From Neodothiora populina (lineage: Eukaryota), in contig NW_027191406.1 of the NCBI RefSeq assembly GCF_041146345.1, forward strand, positions 1,116,001 through 1,180,000: DNA of 64,000 nt, written 5' to 3'. Within the stretch, counting starts at the first letter, position 1, and each line of letters opens with the position of its first letter. This document shows, one piece after another, positions 1 to 64,000 of the stretch. The position numbers and the translations under genes were made by a program. Under the pieces are notes generated by a model. That model was not told the origin of the DNA, ran no database searches, and worked only from the letters and a program-made list of their open reading frames with translations.

Positions 1-650
1 AAGTATCGAATACTTTGCTTTACTGTCGTTCCATACCAACTCGTTCATACCCAAGAACATATCATGTATTCACATTAGTTTTCTCCTATTTAGCGTTTTG
101 CTTAGTGGATCAAGTCTCTGTTGATAGTACCAGCTGATTCATATAGATTTGACTCGTTTCATACCAACCGACAAGCTCACTCAAGAATTGCTCGTTTGCC
201 GCAGCCAACGGCTGTGTCTTTTATCCTCGCTTACTAACTCGTTCGTCACTAAGTCCACATACTCGTTCACTAGTCAAGGCAGGCAGCAAAGGCGCTCAAA
301 GGAATCACAGGATCGAATGTAAAGGCCTCGTGCAAATGTAGAATTACGGCAAGCTATCTGACTTCAGCTATACACGTCCCCGCAACACCGCTCCATGTAA
401 GAGCTCTGTGGGTGGGCTACTCCGTCATCGTTTTTCATTCATCTTTCGTTTCCCGTGGGATCCCTGTGTCCCCTTTCTATGGTTGCGTCCTTGTTGATAG
501 GGAAATCAATCGTGGTCGTTATCGTCATTTTTGAGCTACGTTGTCAATCTCCCCTTGCTCAGGTCTGTCTGTCTCATTTCCTCTTCCTAGGAATAGCAAC
601 GCATGTGCTGCTGACATGACTGTCGATCGGCATGATGGACCAGAAGAAGC

Positions 651-1916
651 CTAAGTCAAAGCCCTAGGACATCCCAAGTTATCCATCTGCGCGCCCAACT
701 TATTCTCGACGAACGTCAGCGCCTCAACAGTAGGCGCGAGGATAGAGTTGAGATAGCTGGGGATACTCTGAGTGGTCAATTGATACAGCAAGCACTGGGT
801 GTTATCCGCAGACAACAAACCATCAGAGGTAATAAAGTCGCTGCCCCAGACAGGAAGAGCATCAAATGCGCCATCACTGGTCTTGCCGCCGAACAGCACG
901 GGCTTGATCAAGTACATGGCGAGGATCTCGCGCGTGACGTCGGTGTTGGTGTACGGCGCCACGCGGTTCGTCCAGTTATCGGGGATCTTCTCACCCGAGG
1001 TGGGCACCCAGTTCCCGTTGCTGTCCTGGGTTGTGCCGAAGAAGGACGAGATGGTCTCGACGTCGGGCGCGTAGTTGTGCGTGCCGGAGGGCATGAGCTC
1101 GTACAGGAAACTGGCGGCACCGAAGAGCAGAACCGACAAGGGCCCGAAGTAGAAGTTGGGGTTGTCGGACAGTGATTGCTGGTAGCGCTGGTAGCGGTAC
1201 TCGGCCAGGTTCTCGCGGTTGTACACGCCGCCGGTGGTGTCGGTCATCATGGTGAACAAGGTCTTATTGAAGGAGAAGTTGTCGCCGTTGGCGAGGAAGA
1301 AGTCGTTGCGGGTGAGCGAGGTGTCGGCTTCGAACTTGTTGTGGCCGTCGAGACCCGGTTCGCTGCCCGTGAGCACTGGGCTGTAGGATGTCCTGGTTGT
1401 GGCATCGCAACCGATGGACAGCTTCTCTGTAACGAGGTCACCGTCAGTGAGGGTGAGACCTAGCACAGCGAGCAAGTTTGCCAGGTCGTAGCCGACGTTG
1501 TAGACGTTCTGCTGCGCGTCTACAAGTTCGCTGTAGGTGACGATGCCGTCACGGGCGAGGAAGCCGTGGTTGGCTGCGGCGTTCAGACCCGGGCATGGGC
1601 CTCTGATGTCGTTGGGTCCAGGAGCGATGAACTTGTGTGCGTCGTCGCCGGGAGCTGGGACTTGGAAGCCACCGACTCCATTTCCTGCAGTGCCGTTGAA
1701 GGCGTGGTTGTAGGGGTAGTCGGGGCTGTATGGGGCTGCAGGCACATGGTTGGCATTGAAAGGGCAGGAGGCTGCACTGCCTGGTCCTGTGCCTGGTTGT
1801 TGACGCTTGGAGTGACGGGCCTTGAGGAGGGAAGAGTCGACTCCAGGCATTTTGGCCACGAAGGGGAAGGCCGAAGCCGTGGAGAGCAGACCCGTGAGAG
1901 CTATGATGAACTTCAT
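651..1916 (-). CDS. Secreted heme-thiolate peroxidase (long unspecific peroxygenase/chloroperoxidase family), intronless
   Basis: Signal peptide MKFIIALTGLLSTASA; proximal heme motif RGPCPGLNAAANHGF; HNKFEADTSLTRND matches the UPO E-x-D-x-S-x-T-R-x-D motif; C-terminal Cys pair (QCLL, LGCP); strong C/G third-position bias. Confidence 0.93.
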   Translation of the reverse strand: MKFIIALTGLLSTASAFPFVAKMPGVDSSLLKARHSKRQQPGTGPGSAASCPFNANHVPAAPYSPDYPYNHAFNGTAGNGVGGFQVPAPGDDAHKFIAPGPNDIRGPCPGLNAAANHGFLARDGIVTYSELVDAQQNVYNVGYDLANLLAVLGLTLTDGDLVTEKLSIGCDATTRTSYSPVLTGSEPGLDGHNKFEADTSLTRNDFFLANGDNFSFNKTLFTMMTDTTGGVYNRENLAEYRYQRYQQSLSDNPNFYFGPLSVLLFGAASFLYELMPSGTHNYAPDVETISSFFGTTQDSNGNWVPTSGEKIPDNWTNRVAPYTNTDVTREILAMYLIKPVLFGGKTSDGAFDALPVWGSDFITSDGLLSADNTQCLLYQLTTQSIPSYLNSILAPTVEALTFVENKLGAQMDNLGCPRALT

Positions 1917-1999
1917 GTTTGCTTCTACTTGATAGATGTCTTGATTGTGGAGGAGTTGTCTTGAATGATTCCTGATGATTAGGTAAAGTCACCTTGGCC

Positions 2000-2006
2000 T
2001 TATATA
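2000..2006 (-). promoter_or_regulatory. Putative TATA box of the peroxidase gene
   Basis: TATATAA on the minus strand about 85 nt upstream of the ATG at 1916. Confidence 0.5.
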
Positions 2007-3205
2007 TGTCTCTTCTGCAGCTGGTCGCCTGCAATTGCATCACAACACCACCGAGGCATGTCATTTTGTCTTCATGACAACCTCTCCGTCTGCCCATCTT
2101 CAACACTGTAGATCATATCAATGCCCATCAATGTGACTTTGATAGATCTGAAAGAGGCAGGTGACTTTGTTGATCTTGCCAACTCTTCTTTGTCGTTGCA
2201 GATGAGTCGACCTGTCCGAGTCGGATTCTACGCTAGATCACCAACGCTGTGATTTGCCGCAGCTCTAGAACTTTGGTAACAGCATGGAGATCATCGCTGC
2301 TATCCCCGCATTGTAGTCCAAACTTGGATGAAAAGGGTCAGGAACATTGTGGAAGAGACCTCGGTGTAGGATAATGCACCTACTGCAATTGGCTGCCTCT
2401 GAATTAAGCTTGAAACGCCACACATTTCCCTCGAGTTTATTTCCCACCCCCGCATTCGTTGATGGACGCTAGTGTGGCGATATGTGGACACGCCTCGGTA
2501 TATAGCAGTTGAGTTGATGCAAGGTACCCACCCTCATACAGTATAACGATACAGTATAACGAGGGAGAGCCGAGTGGAGAATCGCAGCATTGACCGTTGT
2601 GTTGTATATCGCAATTGACTGAAAGCACCGGAAAACATGCCGAAAGAGTATATCAAGAGTACGAGCTATCAATACTGGATGATATCAGGATTGTTATGTC
2701 GAAATCGTGTACGGTATGCGAATGAGGAAGCCTAAGGGCAGTGTGACTGCTTGGAACTGTGTATTGCTGATGGTCGTGGGCATGGAATGTCCGAGAAAGT
2801 GGCAAGATCAACAGCGCTCATACTTCAGTAACCAGGCAGACGTCGTCGCAGTCATTACCAACGTCTGAAGCCCTATGACCGCTGTGGCGTGAATGCTTTC
2901 TACAGATAAGCCTCTTTTGCAACCACATCTTTGACCTTTCACTATAACAACTGCGGGGTGCCTCGGCATGTACAAGCACCATAGCTTTGTCTTGACTTGT
3001 ATAAGCTCAAGCCTCAAAAGTTTTTGCGAACTTGGCGCATGCTTGCTGAATTCTTGCATCACATCTGCAGTGGTATAACGGCAGGCTGTGGCCAAAGGAA
3101 ACGAAACTAGTAGAGCATAGTCTGTTCTGGGAATAGGGACATCTGTATTTCCACTAGTAAGAAGTCGCTGACTCAGAGGGCGACCATCAAGATACTTTAC
3201 TCTTT

Positions 3206-6200
3206 TCAGAACCCAAAAGAGTCCAGTAGGCTGTTTGGGTCTGGCTCGTTGAACTGAGTTGGAGGTGGTGGGGGTGGTTTGTTGTCATCGTCTTTCTTCC
3301 CATTGGAGTTCTTGTCTTTTGCCTCACTAGTAGCAGAGGATGTAGTGTCGGTCGAGTCATCCTTACGATTCGCACCTTGTCCTTGTACTGTGGTGCTTGC
3401 AGAAGTGATTGAACGAGCAGACGAATCCCAGTCATCTAACATCGATTTCGGGGCGGCACCTGATGCTACAGGTTCAGGACCTATACCCCAGTCATCCAGC
3501 GCAGATCGGACTGGTGCCTTCTGCGAAGTAGCTGCAGGCTCACCCCAGCCATCCAACATCGACGGCACTATCGGAGTGTCTTGCTTGTTCGAAGTGGGCT
3601 CATTCCACCCATCCAGTATCGACGATTGCGTCCTGCTCACAGTGCTTCGCAATGTTTCTGGCAAGTCTGCCACGACCATGCTGCTGCGTCTGCGTAATAA
3701 CTTTCGGGGGTCCATCTCGTAGTCCTGAAGTGAACTCCTATTGGATACGCATCCAGGTAACTCCGCAACTGACTCTTCTCGCTCGCCATCAGTAGGCCGA
3801 GGTACTTGTTGCTGCAGGAACTCCCAATTTCGGACGAGGTCCAAGGCTAGAACATCACATCCCATGCGCAACAGCAAATTAGCAGTTTTGGTGATGAAGT
3901 CCCACTCCTCCCTACCAGTGATCATAAGGGCACCTTTGAGCGTTTGCAAACTCTTTTCACGGAGCTGTTTGTAGAGTACGACGAGGGCGGGGTCGTCGTT
4001 GAGGAAGCTCTTTGCCCGTAGTGACTTTGCAGGCGTGCTTGGGGGATCGAGTAGAGAGTGCAGCGGACTGACCAATGCTCTAACCGCCAAAGATCGCTGA
4101 CCCAACAGCCAGTAACACCAAGTTGCTTGCCATCGATCTCCCGCTTGAACCGCGGCAGGCAAGACTTTGATTTGCAGAAATGTCTTTAATATGGGACTAT
4201 CGTCTCCGCCGTAAACTCTAGCGACAGCAATGGCAAGCTGAGTGTCGCCGAGCTGATTACTCAAAACGCCAATCGCCGACTTCAGGTCATCACCCAGCAG
4301 GAAAAATGCGGCCGCATACTCGAACCTTCGCTTGCCCATTAGCGCATATGCATTTTTTGCCGCGGCAGTCTTCCAACGAGGGTCGGAGAAGTCGTTCTTG
4401 AGGAGACGAGTTGTGGCGCCCTGCTCCCTTGACCATGTGGCGATTCGCCAGAGTCCTTGTAACACAGCCTTCTTGCGGAGTGCCAGGTAATACAGGGAAC
4501 AGTCGACTGGATTTTTAGGTTCGCTAGATGTGTAGGCATTTCGTGCAATGGCCTCAAATTGCGCCAATAAGGCCTCTCTGTCAGTCAACCACATGAACAT
4601 GCCAGTACCCTTGGCATGCGACCATTCGAGACGACCCTTGTAATGAGACGTGATGGTCGCCACTAGGATATCATGTGACGAACTGTGATACGCCCATACC
4701 ATTTCGCGCCACGTGATTGACGACCCGGAAACAGTTGGATCGTGTTGTCTGGAGTGGGATTGACGAGATCTGGCTAGTGCGCCTCGCCAGAAGAGCAGAA
4801 ATCTTGCGGCATTCTCGTCGATGGATCGTCGATGTTTTTCTACTTCACCGATACACTCAACCATGACAGCAAGACCGAATTGTTCGGTGCTGGACAGCTG
4901 AGGGATAGACTTCTCTGCCAGCAGTGAAGTCAACGCAACTGAAACATCCTCGGTGACAGTGGCAGGTTCATCATCGTCGGGCTCGAGAACGTTATAGCGC
5001 TTGTGGGGCCGTGCAGCACCATTTGCGTCGTCCTGTTGAAAGTCAGTATATTCACGTCTGTTGATCCTGTTCAACGAGGCTAGATGTAGACTCACTTCTG
5101 GGTTGGCCATGTAATCATCAATAGATGTGCCCTGGAACGAGTCGAGTGGCTCGCCTTCCGTATAGAATTTGAGTGTCTTATGTAGGGCTAGAAGTATGCG
5201 GTGGACCATGTTCATCTTGCCAGCTAGCACACATTGAGAGATAAACTGCGGATGGAAGACAGGAAGCGGTCCATTCAGAGCCCGCACGACATCGTGAATG
5301 TTATCAGAGGGCTTGTGTGGTGCAGAGGCTCGTAGATCAGGCGAGAGGTCTGTCTTGGGATTGATGGCGCTGGAAACGACGAAGAGCTGAGTACCAGTGC
5401 CAACGACCAAGTTACCTGATCCAAGCCAGACAGAGTCCCCTATAGGATGAGGGGTGAGATGACGGATGCCAACTTCTTTGATTCGTGTCCATGCTGGGCG
5501 CTCGTCAACGTAGTCATATCTGAGTTGAGTATATACGAATACCGAGTGGGCGAAGCCAATTGCCAGTATCGATTGGTTGTCTGGAGTCGAAGCCCAATCC
5601 AAGTCCTGAATGATTTGGTTAGGGAATGTTTCCTCATAATCGAGGCGGCCATTTCGAGTGTCCCAGATGGTCAAAGTCGACCTTGATTTGTCCACTAGAG
5701 CAGCTTTTCTGATGGAAGTGCCACTGCCTAGAGAAGGCTCTCGGACGCCAGTCTCGACCTTTGCTAGATTCAACCAATCGACAGAGGATCGCACGGGATC
5801 AATCTTGGCGGTCCACGTTTGCAGCAAGCCGGTAGAAGTCCACGAGATCGCTGTGTCTTGAGCGAAGCTATCAAGAAAACCAGAGATAGCCGGGCCGCTG
5901 CCAGCAGGGTCAACAGGCAAGAAGTAAGAGAGGTTGTCGATTGGATCGAGCTGAAATGTGCAGAATTGTCTCAGTGAAACAGCTGAGGTGGTCTTGCTTG
6001 TATAGCCATTCTGTTGCGAATCTGGTGAGGGCAGGTGAAGCTCCCATACTATACCATGCATGCTTGTGCTCACTGTCGCGAGATGCATGATGGCGTTGCT
6101 CACATCTGCTTGTGGTAAAATCAGGAATGCGATGGGTTTTCCCTCAATTTCATACTTGCATCGGGCGGTCTCAATTAGCAGAGAGCAACGGGCGTCCCAA

Positions 6201-7726
6201 AGACTAAGGCTCTCGTGATGCAGGAAAACAACAAAGTCGCCATCTCGGAGGAGGATGGTACGATGTATGTGCTCATCCAGCTTTGCTTTGCTCCTCCTAT
6301 GCAAAGCAGTGCCAGCCTTGGTTGCCTTTCTCTCCCACACTATCGTTTCGTCGCGTACAGTGCGAGAAATCAAGGCTTTCCCACTAGCGGTGCGTATGGC
6401 CTTTTTGATAGCCGAGGAATGGCCTGTCCAATTGGCCAAATTGCGCATCGGATGCGATCTTGGCGATGGGCTGAACAAACGCTGGATCGATGCCTGCCAC
6501 CATTGTATCCTTCCGTCAAAGTGGTGTAGTAGAATGGCGATTTCGCCAGGTGATTCGGGGATTGAGAAGCAGTAGATGCTTGCGTTATCCTCAAAAGGAG
6601 TGTCTGCAGGTTCAAAAGCCAAGGACGCGTCTTCGATGTGAGCAGCATGGAAAAAGTCAGACCGAGCAACGATGCTATTCCGGCGTTTACAGGCTACATT
6701 CTCGAGTCCCCACGCGCTCATGTGGCCCTGATCATCCATGACGACGGCTACATCTGGCTCACGACTAGCGAGTTCTTTCAGGTACTCCAAGGCATGCCTA
6801 CTCTCTGCTCGTTGAAATTCGCCTTCCAGCACGTGTGCCGCAGCTGCATTGAAAACATGCGAAGGGATCAAAAAAGAGTATCGCCTCTGAATGGATTCAT
6901 TGCTAGGTGTGTCCTTTGGCTGGATCACTTTGAACATGTCAAGCTCAGCATGCAAGGACAGAATCTCGATGTTGTGGGGTGCATCCGCTTTCCACACTCT
7001 TAGCTTTCCATCTGCGCAAGTAGTGTATAAGACATCCTCGTCCCCAACGAAGCCCGAAGCAGTCGGTCGCCACTCGAGATGCGTGACCGTGGTTGGATGT
7101 GGTAGATATGTGTAATCGAAGGACGGCGGCTCAAGGGACAGACGGCGCCAGATCTTGACGAGTCTATCGTGCAGTGAGGTCGTCGCCAACAACGACGTCG
7201 AGGGAGAAAATGCTGCCTGAGTGACCGGTGAGGGTAATGCCTTTGTCCAGACGAGCTGTTCACTCTTCGTCTTGCTCTTGCCTGTTGAGGTTTGGTCCGG
7301 CGAGCTCGGCGAAGAAGGAAGGTGCGTGGAGAATAAAGTCAGCTTTCGTGAACCAACCAGTAATTCCTCGTCCGAACCCCATGAGAGGGTGCGGATCTGA
7401 TCTTTCTTGTCATCATCGCCAGGCAATGGCAGTGATAGGTGAAAAGACCAACGCAGGTCCCCCTTGATCTCTTCTCGTAGAGCGTACACATATACTGTTG
7501 TAGTCGAAGCGACAGCTATCTTTCCGCTCTCGTTGTGGTATGTGATGGCAACCAAGCCGTCCTCTGTGAGGTCGTCATGGTATATGGTTTGGAGCAAGCA
7601 GTCTGGAGCATTACAAATTACAATGGCATTTCCTGAGATATATGCTACGACGAGCTGTCCTTCCCATGATCCTGTGCAAGCCGCTTGGAGTTGCGCCTGC
7701 GGCTTTCCAGGTAATATTGCTTGCAT
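3206..7726 (-). CDS. RAV1: RAVE complex subunit Rav1 / rabconnectin-3 alpha (DMXL) homolog: WD40 repeats plus Rav1p_C; probable in-frame intron 5033-5095
   Basis: N-terminal WD-like repeats (LVKIW, LRVW); Rav1p_C-type text LPVFHPQFISQC, SLYYLALRKK, RWKTAAAKNAYALMGKRRFEYAAAFFLLG; 63-nt GTGAGT..TACTGAC..CAG intron read through in the ORF track. Confidence 0.92.
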   Translation of the reverse strand: MQAILPGKPQAQLQAACTGSWEGQLVVAYISGNAIVICNAPDCLLQTIYHDDLTEDGLVAITYHNESGKIAVASTTTVYVYALREEIKGDLRWSFHLSLPLPGDDDKKDQIRTLSWGSDEELLVGSRKLTLFSTHLPSSPSSPDQTSTGKSKTKSEQLVWTKALPSPVTQAAFSPSTSLLATTSLHDRLVKIWRRLSLEPPSFDYTYLPHPTTVTHLEWRPTASGFVGDEDVLYTTCADGKLRVWKADAPHNIEILSLHAELDMFKVIQPKDTPSNESIQRRYSFLIPSHVFNAAAAHVLEGEFQRAESRHALEYLKELASREPDVAVVMDDQGHMSAWGLENVACKRRNSIVARSDFFHAAHIEDASLAFEPADTPFEDNASIYCFSIPESPGEIAILLHHFDGRIQWWQASIQRLFSPSPRSHPMRNLANWTGHSSAIKKAIRTASGKALISRTVRDETIVWERKATKAGTALHRRSKAKLDEHIHRTILLRDGDFVVFLHHESLSLWDARCSLLIETARCKYEIEGKPIAFLILPQADVSNAIMHLATVSTSMHGIVWELHLPSPDSQQNGYTSKTTSAVSLRQFCTFQLDPIDNLSYFLPVDPAGSGPAISGFLDSFAQDTAISWTSTGLLQTWTAKIDPVRSSVDWLNLAKVETGVREPSLGSGTSIRKAALVDKSRSTLTIWDTRNGRLDYEETFPNQIIQDLDWASTPDNQSILAIGFAHSVFVYTQLRYDYVDERPAWTRIKEVGIRHLTPHPIGDSVWLGSGNLVVGTGTQLFVVSSAINPKTDLSPDLRASAPHKPSDNIHDVVRALNGPLPVFHPQFISQCVLAGKMNMVHRILLALHKTLKFYTEGEPLDSFQGTSIDDYMANPEVSLHLASLNRINRREYTDFQQDDANGAARPHKRYNVLEPDDDEPATVTEDVSVALTSLLAEKSIPQLSSTEQFGLAVMVECIGEVEKHRRSIDENAARFLLFWRGALARSRQSHSRQHDPTVSGSSITWREMVWAYHSSSHDILVATITSHYKGRLEWSHAKGTGMFMWLTDREALLAQFEAIARNAYTSSEPKNPVDCSLYYLALRKKAVLQGLWRIATWSREQGATTRLLKNDFSDPRWKTAAAKNAYALMGKRRFEYAAAFFLLGDDLKSAIGVLSNQLGDTQLAIAVARVYGGDDSPILKTFLQIKVLPAAVQAGDRWQATWCYWLLGQRSLAVRALVSPLHSLLDPPSTPAKSLRAKSFLNDDPALVVLYKQLREKSLQTLKGALMITGREEWDFITKTANLLLRMGCDVLALDLVRNWEFLQQQVPRPTDGEREESVAELPGCVSNRSSLQDYEMDPRKLLRRRSSMVVADLPETLRSTVSRTQSSILDGWNEPTSNKQDTPIVPSMLDGWGEPAATSQKAPVRSALDDWGIGPEPVASGAAPKSMLDDWDSSARSITSASTTVQGQGANRKDDSTDTTSSATSEAKDKNSNGKKDDDNKPPPPPPTQFNEPDPNSLLDSFGF

Positions 7727-8444
7727 TTGTCGAGAACAGTTGATGTGGTATTATTGTTTCGCCATACTGCACAAGAGAGGATGTATATCAAATTATCTGC
7801 GAGTACTGCAGTGGGTTCTGGGTAGCGTTTGTAGTCTTGATCTTATAAATTGTTTCAAGCCATTGTTCTCTGTAATACCAACTTGACGCACCTTCGAGAT
7901 ACACATAATGCCGGCATGTGATGATGCTGAAACGCACGTTCCTTCTCCACAATCTACCTACACAGGTAACGAATGCTTTGGCTTAAACTCTATTCATCAC
8001 AGCGGTATTCGTCTGTACTTGGATCGGACACAATATCTGTACCTTACTGTACCTCAGCAGAGACAAGGTAATATAGTGTGGCATCCGCGTCCAGTGCTCA
8101 AATGATGATTGATGTTCGCCACGCTCTGTCGCATTCTTAGATGTAGCTGGCGAATATTGCACCAATACCTGCGAGGTAGTCTTTCTTCTGTATCGATTGC
8201 AGTCGACCATTCTTCTCTTATGCTCATTTTGGTTCAGTTCCAAGTCGTGACCGCTAGCCCTTATCATATCCGTCTCGCTTCAACCTCTCTCGCACCTCAT
8301 GCAAGGAGTCTCGCTTGTGATCTAGAAACGCTACCACCAATCGCTAATGCCTATGACAAGAAAAGAAAGGAAACGCAACGTGCACTGGACCGATTTGTTC
8401 CTCCAGGCCATGAAACGGGAAACACCAGATCGCGGTCACTCGAC

Positions 8445-10148
8445 TTACTCGGTCTTCTGCTTCTCGGCTGAATCCGAGGGTTTGTCGGTCTCATCTTCGA
8501 CCTTCTGTGCTTTGCCTTGACGACTCTTGGCTCTCTTCTCAGAGTAGTACTTCCAGCTTCTGCCCACGCCGGCAGTGAGAGGCCCTTTCAGCGTTTGAAT
8601 AGTGCTAGGCCAGGCGACTGTTCCCTGAATGCACTTACTCATGGCATCCTTGATGTCTGGTTGTGCACCAATGCGCTGTTCGAACTCGCCACCCTCTCGT
8701 CTCTTGATACTCGTAGCATCCTCATCATTGGCCTCGTCAATGATGCGATCAAAAGCCGAGGCCTGAATTCCAAACTTTTTCTGATACTCGTAATACAACT
8801 TTTGGCGAAAGAGTTTCGGCAGTCGACGAACCATGTTGCCGCGTCTACGGGGATCCATATCCTGTTGTAGGACGAAGCCGTCGCGTCCGCCGATGACCTC
8901 GTCCGCGTGTCTTGGCTCGTTTGATCTTGCTATAACCTCCTCCTTTTCCCAACCCTTCTCCGTAGGTACATTTGAGTCGTTGAAGTCAACATTTGGCAGA
9001 TTGTCGACAAGAGGAACGTAGAGCTGGCGGAAATTGGGAAGCTGTGCTCCAACAATGTTGGCGACCTTCTTGGGATTCTCTCCGCCAACGTAAGCGTTCA
9101 TGCGCGGGTCTCCCATATAGGAGAGGGAAGCTATCTGCTCGTATAGTTGCTTTTCCGTAAACCTCTCGGGCAGCATAAGTAGCGCTGTGCGCACGGCGGA
9201 CATGAGGTTCATCTGATTGGCCAGACGCACTCGCGGGTCGTCTCGAAGGATCTTGACAGGTTTCTGCAAACGCCCGGCCAGGTAGAGCGTGTCCCAGGTG
9301 CTGAGATCGCGACAGATGGTGTCGAGGTTGACCACACCGTACTTGATCATTATGCCATTGACGGTGATGTAGGGGTTGAAGTAGGCACCCGCTCCAAAGT
9401 TGTCTTGTACCTTGCTGACCGCCCATGAGCCCAGATGTCTTAGTCCGCTATAGTGCTCCGGATGCTGTTGCATATTCAACGAATGCCAATGCTGCGTGTG
9501 TGATACTCCAAAAATGAAATCAATAATCTTTCCTCCTCCTTCTTGCCATTTGCTTACAGCCTCCGGAGGGTGTGGATGTGGTGAGAACGACGAGGATGCG
9601 CCGGTGGACGGGCTTGTAGACTGAGAAAAGACTCCGCTGCCGTATGCAAAGGCGTACCGGATAGGAGCTCGGAATTGCCAAAGAACGTTTCGTAATGCTT
9701 CCTTGAAGTCTTCGTTGATTTTAATATGCTGATTGGTCCCGAAATAGCGATGTGGTAGTTGTGAAAAGGAATTGATGGTAAGGTCTGGATCGTCTTCCCA
9801 ATCCGGCGGCATACTCGAGTACTCGGCATTTGCGTCTGACGAGTCGGACAGAGGAGAGGTGCCATTGGAGGAGGACTGTGATGTCTCCGATTTTGATTGT
9901 GAAGGTGACGGACGCTGCTCGTTCGACTCTTTCTGACAAAGACTAGCATTTGAAGCGAACGAGCGGAATGACGCAGGTCGATAGTGGTATGCTGCATGAC
10001 CAGCAATGAAGCAGTTACCAGCGACCACGGACTGCTTGAGTCGTAGCGTCTATGGTAGATCTTGTGTCAGCAGCTTTAATGACGATTGAGATGGCTGTGA
10101 CGAGTCGGATGCGGGTTGGGAACTTACATTGATCCTAGGCATCGCCAT
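8445..10148 (-). CDS. TAM41: Mitochondrial phosphatidate cytidylyltransferase Tam41/Mmp37; exons 10128-10148 and 8445-10049
   Basis: YAFAYGSGVF, IKYGVV, LYLAGRLQKPV and LSYMGDPR motifs. A short first exon MAMPRIN plus intron 10050-10127 (GTAAGT..GCTGAC..TAG) joins in frame. N-terminus resembles a mitochondrial presequence. Confidence 0.93.
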
Positions 10149-12384
10149 GATATATATACAGAACCTCTTGTTTATCTAAAAGGAAGCTTCGGCTATCCTC
10201 CCTAACATATATTGCTGAACGCTCGCAGTACAATTGTGGGTTGCTTGCTTGTTGGAATAATTGCACTGGAGAAAGCGGGCAGAGACGGTACACACAGCAA
10301 CAAGGACTTAATACATGATGGGAGAACCAGAGCAATAACGAGAAATGTGTTGGATAACAAAAGTACAGATTTTAGGAAGGAGCGAGGAGAATGATGATGA
10401 ATGAGGAAGCGACTGAGAGAGTGAGAGAACCAACACAGAGACGTGCACGTATCCGGTGCAGTGCAGTTTCGAGGTCAGCATATGGTAAACGAGAGCTTGC
10501 GTCAGTTTCTGCCCTCCGCAACTCCTGCGCTGCGCTTTTCCAGAATCCGAAATCTTGCTGCACAGCTGCGGAGCGGATCGTGGGGCTTTGTTCTGAAAGC
10601 TTCCATCTGCGCATCACAGCATTCACATCGTGACGGGATTGCTGGATGGAAATCGTGGACCTGCCAAGGTCATGGACCCTGAAAGTTGTGCTTCATAAGG
10701 TACAAACTATGCACAACTTATACAATTGAACCTCACGCATGAGCTTTGCTCGGCCATGTCCTTGAGAAACGGTAATCGGATATGGCATTGTCGGCATTGC
10801 TGTTCTCGTTCGTCTCATGCGAGGACTGAAGCAACTTGAACCTTCGAAAGCTTTACTCGTCTTCCGAGGCACCGTAATCTTACTGATTTGAGATGGGAGG
10901 CGGAGCTCGAGCTCGACAATTGTCGTATACTGTACACCTATCATCATACGAGGTGCAAGTATTACCAGTTCTGACGTGAGTGTGAACGATACCAGTGTTG
11001 CTAGTCCTCTCCCATCAATGCTTCGAACCATACTTTGCATAGAAATCTATGTTTGTAGCAGCCCTGTTGATGAAGGGGTATGACATTATCCAGCAGGGAA
11101 GGCATCGAGCGCTGTGATTACAGTGTAATCAATTCGATGGCAGTGTACGTCGTTGAATGGATCGCGCTCAGCTGCCTCACCACTCCCTTTCATGGTTGCA
11201 TTCTGGTTACTTGTGTGGGCATTTTTTTCTCATTTGCGAGGGCTTGTCTACGATATTGCAGACATGTACGCAGTATATACGATATACATGATATGCTAGA
11301 TCTGATGTCAACGTGATTCGAAGATCACGAAAAGAGTCCAGCGTAGCGCGGATGTCGCGTCAGGTCAAAATGAAGCCGTCACCACTCTGGCTGGTGTGGT
11401 TGAAGGATGCTGCTGCGCTCTATGCACGACCCACGTGCGTGCATCTCTGGCTTCCAGATGGAGATCGGGTAGTCGGACCCTAAGCTCCGTGTGTCTTCAG
11501 GTGGGTAGGTAGGTACCTTACCCAGATCTCAATATTGCTACGACAGATACCTACCTGATCCAATCCATGTCAGGCCTTCCTTGCTAGTGGATTCCAATGT
11601 CGCTACGAGAATCGATCGAACAGTCATGAGACGCATCCTTCTGAATGTCTTTATATTGTTCAGTCACCATAGATGCTGATTGATCACACACGTGTACGAT
11701 GAGCAAGTTTCTCCAGGTGTGTGCCATAAGCTACCTGTTTGTACCCTATCGCATATAGAATTATCGGGTACCTAACGTTATCTGTCCCTGCTTAAAACAC
11801 GATCGCTGCGTCCGATCACGTCAATTTAAGCTCTACAACTGCGCACGGCCTTTCAACAATCTACAGTTGTTGTACACGTTTGCGCGCGCGAAAACAAGGA
11901 CTCGGACGAGGGAGAGACACGACGGCGCCTCGATGCTTCCACTCTGCTAAGCGGCGTCAAAGGTACATATGTCAGAACCCTATGATGAGTCGATTGTCTC
12001 GATGCTTGCCAACGTGAGTTCAGATCGTCAGGGGAATTACCTGGGGAGCGCCGCACTCGTAAGGTTGGATGCCGGAGTTATGGACAGTAGCTCGGCGCGA
12101 GGTCTTATTCCTTCGCCGATAGAGACTCTCGGAGGTCTCGTCTCATCTCAACGACGCCTCTTCCGATGTGACCCTAAGATAGGCGTCATACACTAATAGA
12201 GATGCCTTGGCTTTGTCTTGCTGTGTCTGGGGGACTAATAATGAGACAATTTGTCCCTGTAGTAGACTACTATTTCATCTCGTCTGCAAGAAACCCCCAT
12301 ACTCTTCTCCACGCTCCACCTCTCTCGTCTGTAAACACTGCCTGTCTACGACCGTGACCCCTACATACTACACCTCATAGACTC

Positions 12385-13265
12385 ATGGACTCGCAGAGAC
12401 CTTGCAAGAGACAGCGTCTGTCTCCTACTCCCAGTCCTCCAGCAGATCTCGAGGTCTCTCATGAGACGACGACCCTCGCTACGGCAACCAGAGTCCTCCT
12501 TGTAGAAGCGCAAGCACTGTCACATATATGCAGGCATTATGAGACGGACCCATACGCTAGGACTGGCCTCTATACATCAGTCGAGCGCATCGTCGCGTCA
12601 CAGAAGCTGGGAGGTAAAGTCATCGTCTGCGGTGTGGGCAAGAGTGGCCTCGTCGGCAGGAAGACGGTAGCGACGATGAAGAGCATGGGCATTGCTTCGA
12701 GTTTCATGCATGCTGCCGAAGCCGCTCATGGCGATTTGGGCGACATCAGAAAGGTATGAACCATATCAAGTACCCGTCCTTGAGAGACGATGTCACTAAA
12801 TCGCGTCTGAACGAACAGAACGACGTCCTTCTCTTCATCTCCTTCAGTGGCAAGACCTCTGAGTTGCTTAATCTGCTTCCGCATCTCTCTCCAGACATTT
12901 CTGTCATCGCAATGACATCCCACTCGAGGCCATCCGATTGTCCTTTACTGAAAGAGCATGACGGCACTCTTCTGCCCTCACCTCTACACGAACCAGAGGA
13001 GGTCTCGTTTGGCATCTGCGCCCCAACCACATCCACAACAGTTCAGATCGCTATTGGAGATATGCTCGCCTTGACCGTAGCCGAAAGTATTCACATGGAC
13101 CAGAAAGGGCGTGTGTTCCGAAAAAATCACCCTGGTGGGGCCATCGGTGCTGTGACTAAGGCTCAGGCCGATGCCGAGATGGAAGGCTGCGCTGGACCTC
13201 CAACCCCCGATGCATTGAGCTCGCTCGGCATGTTATCGCCAACGATTTCTGCGACGAGTGTGTGA
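12385..13265 (+). CDS. SIS-domain sugar-phosphate isomerase, KpsF/GutQ-like, without CBS domains; intron 12754-12818
   Basis: VIVCGVGKSGLVGRK, EAAHGDLG, ISFSGKTSEL, APTTSTT and HPGGAIG motifs; two ORFs are joined in frame by a GTATGA..CAG intron. Confidence 0.9.
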
Positions 13266-14113
13266 TTGCGCCGGTTGCCAAAAAATGTAACGAAGCAATA
13301 GAAACCTGGCGTCGCGCAACATGTATGTCTTCATCAATTCGCCTACAATCCTGGTGATTCGTCTCGGCCACGCGCAATAGACACATGGTGCCTGCCACCG
13401 AATGAAGACCGCTTTCACCATACCATTACATAACACGACTCTCGGCTATGCAGATGCTCAGGCAGCAGCAGCGGATTGGCAACAACGGTACCTGGGACAC
13501 GATGCGATCACAAAATACGCTACAGTATTTCACATTGGGCGATACAAGTAGATTGAACAGTCTCTGATCAACTGTCGTCAATGCAGGTGTACTGCTGATG
13601 CTGCAGATGCCCGAGCAGCACACAACTTCACCACTGCAGTACGTAACACGAGCTTGACGCCGGGAGAACCGCCCATCTTGGCGTAATTTCGGGATGTGAA
13701 TTTCTAGCACCGAAGGATCTGGCTGAAGCGTCATGAAGACAGCTATCAAAACAACCCGAAATCGAACGTGGGGAGTTGTAACATGCGCACGGAGTATCTC
13801 TTGATGAGAAATAAGATGATGAATTTCAAAATTCCATACCGATGAACGAGCGGTGACTTTTCTCGCCAGTGCAAGCAATTATGAACGACTCTACTCTTAC
13901 CTTGCTTAGCCTGACACTGTCCTTTGGTGGTCCAATTTGTGAAACTCGCTCCTCGCCGATAGAAGCATTAGCATCTCGTCAGCAGATCAAAAGTGCAAGC
14001 AGTTGACCATCTATGTTTACCTGCGTAGTAACACAGTGTCGCCTTCATCGAGCCCTCGTTGGCTCACACACACCCTTGTACATCAGGTAAGCAAGCACTA
14101 CCCGTAGACATCA

Positions 14114-14149
14114 CGCCAGTGAGAGCGCCTGTGACAGCGCCAGTGACGC
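14114..14149. repeat. Three tandem 12-bp imperfect repeats (CGCCWGTGA core) upstream of the histidine kinase gene
   Basis: cgccagtgagag / cgcctgtgacag / cgccagtgacgc read directly. Confidence 0.7.
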
Positions 14150-14493
14150 CGCTTCCGGCGCATCTGATAAGTCACAGTGTGACGGCTTGGGGATGGCGAC
14201 GGCTAAAACCGTATTGCCCAAACCACTACTCAGGCACGGCGGCTGTCATGAGAAAAGGTACCGAGAAAGGTACCTACTGGGCCCCCCCCCTCGCACAGGG
14301 TCCTGCAGCGCTACGTCATGGTTCTACGACCCTTTAACTCAGGCTCTTCCACATCACTGGCACAATGGGCATTTAACAATACACACGCTTTGCAAGTCAC
14401 GCGTAGGTCTTATCATCCGATCGCTAGTTGTTCTCCGCTGTCCAATCTGCATGCAGATGCAGTTTGTGGGATCCGAGTGAATTCGTACATACC

Positions 14494-17400
14494 ATGTGCG
14501 ACTCGCCAGGGCCCCAAGCGCCACATTACGATATACAGCAGGAGCGGGAATTCTACAAGTAATAGAAAAGCCACCACTTGGGCGAAAAACCGCCTCGCAT
14601 ACCCATGGCATGACTGATGTATTTTGGACCACAGATATCTTCAACCACACGAACTTGGTCTTGCTAGTGTTTACAAGAGTGACGGCGTGCAAAATGCGAC
14701 ACGAACGAGCCCGATCCCGTCTCCAGATCGAGCACTCACAGCATTTGCACAATTAGCTACTCTGCGTCTTAATTGCCGCCGTGCTTTCATCAGTTTCTTC
14801 GACCGAGAGTATCAGTATCTTGTGGCCGAAGCGACCCGGTCTTTATCTCTGGAGACCCAATCGACTTCGCAAGCCGGAGATCAATTAATGTATGGTGTTG
14901 CCATCTTGACGCGCAACGGCTCCGTGTGTGAGCATACCGTCAGCCTACCTGTTACCACAAGTCGTGATAAACACGATGCTTCAGTCTTCATTATTCCTGA
15001 TTGTCGCAAAGATGACCGCTTCAAGGACAGACACTATACCACTCATGCCGACTTTCGTTTTTATGCGGGCGTGCCCATTGTTAGCCCCGATGGACTTCGC
15101 ATTGGCTCGTACTGCGTTGTTGATGACCAACCTCGTCACGGTCTTGCTGACGATGAAGTGGCATTCATGAAGGATATGTCTACCACCGTATGTGCTCAGC
15201 GGTCATTTCCTTTACATCACGGGTGGTGACTAACATCTAATAATGCAGATTATGGTACACATGGACATGTTACGTGCAAAGTCTGAGACAGTCAAGGGAG
15301 AGAGGATGGTCCGTGGACTTGGAAGTTTTGTGGAAGGCAAAGCGAGCATCGACGATTGGTGGATGGGCCCAGAAACCAGCGCTTCTCCTTCGGATGAGGA
15401 GTCGCCAAAGGCGGCCAGCCAAGCTCACAGTTGGGCCAACAAGCAATATTCGACGCATCACAAAGCTATGCCAATACCACCAGCAGTGCGCGAGAAATTG
15501 ACGCAAGACCCGGCCATGGTCTTTAGATTCGACACCAACGAGGAGAAAGAGGACGAGGAAGCCGACGATGAAGTGAAACCTACGACAGAAGACTACCGTT
15601 CCAAGGAGACGGAGAAACAGGACACCCTAGCTATTGAAGTAAAGGCCACCTTTGGACGCGCTACACGAATTGTTCGTGAAGCTTTGGGTATCGACGGAGT
15701 CTGCTGCTTCGATGCTAAAGCTGGCCATACTTTCGGTGGCCTGATTGACCAGGCAAAAACCGAACGTTCGAAACGTAGGAAACTTTCCCACCAGTCGGAT
15801 GAAGAGGTCTCCTCGCAATCCGATCCCGAGGAATCCACACTGGAACCCCAACCAGAAAATCAACAGCAGAAAGACAAGCCGTGCGAAGTCCTCGGCTTTT
15901 CCACTGCAAATTATAGCAGTATACATGGCGATCAAGCCAACAAGGTCACGGATGGTATGACTGAAACTTTCCTGCGCTCACTGTTGCGGCGTTTTCCCCA
16001 TGGCAAAATCATCAACTTCGACGAGAACGGACACACGCCGAGCGAAACAAAAAGCACACTACCGGACTTTCAGAAGCAATCGGGACGCAAGAGATCGAAG
16101 AAAGAATTACGAACAGGAGAGGCGGAGTTCTTGCTCAGAGTGTTCCCGAAAGCCCGCAGTCTGGCGATTGTGCCTTTGTGGGACAGTCGACAGCAATTCT
16201 TCAGTGGTTGCGTAGCATGGACCCGTTCGGCTTACAGAGTGCTTACGCCACATTCCGAACTCAGTTACTTGGCTGCGTTCGGTGACTCCATTATGGCCGA
16301 AGTGTCGCGTGTTGATGCTAAGATTGCAGACAAATCGAAGTCCGACTTTATTTCATCCATCTCTCACGAATTGAGATCTCCCTTACACGGTATATTGGGT
16401 TCAGTGGAGTGTCTACAAGATTCAGAGCTGGACCCATTCCAGGAAAACCTGGTACACACTGTCGAAACCTGCGCGAAAACGTTGCTTGATAATATTGATC
16501 ATCTTCTGGGTAAGTTCAAAAGAGCGGCCGCCGATTCCACATGCACTGATAATCTAGCAGATTTTGCCAAAATCAACAACTTCGCACGCAAAGGCGGCAA
16601 CAGACAACAGGGCAAGACGCAGAATATAGCACTCGACGTCGACGTTGATCTTAGCGTGGTCACTGAAGAAGTTCTCGAGACCGTCTTTGCTGGACACGAC
16701 TTTATGAAGCTCAATAACAACTCGGACAATGGACCAGAAGCAGTGACATCTTCGGCGACTTCATTTGCCCAAAGAGCACAACAGCGGCGAAAGTCATCAG
16801 TCTTGAGCAACGGCCCGCAGAAGAACGTGTCTGTTGTGGTGGACATTGATAAAGCCGAAGAGTCTCACTGGATCTTCCGAACCCAGGCGGGCGCATGGAG
16901 ACGCATTTTGATGAACCTGTTCGGAAATGCACTCAAATACACGGAAGCCGGATTCGTTCAGGTCAAACTAGATGCTAAACCTTTGCCTAAAGAAGGCAAG
17001 GTCGCCAAGTCGACCGTCATCTTGACTGTCATCGACTCAGGCAAGGGCATCTCACAGGACTATCTCAACTCTTCCTTATTCGTTCCGTTCGCGCAAGAGG
17101 ATTCATTCCAGCCGGGCACGGGACTCGGCCTTGCGATTACCGCAGCGATCATTCGAAGCATGGGCGGCACGATAGATGTCAAGAGCGAGAAGGGCCACGG
17201 CACAGAAATTACTGTCAAGCTGGGTATGACACATGCACCATACAGTCAGGAGAGTCTTCAACAGTCCATCATCTCAAGCGCGGCGCGACGAACACAGGGA
17301 CTCAAAATCGGGTTTGTTGGGTTTGATGCCGACTCCTACAAGGGCCAGCCGGCGACCGAGGAAAGATCTCCCCAGAACTCGCGCTACAACTTCATGTCTT

Positions 17401-18914
17401 CTTTCCACAGTCTTTGTCAAAACTGGTTCGGCATGGACATGAAGATCATGACAGGACTTGACCAAGCTGATGCAGATATTTTCCTTACCACCGAGGTTGG
17501 ATTGGAACAAATACAAGGCGAGCTTGACAAAATCATGGAGAAACAGTCCGACAAGGATGCGCAGATTTCGGTCAAGGGTACACCACTTCTGGTGCTTTGT
17601 ACTTCAGCATCAACAGCAAACTATATGCTGCACAATCAGCGGATGGGTGAGACTGCTGATATTGCGGAATACATATCACAACCGTAAGTCAAGCCTCGAT
17701 CTTCGTGTGATACTCGTGAAACTGACATTCTCTCAGCTGCGGTCCTCGAAAATTGGCCAAATCTCTTGTGCTATGCCTGGATCGACTTGAGGCGTTGAAG
17801 AAACGTGCAAATTCGATGCCAACTTTCAACGAATCGATCCTCGGCCCATTGGCAGAGGAGATAGAAGAAAGGCGTCCGAAGAGTGAGGGTGCTCAGGACA
17901 AAACCTCGGAGCAATCGCTCCCATTGCGCGATGCAGGAAAGAGTACGAAACCGAGTAGACCTTCGGTGAAGACTTTGAAAGGTATGTTCTTTGTCTATTC
18001 GACCTTGATGACTAGGCTATAGATGACTGACGAACTGCGTAGATGCAAAAGATGATGGTGATACCGAGCACGATCGCATTTCTCCCAAATCCGCAAAGAG
18101 CCCCTCATCGCTCAGGAAATTGGGCGGATCACTTAGAGGCGAAGCCAAGCCAGCAACGCCGGAACGTGTTCGCAATGTTCTGCTCGTCGACGACAATAAG
18201 ATAAATCTGCAACTCCTTGTTACCTACATCAAGAAGACAGGTCACAATTATACTACAGCCGGAGATGGCCGCCAAGCCTTCGAAGCATACAAGAAGCAAT
18301 GTGTGGACGTGTCCCCTACTTCGGCATCTCCACAGAAATCCTCACCATTTGACTATATACTCATGGACGTCTCTATGCCAATCATGGACGGCCTCGAAAG
18401 CACACGCCTGATTCGCGCTTACGAGCGCGATAACAATATCCGGCCGACGACCGTGGTCGCGCTGACGGGCTTGGCATCAGCAAGTGCGCAGCAAGAGGCG
18501 TACTCAAGCGGCGTCAACACGTTTATGACAAAGCCGGTCAAGCTGAAGGAGCTCGGTCGATTACTTGACAAAGAAGAAGACGATGACGGCAACGTCGGCG
18601 TGGAAAGTCCTGTTGATGAAAAGAAGCCTGCGTCGGACAGCAAGAAGCAGACGCAGCAAGACTCGGCCAAAGCACAAGAAGTGAAAAACAAGACCGAGTC
18701 TGAAACAGTGCAGCAAAAGGCGGGACAAAGCGGCGAGATCAAAGCCAGCAGTGGCGGTAGTAGCAATGCCGACTCGAAGGTCAATACCAAAGTGGCCGAG
18801 AAAGAGAAACGAAATGCGTCGCCAACGATAACACAAAGAAAGACTTCGGATCCTGACCACGACAAGAAGAAAGACCACAGCAAATCGGCGAAGAAGAAGC
18901 CATCTCACCACTAA
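14494..18914 (+). CDS. Hybrid two-component histidine kinase (GAF-HisKA-HATPase-receiver); introns 14559-14634, 15188-15248, 16510-16560, 17684-17736, 17982-18042
   Basis: Exon 1 MCDSP..EREFYK joins YLQP. GAF (FRFYAGVPI), H-box SISHELRSPLHGILG, N-box NLFGNALKYT, G-boxes DSGKGI and GTGLGL, receiver VLLVDDN..ILMDVSMPIMDG..TKPV. All five introns have GT..AG ends and preserve the frame. Confidence 0.93.
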
Positions 18915-19315
18915 ATTCTATCGGGACGCGAAGGAGATAGGAGCGAATGCAACATCGAGGGCGCACACTGGCATGCTGGCTGCTTCTCGTCCCACTACCT
19001 CCATCTCTAAACTCCACTCTCAAATCGTCGTCTACCTTCATCTTCTCTTCCACTCCCCATGAAAAGGCGTCCTTTGATCAATTCTACAAAACTTCGCTTC
19101 ACTTCACTTCACTTCTCGATCCCCCTCTTTGAACGGAGGAAACCAAACTCTATGAAATCCCCTTCTCCAGCGCGCATATACATCTAGCGTTTCTACACAG
19201 TTATTATTATTATTCACTATATCTAGCGTTCTATCAAAGTGTATTTATTCTATCAGCCAATTTTTCTCCTTCTATTCTCGCAATTTTAGTTTTGCTCTAT
19301 TCTGTTAGTCCTCAT

Positions 19316-19340
19316 ATGCCATGCCATGCCATGCCATGCT
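19316..19340. repeat. (ATGCC)n pentanucleotide microsatellite
   Basis: atgccatgccatgccatgccatgct. Confidence 0.8.
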
Positions 19341-19557
19341 ATGCGAGGCTATGCGATGCTATACCATAAGGTATTGTCAGGTTTCCCTTCTTCTTTTTCA
19401 CCGGTTCCTTTCCCCTTGAGTTCCCGTTCTACAATTCGGTTCACTCCATTACACATACCCTTCTCCAGACGGACTGTTTGCGCAGCGAGAACAAGGGCTG
19501 CTTGCTGTTGTTTTGTGTGTTGACATATACAGCATGGTATGAAAGAGGTTGTCTCGT

Positions 19558-19629
19558 CTTCTTCTTCTTCTTCTTCTTCTTCTTCTTCTTCTTCTTCTTC
19601 TTCTCTTCTCTTCTTCTTCTCTTCTTCTT
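19558..19629. repeat. (CTT)n microsatellite between the convergent histidine kinase and HECT genes
   Basis: About 15 perfect CTT units followed by degenerate units. Confidence 0.95.
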
Positions 19630-20154
19630 GTATGTATGTATATATACCTTATGAACTCGCTGCCTACCTACCTACATACCTACAGTATCTGACCTGCTGT
19701 TTATGACATGCGTGTCTGACTAGTTATGCGAGGTGCGTGCATGAACGTTGCTTTTTCTCTTTTCTTCTTTTCTTGTCCTTCTGTATCGTTTGGGGTTGGG
19801 TGTGTTCTTCAGCTTCACATTCTTGTCTGTCCAACAGCAGCAGCAACAGCAGCAGCAGTAGCAGGCATGATCAGTATAGTGGTAAGAACAGGCACAGAGA
19901 GCAGCAGCACTAAATCAAAGAGAAAAAATCTCGTTGTGCTCTGTGCGATCTAGAGAACTAATAGGTTGATAATTTCGAAAAAGTTCTGAGAAGAGAAAGA
20001 AAAGGGGACTGGTTCTTCGAGGATTCCTCCTCCTTTTCATCACGTCCGCTAAACGCAAAGCAAAGCCCAGCTCAACGTACAGGCTTGTACGATGCCAGCC
20101 ACATTACACCAAATAATCGTGGTGATTCAAAGAAAAGAACAGAGCTAGGCAGGC

Positions 20155-23100
20155 TCACTTGAGCCCGAAGCCCTCACTCTCACTCACCGCCCTCCAGAGC
20201 TTCTCTTCAAGCACTTCTCGAGAAGGATAGAGCCATAAGACAAGCATGTTGAAGCACGTACGCGCAATGGGGAAGCGCTCCGCATTTTTCCTCCGGGCCA
20301 TGACAGCTTCTGCGTCTTGCCCAGCGGCACCAGGTATCCCGTCTCCTGCTGCAGGTACAATGCCATCGCCTCCACAAGAAATCTTCAAGATCAGGCTCGT
20401 TGCGCCCACGGCGGGGATCCTGTCGCTTCCGGTAATGAAACCTAGGATTTGTCTCTGCTGTGCGGCAGAAACCTTGGCGAAAAAGTCCCAGAACCATGCG
20501 ATTTGAGGCGCTGTTTCTGCAGGGTCAGGCAGCACTTGGTGAGGCGGCACAGGTGACTTCCAGTTCTCGTAGACTGCTACTGCACGCAACGAATTGACGT
20601 CCAGAGCTTCGTCTGATCCTCGGACGAGTAGTTCTATCTCCTCGGGTCGGAAGAGTGATAGTGCATTGCCGGCACATACAGTAAAAAATCCGCGTTTGAA
20701 GGGCTCAAACTGTCGTGACACAGACACGTCGAGGAGGTATCTGATGTACAAGTCGACGAATTCGTGCCGATTCGAGTTGGTGACGGGCTTGTTCTCGCCG
20801 CCAGGGCAGAGAGGAATGTCTGTCACTGTCCCATAGCGCTCAACAGGGGCTACAAAGTCGCGGCAAAACGTCTCCTGTACGTCACCATCAAAGTCCAACA
20901 GCTGCCGCAATCCTGCGGCCAATGCGGGTCGATACTCTGCCAGATCGTCTATGGTATATGTCATGGGTGCTCGCGCACCTGTTATAGGTAGCGAGGGGTT
21001 GGTTGCCGAAGGTGGAGCTGCAGCCAGCAGTTTACGAAATGCAAAAGGAGGTAGTGCGATGTCCAGAATGGTAGAATTGTAGATGGCCAATCCGAGCAGC
21101 GCTCCGACGAGATAATATTGATCGGACGTCTCGAAGGTGCTCGGGTTAAAGTAGCAGGTCCGCGAATCGTCATCGTAAAGGAACATGCCTGTGATTTACC
21201 AAAGTCAGTCACGCGTCATCTCTACAGTGATTAGCAACAAACATACCATGTTCAGGGTCGAAAATATCCCGGACGATCATGAGAAACCATTCTTTGCGCA
21301 AACCACCAGCATCAATACCCTCCTCACCCGTGAATTGCACTTTGAGACCCTTCTTGAGCTCCTCCTGGCCCTGACCGACAGCAGCACTGATTTGCTGAAG
21401 ACTGTCGTCCACCATGCAATCTCTTCGCACTCGCAAGTGCAGATAACCATCAATCGCACGATTGGTAGTGACGGAGTCGAAGTACGCTTCTCTTGCCTTT
21501 AGTTCCATCTGCCGTCGCGCGTCATACTCCAAGACTTTGATCTTGGCGCCCATGGAGAGGAAAAAGGGAAATTGGCAAAATGTGAACTTGCCCTTCTTCT
21601 GCTCCCAAGCCTTGAAGTCGACGACCAGATCGTTGTAGTCGAGCAAGGTGTTGTAAAAGTCGGACGTTGGAAGCAGCTGTCCATGTGTCTTTGCTCTCGG
21701 GCGAGAGAGCGAAGTCGTGCCAGTCATTGCAGGTGTTGATCCCGACCTTCTTGATTGCCACGTGTTATTCGCAACAAAGAGCAGAGCCATGACCTTGGCC
21801 GCCGCCTTCAGCTGCCAGTCTTCACTATAATCAACAATGTTCTGCGCCGGCTCCATGTCTTTGATCCTTACGCCTCCACCGAGTCCGGTTGCGGCGCGGA
21901 TTTGAGCCGAGGTGTTTCTTGCCGAACCTGAAAGATCAGGAATGAGGCCTCCATCATGCGGAATCGTGTGAGAGCGAGTTCTTGGCCTCCTCTTCAGCAA
22001 CCTGTATGTCACGAAGCTAGCGACAAGATCGACAATCTTCAGGAAGCGTGCCTCCGGCAGCCTGCAGAACCAGCCGATAAGATACCTATGACAATTATCG
22101 GACGAATACGACATCAGTCCGAGAATCCTCTTACGGATGCCGGCATGCTGCTCTGGCTCCCGGCTTGAGTGTATTGCCGACGGGCCGGGACGCTTGGGCG
22201 GAGAGTGTTGCACTCTGTCCACAGGATCATGTGGTGACTGTGAGGGCGGGACGGGTGGTCCTCTGTTTGGCATTGGTCTAGCTGCGGATCCGGCGGGTGC
22301 CCTTGGCCTGGCAGTGTTGGCATAAAGGACTGGGTTCATCAGGATCAACATCAGGAAGCGCACATCATCAGGTTCGACGAGCGGCCGACCTGGACGCTTC
22401 AACACATTCTCGGTAATTTTGAGCAGTGCGCGTCCGGCATGTGCCCTGGCTTCTGTCAGGTCGTTATCGATCTCCTGGGCGTTCTTGGGTCCTTTGAGGT
22501 GGTGTCGGATACTCGCAACGTCGCACGAATTCAGGTGATCGACCTTCTCCCACCATCGAGCGCCGGCTGCACGAACCAATTCGTAGAAGCGATTCAATTC
22601 CTCCCAGTCGATATGAGGGGTCCTGGATGTAGTCAGGCGCTTGCGCTCACGGGCGTTTCTATCGTGCCTGTCCGCCTGCTTGCGTGGCGCGCGTCCTGTC
22701 CACCATTGACCGTTCTCGGCAAAGTCGCCAATCATCAGGGTCTTGGCGTCCATGTTCTGTAACGAGTCCAGGGGGCTCGGCCACGTTCCTTGGGCTGGCT
22801 CGGGAGGGGGCGTCTTCAATGCACTTTCGCTACGAGCTCTCGGTGAGATATGCTGTTTTGCGCTGTTGAAAGAGATGTTGAGACAGGCATGGTTACCGTA
22901 GGTCGAAAGCAGATAATCTTCCAACGGCTTGAAGATGACTTTGACGCGCTCATAGTTTGCCTGAGCAACAGAGATATCCGAAGCCATTGCTGGGGGACCA
23001 GGTGGAGCATTGGCTTGCATGCCATCTCTGGGACGGGCGGGGCCATGACCAGAAGAATTAGTGATGGGCGGAGGTGGTGGTCGACGATCTGGCAAAGGCG

Positions 23101-24238
23101 GAAAGGCATGAGAAACAGGCGGTGCCGCTCTGCCGGTGGATGGCCCTGAGGTAGGCGTGATTGGAGCTTGAGGAGAAGAGAGTGTACGCGCATGCGGATG
23201 TGGCGATAGTCTATGTAATGAACGTTTGACGCTGTCGTTCATCTCAGACTTGTCGGACCACTCGGCCCTGGGAAGATGATTTGCAGCAGTAGAAGGAAGT
23301 CCAATTGGAGACTCAAAAGTGCGGGCCGCTGCTGCCGCTGTACCTTGTTGAGATGGATCGTGCCCGGAAACAGTGTCATGCTTAATGAACGGATCCGCAG
23401 AAGCGACTTCTGGCCTCGCCGGAGCAGGGGGTCGCCGGCATCGAGCTTCAAGGTAGTTGACAAGACAGCGGTCGATGATCTCCCTGCAGCGTTGTATGGA
23501 AAAAGGCGCAATCGTGCCAGGGTCTGGTGCCGAACGAGTTTCTGGTCGAGAATCTCCTTGAGCGGCTGCCTTGGGCTTATGAGGCTCGATATCGTTGACA
23601 GTCAAGCAATTGGTGCAGCGGAAGACCTTGACGTCTCTCGGGAAGCGTAGTTTGCTGTCGCAGCACATGCATTGCCGTGAGGCCATATCCCGCTCATCAT
23701 CGTTCTTCTTGCCATTTATGACACGTGTCGGAGTCTGGGCAGCCACCGGACTCTCCAACACCGGAACCAGTGCATCATCCGGAGGGAGGTCTGCGGGTAG
23801 ATGTAGGGTCGGATGACTTCTCTTCCTTCCAAAGAACTTGGGAAGCGGGTTGCTCACCGAGCGATTGTGCGTATGGTGCCTGTCAGCACCGGACGATGGG
23901 GGACGCCGAGTTGGCGATGGAGCAATTCGCGGTTGACTGCCATGATGGGAGAAGACTGGTCGGCTAGGTGACAATGGCAGAGGAGGGAGGTCCTGAGGTG
24001 TACTCGGGACTGGTCGTCTGTGCACCGACGAGGGATGGTGGTGGTGGTGATGGTGATGAGGGGGTGGCGGTGATAGTTGTTGGTGTCGATTCTGAGGTTG
24101 GTATGGTTGCTGGGAGGATGAAGCGGGCGGAGTGTGAACACAGTCGATGTTGTTGCCGTCGTGGTTGATGTTACCGGTATTGCTATTTGGGGATGGGGCA
24201 GGAGAAGAGTTGAAGCGAGGTGCCGGCCAGGGAGGCAT
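20155..24238 (-). CDS. HUL4: HECT-type E3 ubiquitin ligase, Hul4/HECTD2-like; intron 21189-21246
   Basis: HECT motifs LKVQFTGEEGIDAGGLRKEWF, LLGLAIYN, FITGSDRIP and catalytic ARTCFN; N-terminal CxxC..CxxC (CMCC..CTNC); a GTATGT..GCTAAT..CAG intron joins the two ORFs. The ortholog name is less certain than the family. Confidence 0.88.
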
Positions 24239-25157
24239 CGGAGCTCATCTGACTGGTTGGACATGCGCCAACGGAGTGATTATTGATGGATTACCACCGA
24301 CAAGAGATGGAATACAGAGAAAAGAAGCCGGTCCGAAAGGAATGACAAGGATATCTGGGAGGAAATAGTACTCCGGAAAGGGCAATTGCCTGTTATACGT
24401 AACTGCCTGTCCTAGTCACGACAGCGAACGAGCCAAGCGAGAAGGGGGTGCCAGCTTCGGCTTCTGCTGTGTGATGATGATAATGATGATGATGGTGCTT
24501 GCGATACGAACACGACCAGAAGTATATACGAGCAGTTGGCCTTTGATCTTGACCTACCTTAGCATGTTGTAAGCTATGTCTAGAGAATACCCATAGGTAG
24601 CTACCTTAGGCTATCGCCCATCAGCTCTATTCTTTGAGCACGGGTAGGTACGTTTTGTCGTTCAGTGCTACGTAAAGGGGAAGGAGCCAGCACCCAAGGA
24701 ACTTGTCCACGAGGCCTTTTCCTTGGCAGAGAAATGTACCTTACAGTATAATCATCAGTACCGAATTCAAGAATAATTAGAATGCCGGGTTTGACATGTA
24801 AAATCACTTGTTGCTGTACCCCCTTCTAGCGCTGGGTCTCTTGTATATATTTTCTTGTATATACCTCATGAGTCTCTTACATCGTGATTGCCCGTTTCGT
24901 TTGGTAAATCGGCACAGAACAGCACTTGGGTCAGCAGACGGTCGCGGTCGAGAAACACTCGGTCAGGAAGCGTTGATTTGAAATTTTCATCATAGCAATG
25001 GACATATGGTCCGAAAAGTCTTTTTGCTACTAGCTCATCATGTCCGCTAATCCCAGATTTTTGAAAGCCTCCGTCCCAGTCGCCGAAACGAAGAACAAAT
25101 GCAACACTATCACCCAGTACCAAGAACAAGCACCCGATGCACCTCTTATTAGCGCAT

Positions 25158-26015
25158 CTACCTGTAGCGCCAGAGGGACAGGGTGTTGTGTCTCTTCCAG
25201 GTCTTTCTGCGGCCAGCAGTGGTCTTGTTGAACTTGTGGCCACGGCCGAGACCGCGGGACTTCTTGCCGGTGGCGGTAAGACCGCGGGACTCGCGGTGCT
25301 TGTGCACGGCGTTGACGATCCAGTTGATGCGGGGATCCTTGCGGATGGCCTTGTGCTGGGGGTCGACGAGGATGACCTCGAAGTACTTGTAGGTCGAGTC
25401 CTGGTTGATCCAGTACGAGTTCAGGACGCGCAAGTTGGCGCAGCGGCGACCGACACGCTCCTCGGCGGTGGACTTGAGGGAGCGCTGGTACTTGAGCTGG
25501 TTGATACCCTGGTTGGTGGGCTTGCCTGTGAGAAAAAATATCGAATTAGCCATCGAATTCTCTGCTTTTCTGCTTTTCTTCAGACGTCTGCTGCCGCTTT
25601 CCTCGCTCTTCGCATGAGTCATGTTCATTCTGGTTCTTCTCTAAATCTCTGGTGATTGTCGACCATGCTCCGAAGCTCGCTCGACTGTCTGGTGATCGGA
25701 TGACATACCGTAGGTGGCACCCTTGGGGGCGGGCCTCTTGCGACCGCCACGGCGGACACGGGCACGGTAGATAACGTAACCCTGCTTGGCCTTGTAACCC
25801 AGACGGCGGGCCTTGTCGGGGCGCGAAGGGCGCGAGGCGCGGTGGATAACGTTCAATTGACGGAGCTATAATTGATGTACTCTCAGCTAATGTTCAACGA
25901 GTAGGGATCAATCGTGTCTATCGCATACCTCCCAGCAGCGGACACGGAGAAGGAAGCGGAGCACATCGCTCTGCTTCTTCTTCTGGAGCTCTTCGACGTA
26001 TTTGAGGGCGCCCAT
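25158..26015 (-). CDS. RPL15: 60S ribosomal protein L15 (eL15); exons 25929-26015, 25709-25865, 25158-25525; 5'UTR intron 26016-26134
   Basis: [29 protein letters not shown] / [29 protein letters not shown] / ..[29 protein letters not shown]; canonical splice sites; strong codon bias. Confidence 0.98.
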
Positions 26016-27494
26016 CTGTAAAAAAGAGTCCACCGGTCAGCCCATGTTTCAATCCTCCATTTCGCGGTCTTTCTCATGTCTGGCTCTTGCTCGCCATCAT
26101 GTTTCGGATACGCTTCTGCATCGTCGGTACGTACGGTGACTGAATGTGGTGTCCTGGGTCGTTAGTTGTCGCTGGTGTCGTCAGGTCGAAGATTTCAAAG
26201 ATGTTGCGCTGATGGGGATTTTGGACGACGCTTGTGTGCGGTCCGTGCGCCTTTTCCGGTCCGTCTTATTTCTTGGCGCTAAACTAAGCGAGCATTCGGC
26301 CTGAGGACTTGTGGACCCTGAAGCTCGAATGGTAAAAGTACCTCAGGCAGCCTCAAAGCCCAGCAAACATATCAGCACCGTCTCATCTGTTGTGATGAGT
26401 AGCCAAGTCTTAGTGTAAGGCTGGAAGAGTGCAGTGTGGGTTCAGATGCTTCAGAGCTTCATCGACAGAGGGGCTTCTGGTGTCCAGAAAGTCAATACTA
26501 TGGTCAAATAGTTATTTGCTGTACTACCTGCCAAAGCATGTTCTGTAACTGATCCTACAGAGCCCACTCAAAAAGCTCCCCCATTCTCTTTCTGCAAACA
26601 CCAGATGTACTATCTCGCACTGCGATTTGGAGACTTATGGATACTACTTCTGAATAGATGATCTTCTATTCTAATACCTTCGACACTCATACAGACGATT
26701 GGGTCCATCCCTCTTTCGCTGCTAGATCTGTAGGCTTGAGAAAAAAAACATTTTCAAGATAGAACATAATGCGAATCACTATGCCGTCACTCGTACGGGT
26801 CACTTCCAGGCCTTTGACACTGAGCCATTCGATTCCCACACTTTTTTCCAAGACTATGCTATCCACGGCTAGGAGATGGATATCTGCCAGTCAAAGTGTT
26901 GTACTCAGGTAAGGTAGTCTTGAGGACACGGGAAGTGCGGCAGAAAGACCAGGGTCGCCCCTGCTCAAATACAGTTGCAGCGAAACTTGTTACCGTCTTT
27001 ACGAATCTTGAATGACTGAAGTGCAGTACTTGTAGGTTCTACTAGGCTTGGAAGCCTTACGATTGAATAGAAGCGATCTAACCAGGGAAGAGTAATGATT
27101 GAGGTACTGTATGCTCATAGAACGGGTCAGTGAGTACTGTCCGGTGTTGGTCGACCATCGAGCCGGCACCTCAGTATCGAATGCAGCCTCGATTGTCCGT
27201 CCAGAATGGTGGATGCCATCATGTAGTTCTAACGCCCTCTTGTACCGTACCTACAGTACTGTACGTCTCTGCATTGAGTCATGATGTGATCAAGTCGTGG
27301 CGTATCAGGTAGAGCGCCGGGAGTGGTACCTCGTGTCCCGCGGAGCCCAAGGATGGTGCCAAGCTGGGCTTCTTTTTGACATGGCATCTCATGATTTTCC
27401 CACGAGCGCACAAGGTTGTTGAATACTATTCCTCTACATCTTCTATACCCACCTTCAGCCCTCACATCATCTGAGACTGCCTCAATACGGGATA

Positions 27495-29201
27495 ATGGAA
27501 GGCTTTGAGCATGAAAAGGCACCTGTCCGCCATTCTGCGGAGCACTCGACAGTGACTGACGCGACATCGGAGAAAGATGAAGCTATCGCTATAGTTGGTG
27601 AGAAGGCGCATGCAATTGATCCAGCGGTCGAAAGGCGCATTGTCCGCAAGCTTGATCTCTTCTTACTCCCAGCAATGGTTGTTGGCTATGGACTGGTAGG
27701 TCACTTGTGTATGTATTACTTCTGCAGACGCTGATACTCGTCAGGTATACTGGGACAAGGCTATCCTGGGAAGCGCTGCTCTGCTTGGCATGTCGACCGA
27801 TTTACACCTGACAATCGTGGATCGGTCTACAACCCCTCCTACTACAGACACCCACCGCTTGAGCTGGGCTACTTCTCTGTTCTACTTTGGAATGCTGGCT
27901 GGACTCTACCCTATGAGCTTTGCACTTCAGCGCTTCAATCTTGGTCGGATTCTGGGTGGCGTGGTGGTGACTTGGGGCGCCGTCTGTATGTGTACTGCTG
28001 CTGTGACTGATTATCGCGGACTATACGTCCAGAGATTTTTCCTCGGCTTTGTTGAGAGTGTCATCCCCACCGGCTTCTCCTGCCTGATCACATCATACTA
28101 CACGCAGCATGAACAGACCTTCCGACAAGCGTGGTGGTTCTCCGGAACTGGCTTGTTCACAATCATCGGCAGTGCTATCAACTATGGGTTCGGACGGGTA
28201 ACTGGCGGCGACCTCCATCGTTGGCAGTATCTGTATCTGTTCGCTGGTAGTCTTACTATCCTCTTCGGTGGATGGTGCTTCGCAGTACCGAGTTCGCCCA
28301 TCCATGCATGGTTCCTTACACCTGCGGAGCGGATTGTGGCAGTCGAACGACTGCGCAAAGGACAGACTGGGGTTCGCTGCCAAAAGATCAAGCTCTACCA
28401 GATCAAGGAAGCTTTCCTGGACCTCAAGACCTACTTGATCTTCATCATGATGATGTGCGCCTACACTGTCAATGGTGCTGTGAGTGGGTTTGGCCCGTTG
28501 ATTGTCTCGACCTTTGGCTGGTCGAGCCTGGAATCTATCCTTCTGCAGTTTCCAATTGGTGGTATTGCTTGGCTAGGCATTCTGGCCGCTGGGTTTGTCC
28601 CACTCTACCTCCGCAACACTCGAATCATCATCCTGATTATATGTTGTTTACCCGTCATCGCAGGGTGTGCAATGATCTGGAAGCCAGAATGGACACATCA
28701 TGCAGCTGCTCCAGTGGTCGGATACTCCATCATCGGGTTCTTCGGCCCTGTCGTGTCTTTGGTGATCGCATTGGGAATGACCAACGTTGCTGGAGCTACC
28801 AAGAAAAGCTTCATGTCAGCAGCAATCTTCGTGGCGTACTGCGTCGGTTTGTTCTCTCACCGATCACCGCTGTTTACAATGTGCTAATGTTGAGACAGGC
28901 AACATTGTTGGCCCACAAATGATCAAGTCCGAGACAAGACGTGAGCATTACCCTGAGCTGTGGACCGGACTCATTATCTTCTACTGCATCACTATCGCTG
29001 CGTCCGTAGCCCTGTATTATGTTCTTTGGCGGGAGAACAAGCGTAGAGACACCATAGCCGGTAGCGAAGAAGAAGCTGATCGTCTAGCTTTTCAGGATCT
29101 TACTGACAAGTAAAATGCCCCCTTCCTACCATTTGGGCCGTGTCGACGCAAGAGCTGACTCAAACTACAGAGAGAACCCTTACTTCCGCTACGTCCTGTA
29201 A
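27495..29201 (+). CDS. MFS transporter, allantoate permease (Dal5/ACS) family; introns 27696-27744, 28847-28898, 29110-29170
   Basis: VRKLDLFLLP, YWDKAILG, RFFLGFVES, NVAGATKK, GNIVGPQ and terminal DLTDKENPYFRYVL; many hydrophobic segments. Confidence 0.92.
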
Positions 29202-30497
29202 AGGACACGATGCTAAGACACTGGGTGTGCTTACAACATCTCTCTAGGTCTAGCGTAGATAGCTGCATGGCGGGTGCTTGCCTGTGGTTTTGCTTCTAAA
29301 GCAATCTCACAGCAGGCTGAGAACATACCGTTGAACTTGAACTGGGTAATACCAGCGAAAGGACATGCTTTTCCCCTTCCCCTCTCGCTGTGATGTGATT
29401 CTCTTGTCATACTAGCCACCTCAAGGTAAGTCTTGCTCGTGCTATGCGACTGACGCAGAAGATAGGGCGCTACGGCTCGCCCCTTGCATCTCACCGTGCC
29501 GGAGGGTCGTCACATAAGCGAAACATACTTGTCGTGAGACCCACCATGTCGCACCGTATATGTTCGACAACCATACTGATCATCAGCCATTGAACCCCTT
29601 ATGCCATACCGGCCTCGATTGGGAAGCGTTTGTAATGCTTAAGACAAGCCATCGAAGCGTGCAACGCAGTCGCCATCCCCAGCCACTGTAAGATCTGCCC
29701 ATGAACACCATATCCCACAATAATATGTTGAATCTCCTCGGAATCTTCCCCGGCGGTCTCAGCTGTCATTCTTCTACACATCGTATGAGCAGATGTAATT
29801 ATCCGCGATATCCGTAGACAGCTCAACCAAAACTACACACATCTTCCATCTCAAAACGTGTCACATCTTAAGCAAGTTGATAGGGCTTCTCGAGCCCATC
29901 GTGGTGATGTAGTCCTATCCCTTTGTGTCGTCAGTGTGTATATCCAGAGCTTACCCACACTGTCATATTCGTGAAATAGACGACCAGGGACTAGCCATGC
30001 GGTATGGTCCACGTGCACAGGTCTTTCTGTGCGTCGAGATATCTTAGCAACATGCATCGACCAGGTAATCGCAAGACCTTGTGTAATTGTTGTGCCTGTG
30101 AGATGAGTTACGGAAGTTTCGAACCTCTTACGCAATATGTCTAGGTGTCTATTTTGTTGTAGGACTTGGGAACAAGACGTTGGTCACGGGTTTTCGTGGG
30201 ACACTTGTGTGGTTCAATTGTTGTCCATTTGTGAATGAGGCTGATGGATGGGGGTTTTCGGTGTTTTGTAATGGTGTGATGTTAGATCGTCGAGGTCGAG
30301 GTGGTGATGGGGAGGAAAAGGGGAAGGAGAAGGAGGGGGAGAATGGAGAGGAAGATTGGAGAGAGAAGGGGATCAATATACTTAGAGCTCTCCTTGTCAT
30401 CCTATCTCAGTGGCTAGACAGTCGGTCAGGAACGCATCAATCATGTATGTTGTCATTATGCTACGCTCAAGCTCTGATGTAATGAACATCAGCACCA

Positions 30498-32282
30498 CTA
30501 TAGATCAACCCCATTGAAGCGTCCACGTTGCACCATAGTATGAATAATCACTCGTCCCTGACCGCGATCTTCAAGGTCATCGCGATCATTCTCGATCGCC
30601 CAGTCGGCTTTGTTGACCACAGCAAGTATCTTGAGCCGACATCTTGCCTTGTGAACCATACGCACCAGCAATCGCATCAATTTCCTGCAATGGTCTTGCT
30701 CGTCCTCACGACACAAGTCCGCACGATCTACGACTATATGAATGACCTTAGATTCATCGAAGAGGCTCAAAACTCGCAAGACCACCTTCTCCAGTGCCGA
30801 GAACCTGGTGTTGTCCTTCATTGTGTTTTCTTCGACGTCGCCGTCGCGTAGTGCTCGATACTCTTGAAGTTCGGCGTAGAGCTCGTTGTACTGCTTCTGA
30901 TCTCGCAATACCGTGCTATCTTGCCTCAAGAGCTGGAAGATGATGACGCCCATGGTATCTTCGACGAGTCTCTTTGAGGATTCAGAGAGTAGGCAATAAG
31001 CGAAAAGAGACTTGTCATCTATCTTTGATTGCAGTTTCCCAATCGTTCTCAAGGCAAAAGGAGAAACCCAACAGTGACGGCTGTATTTGTTATGGTTATC
31101 AGCAGAAAGAATGAGTTGAAACGGTTGTTGTCCTGTTAACCAGTCTTGGTATACGGCCTGCGTTTCGAAGCGGTTCATGGTCTGTTCGTCCATTGGCTCG
31201 GATTGAATTGGGTCTTGTTTATCATTTAGATCGTCCCGATATGTGATGAATTCTTTCTTCCTTTTGTCTTCAGAGAAAGTTTCGAGTCTCATTATCTGCT
31301 GCACAAGCTCGAGTCGATGCACGTCGTTTTGCTCTTGAAGCTCTAGATCAATATTAGGATTAGCGGCTACCAATACGAACAGTGGATATGACGACGATAG
31401 AAGTCCCTATCTGCAGACCGACCGACGTGATATGTGACCAACTTACTCTTGTTCGATTCCTCGATTTTGTGCAACTTTTTGTGGATCAACGCTTCAATTA
31501 TCGTCTGTATCTCCTTTAGAAGATTCTGCACTCGCTGCGCCTGGTCCTTGAAGCTGTGAGGCTTTTTGACAGCCCTTGACCACATGTCTGATAAACTCGA
31601 TTTAGCAACTGTGCAGTCATATTAGTACGAGCGAGAAGCCAACCTCTACCATGTCCTCTATAGTAGTTGATAGCTTCGATGCAGAAGTCTGCAAAGGCAT
31701 CATAAGCGGCAAGGACACTAATTTGTAATCTCTGGTCAAGCTCATCCTGGTCACTGTATATGAGGTGATACAGCTTAATTCCAGGCAGTCGAGCGATGAT
31801 CCCAGATATGGTTGACGCGAGACGTCTTTCGATATCATTCTTGCTCTTTGCTACCTAGTACAAAGTTCAGAAAGTCCAAAATCTGGTTAACAAGGTTGAC
31901 AACCCACTGCTAGCAATACTGCAAAGGTTCCTATGGTTGCTCCGATCGCTGCACCGGCTGGAGCAGGTGCGAAAGTTTGCACACAATCAATGAACGGGTT
32001 CATACCATCCATGATATTTTGCATATCAATGGCTGTCTCCTGATATTTCCGTAACCATTTCCTGGATCCGTTCTGCTGCCGACTGTCGAAGTCACCTTTT
32101 GAGCGTTCCACATCCTGCAGGAAGCTTTCAAGCTTCGAAAGAGAGTCGCATTCCGCCGCCTGCTTCTCAACTTCCTGAGAACTCTTGCTAGATCTTATAG
32201 ATTGTATAAGCTGTAGTTGTCGTTCATGGGTCACAAGAGAATGCGATTCGCGTTCAGCGGTGGCGGAGCTTTCTCTGGCCAT
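30498..32282 (-). CDS. Multi-exon hypothetical protein: helical N-terminal domain like those of fungal STAND proteins plus a degenerate NACHT-like domain lacking Walker A
   Basis: Introns 31855-31907, about 31590-31650 (boundaries ambiguous) and 31343-31446 link the ORFs. Spliced text includes RLPGIKLYHLIY..AYDAFADFCIEAINYY, YQDWL..QLILSADN, IIFQLL, IHIVVDRADLC (Walker-B-like) and LKILAV. Domain identity is inferred from motif resemblance. Confidence 0.7.
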
Positions 32283-33389
32283 AATGTATAGCAGTGGGAA
32301 TTGCCTCGATCGATTGGATGATCTGAGGTCCGGAAAGGATCAGACGAGGACCGGAGGTGTAGCACAAGCATTGTACGATGGACCTCAAGGACAAAAGCCT
32401 GTTGACAGGGGCATATCCGATGGCGCGCTCAGTGGATACTAGAAAGGTGCCGATTGATGTGCCTTCCTAATGCATGACTTCTGGGAGACGCCGTGGCGTC
32501 GCCTCGAGCCCTTCTGATAGAGCGCTTCGGACATCTGCCGCCACACAGCAGAGTAGGTTAGGTAGCTGATGACCCTTCTGTGACTATTGTGGAGACATGT
32601 TGCATTGCTGTCAACCACAATCCCCGGCGGATACGTGTTATGCCAATCCATATCTGACAGCGAAGGTTATCGACGTATGTGACAGCCCTGAGTACGGCGT
32701 CCCGCCTCAAATTGCTTGCTGGGTGAGAGACGCCTCTGTGAGCACATTTTTATCTCTGCGACAAATAGCAAGTCTGGCTTTTCGATGCTGCCACCCAGTG
32801 AATTCGTTGAGCATAGCTTAGACCACAGCCTACCTATGATCACGACATGTATCAATAATCGATATATGCCGCTATGAGTAGCAGCGTATTTCCTATCGGT
32901 CCTTGTATCCAATCGAGTCTCGTTTCAGCAACTTACATTGCAGCTTGATGGATCGGACTTGCCTTAGTCTCTTCCATAGAGCCAACATAGCGTCCTGCTA
33001 TCAAAGTAGCGTGAGATGCAGTATCTCGAGGTCCACCCCGCAAGTGATTAATTTACAGTTTGCCCCGTGCTTGCTTCATATGTCTACCAAAGATATTATT
33101 GACCGCGCAATTGCAGACCTGTCACAACGGCAGATACATGAGGCTGCAGTGCGCTGTAACCACACATGCCGTATATTGGTCAGATTATGCGAGAGCATTA
33201 TTGAGTGCATCTGCTAGTCGGAGGTGGCATAGTGGGACAACGCAGGACTGCTCGGGATCGTCCAATCTCCTCACGGATTACAAGGTGTATGATGGCTATT
33301 GGTGGGACGACTCCGTCCTCGCCGTGACGGATTTCAGGCGCTCTTGGTAGGGTTGAAGGCGTAGGAGAGCTAAGGTTTCGAGTTCGGGA

Positions 33390-33395
33390 TATAAA
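33390..33395 (+). promoter_or_regulatory. Putative TATA box of the AAA ATPase gene
   Basis: TATAAA about 90 nt upstream of the ATG at 33483. Confidence 0.45.
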
Positions 33396-33482
33396 GAGTC
33401 AAGATCCGGTAACCATGTATGACTATCGAATCGCTTGAATTTGATAATATCAATCTCGTCAGACGACTACTAGACACGCACA

Positions 33483-36422
33483 ATGGCATCCTTGGTATGT
33501 GACATGCAACTCGCCGCAGGTTATGGAAAGTGTGCTAACCTTATACCATGTGACCAAGGCTTCTCAGAAGAAGATCTGGGCCCTTGAGGCGAGAATTGCA
33601 GCTCTCGAAGAGCAGGTCAATGAACAAGCCATTGCTGCGGGTGAAGGAAGGCCCAATACTTTTACTAGGGTAGCTGAGGTATGCCGGGTTCGACTCGATC
33701 GACTTAATCTTGATGGAGTTGCATTTCCCTGACTACTCCAGATGCTTGCTGGCCTCTCTGTAGCTCCGACCAGGCCAGGATCGCCAAAACAGACTTTAGA
33801 TGCTGTGAGTTTTCCTTGAAACCATGGTGTCAAACGCGCATCGTGCTGAGACCCACAGGATCACATTTCTCCTTCTGCAGAGGTTAGTCAAGACAAAGAC
33901 ATAGGGAGAGGCTTGGACGACTGCCTTACACCTGAAGTATCCTGTGCATCTACAAGCAAGCGTTGTAGATTCATCCGGCTGATGTCCATAGACCAAGAAT
34001 CCTGACAGCCAGGGAGATAAAGCAGAAAATGCAGGACCTGCAAAGCATTCTGCTCCTTCTCGCGCCAGGCATCTTCTCAACCGACGTGACAAGGTGACTG
34101 GAATGTTTAAAGACTATCTGCCGAATGACGAAGAAGCGAGTAATTCTGAAGAAGGTTCCTTTGCGTTCACTCTACGCAAATACGCCCCCGACATTGATCA
34201 AGAACCAGCAGAAATCATCTTCGAGAACAATGGGCTATGGGAGTTGCTGAAAAGTGAACTTAATTATTTTCCGGACCACACTTTTCGAGGTGATGCTAAG
34301 CTGATAAAGTCGCCATATCCTGCATTAGTGTGGAATTGGGATAGACTGGTGAAGCTTGCCAACCAGGAGGTCCTGGAAGAAGATGTGAAGCTGGCACACA
34401 GTGATCTAAAACTTCTATTGACAACGATAGAGACTGATTCCGGAGACAACAGACTCGATAAATACTTCAAGACTCGTGAAGCTAATTTAAGCGAAAAGGT
34501 GGTGACTTACGATAACCTTTGGACAGCCTTTCCCCCTGGGACTTTGGTCTATGGTAGACCCTTCGCAGATAAGCATCAGGTATTTATATCTTTTCCTGGC
34601 AGATCATGGCCTGCGAAAGATAAGTGGTTCCTAGAATGCTGGACGTACGATTGGAATGGTACCGAGTTCGCACGACGTCTTATAGACCTTGCTATCGAGA
34701 AGTTCGATGGCCAGAAGCCACTAACCTCTCTTCCGCATTATCCTTTCGAGCTTCACAAAAATTTCAAAACGCTCGAATTAGAAATGATCGAGCGCGGTAA
34801 AAAGTTCAGAAAGTTGTGCTTGGCGAAACAAACGGACGGAATGTACCACTATGATGGAGAAGCTGTTTTAGGCGGGAAGGGGATATCTAAGAAACGCCGT
34901 GGAGATGACTATGTAAGTACATCGAGTCGCCACTACATTAATAGTCGCATTAATACCGCTACTTCAGGATGATGCAAGCTCAGAGACTTCTGACTCAGAC
35001 GATCTAGACAGAGTATCGAACTCCACGAAGGTAAGCTCAGTATCCCAGAGACCACGGAATTTGACCTCAGACCAGCTGATCTGGAGCTAGGTGTCGGGTA
35101 CAGTAATGGTCGACTTTCAGTCTTCCTTCAAATATGATACGCAAGCGCCCCCCATGGGCCTTGTCCAGACCTGGGAAAACAACGATAGATACCTGTGTGA
35201 CTGTGATGAATGCAGGAATAACCCCGAACTGTCCGTAAAGTACCGTCTCTTTCTCGACGGCAAGAAGGGCAACGAAGACTGGCCGGATGAGCAGTTTCTC
35301 TTATGTCCTCCAAGAGTCCTGGGATACATTTTGTTGCAAAAGCAATGGGCTCAGCTCTACATTGGAGGTCTGAAGAAAGTCGATAGTGAGGATTACAAGG
35401 ATACGTGGAACAACAAGTTGCACCTGGCAGATAATGATGGTACGACGCATACAACGCATACGAAGGATCTGCTTCTGAATCTGGTCCGAAGTCACGGACA
35501 TCCAGCAGTCCGGGACAAAATCCAAGACATCGTGGAGGATAAGGGTAGGGGGTTGGTGATACTACTTTACGGTACACATCGACGTATTTCTGTGCTTACC
35601 TTACCGCCGGAAAAGTGCTGACAAGATTTTTAATAAAGGGCCTCCAGGGGTGGGAAAAACCACCACCGCTGAGACGGTGGCAGGTGCAGTGAGAAAGCCT
35701 TTGTTTCCTGTCGGTGTGACGGATGTAGGTACAAAAGCGAGCAGCGTCGAGACCAATCTGGGAACCATTTTCGATCTTGCTACCAAGTGGGATGCGATTT
35801 TGTTAATGTAAGACGTCCTAGCGCATCAACAGAGATCTCTCACTGATATAGGTTCTCGACAGCGACGAAGCCGATGTATTCCTAGAACGTCGCCAAAAGG
35901 GCCCAGGGAATAATATGGAGAAGAATGCTCTTGTTTCAGGTGGGATATCCTAACGCCGGTCGTAGCACCCCAAGCTGACGTGGACTTGCAGTGTTCTTGC
36001 GCGTGCTCGAGTATTACAAAGGCATCCTGATACTTACTACAAATCAGATTAATTATTTCGATGTCGCCATTCAATCCCGGGTACACATCGCGGTTGAATA
36101 TAGAGAATTGAATCAACAACAGACGATGGCCATCTTTAGGCAATTTCTTGACCAACTTAAAGGAAAAGGCTTTGTGGACGACATGAAGCCCATCACAGAT
36201 TACTTGGAGGAAGACGTCTGCAAACTTCAGTTCGACGGGCGTCAGATCCGGAATATCATGACTTCGGCCGTCGGCTTGGTACATGGAAGGAAAGGAACCA
36301 AGCTGGGGAAAAAAGAGATCAAAGAAGTGGTGAATATCGTCAAATCCTTCAAGGACGATTATGCTCGGCAGTATGATACGTATAAAAAGGATACGAAGGA
36401 AGGCCGTTACCCGTACAGCTAA
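33483..36422 (+). CDS. Fungal AAA+ ATPase with long N-terminal region (multi-exon, about 9 introns)
   Basis: After splicing: GLVILLYGPPGVGKTTTAETVA (Walker A), AILLIDEADVFLERR (Walker B), NALVSVFLRVLEYYKGILILTTN, AIQSRVHIA and FDGRQIRN. Upstream motifs VTYDNLWTAFPPG, VMVDF and LLCPPRVLGY are typical of this Pezizomycotina-expanded family. The 5' small exons are less certain. Confidence 0.9.
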
Positions 36423-37408
36423 TCAGATGTCTCTCGTACTACGAAGGAGTTCGTACTTGGTCAATGACTTCACAATGAACGTGCAATAAATCCTCCATGA
36501 ACGGTCTTTGGTCCCCAAATGATTGTTTCATGACTTCTCAACGAGCGGTGAATGACCGGAGCATGAAATGTCATTAAAGCTTTGAAGAATAGTGAATGGT
36601 TAATGACTGTCCAGTAGAACGTCAATGACCAAAAACGAGCCCCTTTGTAGCTCAGATCAAGTAATTTTAACTAATTATGCCGACTTACCTACTGGTTGTG
36701 CGTGGTAGAAAAACATGAGAGGCAAAACATACAGCAGCTGGAATTCCCACGTGGTCACCCACCGTAGTACTACTCAGCCGGTCAACTGCTTATATCTGGC
36801 AGAGCGGACGGGATGCCCAGTTCTCAGCTGCCTGTGGCCGTATGTAAGAAAACGATGTTAATTCATAATTCATATACCTTCCATATCGATAGCACGAATC
36901 GTAAAGACGTACTGCCTCGGTGACAAGGTGGAAGCTGCGTATGTCCTGTCCCGCACAGTACGACTGTCCATGAATATCGATGGAACTCCATGTTGATATG
37001 TCAAGTCAACTACTAGAGAGCGATCTCGTATCGCCAGTTTTGTAGATCATGGAGCGAAGACGGAAGGTTAAGACGACTACTGTGCATCTCCGCTCGAAAC
37101 ACAAACTTGACGCTTACCTGTGTTTTCCCCACCTGCCCGACGGCGATAGGCCTATCAACACTACATCTTCCCCGCACATACAGTACAGTTTACCCTAACC
37201 TTATCTACGCTACACAATGACTGTACGGTGTTGTAATGGATGACAAGCGTAAATGATTCTGATCGCCTCCAGTCTTTTTTGAGACCGCATTGTACGAAGT
37301 ATCCTCCGCACATTCCTCCATATCCATATCTATTGTTATCCATCGCATAACCCATATGTAGAACTCTATCTCGTCCAACACCCGAGTATCTAATACAAAA
37401 TCATCATT

Positions 37409-39391
37409 ATGGCAAAGTCTTGGGAAGAAGTCGCCGCCGACAAGCGTGCGAGAATCGCAAAGAGTATCCCTTCCGTATGGAAGATTGATACAAGCAGTCT
37501 CTCCGACAATGTCATGGATGTGCCTGAAAAATGTGGCCTTCTCTCCTCCGAAGAGCTGGCAATCACGAATTCAACTGCTGTCGAATTAGTCGAGAAGATG
37601 GCTACAGGAAAGTTGAAGTCTGTGGACGTGACGACCGCGTTTTGCAAAAGAGCTGCTGTAGCTCAACAAGTGGTGAGAACACCATTACGAAAAGGTCTCG
37701 AGGATGTCGTACATGATATTTACTGACAGTTGGACAGACCAATTGTGCTCTCGAGTTTTTCCCAGAGATGGCATTGAAGCAGGCAAAGGAGCTTGATGAT
37801 TTCTACGAGAAGAATGGCAAGACTGTTGGACCATTGCACGGGTTACCAATCTCTCTGAAGGATCAGCTTCGCGTCAAGGTACGTATACACCGTCTACCTC
37901 TGTCTCGATGGTCATTTTGTGAGCCGTACAGGACTAGACAGAGGTTCTCTGCATCCTTGTCGGATTGCTAATGTGTGTACAGGACCTTGAGTGCTCCATG
38001 GGATACGTTGCTTGGATTGGCAAATACGACGAGAAGGATTCAGTCTTGACCAGTCTACTGCGTAAGGCAGGGGCAGTCTTCTACATCAAAACCTCTGTAC
38101 CGCAGTCGTTGATGGTAATATATGTCCTCGATAAGCTTTCTATCCATATCACTGATTCAAGCAGGTTTGCGAAACCATCAACAATATCAGCGGACGTACT
38201 GTGAATCCTCGCAACAAGAACTGGTCATGCGGCGGAAGTTCTGGCGGAGAGGGCGCCAATGTGGGCATCAGGGGAGGTATCATTGGTGTTGGTACCGATA
38301 TCGGTGGTTCCATTCGTGTCCCATCTGCTTTCAATTTCCTATACGGGTATGAATTCACCAAATTATAGCCTTTGGTTGTTACTGCGCTGATAAGATATTG
38401 CAGGTTGCGTGGAAGCCATGGCCGTCTGCCATATGGAGATATGGCGAATAGTATGGAGGGTCAAGAGACCGTGCACAGTGTGGTTGGCCCACTCACTCAT
38501 TCAGTGGCGGACATGAGACTATTTGTGCAGTCGGTACTAGCTGAAGAGCCCTGGAAATACGACTCGAAAGTCGTGCCCATGCCATGGCGACAGACCGAAG
38601 ATGACAAGGCAAAGCAGAAAATTGCATCCAAGGGGCTGACTCTAGGATTCTTCAATTGTGATAGTGTGGTGATGCCCCATCCCCCTATCCTGCGAGGTGT
38701 GGAGACTGTCGTGTCCACACTGAAGGAAAACGGCCACAAGGTCGTTCCATGGAAGCCTTACAAGCATGACTACGCAGTCGATCTCATTGGGGGTATCTAC
38801 GGCGCTGATGGTGGCAAGGACATCCACGCCGCATTGCAAGCGTCAGGCGAGCCTGCTATTCCAAACATCGACGATCTAGTCAGTCCCGAATTGCCAGGTG
38901 TAGATATCAACGGCGCATGGGAAGTGCAGCGACAAAAGTGGCAATACCAGAACGAGTATCTCGAGCAGTGGCGACAGATGGAGGAGAAATTGGGCTGCGA
39001 GATGGATGCATTTATCGCTCCTATCACACCTACCGCGGCGATACGACACAACCAGTTCAAGTATTATGGCTATGCGTCTGCGATCAACCTGCTCGACTTC
39101 ACCAGTGTGGTGGTACCAGTCACCTTTGCGGACAAGGATGTCGATAAGAAGGACGAGAACTTCAAACCATTGAACAAGATCGATGGAATTATTCAGGCCG
39201 AGTGTGAGTTTGTGCAACAAACCTTACGACCAAACATATAGCTAACCTGGATTCCAAACATAGATGACCCTTCGGCGTATCACGGCGCTCCTGTCGCTGT
39301 GCAGATTGTGGGTCGTCGACTGTCTGAGGAGAAGACAATGGCGATTGCGGAGGAGATTGGGAAACTTCTGGGAAATCAAGTCACTCCCTAG
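37409..39391 (+). CDS. Amidase-signature enzyme, acetamidase (AmdS)-like, multi-exon
   Basis: [12 protein letters not shown] (catalytic Lys), [24 protein letters not shown] and terminal [19 protein letters not shown]; several canonical introns. Confidence 0.93.
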
Positions 39392-39512
39392 AGAGGTACG
39401 AGGCTGGATAATATACTGGACGACTCATACCTCGATCGGCAGCGATCTTGATGGTAAGGAGAGAAATGTATGGGTGGGATTAACCAGCCTTGATATCCTC
39501 TATTGTATGAAC

Positions 39513-41164
39513 CTAAATGTTACCAAAGAAGACTACGTGAATGGTGATATCGTCGCGGACATCTCGAGAGAACGGCGGTGCTAGGGTCAACAGACCACTG
39601 AACAACGAACGACGACTCCCTCCCAGAACATTTCTAATAAGGTGTGTTGCACAGTTATCGTCTTCGGCGACAAAGTACTCCGGCTTGATCTTCCATTCCA
39701 GGTCGCCATCATGATCGTCGTTGCGATAGAGACCTTGATCAAGAGACGAGCCCTGTTTCACCTCTGCTCCCAAGTCCGAGAGACCAGAATCTGTACTACT
39801 GCCCTGCTTGATCGCTCCGCTCTTCTTCGCCTCGATCCACTTCTGAACACAGAGGACCGCATTGTCGTTGCTCATGTGATCCCAGAACCCATCTGAGGCC
39901 ATGATGAGAAAGTCAGGATGCGTTTTGTCATCATTGATGTTCGTCGTTGTGACCTCAGGTTCCGCGGTGAGATAGGGAGGGGTCTTGACTACATTATTAG
40001 GGCGTGGGCCGTGGCCCCATGAATCATTCTTGGCCCGCAACATCCTCTCGTCTGACCATTTCCAGCGCGCATCACCAAATGCACGTGATACTGCCAGTCC
40101 GAACAGCCTTCCTGACTCCTCGTTGAAGATGTTCTCCTCACCAGGATGTTGTGCGTTCACGCGTGCGACTTCCGCAGGATTGAAGCCTGTCTGATCTACG
40201 GACAATGGCATCGCGGTGTACTTACCAGATGCATCAGCTCGTCCGAGTACAGCTCTGGAGTCACCTACGCAAGCAACATTGAGATTCGAGAGCACAGGAT
40301 CAAACAAGGCAAGTAAAGCACAGGAACCACTCAGTGCTGGAGCGAGATGCTCAATCGTCATTGACGATGTTGACGGGAGCAGTGAGCTGTCCATCGCCGC
40401 TTCAGCCGACGCCATGATGACTGCGTCTGTGAGCAGGAACGCATTCTTGATTGCTTCTTCAATCTGGGCAGTCTGAGGCCTCAGTTCATCTTCCGCAAGT
40501 GAGATTTCAGTGATGCTGTTCAGTACTGTGTTGTTTAAAGCTGACTTGAGGACATGCGACGTCGCATGGCCGGCATGTCCATCAAAGATTGCAAAAGAGT
40601 ACGGTCGTCCATCCTGTTTATCACCTGATGGAAGATCATCCATGCCAGTATAAGCAAAAGTGTCCTCACAGATGCTGCAGCGAACGTCAACGGCTTATAG
40701 GTAATGAGACATCACTTAGCTACTCACCTGTTACTGGGTACTGCACATGTATCAAGGCGTACGCCGTCACGCACATTCGACTGCTCTGACTGTTTTAGCC
40801 GAGCATTTGCTTGGGCAAAGTGCTCTATGGAGACTTGATCTCTATATCCGGGCAATCCACTCTCGAAAGCCGCCTTCGCTGCATCCTTGAAGTCGTCGTA
40901 AATGCGATGCTTATCGCCTGTGTCGGTTGAAGTTGACTCCGCCAAGGCCTTCTCAATCAAAGCACCTTTACTATCAGTCGCACTCTGTTCGTCCACATTG
41001 CGATACTTGCTCCATGCAAGACCGGAGGCAACTGCGCTTAGTAGCAATATCGACGAATTGATAAGGCGAGGGGAAACAGCATCTCCCGATTTACGCGAAG
41101 TGGCACTGGAAAGCAGACGGCGCTGCTGCCGGCGTAGAATCTGAAAATACTGCGGGCGAAGCAT
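39513..41164 (-). CDS. PP2C (PPM) phosphatase, pyruvate dehydrogenase phosphatase/Ptc5-like, probably mitochondrial; intron 40675-40727
   Basis: SNSICED, FDGHAG, SGSCALL, VGDSRAVLG, SRAFGDARWKW, TPPYLTAEP, ASDGFWD and RDDIT motifs; Arg-rich presequence MLRPQYFQILRRQQRR. Confidence 0.9.
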
Positions 41165-41663
41165 ATTCGTGGTCAGAAGTAATGTACAGTATGTCGCCCC
41201 CACCTACTGTATAGAAGCTTGAAAGGGGCACAAATATGGAACCTTTGAACATTAAATAGGCCGACTCCGCGTTCTACAGTAAACCCCATATTGACCTTCC
41301 ACGAGAGGTATAGCCGCTAAACAGCAAGCTTCGGTCCGGCACATAAGCGCTTCGGGTTCGAGGCTTGGTATACCTTTGATCTGGCCTTAACATCAACCTT
41401 ACATGCCAAGACTCATACAATCCTCCTACCATCCTCAAAGCTGCAGTCTTCTGTTCGACCGACAAGGAGTGAATCGATCGATTATGATAGTCAAAACATG
41501 GAATGATCACTTCGGATTGATAGAAACGCACAGAGTAGAACACAAAGAGCACTCGCGCACATGCTTGCCATAGATTAGAATAAAGAGTGGTTAAAGCGAC
41601 CCGATGTCTCCTCACAACCTCTCTAACTGGAATTATGCTATGGAAGAGAATGTACAGTCCTCA

Positions 41664-43348
41664 TCAGCGTGGAGTGAGAGCACATTTGCACCCGCCGGCA
41701 TTCACACAAGTTAGATGAATCCCTTCGCGCCATGGTCCAGGATCTCTGCTCTCGATGCCCTTGAATTCTTGCGCCAGACGAATTGTGGTGTACGATGCCT
41801 CTGTCAGAGCGAACTGCTGGCCAATACAGATGCGTGGTCCACCGTTGAAAGGCAAGTATTCCCAGCCAGGTCGAAGACCATTTTCGCCCAGCCAGCGCTC
41901 AGGTTTGAACTCGTCCGCATCTTGTCCATAAAAGTCCTTCCGTCTGTGCATAGCGTAGAGATCCCATTGAACAACCTGGCCCTTCTTTATGAACAGAGGC
42001 GCCTTGCCATCGGGTCCGCCCCCGACTGGTAGAACTGTATCGACCACAGCTTCGCGTGAGTTGAGAGGAACGATGGGGTGTAAACGTAGTGACTCATTCA
42101 GGATAGCCTTCAGGTATTTCATCTCCTTGAGGCTTTCGAATGTAGGCCTCTCGCCATCCATTTGTTCAACTTCTTCTTGTAGCTTGTTCCAGATATCGGG
42201 TCGCTTAGAGAGAACAAACCACACGTTGGTCAGCAACGATGCTGTAGTATCTCGACCAGCAAGTAGCACATTGAGCAACTCAGATCGAATGCGGTGACGA
42301 TCATCCGTCTGTCGCACGAGCTCGTCAATGAACAAATAACGATCCGTCTCGCTCTTCTCTTCGGAGAGTAGTTGAGGGCGCTTAGCGAGTCCCTTCTCTA
42401 CATAGGTATCTACGAAATCTGCTTCCATCAGCCTCTCGTAACACTGAGATCGGAACACTGATAGGCTTACCATGCACATATTTGGTATCGGCTTGGTATA
42501 CTTTTTTCGGCCTCAGAAAGTCCAGCCTACCCCAACGAATGGCCGACGACATTCCTGTTATGCTTAGCAATTGACACGGTAAATACAAAATGGAAGAATA
42601 TACCTTGCTGGCCTCTTTCGAAGGCTTCCGCAAATCGTGCATTTGATACCGTACTGGTACCTGAGACAAGACACATTGTACTTTCGCCAAAGAGGAATTC
42701 AGTAGCCGAATCTGTAGCATCCTTAGTCTGAATCCGATATGAGTGTCAGAGAAGTGATGACTGACCCATCGTCAATCTGAAGAACAGGTCTTTGAGATCT
42801 ATCATGGATCCGTCTCTCGGGATAGCCTCTAGGAAGTGGCTAACATGAGTCTCGAAGGTGTCCAGATTTGCTATTTGAGAGCGATGAAAGTTGGGCCGCA
42901 GCATTTCTCGTGAATGCTTCCATTCGGGTCCATCGGTATCGAAGATGCCGACTCCAAGAAATGGGATGAACGCAACCCTCCTAAACTCTGGTAGGTGCCA
43001 TATAGAACTTTGCAGCGCTTGAATTGCTTTCAAGTTTTCCGGCTCGATTGTCATGATCATGGTCTCAGACCTCGATGGGAGGGTTATGGTGTGAGAGCCC
43101 GTGACTTCGTAGCGACTACTTGCATGCTCGAGCAGAGTCTGCCGCTGGAAATGTCCAAGAAAAGCTCTAAATTCATCAAGGCCAAAGAACGGATCTTTCG
43201 TAGGATACCTCTTCGCAGGAAGGCAACCATGCTCTCTGATCATAGCACGGCGCCTAGAGCCCACAGTAAGCTGCCAATATACATAATATAAGATACAGAT
43301 AGAACCTCCAACGACAATGAAATGCTTTGCGAAGTCAATATTGGACAT
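41664..43348 (-). CDS. Cytochrome P450, CYP52 clan (alkane/fatty-acid hydroxylase-like); introns 42712-42765, 42555-42603, 42419-42470
   Basis: N-terminal membrane anchor; WKHSREMLRP, DSATEFLFGES, LLAGRDTTA, ESLR (ExxR), PERW and heme motif PFNGGPRICIG. Confidence 0.95.
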
Positions 43349-44265
43349 TATGGCTTGAGACTTGCTAAGACCGTTTGGAGAATGAGACGACTGCAGTGAG
43401 TCTTTTGAGGTTGACAGAAGTGCCTAGGCACCATTTTATTGTAGCTATCGCAATATTTGCCTATTCGAGTAACGCTCAGTGAGAGAATCCTGCGATGAGT
43501 ACGGCAGAACGGCATGTTTTGACATAGCGCGATCATAAGCTTGCATATTGCCTTGCGGTGTGCTGCATTTAACAACTTGACCCACCTCAATCCGCTTATC
43601 TGCAGTAAAGTATCTTTACAAGTGTACTCGTCCATGGTTGCCTAAAGTTTGTCTCAATGGGGATAACGATTGTGTCAAAGCTCCACATCAGCTCCATTAT
43701 GTGCTATCACAGACGAATCTGTGTGAGGATTAATTATCGAACAAATTAATCAAGCGTTATCTGAGACGATCCTTCGATCTCATGTTATTCCGAATCAAGG
43801 ACTTGGTTCGTAGTACTACGAAGCCTACTCCGCCTTCCTCTTACAAGGATTACCATGTCCCAAAGCGACCAATTGCGGTACGAGTCTTCGACGAACAACA
43901 ATGACACGATTGCAGTCACATGGCTGTATGTAAGTAGTAGAGAGAGGGAGAATCATTAATGATACCCCATCTGCGAAGCACGGGCTTGACGGTTTCTGTG
44001 CTGGTCTCATGAAAGCAGGCGTTGCGTCCTTCATCAGCCTCTCATACCAAAGATTACGCTGTGACTCTGGTTGTTACGCCAGGTTCTTTGTCTTTAATCA
44101 ATTGGTGGCTACACATTCAAGATGCTGATTCGCCACTTGAGGTGCGCCGCATTAGGTTGCGAAAAACGCGGTCCTTTGTTCGTCTGAAGTATGTAAAGAT
44201 GGGCGTTCTCGTCGCAGTCTCTTCCGCCAGTTTGATTTACTATCAGCATGGCGTTACGATATAAA

Positions 44266-45522
44266 ATGTCAGCTTTGATACAGCTCGTTGTGGTGTTGTT
44301 CTCCTCCATCTCTTCGGCTCAGAGGTATGATGGGCAGTACTGGCCATGCAATCCTACAGTCAACGCTACTGGATTGTGCATGCCGAATCCCGGTCTGACC
44401 ACAAGCAAGTATTTCATAGACTTCACCAAACAGACCTTGCTTCCTGCGGATTGGGCCATCTCCGACTATGCAACTGTCCCATTCGGCGCCAACGGAGCAG
44501 AGTTCACATTTGCAAAAAGGAATGACGCTCCCCAGCTTTTCACTCGATTCTATATCTTTTTCGGCCGAGTCGAGACGGTCATGCGCGTCGCCCCTGGACG
44601 CGGCATCATTAGTAGTGATGTGCTGATGTCTGACGACTTCGACGAAATTGATTGGGAGTTCAGCGGCAATAATTTCAACCTCTCCACTACGGGCATGGGT
44701 CAGAACAACTACTTCGGCAAGGGCGTGACTGGCAATCACGATCGCGGCCAATTCTTCGAAGTTCCGGTCCCGCAGTCACAGTTCCATACTTATACGACAG
44801 ATTGGACGCCTGACCAGATAACGTGGTCGATCGATGGTGCTGTCACTCGTACCCTAAGGGCTTCCGATTGTGCGGCGAAAGGGTATGCCTACCAGTCCCC
44901 ACAAACACCCTCCAAGTTCCAACTTGGCATGTGGGATGGTGGCGATCCGGATGCCAACTGGGGTACAGTGAGTTGGGCAGGCGGCTATACGGATCTTGAA
45001 GCGGGTCCATATACCATGTACGTGAAAAGCGTCAGCATCAGAAACGCAAATCCAGTAAAGTACTACAATTGGACCGATCAGTCCGGCAGTTGGCAGAGCA
45101 TCCAGTTGATCAACGATCCCGTTCTTCCAATCAGTCTTAGTAGCAGCAAAAGCAGTGCTCTATCAACAATCCCTGTCAGCGCTTCCAGCTCGGTTGTTTC
45201 TCGCATTCCTTCTTCGCTGTCATCATTGGGAGCGCAATTTGCTGGAACGAGTGCGACGCCATCGATCACGGCTTCAATTGCGACAAAGTCAGCCACAAGT
45301 TTGTCGACGAGCACAAGTGCTATCTCGACTGCCACCAGTGCCTACCTGACATTCATAAGCACAACTTCTAAGTCAATTACTTCAAGTAGCTCACCGGCAC
45401 CACCAGCGCCGACTCCTCTTGTGAAAGCGACCACGGCAACAAAGACGACACAGAAGCCTACTTATACGCCGCATTGGCACTACTGGCGCAATCGTGGCCA
45501 TTGGGTGCGTGGATGGTGGTGA
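44266..45522 (+). CDS. GH16 Crh-family chitin/glucan transglycosylase with Ser/Thr-rich stalk, intronless
   Basis: Signal peptide MSALIQLVVVLFSSISSA; CNP..C..NPGL; catalytic DEIDWE; FHTYTTDWT, PQTP, WAGG and SGSWQSI. An alternative ATG lies at 44248. Confidence 0.92.
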   Translation: MSALIQLVVVLFSSISSAQRYDGQYWPCNPTVNATGLCMPNPGLTTSKYFIDFTKQTLLPADWAISDYATVPFGANGAEFTFAKRNDAPQLFTRFYIFFGRVETVMRVAPGRGIISSDVLMSDDFDEIDWEFSGNNFNLSTTGMGQNNYFGKGVTGNHDRGQFFEVPVPQSQFHTYTTDWTPDQITWSIDGAVTRTLRASDCAAKGYAYQSPQTPSKFQLGMWDGGDPDANWGTVSWAGGYTDLEAGPYTMYVKSVSIRNANPVKYYNWTDQSGSWQSIQLINDPVLPISLSSSKSSALSTIPVSASSSVVSRIPSSLSSLGAQFAGTSATPSITASIATKSATSLSTSTSAISTATSAYLTFISTTSKSITSSSSPAPPAPTPLVKATTATKTTQKPTYTPHWHYWRNRGHWVRGWW

Positions 45523-46500
45523 GGGTTCTATCGACTCGCTGCCCGCTTACATTGATACGAAATACATTAGAATAGATTCAAATTGACGCAAGTATACGGC
45601 TTCTGAATAATATTGATTCAATTCACATCGGATGATCGAGTAAACGCAAAACTCGGTGTCAGACTCATACGCTGTCATCCTGCGCATGTGAGCGTGTCTA
45701 TTCAGTACCTTGCTTGTGCAAGACGCAAATCCAGGCACATTATCAACAAGCCTTGGCATACGTGTGCAATGTCCCTTCCGGGGTTACCTCTCTCAGCCCA
45801 GCGCCAGCCAATGCCAAAAGTCATGGTGAGCAAACAAGCAACTACCTCATCACAGCCCACGTGGGGAACATCTGTACAAGCAGGTACTTGTACGTCGAAG
45901 GGACCAGTTTTGCACCCCCCGACTTCCCGCGGATAAAAAGTCCAGCCCAGGCTCAGCCTAGGTAGTCAGCTCAGCTTGACTGTTGGTTGGGGCTTCTTCA
46001 CCCCTGTAGCGGTTTAACGGGCGGGCGTGCCTGGAGATCTGTATTTTAGTCATGTCAGGTTTTTGTGTGTCGCAAACGGCGATGTGGTCAGAGACAAAGA
46101 ATGCAGGGCGGGAAGCGGTAGAGATTGTGTTTAGCCTGCTTGATATTGTAGGGTCTCTCGATGAGAAAGCAAAGACGAGTCGGCCTCGGGCGCGAGGCTG
46201 GATGGAATAACCTGGTTTACCTGGAGTCGAAATCTGGTATGAGTGATGTCGTTCACCCGAGGGAGTGCCCGCGAAGCTTCGCAAGCTTCCCACCAAACCG
46301 CTGCAAACTCTGTCGCATGTCTGTTTTGTAGAATGACTTCACTTTTGGATTCTTGGCTGTTTGTACACAAATGACACGACCCCGGTCTGGAGTAGCCAAG
46401 TAGATTTGTAGATTGGAAGCATAAAAGTTGGGGATCTACAAATGTCCCCGACCTCCGTCTCCCATCCACTCTATACGACTGTCCCAGCACACCTTATACT

Positions 46501-47748
46501 ATGGGCCTACTCTCGTTTGCAAGAGAGCGAGTCGGTTCAAAAAAGGCTACTAGCTCGACAACTAGCTTGATTGACAATAGGAAGAGATCATCAAACGGCA
46601 GTTTTGATTCAAATACGAGAACGCCAAAGAAGCGTCAAGCGGACAAGTTCTACACCGTACAAATAGGCGATGTCTACCACCGAGGCAGATACATCGTTCG
46701 AGGACATTTGGGATCAGGGAGGTATGCGACGGTGTGGCTAGTCAAAGATACTAGGCTCAACGAGCACTTTGCCCTCAAGATCCTCAACAGCGACTTTTAC
46801 AATGGCAAGCACGAGCTTTTCGAACTTGAAGTCATGCAGAGGATATCGCAGGTCTCATCATCTTCAGCACACCCCGGAAAGGATCATGTCGCCCAGATGG
46901 TAGACCATTTCGAGCTCAGTGGTCCGAGCGGGAGGCATGTCTGCATGATCTTTGATCTACTGGGTGCGAGTATCGCCAAACAGGCAACTCAAGTTCAAAT
47001 GCAGCGACTGCCATACCGCGCTCTCAAACAAATCATGCGGCAATTACTCGAGGCTCTGGATTTTGCCTACGCCGAGTGCGGGATCATCCATACCGACATC
47101 TCACCTTCTAACATTTGTATCGAGTTGGCCGAGGCACCTGCCGCTGTTGCCGCGGCCAAGGTGGATAGCGCAGGCGAAGTAGAACTCAAAACACCGTTGC
47201 TGTCAGAAGAACCCAAAGTCAATGTGCGACTGAATGACTTTGGTATCGCATGTTTCACGGACCGCCACCTCACAGACGAGATCTCTCCGCCACTTCTTCG
47301 CGCTCCAGAGGTGACACTGGGCGCACCCTGGGATTCCAAAGTCGACATCTTTAACCTAGGGGCACTGCTGTTGCAATTCCTCACAGGACAATTGCCATTT
47401 GCCGGAAGGGGCGAGAACAACGCTGCAGGATGCGCGGAAAGCGATCGCTTGTCCCAACTTTTTGCCAGCTTCGGTGGCGAGCCAGACATAGTCATCGACA
47501 ATGCCGACAGAGCCGAAGAGTTTGCCAAAAATGGCGTAGACTTGCAGCGAAAAAGAACCCATAGTGGCTATACTGCGTTGGAGCAATTCGTCGCAGAACA
47601 CACGAGTGATCCTGGTTCAAGTCCTGGGCTTCCAGCAGATGAAGTGTACAAGGCGTGTGATCTGCTGAGAAGAATGCTTGCCACAGACCCAAGGATCAGA
47701 GAACCTGCGGGGAGATTGCTGTCACACCCATGGCTGGCCAATGGGTGA
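46501..47748 (+). CDS. Divergent SRPK/Sky1-like (CMGC) protein kinase, intronless
   Basis: LGSGRYATVWL, ALKIL, DHFELSGPSGRHVCMIF, IIHTDISPSNI, NDFG, RAPEV, DIFNLG and LLSHPWL. Confidence 0.88.
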   Translation: MGLLSFARERVGSKKATSSTTSLIDNRKRSSNGSFDSNTRTPKKRQADKFYTVQIGDVYHRGRYIVRGHLGSGRYATVWLVKDTRLNEHFALKILNSDFYNGKHELFELEVMQRISQVSSSSAHPGKDHVAQMVDHFELSGPSGRHVCMIFDLLGASIAKQATQVQMQRLPYRALKQIMRQLLEALDFAYAECGIIHTDISPSNICIELAEAPAAVAAAKVDSAGEVELKTPLLSEEPKVNVRLNDFGIACFTDRHLTDEISPPLLRAPEVTLGAPWDSKVDIFNLGALLLQFLTGQLPFAGRGENNAAGCAESDRLSQLFASFGGEPDIVIDNADRAEEFAKNGVDLQRKRTHSGYTALEQFVAEHTSDPGSSPGLPADEVYKACDLLRRMLATDPRIREPAGRLLSHPWLANG

Positions 47749-48589
47749 AACATTGTGATATCAGAAGAAGATCCAGGAAGACTAATTGAAGGCCCGACAT
47801 AAGATGTTTGAGCCATATTGGCCAGAAGTACGAATGGTTGTTCGAATCAACGTCGGAACCGCCATTCCCACTCTGGCTGCCTTGACAGTCGTTATCCGAG
47901 ACACATGTCATGCAACAAAGGCAGATTTCGTCCCATGATGGTAGGCGCGTGAGATGGAAAGCATCATATGTGGCGTAAAGTACATCCCCCGAACGTCTTG
48001 CGCGCAAGCGAAGCGTGTTTGCACCCACGCATTGATAGAGACGAGATCACATTGAGTGAGAGCGGGGAGCAGAGGAAATGCGATGCATAAGGCTTGAACA
48101 TGAATCGATTGAGGCAGGAGAGCAATCCATAGAACACTTGCCAAGCATGCAGCTGCTAGAGGGGTTGAGAGGAAGAAAGCTACACAGCTATAGATACACA
48201 CAGTGGTTGTTGCATACCTATAAGTCGATATTAGATTTTCCAAGCAGCGGTAGCAACAAATACGAACGAATTAGCAGCATCACGAGAAATGTTGTTTTGT
48301 CTTCTAGGTAAGGTCCGAAACAAGGTAGAGATGAGCATGAAGATTCGAGAACAGGACAGGAAAAGCGCCAAGCCTTCACCGCCTGGCATTCCTGGAGGGG
48401 AAAGAACAGCGAGGGGGTCTTTACTCAAAGTAAAAAGTTCGGCGTCAATAATAAATTTCTTTGCGTACAACAACACAAGGCGTCAATCTGCCTTTTTGCC
48501 CCTACAAGCTATCTACATACCATTTTCCTTTTTTGGTGTTTTTTCCTCTTGTTTCTGATTTTTGATACCCGTCCATCTGCCTATACTAG

Positions 48590-51500
48590 ATGGATCAACA
48601 ACAGTTTGTCGGACTCCTCGAGAGTCTGATGCAGCGTAAGTTTTGTTTTTATTAGGAAGGCACGACGCTGCTGCAGAGGGAAAGAGACAAAAGCCATGAG
48701 AAGAAAGAGCAAGAACATAGCGCAAGAGTCCGAGTTGCTAATTCTTTCTTCTTCTTCGCCTCAGCCGACACGGAAAAAGTCAAGGCCGCAACCTCGACAC
48801 TCAACAAGTCGTACTACAACCAGCCCGCCTCGCTGCCCATTCTCCTCCACATCCTCATCTCTCACCCTTCGCCACAGCTCCGCCAACTCGCGGCCATCGA
48901 GTCAAGGAAGCTTTCGACCAAGCACTGGGCAAAGCTCTCGGAGCCCGAGAAGCAACAGATCCGCCAGCAATTGCTCGAGTCAACATTGAACGAGCAAGAG
49001 TCTCTGCCTCGACACTCCAAGGCGCGCGTGATTGCAGCAATCGCCAAGGTCGATCTCGAGGATGGACAGTGGGCAGACCTGCCTGGTTTCCTGCAGCAGG
49101 CAGCCACCAGCCAGACTCCCAGCCATCGTGAAGTCGGTGTCTACATCATCTACACTCTGCTCGAGACGATGCCCGACATGTTCCAAGAAAACATGTCTGC
49201 CATGCTCAAGCTGTTTGGCCAGACCATCCAGGACCCCGACAACGTCGAGGTCCGCATCAACACCATGCTCGCCCTCTCCGAGCTTGCCATGGTGCTGGAC
49301 ACAGACGAGGACCAGAAGTCCCTCAAGGCCTTCCAGGACACCATCCCTCACATGGTTCACATCCTTCAGCAGACCATCGAGGCCGGCGACGAAGAGCACT
49401 CGATGCAGGCCTTTGAGGTCTTCAACAAGCTTCTCAGCTACGAGTCCGCCTTCCTCAATGCCCACTTCGGCCAGCTCATGCAGTTCATGATGGACATGGC
49501 CGCCAACCCCCAGATCGACGAGGACTCTCGTTCCCAGGCTCTGTCCTTCCTGATGCAGGCTGTCAGATACCGCAAGCTCAAGGTCCAGGCTCTCCGCATC
49601 GGTGAGCAGCTCACCAAGAAGGCCCTCCACATCGTCACCGAGCTCGGTGATCTGTCCGCCGACGACGAGGACGTCACCCCTGCCCGCTCTGCTCTCGGCC
49701 TTCTCGACATCATGTCCGAGTGCCTCCCTCCCAGCCAGGTCGCCGTTCCTCTCCTCCAGTCTCTCGGCCCTTATATCCAGAACGAGAACCCCGACTACCG
49801 CCGTGCTGCCATTCTTGCTCTCGGCATGTGCGTTGAGGGTGCTCCTGACTTCATCAGCACCCAGCTCGTTGAGATCCTTCCTATGGTTCTCCACCTTCTG
49901 GAGGACCCGGACGTCCGCGTTCGTTCTGCAGCGCTCAACGGAGTCGCAAGACTCGCCGATGATTTGGCCGAGGAGATGGGCAAGGAGCACGCTCGCTTGA
50001 TCCCTGCTCTCGTCAAGAACTTCGATCTCGCCTACCAGAACCTCGAGGCTGGTGGCGAGCACGTCAGCATCCTGAAGCAGAGCTGCATGGCCCTCGACTC
50101 TCTGATTGAGGGTCTCGAGAAGGAGGATGCCGCCAAGTATGTCGGCGAGCTCGTTCCCCGAATCAGCCCTCTCTTCAACCACTCGGACATCAAGGTCCAG
50201 ATCCCCGCCATTGGTGCTGTTGGTTCCATCGCTTCCGCCTCCGAGGAGGCCTTCCTGCCTTACTTCGAGCCTACCATGCAGGTTCTCGGCCAGTACGTTG
50301 GCAAGAAGGAGAACGAGGACGAGCTCGAGCTTCGTGGCATGGTCTGCGATTCTCTTGGCAAGGTCGCCTCTGCTGTCGGCGCTGAGGCATTCCAGCCGTA
50401 CGTTCAGCCTCTTATGCAAGCTTCCGAGGAGGCTCTGCATCTCGACCACCCCAGACTCCGCGAGACCAGCTATATCTTGTGGAGCACCATGGCCAAGGTG
50501 TACGAGGAGAACTTTTCTCCCTACCTCGAGGGTGTTGTCAAGGGTCTTATCGACTGCCTGCAGCAGGACGAGACCGAGTCCGAGGTCACTCTCGGCGAGG
50601 AGGCCAAGGACCTTATGGGACAGGAGGTCATCATTGCTGGCAAGAAGATCAAGGTCGCCGATGTCAGCGCCGATGACGACGACGACGAACACTTCGACAT
50701 GGAGGATGATGACGATGACGACTGGGATGATCTCGGTGCCGTGACCGCCATCGCTATGGAGAAGGAGATTGCCGTCGAGGTCATTGGTGACATTCTTACC
50801 CACACCCGCGGCACCTTCCTGCCTTACTTCCAGCAGGCTGTCGAGGTTGTGCTGCCTCTTGTCGAGCACACCTTCGAGGGCATCCGCAAGTCTGCCATTG
50901 GCACTATGTGGCGAGGTTACGCCTGCCTCTGGGGTCTGGCCGAGGGCAGCGGTATGGCCAAGTGGCAGCCCGGCCTTCCTCTCAAGGTTCCTGCTACCGA
51001 GGACCTGATGAAGCTCGCCACTCTTATCATGACCGCCACTGTCACCCTTTGGCGGGACGAAGTCGACCGGTACGTTTCTCTTTTTTTCTTTTTTCCTTTC
51101 TATGCCCTTTCCGTGATGAACCAACCATTTCGTTATTACCCAGCTCACTTCGACGCAAAATATACGATTGAGAAGAACGCGAATCTACTTCTGACTAGCA
51201 CCTGATACTTTTTGATTTGTCTTTGATGATCTCGAGAATTGTTGACTGACGTTCAAACAGCGGCACCGTCACCGACATCAACCGCAACATGGCCGCCACA
51301 CTGAAGCTCTGCGGTCCTTCTATCCTCACTGTCCACCTCGGCGAGAACACTGCACCCCCTGTCCAGCAAATCACCGAGGTTATCCTCGAGATCCTCCAGA
51401 AGAAGCACGTCTGCCAGCAAGACCTTGATGGCGAAGACGAGGGCGACGAGGACATGGAGTCATCCGAGTACGACTGGCTCGTCATTGAGACCGCCATGGA

Positions 51501-52161
51501 GGTCATTACCTGCCTTGCTGCGGCTCTTGGCGAGTCATTTGGTGAGCTCTACAAGATCTTCGAGAAACCTTGTCTCAAGTATGCTTCCGGTCAAGAGAAG
51601 TACGAGCGCAGCGCTGCCGTCGGCACCATTGCCGAGTGCATCGGAAACATGGGCTCCGCCGTCACTCCCTTCACTTCTGGCTTGATCAAGGTCCTCCTCA
51701 AGCGTCTTGGTGATGAGGATGCCGAGGTCCGCAGCAACGCTGCTTATGGTACCGGACTGCTCTGCGAGAAGAGCACCGACGAGAAGGAGATACTCGGCAA
51801 CTATGCTACTATCCTCACCAAGCTCGAGCCTCTGCTTCACCAGAAGCAAGAAGCTAGACTGTTGGACAACTCTGCTGGCTGCGTTGCCCGCATGATCAAG
51901 GCTCACCCCAACAACGTTCCTGTCGAGCAGGTGCTGCCCGTTCTCGTTCAGCTGTTGCCTCTGCGCGAGGACTACGAGGAGAACGAGGCCGTCTTTGAGA
52001 TGATCGTTGCTCTTTACCAGGCACAGCACTCTGTGATGCAGTCGCTTACTCCTCAGATCATTCCTGTTTTGCAACAGGTTCTCAGCCCACCCGAGGATCA
52101 GCTCAGCGACGAGACCCGAGCCAAGGTCCAGCAGCTTGTCCAATATCTCCAGTCTCAGTAG
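48590..52161 (+). CDS. KAP123: Importin beta-4 / karyopherin Kap123; exons 48590-48635, 48765-51069, 51261-52161
   Basis: IBN_N-type start (LRQLAAIESRKL), HEAT repeats, acidic loop, AMEKEIA, EVRSNAAYGTG and LPLREDYEEN; canonical introns; strong codon bias. Confidence 0.92.
51108..51199 (+). ncRNA. Intronic box C/D snoRNA, probable snR71/U29-type guide for LSU rRNA 2'-O-methylation
   Basis: Inside the 191-nt importin intron 51070-51260: C box GTGATGA 51113-51119; guide ACCCAGCTCAC 51138-51148, complementary to conserved LSU GUGAGCUGGGU; D' TCGA 51150-51153; C'-like CGATTGA; D box CTGA 51191-51194. Confidence 0.8.
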
Positions 52162-52756
52162 ATTGGAGGCTTTTAGGGAGATGAGAGACACGATGTTTAC
52201 GACACGAAGTGGTAGGGAACAAGGATGTCCAGTGAAGACTGACGCGGACGGACTTTGGAAGGAGAGCTGAAGATGAAATATACTGAAGACAAAAACAACA
52301 AGATAGAAAAAACAGTATACCCCCCCGTTTTGTAACCCCCTCAAATATTTTTTGTATATAGACGAATGAAGGCATTTTTCTTGCTCTTTTTTTTGGTTTC
52401 TGTATGTCCTCACTGTTCTGCATGCTGTTCCGGGTGATTACGAAGAAAGCCAAGTCACGTCTCGCGAGTAAGGTGTTGTCCGAGGGAAGATCAGTCGGAG
52501 ATCAAGAAGGTAGGTTGTAAAGTAAAACAGAAAGTTTCATTATTGAATCGCTCGCTAATCATTATAGGTAGTCTTTCGACCTCAGAGCAGCAGGTGCAAA
52601 GGTAAAGCAAGCAAGGTAAGAAAAGCCATAGGTGCTATCCCCTCCTTTCATCTCCTTCCCCCCACTCCTAGCTCTCTCCCTCCCCCTCATATCCCATCCT
52701 TCCCTCTCCCCAGTCCCTCACTGTTCCTATCAAAGAAAAAGGAAATGAGGGTGATA

Positions 52757-52966
52757 TCACATGACAGAACAAGGAATACAGCACACCTCGCAATCACAGC
52801 CAGGACCACAGGGGATATCGATGCATGGTTTCGTGCCTGTTGAGAGCTTTACTGGTTTCGCGCCCAACACCAATGGCGCTGTTGCAGAGATCGAGGACGA
52901 CGACGAAGATGATGTGCGGGCTTCTGTGCGCGAAGCATAAGCGGATATGCGTCGGGAGGTGCACAT
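52757..52966 (-). CDS. Small Ser-rich peptide with Cys-rich tail and CaaX (CSVM), 69 aa; paralog A
   Basis: Ends ..KPCIDIPCGPGCDCEVCCIPCSVM*; paralog at 54890-55084; canonical 5'UTR intron 53036-53111 (GTAAGT..ACTAAC..CAG) and TATATAA at 53326-53332. Confidence 0.78.
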   Translation of the reverse strand: MCTSRRISAYASRTEARTSSSSSSSISATAPLVLGAKPVKLSTGTKPCIDIPCGPGCDCEVCCIPCSVM

Positions 52967-53325
52967 TTCCGTCAGGTGTGTTTATTGCCTTGATTGGTTG
53001 CTTGGGAGGTAGTGAGTTGATATGTGGACAACAAGCTGGTTGGGATGGGGTTAGTCGTTTGGATTCGATAGTCTCTTGTCCGATGATGCGTGCGTATCTT
53101 GCGCTACTTACGTTCAGCAGTCTGAGACTTGAATGCTTCTTACTGGCTGTTCGGATAAGGATGTTGAGAGTGGTCGGAGTTGATGGTATTAGGGCTTGGA
53201 CCCTTGTGTATCAAGTTTCGAGATTGCACAGTGAGTCGAGGTATAGGAGGTATGATAGATGTCTGGATGATATCGAGATGTTTACACTGACAAGGAAAAG
53301 GAAGGCACTCGAATTCGAATACCGC

Positions 53326-53332
53326 TTATATA
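53326..53332 (-). promoter_or_regulatory. Putative TATA box of CaaX peptide gene A
   Basis: TATATAA on the minus strand, followed by a pyrimidine-rich tract and then the 5'UTR intron. Confidence 0.5.
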
Positions 53333-54889
53333 TGTCACACACACACCTCCTCCTCCTGCGCATACATATACAAAGCATCCAATCGGGAGATCGTCTGTCA
53401 GTTCAATCTACAGTACTCGATTCGTCGCTTGTGCCACACGTAGACATCACACACAGCCATCCAGCCAATGATGACAGTGATGATGTGTACGTCTACCTGC
53501 ATCTCTGCGTGCACAGCCTGCGTGTCTGTCGTCCCCTTGCCTCGTGTGGATGTGAAACACGCCCCCGCGTGGATCATGTTGCAGTATCACCTTATGCACA
53601 GGGAAAGTGAGGCGGTGTTGAACATAAAACACCATGTAGAGCCTCCGACTTACGACAGATGTGTTTCTATCCAGGGTCTAGGGTATGCTGTACTCGGACG
53701 TAATTTGTGGCTGTGTTTTGTTTACTTCGAGTACCTGTACTGTACGCACAAGCAAAAGAAGCAGACTTAAGTACAAGTCTTTTGTTATCGGCGGTGGTTC
53801 AAGCTGTAGTCAGTACACGTAATTATTGTATCGTGGCTGAGTGCTGGCGAGCATAGTTAGGTGGTTTAACTACTACGTGTGATTTGTTGTTTAGAAACAG
53901 AACTGGAAGTGGATCTCACTTCGCTATAGGCTATAAGATGTGATGCATTACATAGTGCTTTTGGCAGAGTATATCGTGCTCTCTGGTTGATGTTCTACCA
54001 GGTTACAAGGACCATACTATGCTCCGCACCACTGTTCATCTGGCCCCATGGCCGTCCGTGGACAACCTTCTTGGAGACGGAGTCGTAATCCTGTGGCGGT
54101 GCACATACCCCGGTCTTAGGTACACAATAAAATGAGCAATGACGTACATACATGAAGGTGCTACAAGTATATGAAGCATCGAATGTCTGTGAGCTATTTC
54201 CTTCGCCAGTTCCATGGTCTATGCGTACACTGGAATCATTTTAGCCGCGGAGATCTTCTGGTTAAGATAATTAGGTCAAGGTAAAAGTAACAGATGAGAG
54301 TAAAGCGGGAGTAAAAGAAGTTTTTGGGTTCCGCGGATAGGGTATAGTAGATGACGCTGCTACGCGGAGTAAGGTAAGATGGTGATTCTTCTCGCCGTTG
54401 TAACTCACAATTGAGACTGTGCCTTGGACATGTAGCTTTTACCTTTGCTCGTAGCAGCTTTGGAGATGGCAAGAATCCATAGACAAAAGCGAGATAGTAT
54501 TGTACAGACAACATTGCATACAGTGTGTAGTCCCTCGACCCGAGTACTGAATGCCCTGGCCAAGGACCTCGATATAGCAAAACGGTGGCGCGCGCCTCTC
54601 CACGCACGCCGACGTCATCTCACTATATAGGTAAACACTGCACTTGTTGTTATTATAGTAACATAGCGGCTGTGATTCCATAACCAAGACTTTTCCAACC
54701 CTCTACCAAGCCACAACCGCAAGCCTGTTTTCTTTCCTTGTTGGCGTCCATCCTGACAAGCCTACCTTACCTCACGCGCATAAGATCTGGCCCGACTCCT
54801 CTTTGAAATCTTTCTCCTCTCTTTTTGTACCTCTGCCGCACCTACTGTACAGTACTGTCTACCACGAAATCCTAGTAACAACAACAAAA

Positions 54890-55084
54890 ATGCCAAACAC
54901 AATCTCTCTCTCCTCGGGCACAAGTGCCATCACCTCGTCGTCCTCGGCCTCGTCGTCTTCGTCGTCTGCGACGTCATCCGGATCGGTGGCAAAGGGCGTC
55001 AAGCGATCGGTGCCAGGCGTCAAGATGCCTTGTTGGTGCGGAGACGACTGCAGTTGCTGTATTATTCCTTGCTCGGTCATGTAG
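54890..55084 (+). CDS. Small Ser-rich peptide with Cys-rich tail and CaaX (CSVM), 64 aa; paralog B
   Basis: Strong start context caacaacaaaaATG; ends ..KMPCWCGDDCSCCIIPCSVM*; paralog at 52757-52966. Confidence 0.8.
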   Translation: MPNTISLSSGTSAITSSSSASSSSSSATSSGSVAKGVKRSVPGVKMPCWCGDDCSCCIIPCSVM

Positions 55085-55339
55085 AGTGCGATCCGCGACA
55101 AGGCGTTGTTTTGTTGCAGAGCTGCTGGAAGGAGCAGCAAAAAGAAGAGGAAAAGAAGAAGAAGCAGAGTAAATACTTTTGCTTCTGTGGTTGAGAGGAG
55201 GCGACGACGCATGCGACTCGCTGGCCAGCGACGACGATCGAGTGGTGGCGGGAACGCACATGTCAAGCTTTCGAAAGCTCAGAGTTCTTTTGGAACGACG
55301 GGAGCGGGAAAGACATTGGAAATCCCGCCATCGAATATC

Positions 55340-55849
55340 ATGAATCCTGCGACATCGACATCGACATCGACATCGACGACAACAACGACGACGACGACTG
55401 TATCAAACAAAGAGGGCAAATGCTCCGAACGCGACCAACGACCATATTCCACTCCCCGATTCCCATCATCTATATCATCACTATCACCTACTATTCAAGA
55501 CCCCCCAACAACCCTTTCCTCTCTGTTCCCCTCCACCATCTTTCAGATTAGAGATCCAACCACCACCATCACCGCCCTCAACCCCATTAATTCATCATCA
55601 CCCACTATCATCAGCGTCAGCACCAGCAACGAAACAAACGATACCCGCAACTCCCAGACCCAGACCAAGACACAGCGACAACAACAAGGAAAGGCTCAAG
55701 CGCGCACTAGGCAACTCATGGTTCGGGCGCCGCGAGAGCTGGGCCGGGACATTTTATCTGCATTAAAACGTGTGTTGATGGCAATGAGTGGGTATTATGC
55801 ACTTTTTTTGTTCCTTGCGATGATGGCGTTTGACGAGATGCGCGGATGA
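55340..55849 (+). CDS. Possible low-complexity Thr/Ser-rich protein with a C-terminal hydrophobic helix
   Basis: Open frame from the ATG at 55340; ends ..VLMAMSGYYALFLFLAMMAFDEMRG; no recognisable family. Confidence 0.35.
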   Translation: MNPATSTSTSTSTTTTTTTTVSNKEGKCSERDQRPYSTPRFPSSISSLSPTIQDPPTTLSSLFPSTIFQIRDPTTTITALNPINSSSPTIISVSTSNETNDTRNSQTQTKTQRQQQGKAQARTRQLMVRAPRELGRDILSALKRVLMAMSGYYALFLFLAMMAFDEMRG

Positions 55850-56640
55850 GTGAAATGTCGATATAGGTCGACATGCATGGGCGTGGATGATTATGCGTAT
55901 CTTTGATTGTCTCAGTCCGTCTGTCTTTACTTGAACCGCGGGCGTCGATCTGTGCTAGCAACCAGCCGGGCCGCCTACTACCAAGTCTCGATCTGTCTTG
56001 AGGACTAGCTAGACAGGCAATCGCACAAGCGAGTAAAGGCTGGGAACGAGCCAGCCAGCCAGTCCTTGTCCATCTTGGAGACTAAACCTGGTGCGCAAAC
56101 TAGACAAGACGAGATAGGGTAGATGATACAGGCAAAACAGGCACGCAGAAAAGGAAGCGGGAAAGTCACGATATCCCTACTCGCCGATAACTTTCTTTAT
56201 ATACCCATATGACTCCGATACGATACATGCTCAATATTCTCAATCTCCATGCCATCTAAGGTACCTATCCATATCTCTTCACTATCTTGATCGACCCTCT
56301 CCATCCGCCTGTACCTTTCTGTTCACAAGTCGATATGAGAAAAGGGAAACACAATGAGTAGTGAATTGCTTCTTTCGGTAGGTGGTATACAGGTCTGGGC
56401 TTATGTGTAAAAGTACAGTACGTATACAGAGAGATGAAAAGAAAAGAAAAGAAATAAGAAATAAGAAATAAAGAGAAGACGGGGGTATAGAGAAAATCAT
56501 CATCCAAACAGCAACCGCTCTCTTTCCCTCACTTTGCGTCTCTCAGCATGACGAAAGAGCAACGCAGGCAGGTCTTTTCTTCCTAAAGTACGAGATTCCG
56601 TGAGATCAGCCAGAATACTAAAAGAACAGAGACAAAGCGC

Positions 56641-59600
56641 TCAGCCCCGTATCTCCCCCTCCTCACTGCCATACTCAGACGGCTCATCTTCCGCGTCTTC
56701 TCGGCGCCCTCTCAACTCTGCTGGACTGTCATCTACGTCATTGCCAGGGGAAGAGGAGATGCCCTGCCACGCGCGCCGACTGGGCGTGTCGAACACCATG
56801 GGCGTGAATTGTTTCCTTATTGGCGAACTGATGTCATCGTTCTCCCTTCCTTTGTCTTCTTGTTGTCTGTTTGTCGTCGTCGGCGGTGCTTGAGGAGGAG
56901 AAAAAGCGGTGTCATCGCGAGTCGCCAAGGACGGACCGAAAAACAAACCCGCGTTCGACGCGCCGTGCGATTCATAGAACGGCGAAAGCGGCGTCCCAGA
57001 GTTGTGAGAGTACTCTTTGTCTCTCCTGTTGCTTGCTGCTGCGGCGTGGTAAGCTTTTGCGGCCGCTGTTGCCGCTGCTGATGCCGAAGAGGGCGAGAAC
57101 GGCAGAGAGGAAGACGATGAGGAGACGGGCCGGTAATAGGCTGTTTTGCGGGGACTGTTGGTCGCCGATGTCGACGATGCTGCGGCTGATACCCATCGCG
57201 AGGATTCGTGGAGGAATTCTTCGTTTAGGTCTTCGAGTTGTTTCGCTTGGATTCGGAGAGAGGCGAGCTGTGGTTGATTAGTGATGAGAAAGACGATAAT
57301 CATGAGAAAAAAACTTGCCGTTCCTTCCAGGGTCGTCTTTGGGGACTTGCGTTGCCTCTTCTTGCTAAGACTGCTGGTGCTGCTCTTGTTGCCGTTCTTG
57401 TTCATGACATTCGACGACGAAGAAGGCAAGATCGATGGAGCTGATGCCGAGACTCCTCTGATCTCTCCCTCTTCAGACCCTTCAGTCAAGGCATCATTGC
57501 TGTCTGCAGCCACGCTGACATCGACATCTTCTTCATACATATCGTCATCACTATCAGCGCCAGCATTCACGTTCAAGGAAAACGCCGCGAATGGGTCCAG
57601 AATCTCCAAGTCTCCATCTTCGTCACCGATCATCACTCCTGACCCTGCACCAGCACCAATCAGCTTTCTCCTCAGCGCACCAAGACTTTCCCTTTCGGTC
57701 TCCAATTCACGTCTTGCAACCTCGAGCGCAAGCTCAAGATCCGAAGACTTGGACTTCAGATCCTCCATTTCTCGGATGAACGTTTCGCGATCCGTGCGGT
57801 CTTCTTCCGAATGGTGGATCGCTTGTCGCGCTTCGTCCAATTGACATCGAAGATCAGACATTTCCGTCGTCAAGTTTGCGAGTCGTTCGTCTCGGTCGTG
57901 GGTGACTGGGGAGACATAAGAGTCAGTCGACACAGCTGCATTGTCGACCTGCGCTTGTAGTGCTGAAATCGTCTTTTCACGGTCTTGAAGTAGTTCAGAG
58001 TGTGCCCGCTGGACCTCACTGAGCTTTTCGTCGCGTTCGTGCAATGCAGACGAGAATCTGGTCTCTGACGCCTCGAGAGCATTGGCCAATTGATCTTGCA
58101 GAGACGAAACGGTCTGTTCTCTGTCTTGCAACAATTCGGAGTGGTCTTTTTCGGTGGCTGCAAGAGTCGCGTTGAACTCGTCACGCAGACGAGCGACACG
58201 ATCGTCAGCTTCTTCCGTTGACTCTACCTCTTTGTCAGTTGAAGAGTCAACATCAATGTCACGAGTCTCCACTGCTCGACTCGATGCAGCTGCAAGAGCC
58301 TTGTCGTGCTCCGCAGTCAATTCAGCAATAGCACGGTTATGCAAAGCCTGTAACTCTGCTGTCTTGAGTTGCGCAGCATCCAATTCCTCTTTCAGTGAAA
58401 ATAGCTTTGATTCATAGTCTGCGTGAAGGGCGTTGACCTCATCAACGTGGGCATCCTGGACCGAAGCAACATGTGCTTTGAGTGCTTTCAATTCTTTCTG
58501 CCAGTCGTCGGATTCATCGTCGCTGTTTCCTGACAAGGATGCCTCACGAGCTTTGGTCGCTTCAGCCGTCAGCTCATGCACCTTGGTCTGGAGTGTCTCG
58601 ACCTCTCTCTTGTGTGTGCCTTGTAGGTCGATCAACTCGCTCGAGCGACTTTCACCAGTCGACGCATTCGCAGTGGTCAACTCGTCCATCTTGGCCCTCA
58701 AGCCTTCCAGCTCTTTCTCGTGTGCGTCCTTCAACTCCATTACCTCGTCTGAAGGGCCATCGCGAGCCATGGCGATCTCGACTGTCATCTTGTTCACCTT
58801 GGCTTGCAACGCCTCGATCTCCTTTTCGTGCTCATCTTGCAGATCCAACAATTCATCCGCGTGCTTGTCCCGTATAGCAATGACACAATACTCTGCTTCG
58901 TCCTTTTGTCGTTCGAGCGTCGCGGTCTTCTCTTCTAAGTTCTGCAGAGGTGCAGAGTAGTTCTCCTTGAGCTCTTTCTTCTCCTTTGCGTGCGTCTCAA
59001 GCAGTGTGTCGTGGCGTTGGGTAAACTCTTTTTCGACATTCGCCAGGTGAGTCTTGAGTTTCCCAAATTCCTTATTCAAAGCATCATAGTCTGCTTGTAT
59101 GGAAGCAGAGGCATCAGAAGTAGCCTGCAACTCGGAGATTCTGCGTTCGAGTTCTTCGATAAGGTCGGCTTGCTCGGCTCTCTTGTGCGAAGTCTCGCCC
59201 AAGACATGCTCAAGATCATCCTTTGCGGTGACCAGGAAATCATGTTTCTCTTGCAAATCTCTCTTAGCTGTCTCCAGTGACGACAGACGTTGATTGAGTT
59301 CCTCAATTTGATCGGCTTGTCTTGCACCCTTCTCAGAGGCTTCTCCGAGGACATGCTCGAGATCTTCCTTTGCTTTGGCCAAGAATTCGTTCTTCTCTTG
59401 TATCTCCCTGGCAGATGCTTCGGACGAGGCTAGCTTGGTCGTGAGATCTTCGATCTGATCAGCTTGTTGCGCGCCTTTCTGCGATGCTTCCCCAAAGACA
59501 TTCTCGAGGTCGTCCTTGGCTTTGGCCAAGAAGTCGTGTTTCTCTTGTAAGTCGCGCGCCGACGCCTCGTATGCGGCCAGTTTACTGGTGAGCTCCTCGA

Positions 59601-62600
59601 TATCCTCTGCTTGCTTGGCCCCCTTCTCGTGGGCTTCCCCGATCGCACGTTCGAGGTCGTCCTTCGCTTTGAAAAGAAAATCGTGTCTTTCTTTCAGATC
59701 ACCCGCTGAAGCGCCATAGGTGGCAAGCTGGCTTGATAACTCGGCGATCAACCTGCCCTTCTCCGAAGCATCCTGAGAAGCCTCGTAGCCCTTTTCGGCA
59801 GCTTCCTTAAGTACATGCTCGAGGTCGGTCTTTGTGGCGACCAAGTCGTCGTACTTTTCGCGCAGGTCCTCGATCTGGCGCCCTTTTTCTTGTGCGACCT
59901 TTTCGGCAATCTCGCTCCTCTGCACCGCTTCGCGCAGTAGTTGCTCGAGATCACCCTTGGCTGAAGCAAGACTGTCGTGTCTTTCTTGCAGTTCTTTGAG
60001 CGGGGCAGAGCCATCTCCGTTATCGAATTTGGCTGCGAGTTCGCCGATCTCCTTCTCATGAGCTTCACGCAATATGCTGAGCTCACTGGCGTGGGCGTGA
60101 CGTGCTTCCGAAATTTGCATCTCGAGGTTCTGTTTTTCTGTTTCGAGGTCAGACACAGTCGCTTCATTGGCGACCTTCTGATCAGCAAGATCTTTCTGTA
60201 ACTTCTCAAATCTGACGCGCAATTCTTCTGCTGCAGTATGAGCAGCCTCGAGCTTCTTCTCGAGCTCGGCGTTGGACTCCTTCAACATCGCAATCTCGGC
60301 TTCTTTCACCGCCGAATATTTTGCCTGCTCAGCATGACCTCGTTCAAAGCTTGCAATAGCCTCCTGAAGTTCATCCATGCCAGCCAATGCGTCCCTTGCT
60401 TCAGTACTAGCACGATCAGCTCTAGTCCTAGCACTGTCCAGCTGCCCTTCTAATTCCGAAGTCATTTGTTGCAAGGCGACAATGTCAGCATCTCGCGTGG
60501 CGGTGTCCTGATCTTGACGCTCCCGATGTTCTTCGAGCACGGTCTGTAGATTCTGGATTTGGATCTGTGCTTCCTTTGCCTTTGTGTCGGCCTCGCTCTC
60601 GGCAGATCTTGCAGACTCCAGAATCTTCTCAAGTTCCACAACTTTGTCGTGGATTTCGGTCACCTCGAGATCCTTGGTCGACGACTCTTGAGAGTGGCCT
60701 TCCTTGATTGCCGCAATCTCTTCTTCCAATTCCTGTTTGAGCTTGGAAATCTTGGCCTGAGAGGCTTCTTCTGCTCTGAGAGTAGCATCGTCCGCAGCAG
60801 ACTTTGCGGCATTCAGTTCTCTTCCTACTTCGTCGATTGCCTGCTTCAGGCGAGCGACTTCTGCTTCAGCGCCTTCTCGCGCTTTTGTCTCGGCCTCATC
60901 AGCAACGGACTTGGCGACTTCGAGACTGCCGTTCAGTTCTTCAATCTGCCATTCCAGGTCTTTGATCTTAGCATCTTTCATTTCCGTTTCTGCGGCACGC
61001 GCGTCGTCAAGGCCTGCAGTAAGTTCCTCGACTTGAGCTTTCAGGCCGCCAATCTCGGCATCTTTTCCAGTCAAATTCTGAGATTTATCCTCAATCTCCT
61101 TGTTAAGCTGAGCCACCTTTTCTTCATGCAGAGTGTTCGTCTCGTCAAACTTCTGCTGTAGTGCATCAAGTTTTCCTTGTAGTTCATCGACAAGCTTCTG
61201 GACTTCTGCACTCTGGGAGGCTTTACCCTGCAGCTCCTCAATCTTGGTGCTGAGTTCCTTGGCTTCGTGGTCATGTTTCTGGGTCGCTTCTTTGGCTTCG
61301 TGCTTCAGCTTGCTGACTTCCTTCCTCAGAGTCTTGACAATTGACGTTGTGGTCGCCGCCTCTTCTTCGTTGGCTGCAGTGGCGTCGTCAAGTTCCTTAC
61401 GGAGAGTATCGACCACCGACTGTAGGCTTTTGACTTCATCTCCCTGGCGCTCCCTGACCTCACCGGATTCCTGCTGGAGTCGTTCGAGTTCCGATTGCAT
61501 CTTGACCAATGATTCTTGGGCACGAGCCAGCTCACCGTCTTTAGCTTTGCTAGCTTCGGTCTCATGATCCTGTATGGATGCAGACTCCTTCTTCATTGCT
61601 TCGATAGTCGAGGTGAGCTCCTCAATCTTGGCTTTTGTCGCGGACTGAGATTCGTTGAGGCGCTCTTGGAGTTCACGTGATTTCTCCTCTAATTCCTCCA
61701 TGGACACCATTGCTTGTCGAGTCTCCTCTTCCTTTTCTTGCTTCAGCTGCGCATTGAGAGTTTCGAATTCCTTGGCGTCTTTCTGCAGCTTCTCCATGGC
61801 TGCATTGAGTTCCTTGACCTTGCTGGCATGTTCTGATTCGGTGTCGGTCCGGGCTTGCTGTAGCTTATGCATCTCGCCCTGTAGACTTTCAACTACCTGA
61901 CTTCCATCGGTGCCTTCGCGCTGAAGAGCTTCCAGCTGAGTTTGCAGGTCCGCAATGACTGAATCATGAGTTTTCTTTTCGTCGTCCCGCTCCGATGCAC
62001 TCTTCTCGCTGAGATTCTTCAAGGTTTCCAACTCTGCTTGCAGAGAACCCACGAGTCGCTCGGCTGTCTTTGCCTTTTCCGCCGCACGAGTAACTTCTTC
62101 GTTTTGTTCTCTCTGTGCTTTGTCCGCCTCCTCACGCATGCCCTGTAAGATGTCCTCGGAAGCCTTGAGAGCGGCATTCCTCTCGGCCATTTGAGCTTTC
62201 AGTTGTTCCTGGAGGGTGGCGAGTTCTTGCTGTAGTGTTTCTGCCGTCCCTTGAGCTTCAGAGGCGGCGTGCTTCAATGCCTCACTCTCTTTCTCATTAC
62301 TGTTTCTCAGCTCAGCCAATTCGTCCTCGAGTTTCTTTCTCAAACCTTTGCCCTCCGTGACGTCTGTAGCATGCTGCTTGCGCAAAGCATCCATCTCCTT
62401 CTGCATCCGTTTAGTGGCAGCTTCGGCGTCAGCGGCTGCCTTCCTGAGAGTGTTGCTCTCTCCTCGGATTTTGGCATTGTCGGCATCAAGTTGTTTCTGA
62501 CACCTGTCAATCTCAATCTCGAGATCCCTGATGATTTGAGCAAGCTGTTCGCGATCCTGCTCCTTCATCTCGATTTGCCGCTGGAGGTCTTTCTCATTGT

Positions 62601-64000
62601 CCGTGGCTGCGACTTTGCTTTGGTCCAGTGCGGCCTGGACGTCTGCGATTCTGGATTCGACACCCGAGAGCTTCGAGTTCTTCTGTTTCTCTAACTCTGA
62701 ATTGAGAGATGATATTTCCTCGGAATGGCTGGTTTTCAGTTGGTCTATCTGTGCTTTTGCGGACTCGGCAGACTTGCGCTGTGTCTCGAGATCCTTTCTG
62801 AGGGCGGCGATCTCTTTGGCGTGGTCTGCTTTCGCTTGCTTCTCACTCTGCATGCGTTGCGTGTCAGCGTTCTTACGCTCTGTTTCGAGTTCCTTGTGGA
62901 GTGCTGCCACTTCTCGGGCACGGTCGGCTTGAGTAGATGCTAGCTCCTGCTTCAGATCGGCTATCTCTTTGGTATGACTGCTGGCTAGATCCTCTTTCAG
63001 AGCAGTAATTGCTTTGGCGTGACTTTCTTCTAGTTGTTTCTTGTCGGATTCGCCCTTGTTCAAAGAGTCTGCGAGTTGTTTTTGTAGGTCGTTGATCTTG
63101 TCCTGTACCCCTGCCATGGCTTTTGCATGTTCAGTTCTCGTCTTGTCGCCTGATGCCAGCTCTTGCTTTTTGGCGTCGTCGAGCTGTGAGTGAGAAGTCT
63201 TGAGTTGTGCGCGTACTTCGGTCAGCTCTCTAGCCTTGGAGGCCTCGAGAGAATTTGCTCTTCGCCTGGCTTTCTCGGCGTCGGCCTTGAGCTGCTTGAC
63301 CTCGGTCTCATGCCCTGCCTTGACGACGGCGACCGTCTCAGCCTCGTCTCGCAGTTTAGCCAGTTCCTTTGCGTGCTCTTCCTCGACGCCTCGTCGCTGC
63401 TTTTCCACGTCGGCGCGTAGCGCACTCAGCTCTTTCGCGTGAACGACTTTGAGTCTCTCGACCTCCTCGATGGCCTCGGCTTTGAATCTGGCAAACTCGG
63501 CCGCTCTTTCTTCGAGTTTGCGAGGAGACTTGTGATGCGTGTCTGTCGGCGAGATGACTTCTTGATTCCGTTCCAGCCTCTCGATCTCGGCCCGCAGTTC
63601 GCGAATCTCGGTCTGCATGACCTCTCTCATGTTCGCCTCGCGCAGCAGGTCGCTCATTATGCGCATGTCCTTTTGTCGTTGCTCTTCTGTCGTGGAGGAT
63701 GTTCCGTTGGATGGGGCGGTCAGGGGACGCCGGGTTTTCGATGGCACCATTTCGGAGCGAGAGCGCATGTGGCCTCGGCCATTGTTCGACGCAAAGTCGA
63801 GATCAGAGGATGCGGCAAACTGGCGGAGTTTGGGTGGTGAGCGCAGGGAGAAGGCTGAGTGGATGGGTTTGAGAGGAGATGTGGGTCTTGAAGTCGACGT
63901 TGGTGCTCTGGATGCCTCGCTCCTAGTAGGGCTGGATGGCGCAATGGACGAGAGCGTGTCCTCTCTACCATCCACACTGGCGCCATCCTCGTCTTTGTCT
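56641..64000 (-). CDS. Giant coiled-coil protein (more than 2400 aa), 5' end outside the window; probable GC-AG intron 57268-57318
   Basis: 7.3-kb open frame rich in E/K/A/L/Q heptads; the frame stays open to the window edge (the ORF-track start is a GTG); no catalytic domain is visible. Confidence 0.88.
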   Translation of the reverse strand, partial: DKDEDGASVDGREDTLSSIAPSSPTRSEASRAPTSTSRPTSPLKPIHSAFSLRSPPKLRQFAASSDLDFASNNGRGHMRSRSEMVPSKTRRPLTAPSNGTSSTTEEQRQKDMRIMSDLLREANMREVMQTEIRELRAEIERLERNQEVISPTDTHHKSPRKLEERAAEFARFKAEAIEEVERLKVVHAKELSALRADVEKQRRGVEEEHAKELAKLRDEAETVAVVKAGHETEVKQLKADAEKARRRANSLEASKARELTEVRAQLKTSHSQLDDAKKQELASGDKTRTEHAKAMAGVQDKINDLQKQLADSLNKGESDKKQLEESHAKAITALKEDLASSHTKEIADLKQELASTQADRAREVAALHKELETERKNADTQRMQSEKQAKADHAKEIAALRKDLETQRKSAESAKAQIDQLKTSHSEEISSLNSELEKQKNSKLSGVESRIADVQAALDQSKVAATDNEKDLQRQIEMKEQDREQLAQIIRDLEIEIDRCQKQLDADNAKIRGESNTLRKAAADAEAATKRMQKEMDALRKQHATDVTEGKGLRKKLEDELAELRNSNEKESEALKHAASEAQGTAETLQQELATLQEQLKAQMAERNAALKASEDILQGMREEADKAQREQNEEVTRAAEKAKTAERLVGSLQAELETLKNLSEKSASERDDEKKTHDSVIADLQTQLEALQREGTDGSQVVESLQGEMHKLQQARTDTESEHASKVKELNAAMEKLQKDAKEFETLNAQLKQEKEEETRQAMVSMEELEEKSRELQERLNESQSATKAKIEELTSTIEAMKKESASIQDHETEASKAKDGELARAQESLVKMQSELERLQQESGEVRERQGDEVKSLQSVVDTLRKELDDATAANEEEAATTTSIVKTLRKEVSKLKHEAKEATQKHDHEAKELSTKIEELQGKASQSAEVQKLVDELQGKLDALQQKFDETNTLHEEKVAQLNKEIEDKSQNLTGKDAEIGGLKAQVEELTAGLDDARAAETEMKDAKIKDLEWQIEELNGSLEVAKSVADEAETKAREGAEAEVARLKQAIDEVGRELNAAKSAADDATLRAEEASQAKISKLKQELEEEIAAIKEGHSQESSTKDLEVTEIHDKVVELEKILESARSAESEADTKAKEAQIQIQNLQTVLEEHRERQDQDTATRDADIVALQQMTSELEGQLDSARTRADRASTEARDALAGMDELQEAIASFERGHAEQAKYSAVKEAEIAMLKESNAELEKKLEAAHTAAEELRVRFEKLQKDLADQKVANEATVSDLETEKQNLEMQISEARHAHASELSILREAHEKEIGELAAKFDNGDGSAPLKELQERHDSLASAKGDLEQLLREAVQRSEIAEKVAQEKGRQIEDLREKYDDLVATKTDLEHVLKEAAEKGYEASQDASEKGRLIAELSSQLATYGASAGDLKERHDFLFKAKDDLERAIGEAHEKGAKQAEDIEELTSKLAAYEASARDLQEKHDFLAKAKDDLENVFGEASQKGAQQADQIEDLTTKLASSEASAREIQEKNEFLAKAKEDLEHVLGEASEKGARQADQIEELNQRLSSLETAKRDLQEKHDFLVTAKDDLEHVLGETSHKRAEQADLIEELERRISELQATSDASASIQADYDALNKEFGKLKTHLANVEKEFTQRHDTLLETHAKEKKELKENYSAPLQNLEEKTATLERQKDEAEYCVIAIRDKHADELLDLQDEHEKEIEALQAKVNKMTVEIAMARDGPSDEVMELKDAHEKELEGLRAKMDELTTANASTGESRSSELIDLQGTHKREVETLQTKVHELTAEATKAREASLSGNSDDESDDWQKELKALKAHVASVQDAHVDEVNALHADYESKLFSLKEELDAAQLKTAELQALHNRAIAELTAEHDKALAAASSRAVETRDIDVDSSTDKEVESTEEADDRVARLRDEFNATLAATEKDHSELLQDREQTVSSLQDQLANALEASETRFSSALHERDEKLSEVQRAHSELLQDREKTISALQAQVDNAAVSTDSYVSPVTHDRDERLANLTTEMSDLRCQLDEARQAIHHSEEDRTDRETFIREMEDLKSKSSDLELALEVARRELETERESLGALRRKLIGAGAGSGVMIGDEDGDLEILDPFAAFSLNVNAGADSDDDMYEEDVDVSVAADSNDALTEGSEEGEIRGVSASAPSILPSSSSNVMNKNGNKSSTSSLSKKRQRKSPKTTLEGTASFFLMIIVFLITNQPQLASLRIQAKQLEDLNEEFLHESSRWVSAAASSTSATNSPRKTAYYRPVSSSSSSLPFSPSSASAAATAAAKAYHAAAASNRRDKEYSHNSGTPLSPFYESHGASNAGLFFGPSLATRDDTAFSPPQAPPTTTNRQQEDKGRENDDISSPIRKQFTPMVFDTPSRRAWQGISSSPGNDVDDSPAELRGRREDAEDEPSEYGSEEGEIRG
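59113..59700 (-). repeat. Four tandem 147-bp (49-aa) intragenic repeats in the coiled-coil gene
   Basis: Units begin DLKERHDFL / DLQEKHDFL / EIQEKNEFL / DLQEKHDFL at 59700, 59553, 59406 and 59259. Confidence 0.85.

Follow-up and report, generated by a model that had tools for sequence, protein, structure and literature searches.

The divergent pair of small open reading frames studied here, ORF A and ORF B, very probably represents two real genes of the family known in print as a putative a-factor pheromone (BCIN_13g03330 in B. cinerea). Both lie in a window of 64 kb, which is the whole stretch of DNA that was analysed. The two genes are paralogues that diverged long ago, within a small-protein family that extends across Pezizomycotina, and we read their products as putative precursors of farnesylated lipopeptides.

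The divergent gene pair

Two small ORFs of 69 and 64 aa pointing away from each other had been reported in the initial annotation, and both are present at the positions given in Table 1. ORF A runs from an MCTS start through a Ser run and Lys37, Lys40 and Lys46 to a Cys cluster (C48-C66) and the CaaX box CSVM, while ORF B runs from an MPNT start through a Ser run, the dibasic KR (K38 R39) and K45 to the tail PCWCGDDCSCCIIPCSVM. By inspection a hydrophobic leader is absent from both. All the motifs that had been listed as shared were found again, namely the Ser run, SAT, AKxVK, G-x-K..PC, CGxxCxC, the CC pair and the terminal IPCSVM-stop, with seven Cys in the tail of ORF A and six in that of ORF B, and the farnesylation-type CaaX box (CSVM) is indeed at the end of both. 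The last seven codons differ, just as claimed, by two synonymous changes and a different stop codon.

Table 1. Positions of the two genes, their conserved parts and their neighbours in the window.
Feature	Position	Strand	Description
ORF A (type A paralogue)	52757..52966	minus	69 aa + stop; coordinates re-checked
ORF A conserved tail C48..M69	52760..52825	minus	C-x4-C-x3-C-x-C-x2-CC-x2-C-SVM
CaaX codons of ORF A	52760-52771		
ORF B (type B paralogue)	54890..55084	plus	64 aa + stop; coordinates re-checked
ORF B conserved tail C48..M64	55031..55081	plus	CWCGDDC-S-CC-II-PC-SVM
CaaX codons of ORF B	55070-55081		
Intergenic region between divergent start codons	52967..54889		1923 nt; both promoters presumed inside
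Importin-beta family gene (IPO5/KAP123-like)	48656..52161	plus	two long exons; ORF A side; context only
Large coiled-coil-like ORF	56641..63999	minus	downstream of and convergent to ORF B

At the DNA level, the two genes are alike only in the Ser-codon runs and in 20 nt of the tails, which match in inverted orientation, and their flanks are unlike; together with the low dN/dS ratios given below, this bears out the earlier view that the shared ends reflect selection on the protein and not a DNA repeat. The proteins are 49% identical in a full-length alignment, and their last 34 residues are 53% identical (26.6 bits, E 2e-6 in BLASTP as a single comparison). When the 237 ATG-ORFs of at least 50 aa within the window were compared all against all by BLASTP, the A-B pair ranked third of 629 non-overlapping ORF pairs, below chance pairs of 29.3 and 27.7 bits, so that chance could by itself account for the likeness within the window. 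That rank is what speaks for taking both ORFs as reading frames that are open by chance in a long intergenic region and alike by coincidence, an explanation to which we give next to no probability: homologues built in the same way are known from two classes of named fungi and from dozens of metagenome contigs, dN/dS lies far under 1, intron removal restores the CaaX end in relatives, and at a second locus the pair is found again, conserved in the coding tails alone. Homologues and selection together effectively refute it. The observation is real because homologues exist elsewhere, the likeness of A to B being insufficient for this purpose.

Homologues in fungi, metagenomes and an amoebozoan

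A profile built from both tails gave nine matches at E<=0.001, two of them unrelated repeat proteins, and hence seven true relatives in 1.84 billion representative proteins; a second search brought further proteins from Myriangium, Pseudocercospora and Planoprotostelium. Before these profile searches succeeded, a word-indexed protein search with ORF B alone had returned five candidates, none at E<=1. The homologues come from four Dothideomycetes, one Pezizomycete and about 50 metagenome loci, with Cercospora and Pseudocercospora (Dothideomycetes) among the named matches, and a metagenome scan covering 118 loci contained 39 intact relatives and about 12 interrupted ones. Type B homologues include the proteins P0001, P0004, P0009 and P0010. 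Relatives of type A are the Cryomyces minteri protein P0002, with 74% identity in the tail region, and a gene at L004:1266-1406; on sequence identity C. minteri, a Dothideomycete, is the nearest named relative of type A.

The initial annotation had treated the two ORFs as paralogous genes, and the same divergent A/B arrangement is found at the locus L004 of a second organism. Between this locus and the window, DNA similarity is limited to the two coding tails (for ORF A, 81% over 68 nt, all in the tail), and a search for a non-coding block conserved between the two loci found none. Another locus, L037, has a tandem pair of family genes.

Purifying selection is visible in the N-terminal part as well as in the tail. 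Over 11 independent pairs, dN/dS was 0.28 in the N-terminal part (Fisher p 8e-12), which had not been used for ascertainment, and 0.08 after the motif; for the type A tail, compared between the window and L004, the ratio was 0.07 at a dS of 1.55. The conserved homologues and low dN/dS that had been proposed as a check of the genes were thus both obtained, with relatives across classes and tail ratios of 0.07-0.08. Pairwise ratios between distant subgroups, which exceeded 1, were discarded because these alignments cross low-complexity Ser/Thr stretches at saturated dS. In an alignment of 34 sequences (A6), the residues C48, D53, C54, C57, P60, C61 and M64 of the type B tail are invariant and W49, C50, G51, D52 and C56 nearly so, and this tail is nearly unchanged between the Pezizomycete and the Dothideomycetes. 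Besides the CaaX Cys there are five Cys in type B and in the Leotiomycete form and six in type A and in Myriangium, and their spacing is not the same between subfamilies. The dibasic KR is conserved in ORF B and its closest relatives.

In one predicted protein, P0012 from the amoebozoan Planoprotostelium, the type B tail occurs alone, directly behind the GG of a ubiquitin-like domain, a fusion that resembles a prenylated ubiquitin-fold protein (MUB/UBL3). The ubiquitin-like domain to which the tail is attached may be of the cleavable kind.

Searches by family and fold gave no match: Pfam contained no metallothionein, CYSTM or other family for ORF A and ORF B (E<=10) or for P0001, P0004 and P0010 (E<=1), and a PDB profile search with the tail returned 0 matches. 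In the ESM Atlas, Ascomycota clusters scored 0.76-0.81 and an unrelated chordate family 0.79, all under the lead threshold. AlphaFold2, run on the 34-row alignment, gave a mean pLDDT of 53.5 with no secondary structure and no confident fold, as is expected for a processed peptide.

Gene structure and annotation

The frame of ORF B has no ATG further upstream. Since this frame is open for 76 codons 5' of the ATG of ORF B, fungal genes are spliced, and some relatives have introns inside the tail, the two ORFs could be taken for the last exons of larger spliced genes, the small proteins then being artefacts of reading a terminal exon. We consider this very unlikely. In the relatives the protein begins with Met-Pro-(Pro)-Ser-Thr or Met-Cys-Thr, without any conservation further upstream; the annotated homologues P0001, P0004 and P0010 are just 40-55 aa long; all 12 long fungal or metagenome models (12/12) are wholly different ahead of the internal Met; the frame of ORF A is closed by a stop 5 codons before its ATG; and the ATG of ORF B stands in A-rich surroundings (acaaaaATGcc), as is typical of fungal start sites. 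As to the introns, nine of the 12 interrupted relatives regain a ...PCT[VI]M-stop end after removal of one intron (single, GT..AG, 50-122 nt).

It had been anticipated that gene callers would miss such genes, and these are indeed overlooked or garbled: of 13 long database models, 12 have an added N-terminal extension or run through an intron, and every named homologue is annotated as 'hypothetical'. Genuine fused long forms were considered and rejected on the same count, these 12 models being mis-called extensions or read-throughs.

Relation to the putative a-factor of Leotiomycetes

The initial annotation had presented the pair as an undescribed system, and this did not hold. The family has been in print since 2023, when Wilson, Coetzee, Wingfield & Wingfield (PLoS One, PMC10569646) described by computation only, and with stated doubts, a 'putative a-factor pheromone' in Leotiomycetes, BCIN_13g03330 in B. 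cinerea; the annotation's own proviso that a match to a characterised family would remove the novelty therefore applies. Its suggestion of an atypical pheromone or lipopeptide agrees with the published, computational label of the family. Before the 2023 candidate, no a-factor-type pheromone had been identified in Pezizomycotina outside Sordariomycetes (PMC10569646).

On sequence features, the window ORFs belong to the family of BCIN_13g03330, a comparison made by eye and through bridging sequences and not by computed alignment. The sequences in file S10 of PMC10569646 have an MCTS start, an S/T-rich stretch, ..IVK.., ..GKTKC.., a Cys cluster and the end CCCIP(IP)C[TSV][VI]M, and the Pseudogymnoascus entries end in IPCSVM as such. 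ORF A shares the MCTS start with most of them. Also alike are the small size (45-64 aa there, 64 and 69 aa here), the S/T-rich N-terminus, the Lys-containing stretch ahead of the first Cys, the Cys-rich C-terminus ...C..C....CC(C)IP(IP)C-aaX (again compared by eye) and the CaaX end, CSVM being among the endings in PMC10569646; in both groups the genes are mostly unannotated and the function is putative. Bridging forms at L087/L089, L014 and L075 join an MCTST..LVN.. N-terminus to a CWCGDDC tail, and the Myriangium protein P0010 joins CWCGDDCQCC to CIPIPCVVM (CWCGDDCQCCCIPIPCVVM).

The differences are that the window comes from another lineage, that it holds two divergent paralogues whereas file S10 gives one sequence per species name, and that the CWCGDDC form of ORF B is absent from the 13 of 14 supplementary files of PMC10569646 that were searched. 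In addition, the GY motif that PMC10569646 places near the C-terminus in 87 putative a-factor sequences, and which is not universal in the family, is absent from the tails of both window ORFs.

The candidate family is accordingly not confined to Leotiomycetes: Dothideomycetes and Pezizomycetes have it too, and its genes can come as a conserved divergent pair of old paralogues. Our literature searches found no experiments on any family member, no occurrence of the motifs IPCSVM and CWCGDDC, the gene id BCIN_13g03330 only in PMC10569646, and no printed account of the paired paralogues, of the spread across fungal classes or of the amoeba ubiquitin-like fusion; no extension of the family was seen in the accessible portions of papers citing PMC10569646.

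A proposed exported signal or a possible membrane-anchored cysteine cluster

The products of ORF A and ORF B are probably farnesylated: a CaaX box ending in Met indicates this modification under a rule given in the portion of PMC3068285 used here. That these products form an exported a-factor-like signal is a proposal we hold tentatively, at a little under an even chance. The precursor has no signal peptide and starts with Met-Cys or Met-Pro, followed by a variable Ser/Thr-rich spacer, a conserved Lys and, 1-3 residues further on, the first Cys of a cluster 14-19 residues long; Met closes the C-terminal CaaX box. On the model of the standard CaaX pathway and of a-factor itself, the last Cys would be farnesylated in the cytosol, -SVM would be clipped and the new C-terminus methyl-esterified, the N-terminal spacer would be trimmed near the conserved Lys, and the Cys-rich lipopeptide would leave the cell through a Ste6-type ABC transporter, to be perceived by a Ste3-type receptor, as a signal that need not be mating-type specific. 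The short precursors, the lack of a hydrophobic leader and the S/T-rich N-terminal extension all favour such a signal, and the tandem pair at L037 is counted on the same side because pheromone genes are commonly multi-copy.

The classical a-factors (N. crassa mfa-1, M. grisea MF1-1, S. macrospora ppg2 and yeast MFA1/2) are likewise short and have no signal peptide. Precursors of this type evolve fast, and the N-terminus of yeast a-factor is MQP[SI]T. In the excerpts of the sources that we could use, the classical precursors also have an N-terminal extension (MPST../MSPST.., the Sordariomycete ones beginning MPSTTTQTK.. and MSPSTKN..) and a CaaX box ending in Met or Ala, whereas none of those printed there has five or six extra Cys or a cysteine cluster, and one of the two printed in full is of 26 aa with a single Cys. 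According to the same excerpts, the Sordariomycete genes adjoin cyanate lyase, EBP2 or MYND genes, unlike the window family, and a-factor-type pheromone genes have long UTRs (PMC3068285).

Another instructive case is HPP1 of Trichoderma reesei, an h-type pheromone precursor of about 48 aa (Schmoll et al. 2010, PMC3068285, of which parts were available). Its defining feature there is the motif (L/I)GC(S/T)VM in triplicate, with one copy at the C-terminus. Its terminal 'CPAX' box has a polar a1 residue (C[ST]VM), as does the CSVM of the window ORFs, and its Kex2-type dibasic sites find a parallel in the conserved KR of ORF B and its closest relatives. By contrast, the window ORFs have one terminal IPCSVM, no internal copy and a cysteine cluster instead; the HPP1 locus lies, in the same parts of the paper, between Sec23 and 14-3-3 genes, neighbours that the window family does not have; and the function of HPP1, in male fertility, is genetically proven there, whereas the role of the window family is putative. 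No cyanate lyase, EBP2, MYND, Sec23 or 14-3-3 gene was found among 80 flanking ORFs (0/80, 20 loci) or among the 31 window ORFs (0/31), which for the Sordariomycete neighbours is a weak test across classes. An a-factor-like pheromone of A. fumigatus, PpgB, is said to have been identified experimentally by Krappmann and colleagues (in Curr Biol, reportedly, in 2025).

Counting against an exported signal are the near constancy of the type B tail across classes, the presence of the tail behind a ubiquitin-like domain in an amoebozoan, the five or six extra Cys that the printed a-factor-type precursors do not have, the lack of synteny with the Sordariomycete a-factor and HPP1 loci, and the absence from both ORFs of the GY motif of Wilson et al. 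The same genes, with the same farnesylation, might instead give a product that is not secreted but is tethered through its farnesyl group to the cytosolic side of a membrane. There the Cys cluster would bind Cu or Zn as a metallothionein-like thiolate, or be S-acylated or redox-active, A and B may differ in their metal or membrane preference, and the 'a-factor' label would be wrong. We give this cell-retained product a real chance, though one clearly short of even. Six or seven Cys stand within 17-23 residues, and C-x-C, C-x3-C and CC are kept across classes together with Asp, Gly and Trp; the tails are under strong purifying selection, and conservation holds for each tail type on its own (for type A, between the window, L004 and Cryomyces). 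The tail is kept from Pezizomycetes to Dothideomycetes and stands behind the ubiquitin-like GG in the amoebozoan, and this preservation and the fusion together suggest an autonomous, cell-intrinsic module. Pointing in the same direction, the Leotiomycete gene is expressed independently of mating type in three heterothallic species and, in B. cinerea, most strongly in sclerotia (RPKM 198); it is kept in 11 of 12 species without a functional STE3, and its conservation is unusually strong, all four points being given by the authors themselves as doubts on a mating role (PMC10569646). A Cys immediately upstream of the CaaX box also recalls the Ras-type 'second signal', H-Ras being palmitoylated on Cys just upstream of its box according to the part of PMC3017061 used here.

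Fungal copper metallothioneins are similar as short unstructured peptides packed with C-x-C, C-x3-C and CC motifs. The window tails have, however, no sequence-family match among metallothioneins or CaaX-plus-Cys anchors, neither a metallothionein, CYSTM or other Pfam family nor a solved structure being reached with them, and the conserved Trp is unusual for metallothioneins, which to our knowledge carry no prenylation signal. A literature search, in the portions of text that it reached, found no farnesylated metallothionein. It also stands against retention in the cell that the number of Cys (five or six besides the CaaX Cys) and their spacing vary between subfamilies, and that, if the tail were only an anchor, its cargo would be a short, fast-evolving Ser/Thr stretch.

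Taken further, the CWCGDDCxCC..PC-aaX tail with its type A and Leotiomycete variants may be an ancient, autonomous farnesyl-anchored Cys cluster of ~17 residues and not a pheromone, which we regard as possible though doubtful; with similar reserve, that module could be pictured as a lipid-tethered metal-thiolate, redox or poly-acylated peptide at the cytosolic membrane face. If so, it would constitute a class of small lipidated metallopeptide without a described counterpart, and the Leotiomycete 'a-factor' label would be mistaken.

Returning to the exported signal, if the family is a true Ste3 ligand, the window gives candidates for the missing pheromone of Dothideomycetes, the class of Cercospora and Pseudocercospora. 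If it is not, a widespread, highly conserved and mostly unannotated farnesylated Cys-cluster peptide awaits a function and the published annotation needs correcting. With either reading, the genes of the family are absent or mis-modelled in most annotations.

Intergenic region and neighbouring genes

The intergenic region has TATA-like strings near 53328 and 54624 and one Ste12-type TGAAACA, at 53553; this motif is not enriched in the window, where it occurs 11 times against 10.8 expected by chance. No tRNA was found in the region, and a 261-aa ATG-ORF (281 aa stop to stop, 52765..53610) matches no Pfam family. Six small contigs from one run, probably of DNA, map to 49000-59000, none of them over either ORF.

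On the side of ORF A, the importin-beta family gene is identified in Pfam by TPR_IPO5 (3.6e-40), IBN_N and HEAT repeats. Synteny next to KAP123 had been proposed as a guide to relatives, and it failed as such, KAP123 being present in none of the 118 related loci (0/118). On the side of ORF B, the large coiled-coil-like ORF has weak Pfam matches below the cut-off, and we claim no functional link between it and ORF B. Its place beside type B genes is conserved, with tblastn matches in L001, L040 and L066, and the convergent layout is kept at L040:1121-5641 and L001:6558-12002, both on the minus strand.

The two divergent paralogous genes

The two divergent open reading frames proposed in the initial annotation, here called ORF A and ORF B, were both recovered with the ends described there, and we conclude that they are real genes, a case that rests on relatives found outside the window. 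Their start codons lie 1923 nt apart. Each product has a run of Ser, an AKxVK stretch and a cysteine cluster, and the two finish identically in IPCSVM-stop. They align from end to end with 49% identity, and their last 34 residues are 53% identical (26.6 bits, E 2e-6 in a single BLASTP comparison). The last seven codons show two synonymous differences and a different stop codon, and similarity in the DNA does not go beyond the Ser-codon runs and 20 nt of the tails that match in inverted orientation; the pair is therefore not an inverted duplication with matching flanks, as the synonymous changes had led the first reading to expect. When all 237 ATG-initiated ORFs of at least 50 aa in the window were compared each against each (629 non-overlapping pairs), the A-B pair ranked third, behind two obviously spurious pairs; judged within the window alone, the resemblance is not more than chance.

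Positions of the genes and other features in the window and in related metagenome loci
Feature	Sequence	Positions	Strand	Remarks
ORF A	window	52757..52966	minus	69 aa
ORF B	window	54890..55084	plus	64 aa
Lys-Arg pair of ORF B	window	55001-55006		K38 R39
Thr/Ser-rich ATG-ORF	window	55211-55849	plus	212 aa, just downstream of ORF B
Very large coiled-coil-like ORF	window	56641..63999	minus	convergent to ORF B, just downstream
Adjacent ORF pieces	window	14618-18911	plus	GAF, HisKA/HATPase_c, response-regulator domains
L004 type B gene	L004	112..297	minus	1820-nt contig
L004 type A gene	L004	1215..1409	plus	Met-Cys start at 1266
Large-ORF counterpart	L040	1121-5641	minus	convergent to type B
Large-ORF counterpart	L001	6558-12002	minus	convergent to type B
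L037 first family gene	L037	2165-2278	minus	tandem pair
L037 second family gene	L037	3092-3214	minus	tandem pair

Relatives in protein databases and metagenomes

A profile of both tails, searched against 1.84 billion representative proteins, gave nine matches at E<=0.001, of which seven are true relatives; the other two (P0003 and P0005) are repeat proteins that fit part of the profile only and were rejected. A word-indexed profile search added three further named proteins. The named sources are Cercospora beticola, Pseudocercospora musae, Myriangium duriaei, Cryomyces minteri, Pyronema omphalodes and Planoprotostelium fungivorum; lineage look-up placed the Cercospora, Myriangium and Cryomyces species in the Dothideomycetes, while Pyronema belongs to the Pezizomycetes and Planoprotostelium to the Amoebozoa. 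The database labels of all named relatives read hypothetical, unknown function or uncharacterised. The homologues in other fungi on which the first reading depended thus exist, in Dothideomycetes, in a Pezizomycete and in metagenome loci. This distribution is that of annotated proteins and metagenome contigs, where a lack of Sordariomycete or Eurotiomycete matches does not argue that these classes are without the family.

Most relatives resemble ORF B (type B): they start with Met-Pro-(Pro)-Ser-Thr, and a spacer rich in Ser/Thr leads to a Lys and then to PCWCGDDC[QS]CC[IVL][IL]PC-x-[VI]-M. The protein from Cryomyces belongs to type A; its tail is RPCIDIPCGDGCDCQFCCIPCVVM, and it is 74% identical to ORF A over the region used. 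A search for long forms returned 13 proteins; 12 were rejected as fusions, being gene models extended upstream of an internal Met or reading through an intron, and the amoebozoan protein is the sole real fusion. As for the window, a stop lies five codons upstream of the ATG of ORF A, and the frame of ORF B contains no ATG upstream of its start; that the two are terminal exons of larger genes is very improbable.

Scanning metagenome contigs with the back-translated CWCGDDC motif gave at least 118 loci. Among the 118 listed, 39 hold intact family genes, 12 are interrupted candidates (six flagged by filter and six, namely L014, L045, L075, L087, L089 and L095, added by eye) and the remaining 67 or so are chance motif matches in unrelated sequence. 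Removal of one GT..AG intron of 50-122 nt brought back a ...CC[IV][IL]PCT[VI]M-stop end in nine of the 12 candidates (seven distinct sequences), and the restoring introns show 5' sites of fungal type and branch points resembling CTRAC; for L095 there is a doubtful solution only, and no such single-intron solution was found for L075 and L077. Tail introns (L001, L014, L021, L024/L030, L045, L059, L087/L089) recur at two places, one directly behind CWCGDDCQ (donor offset 24) and the other inside CCI[IV] or following it (offsets 32-35). ORF A and ORF B have no intron. The 621-nt L095 combines a PAKAD-repeat N-terminus with the tail CWCGDDCQCCNIPCTVM followed by Arg-Lys-stop, and has no terminal CaaX box unless spliced.

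One metagenome contig, L004, also carries a type A and a type B gene in divergent orientation, so the divergent pair is conserved between the window and this locus; similarity of their DNA does not extend beyond the coding tails, at 81% over 68 nt for one tail and 78% over 73 nt for the other. Among the 118 loci listed, many of them short, a type A gene occurs in L004 only. L037 carries two family genes in tandem, the second with the variant tail KCSCISTDDCSCCCIPCTVM, which indicates that paralogue pairs have formed repeatedly and in differing orientations.

Selection on the coding sequences

The 32 unique type B coding sequences yielded 11 independent close pairs (22 sequences), with L016, L033, L035, L040, L058, L061, L064, L090, L103 and L118 left out. 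In the N-terminal part, on which the ascertainment of the loci did not depend, these pairs show 69.8 synonymous differences over 274.7 sites against 57.2 non-synonymous differences over 697.3 sites (dN/dS 0.28, Fisher p 8e-12). The ratio is 0.08 after the motif, a stretch partly ascertained by the filter; the seven motif codons, being the search pattern itself, are fully ascertained. Over all 496 pairs, 373 have a usable dS and 370 a ratio, the median N-terminal ratio being 0.50 with 87% below 1; pairs from distant subgroups exceed 1, with alignments that cross low-complexity sequence at saturated dS. The tail of ORF A compared with the L004 type A gene, which was found as a neighbour and not through the search pattern, gives, over 23 codons, a dS of 1.55 and a dN of 0.11 (ratio 0.07). 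The protein-level selection suspected at the outset is borne out by these values, and the view of ORF A and ORF B as chance ORFs, with which their ranking inside the window would agree, is the least credible of those considered and nearly excluded.

Anatomy of the tail and the amoebozoan fusion

In a 34-row alignment (ORF B numbering, tail C48 to M64), the start Met, C48, D53, C54, C57, P60, C61 and the final Met are invariant, and W49, C50, G51, D52 and C56 nearly so. Almost all fungal members have a Lys one to three residues upstream of the first Cys. There is no hydrophobic leader, and AlphaFold2 predicted no fold and no secondary structure (mean pLDDT 53.5, pTM 0.15). ORF B has a Lys-Arg dibasic pair about 10 residues upstream of the cysteine cluster, kept only in its own subgroup (L004, L071, L086). 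The pair recalls the Kex2-type sites noted in HPP1, the h-type pheromone precursor of Trichoderma reesei, although Kex2 is not an enzyme that a cytosolic CaaX protein should encounter. The polar C(S/T)VM box of HPP1 is also that of ORF A and ORF B (CSVM), and under the rule quoted in PMC3068285, by which a Met-ending CaaX box leads to farnesylation, the products of both ORFs would be farnesylated.

The Planoprotostelium protein (P0012, 85 aa) consists of a ubiquitin-like domain directly followed by a fungal type B tail of 17 residues, CWCGDDCQCCILPCSIL. Residues 8-68 align with ubiquitin residues 7-76, with LNGG on ubiquitin's LRGG; the match to mono-ubiquitin has an E of about 0.002, and the Pfam ubiquitin score, 22.3 bits, does not reach the cut-off of 25.4. 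The position of the tail directly behind this domain suggests that the cysteine cluster and CaaX box form a self-contained unit. The fusion may stem from gene transfer, from contamination or from an ancient module; Planoprotostelium is, judging by its name, a fungus-feeding amoebozoan.

A published family and its possible function

The initial annotation was right about paralogous genes and wrong in calling them undescribed, since their family has been published, from Leotiomycetes, as a putative a-factor. From a screen of annotated Leotiomycete proteins of up to 100 aa with a CAAX/CPAX end, Wilson, Coetzee, Wingfield and Wingfield (PLoS One 2023, PMC10569646) put forward BCIN_13g03330 of B. 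cinerea, which they named a "putative a-factor pheromone". Of the 124 species in their study, at least 111 have a homologue. File S10 of that study includes sequences with the start MCTS, followed by an S/T-rich stretch, ..IVK.., ..GKTKC.. and a cysteine cluster ending CCCIP(IP)C[TSV][VI]M. ORF A shares the MCTS start, and both ORFs share the IPCSVM end of the Pseudogymnoascus entries, a likeness judged by eye from the sequences as printed. The link is supported by bridging sequences, namely Myriangium P0010, which ends CWCGDDCQCCCIPIPCVVM, and L087/L089, L014 (= P0013) and L075, which join an MCTST..LVN..-type N-terminus to a CWCGDDC tail. The family is thus of a known kind, defined purely by computation.

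The CWCG motif was not found in 13 of the 14 supplementary files of PMC10569646; in the literature searched, no paper contained the strings IPCSVM or CWCGDDC, and BCIN_13g03330 appeared nowhere outside that article. Three papers cite it; no extension of the family was seen there, and a term search of one of them gave the reference entry only. Four points were not found in the literature searched: the pairing of A and B paralogues, the occurrence in Dothideomycetes and Pezizomycetes, the positions of the introns inside the tail and the ubiquitin-like fusion.

Ascomycete a-factor precursors have the same architecture as this family. Before the Leotiomycete candidate of 2023, according to PMC10569646, no a-factor-type pheromone had been identified in Pezizomycotina outside Sordariomycetes. 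Because of this architecture and the previously missing a-factor, we tentatively keep an a-factor-like exported lipopeptide as the leading reading, at somewhat less than an even chance. An a-factor-like pheromone has reportedly since been described in A. fumigatus. Against a mating role, the authors of the 2023 study pointed out that expression showed no dependence on mating type in three heterothallic species, that it peaked in sclerotia in B. cinerea, that 11 of 12 species lacking a functional STE3 still have the gene, and that its conservation is unusual (PMC10569646). These caveats fit a product that stays in the cell as a farnesyl-anchored cysteine cluster that would bind metal, be acylated or be redox-active, as do the extra cysteines, the near-identity of type B tails between Pezizomycetes and Dothideomycetes and the amoebozoan fusion; this alternative is possible and somewhat less probable than the exported lipopeptide.

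Genomic context

The left neighbour of the pair in the window is an importin-beta gene of the IPO5/KAP123 type; the synteny with KAP123 envisaged at the outset did not extend to the relatives, this neighbour being present in none of the 118 listed loci. Cyanate lyase, EBP2 and MYND genes mark the Sordariomycete a-factor locus, and Sec23 and 14-3-3 the HPP1 locus (PMC3068285); none of these families was found in 80 flanking ORFs from 20 loci or in the 31 window ORFs scanned. The very large coiled-coil-like ORF, with no Pfam family above cut-off, recurs in two other lineages, where its counterparts likewise lie downstream of type B and point the same way; identity is 56% over 70 aa in L040/L066 and 30% over 896 aa in L001. 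Type B has a VHS-domain gene beside it in five loci (L001, L024/L030, L031, L033). The Thr/Ser-rich ORF next to ORF B, with no Pfam family and no match in related loci, may be a chance ORF or part of a long 3' UTR. Elsewhere in the window, the adjacent ORF pieces with kinase and response-regulator domains have the appearance of a single hybrid histidine kinase gene interrupted by introns, and other ordinary fungal genes encode Rav1, Tam41, a HECT ligase, a PP2C, a P450, a GH16 hydrolase and a protein kinase.
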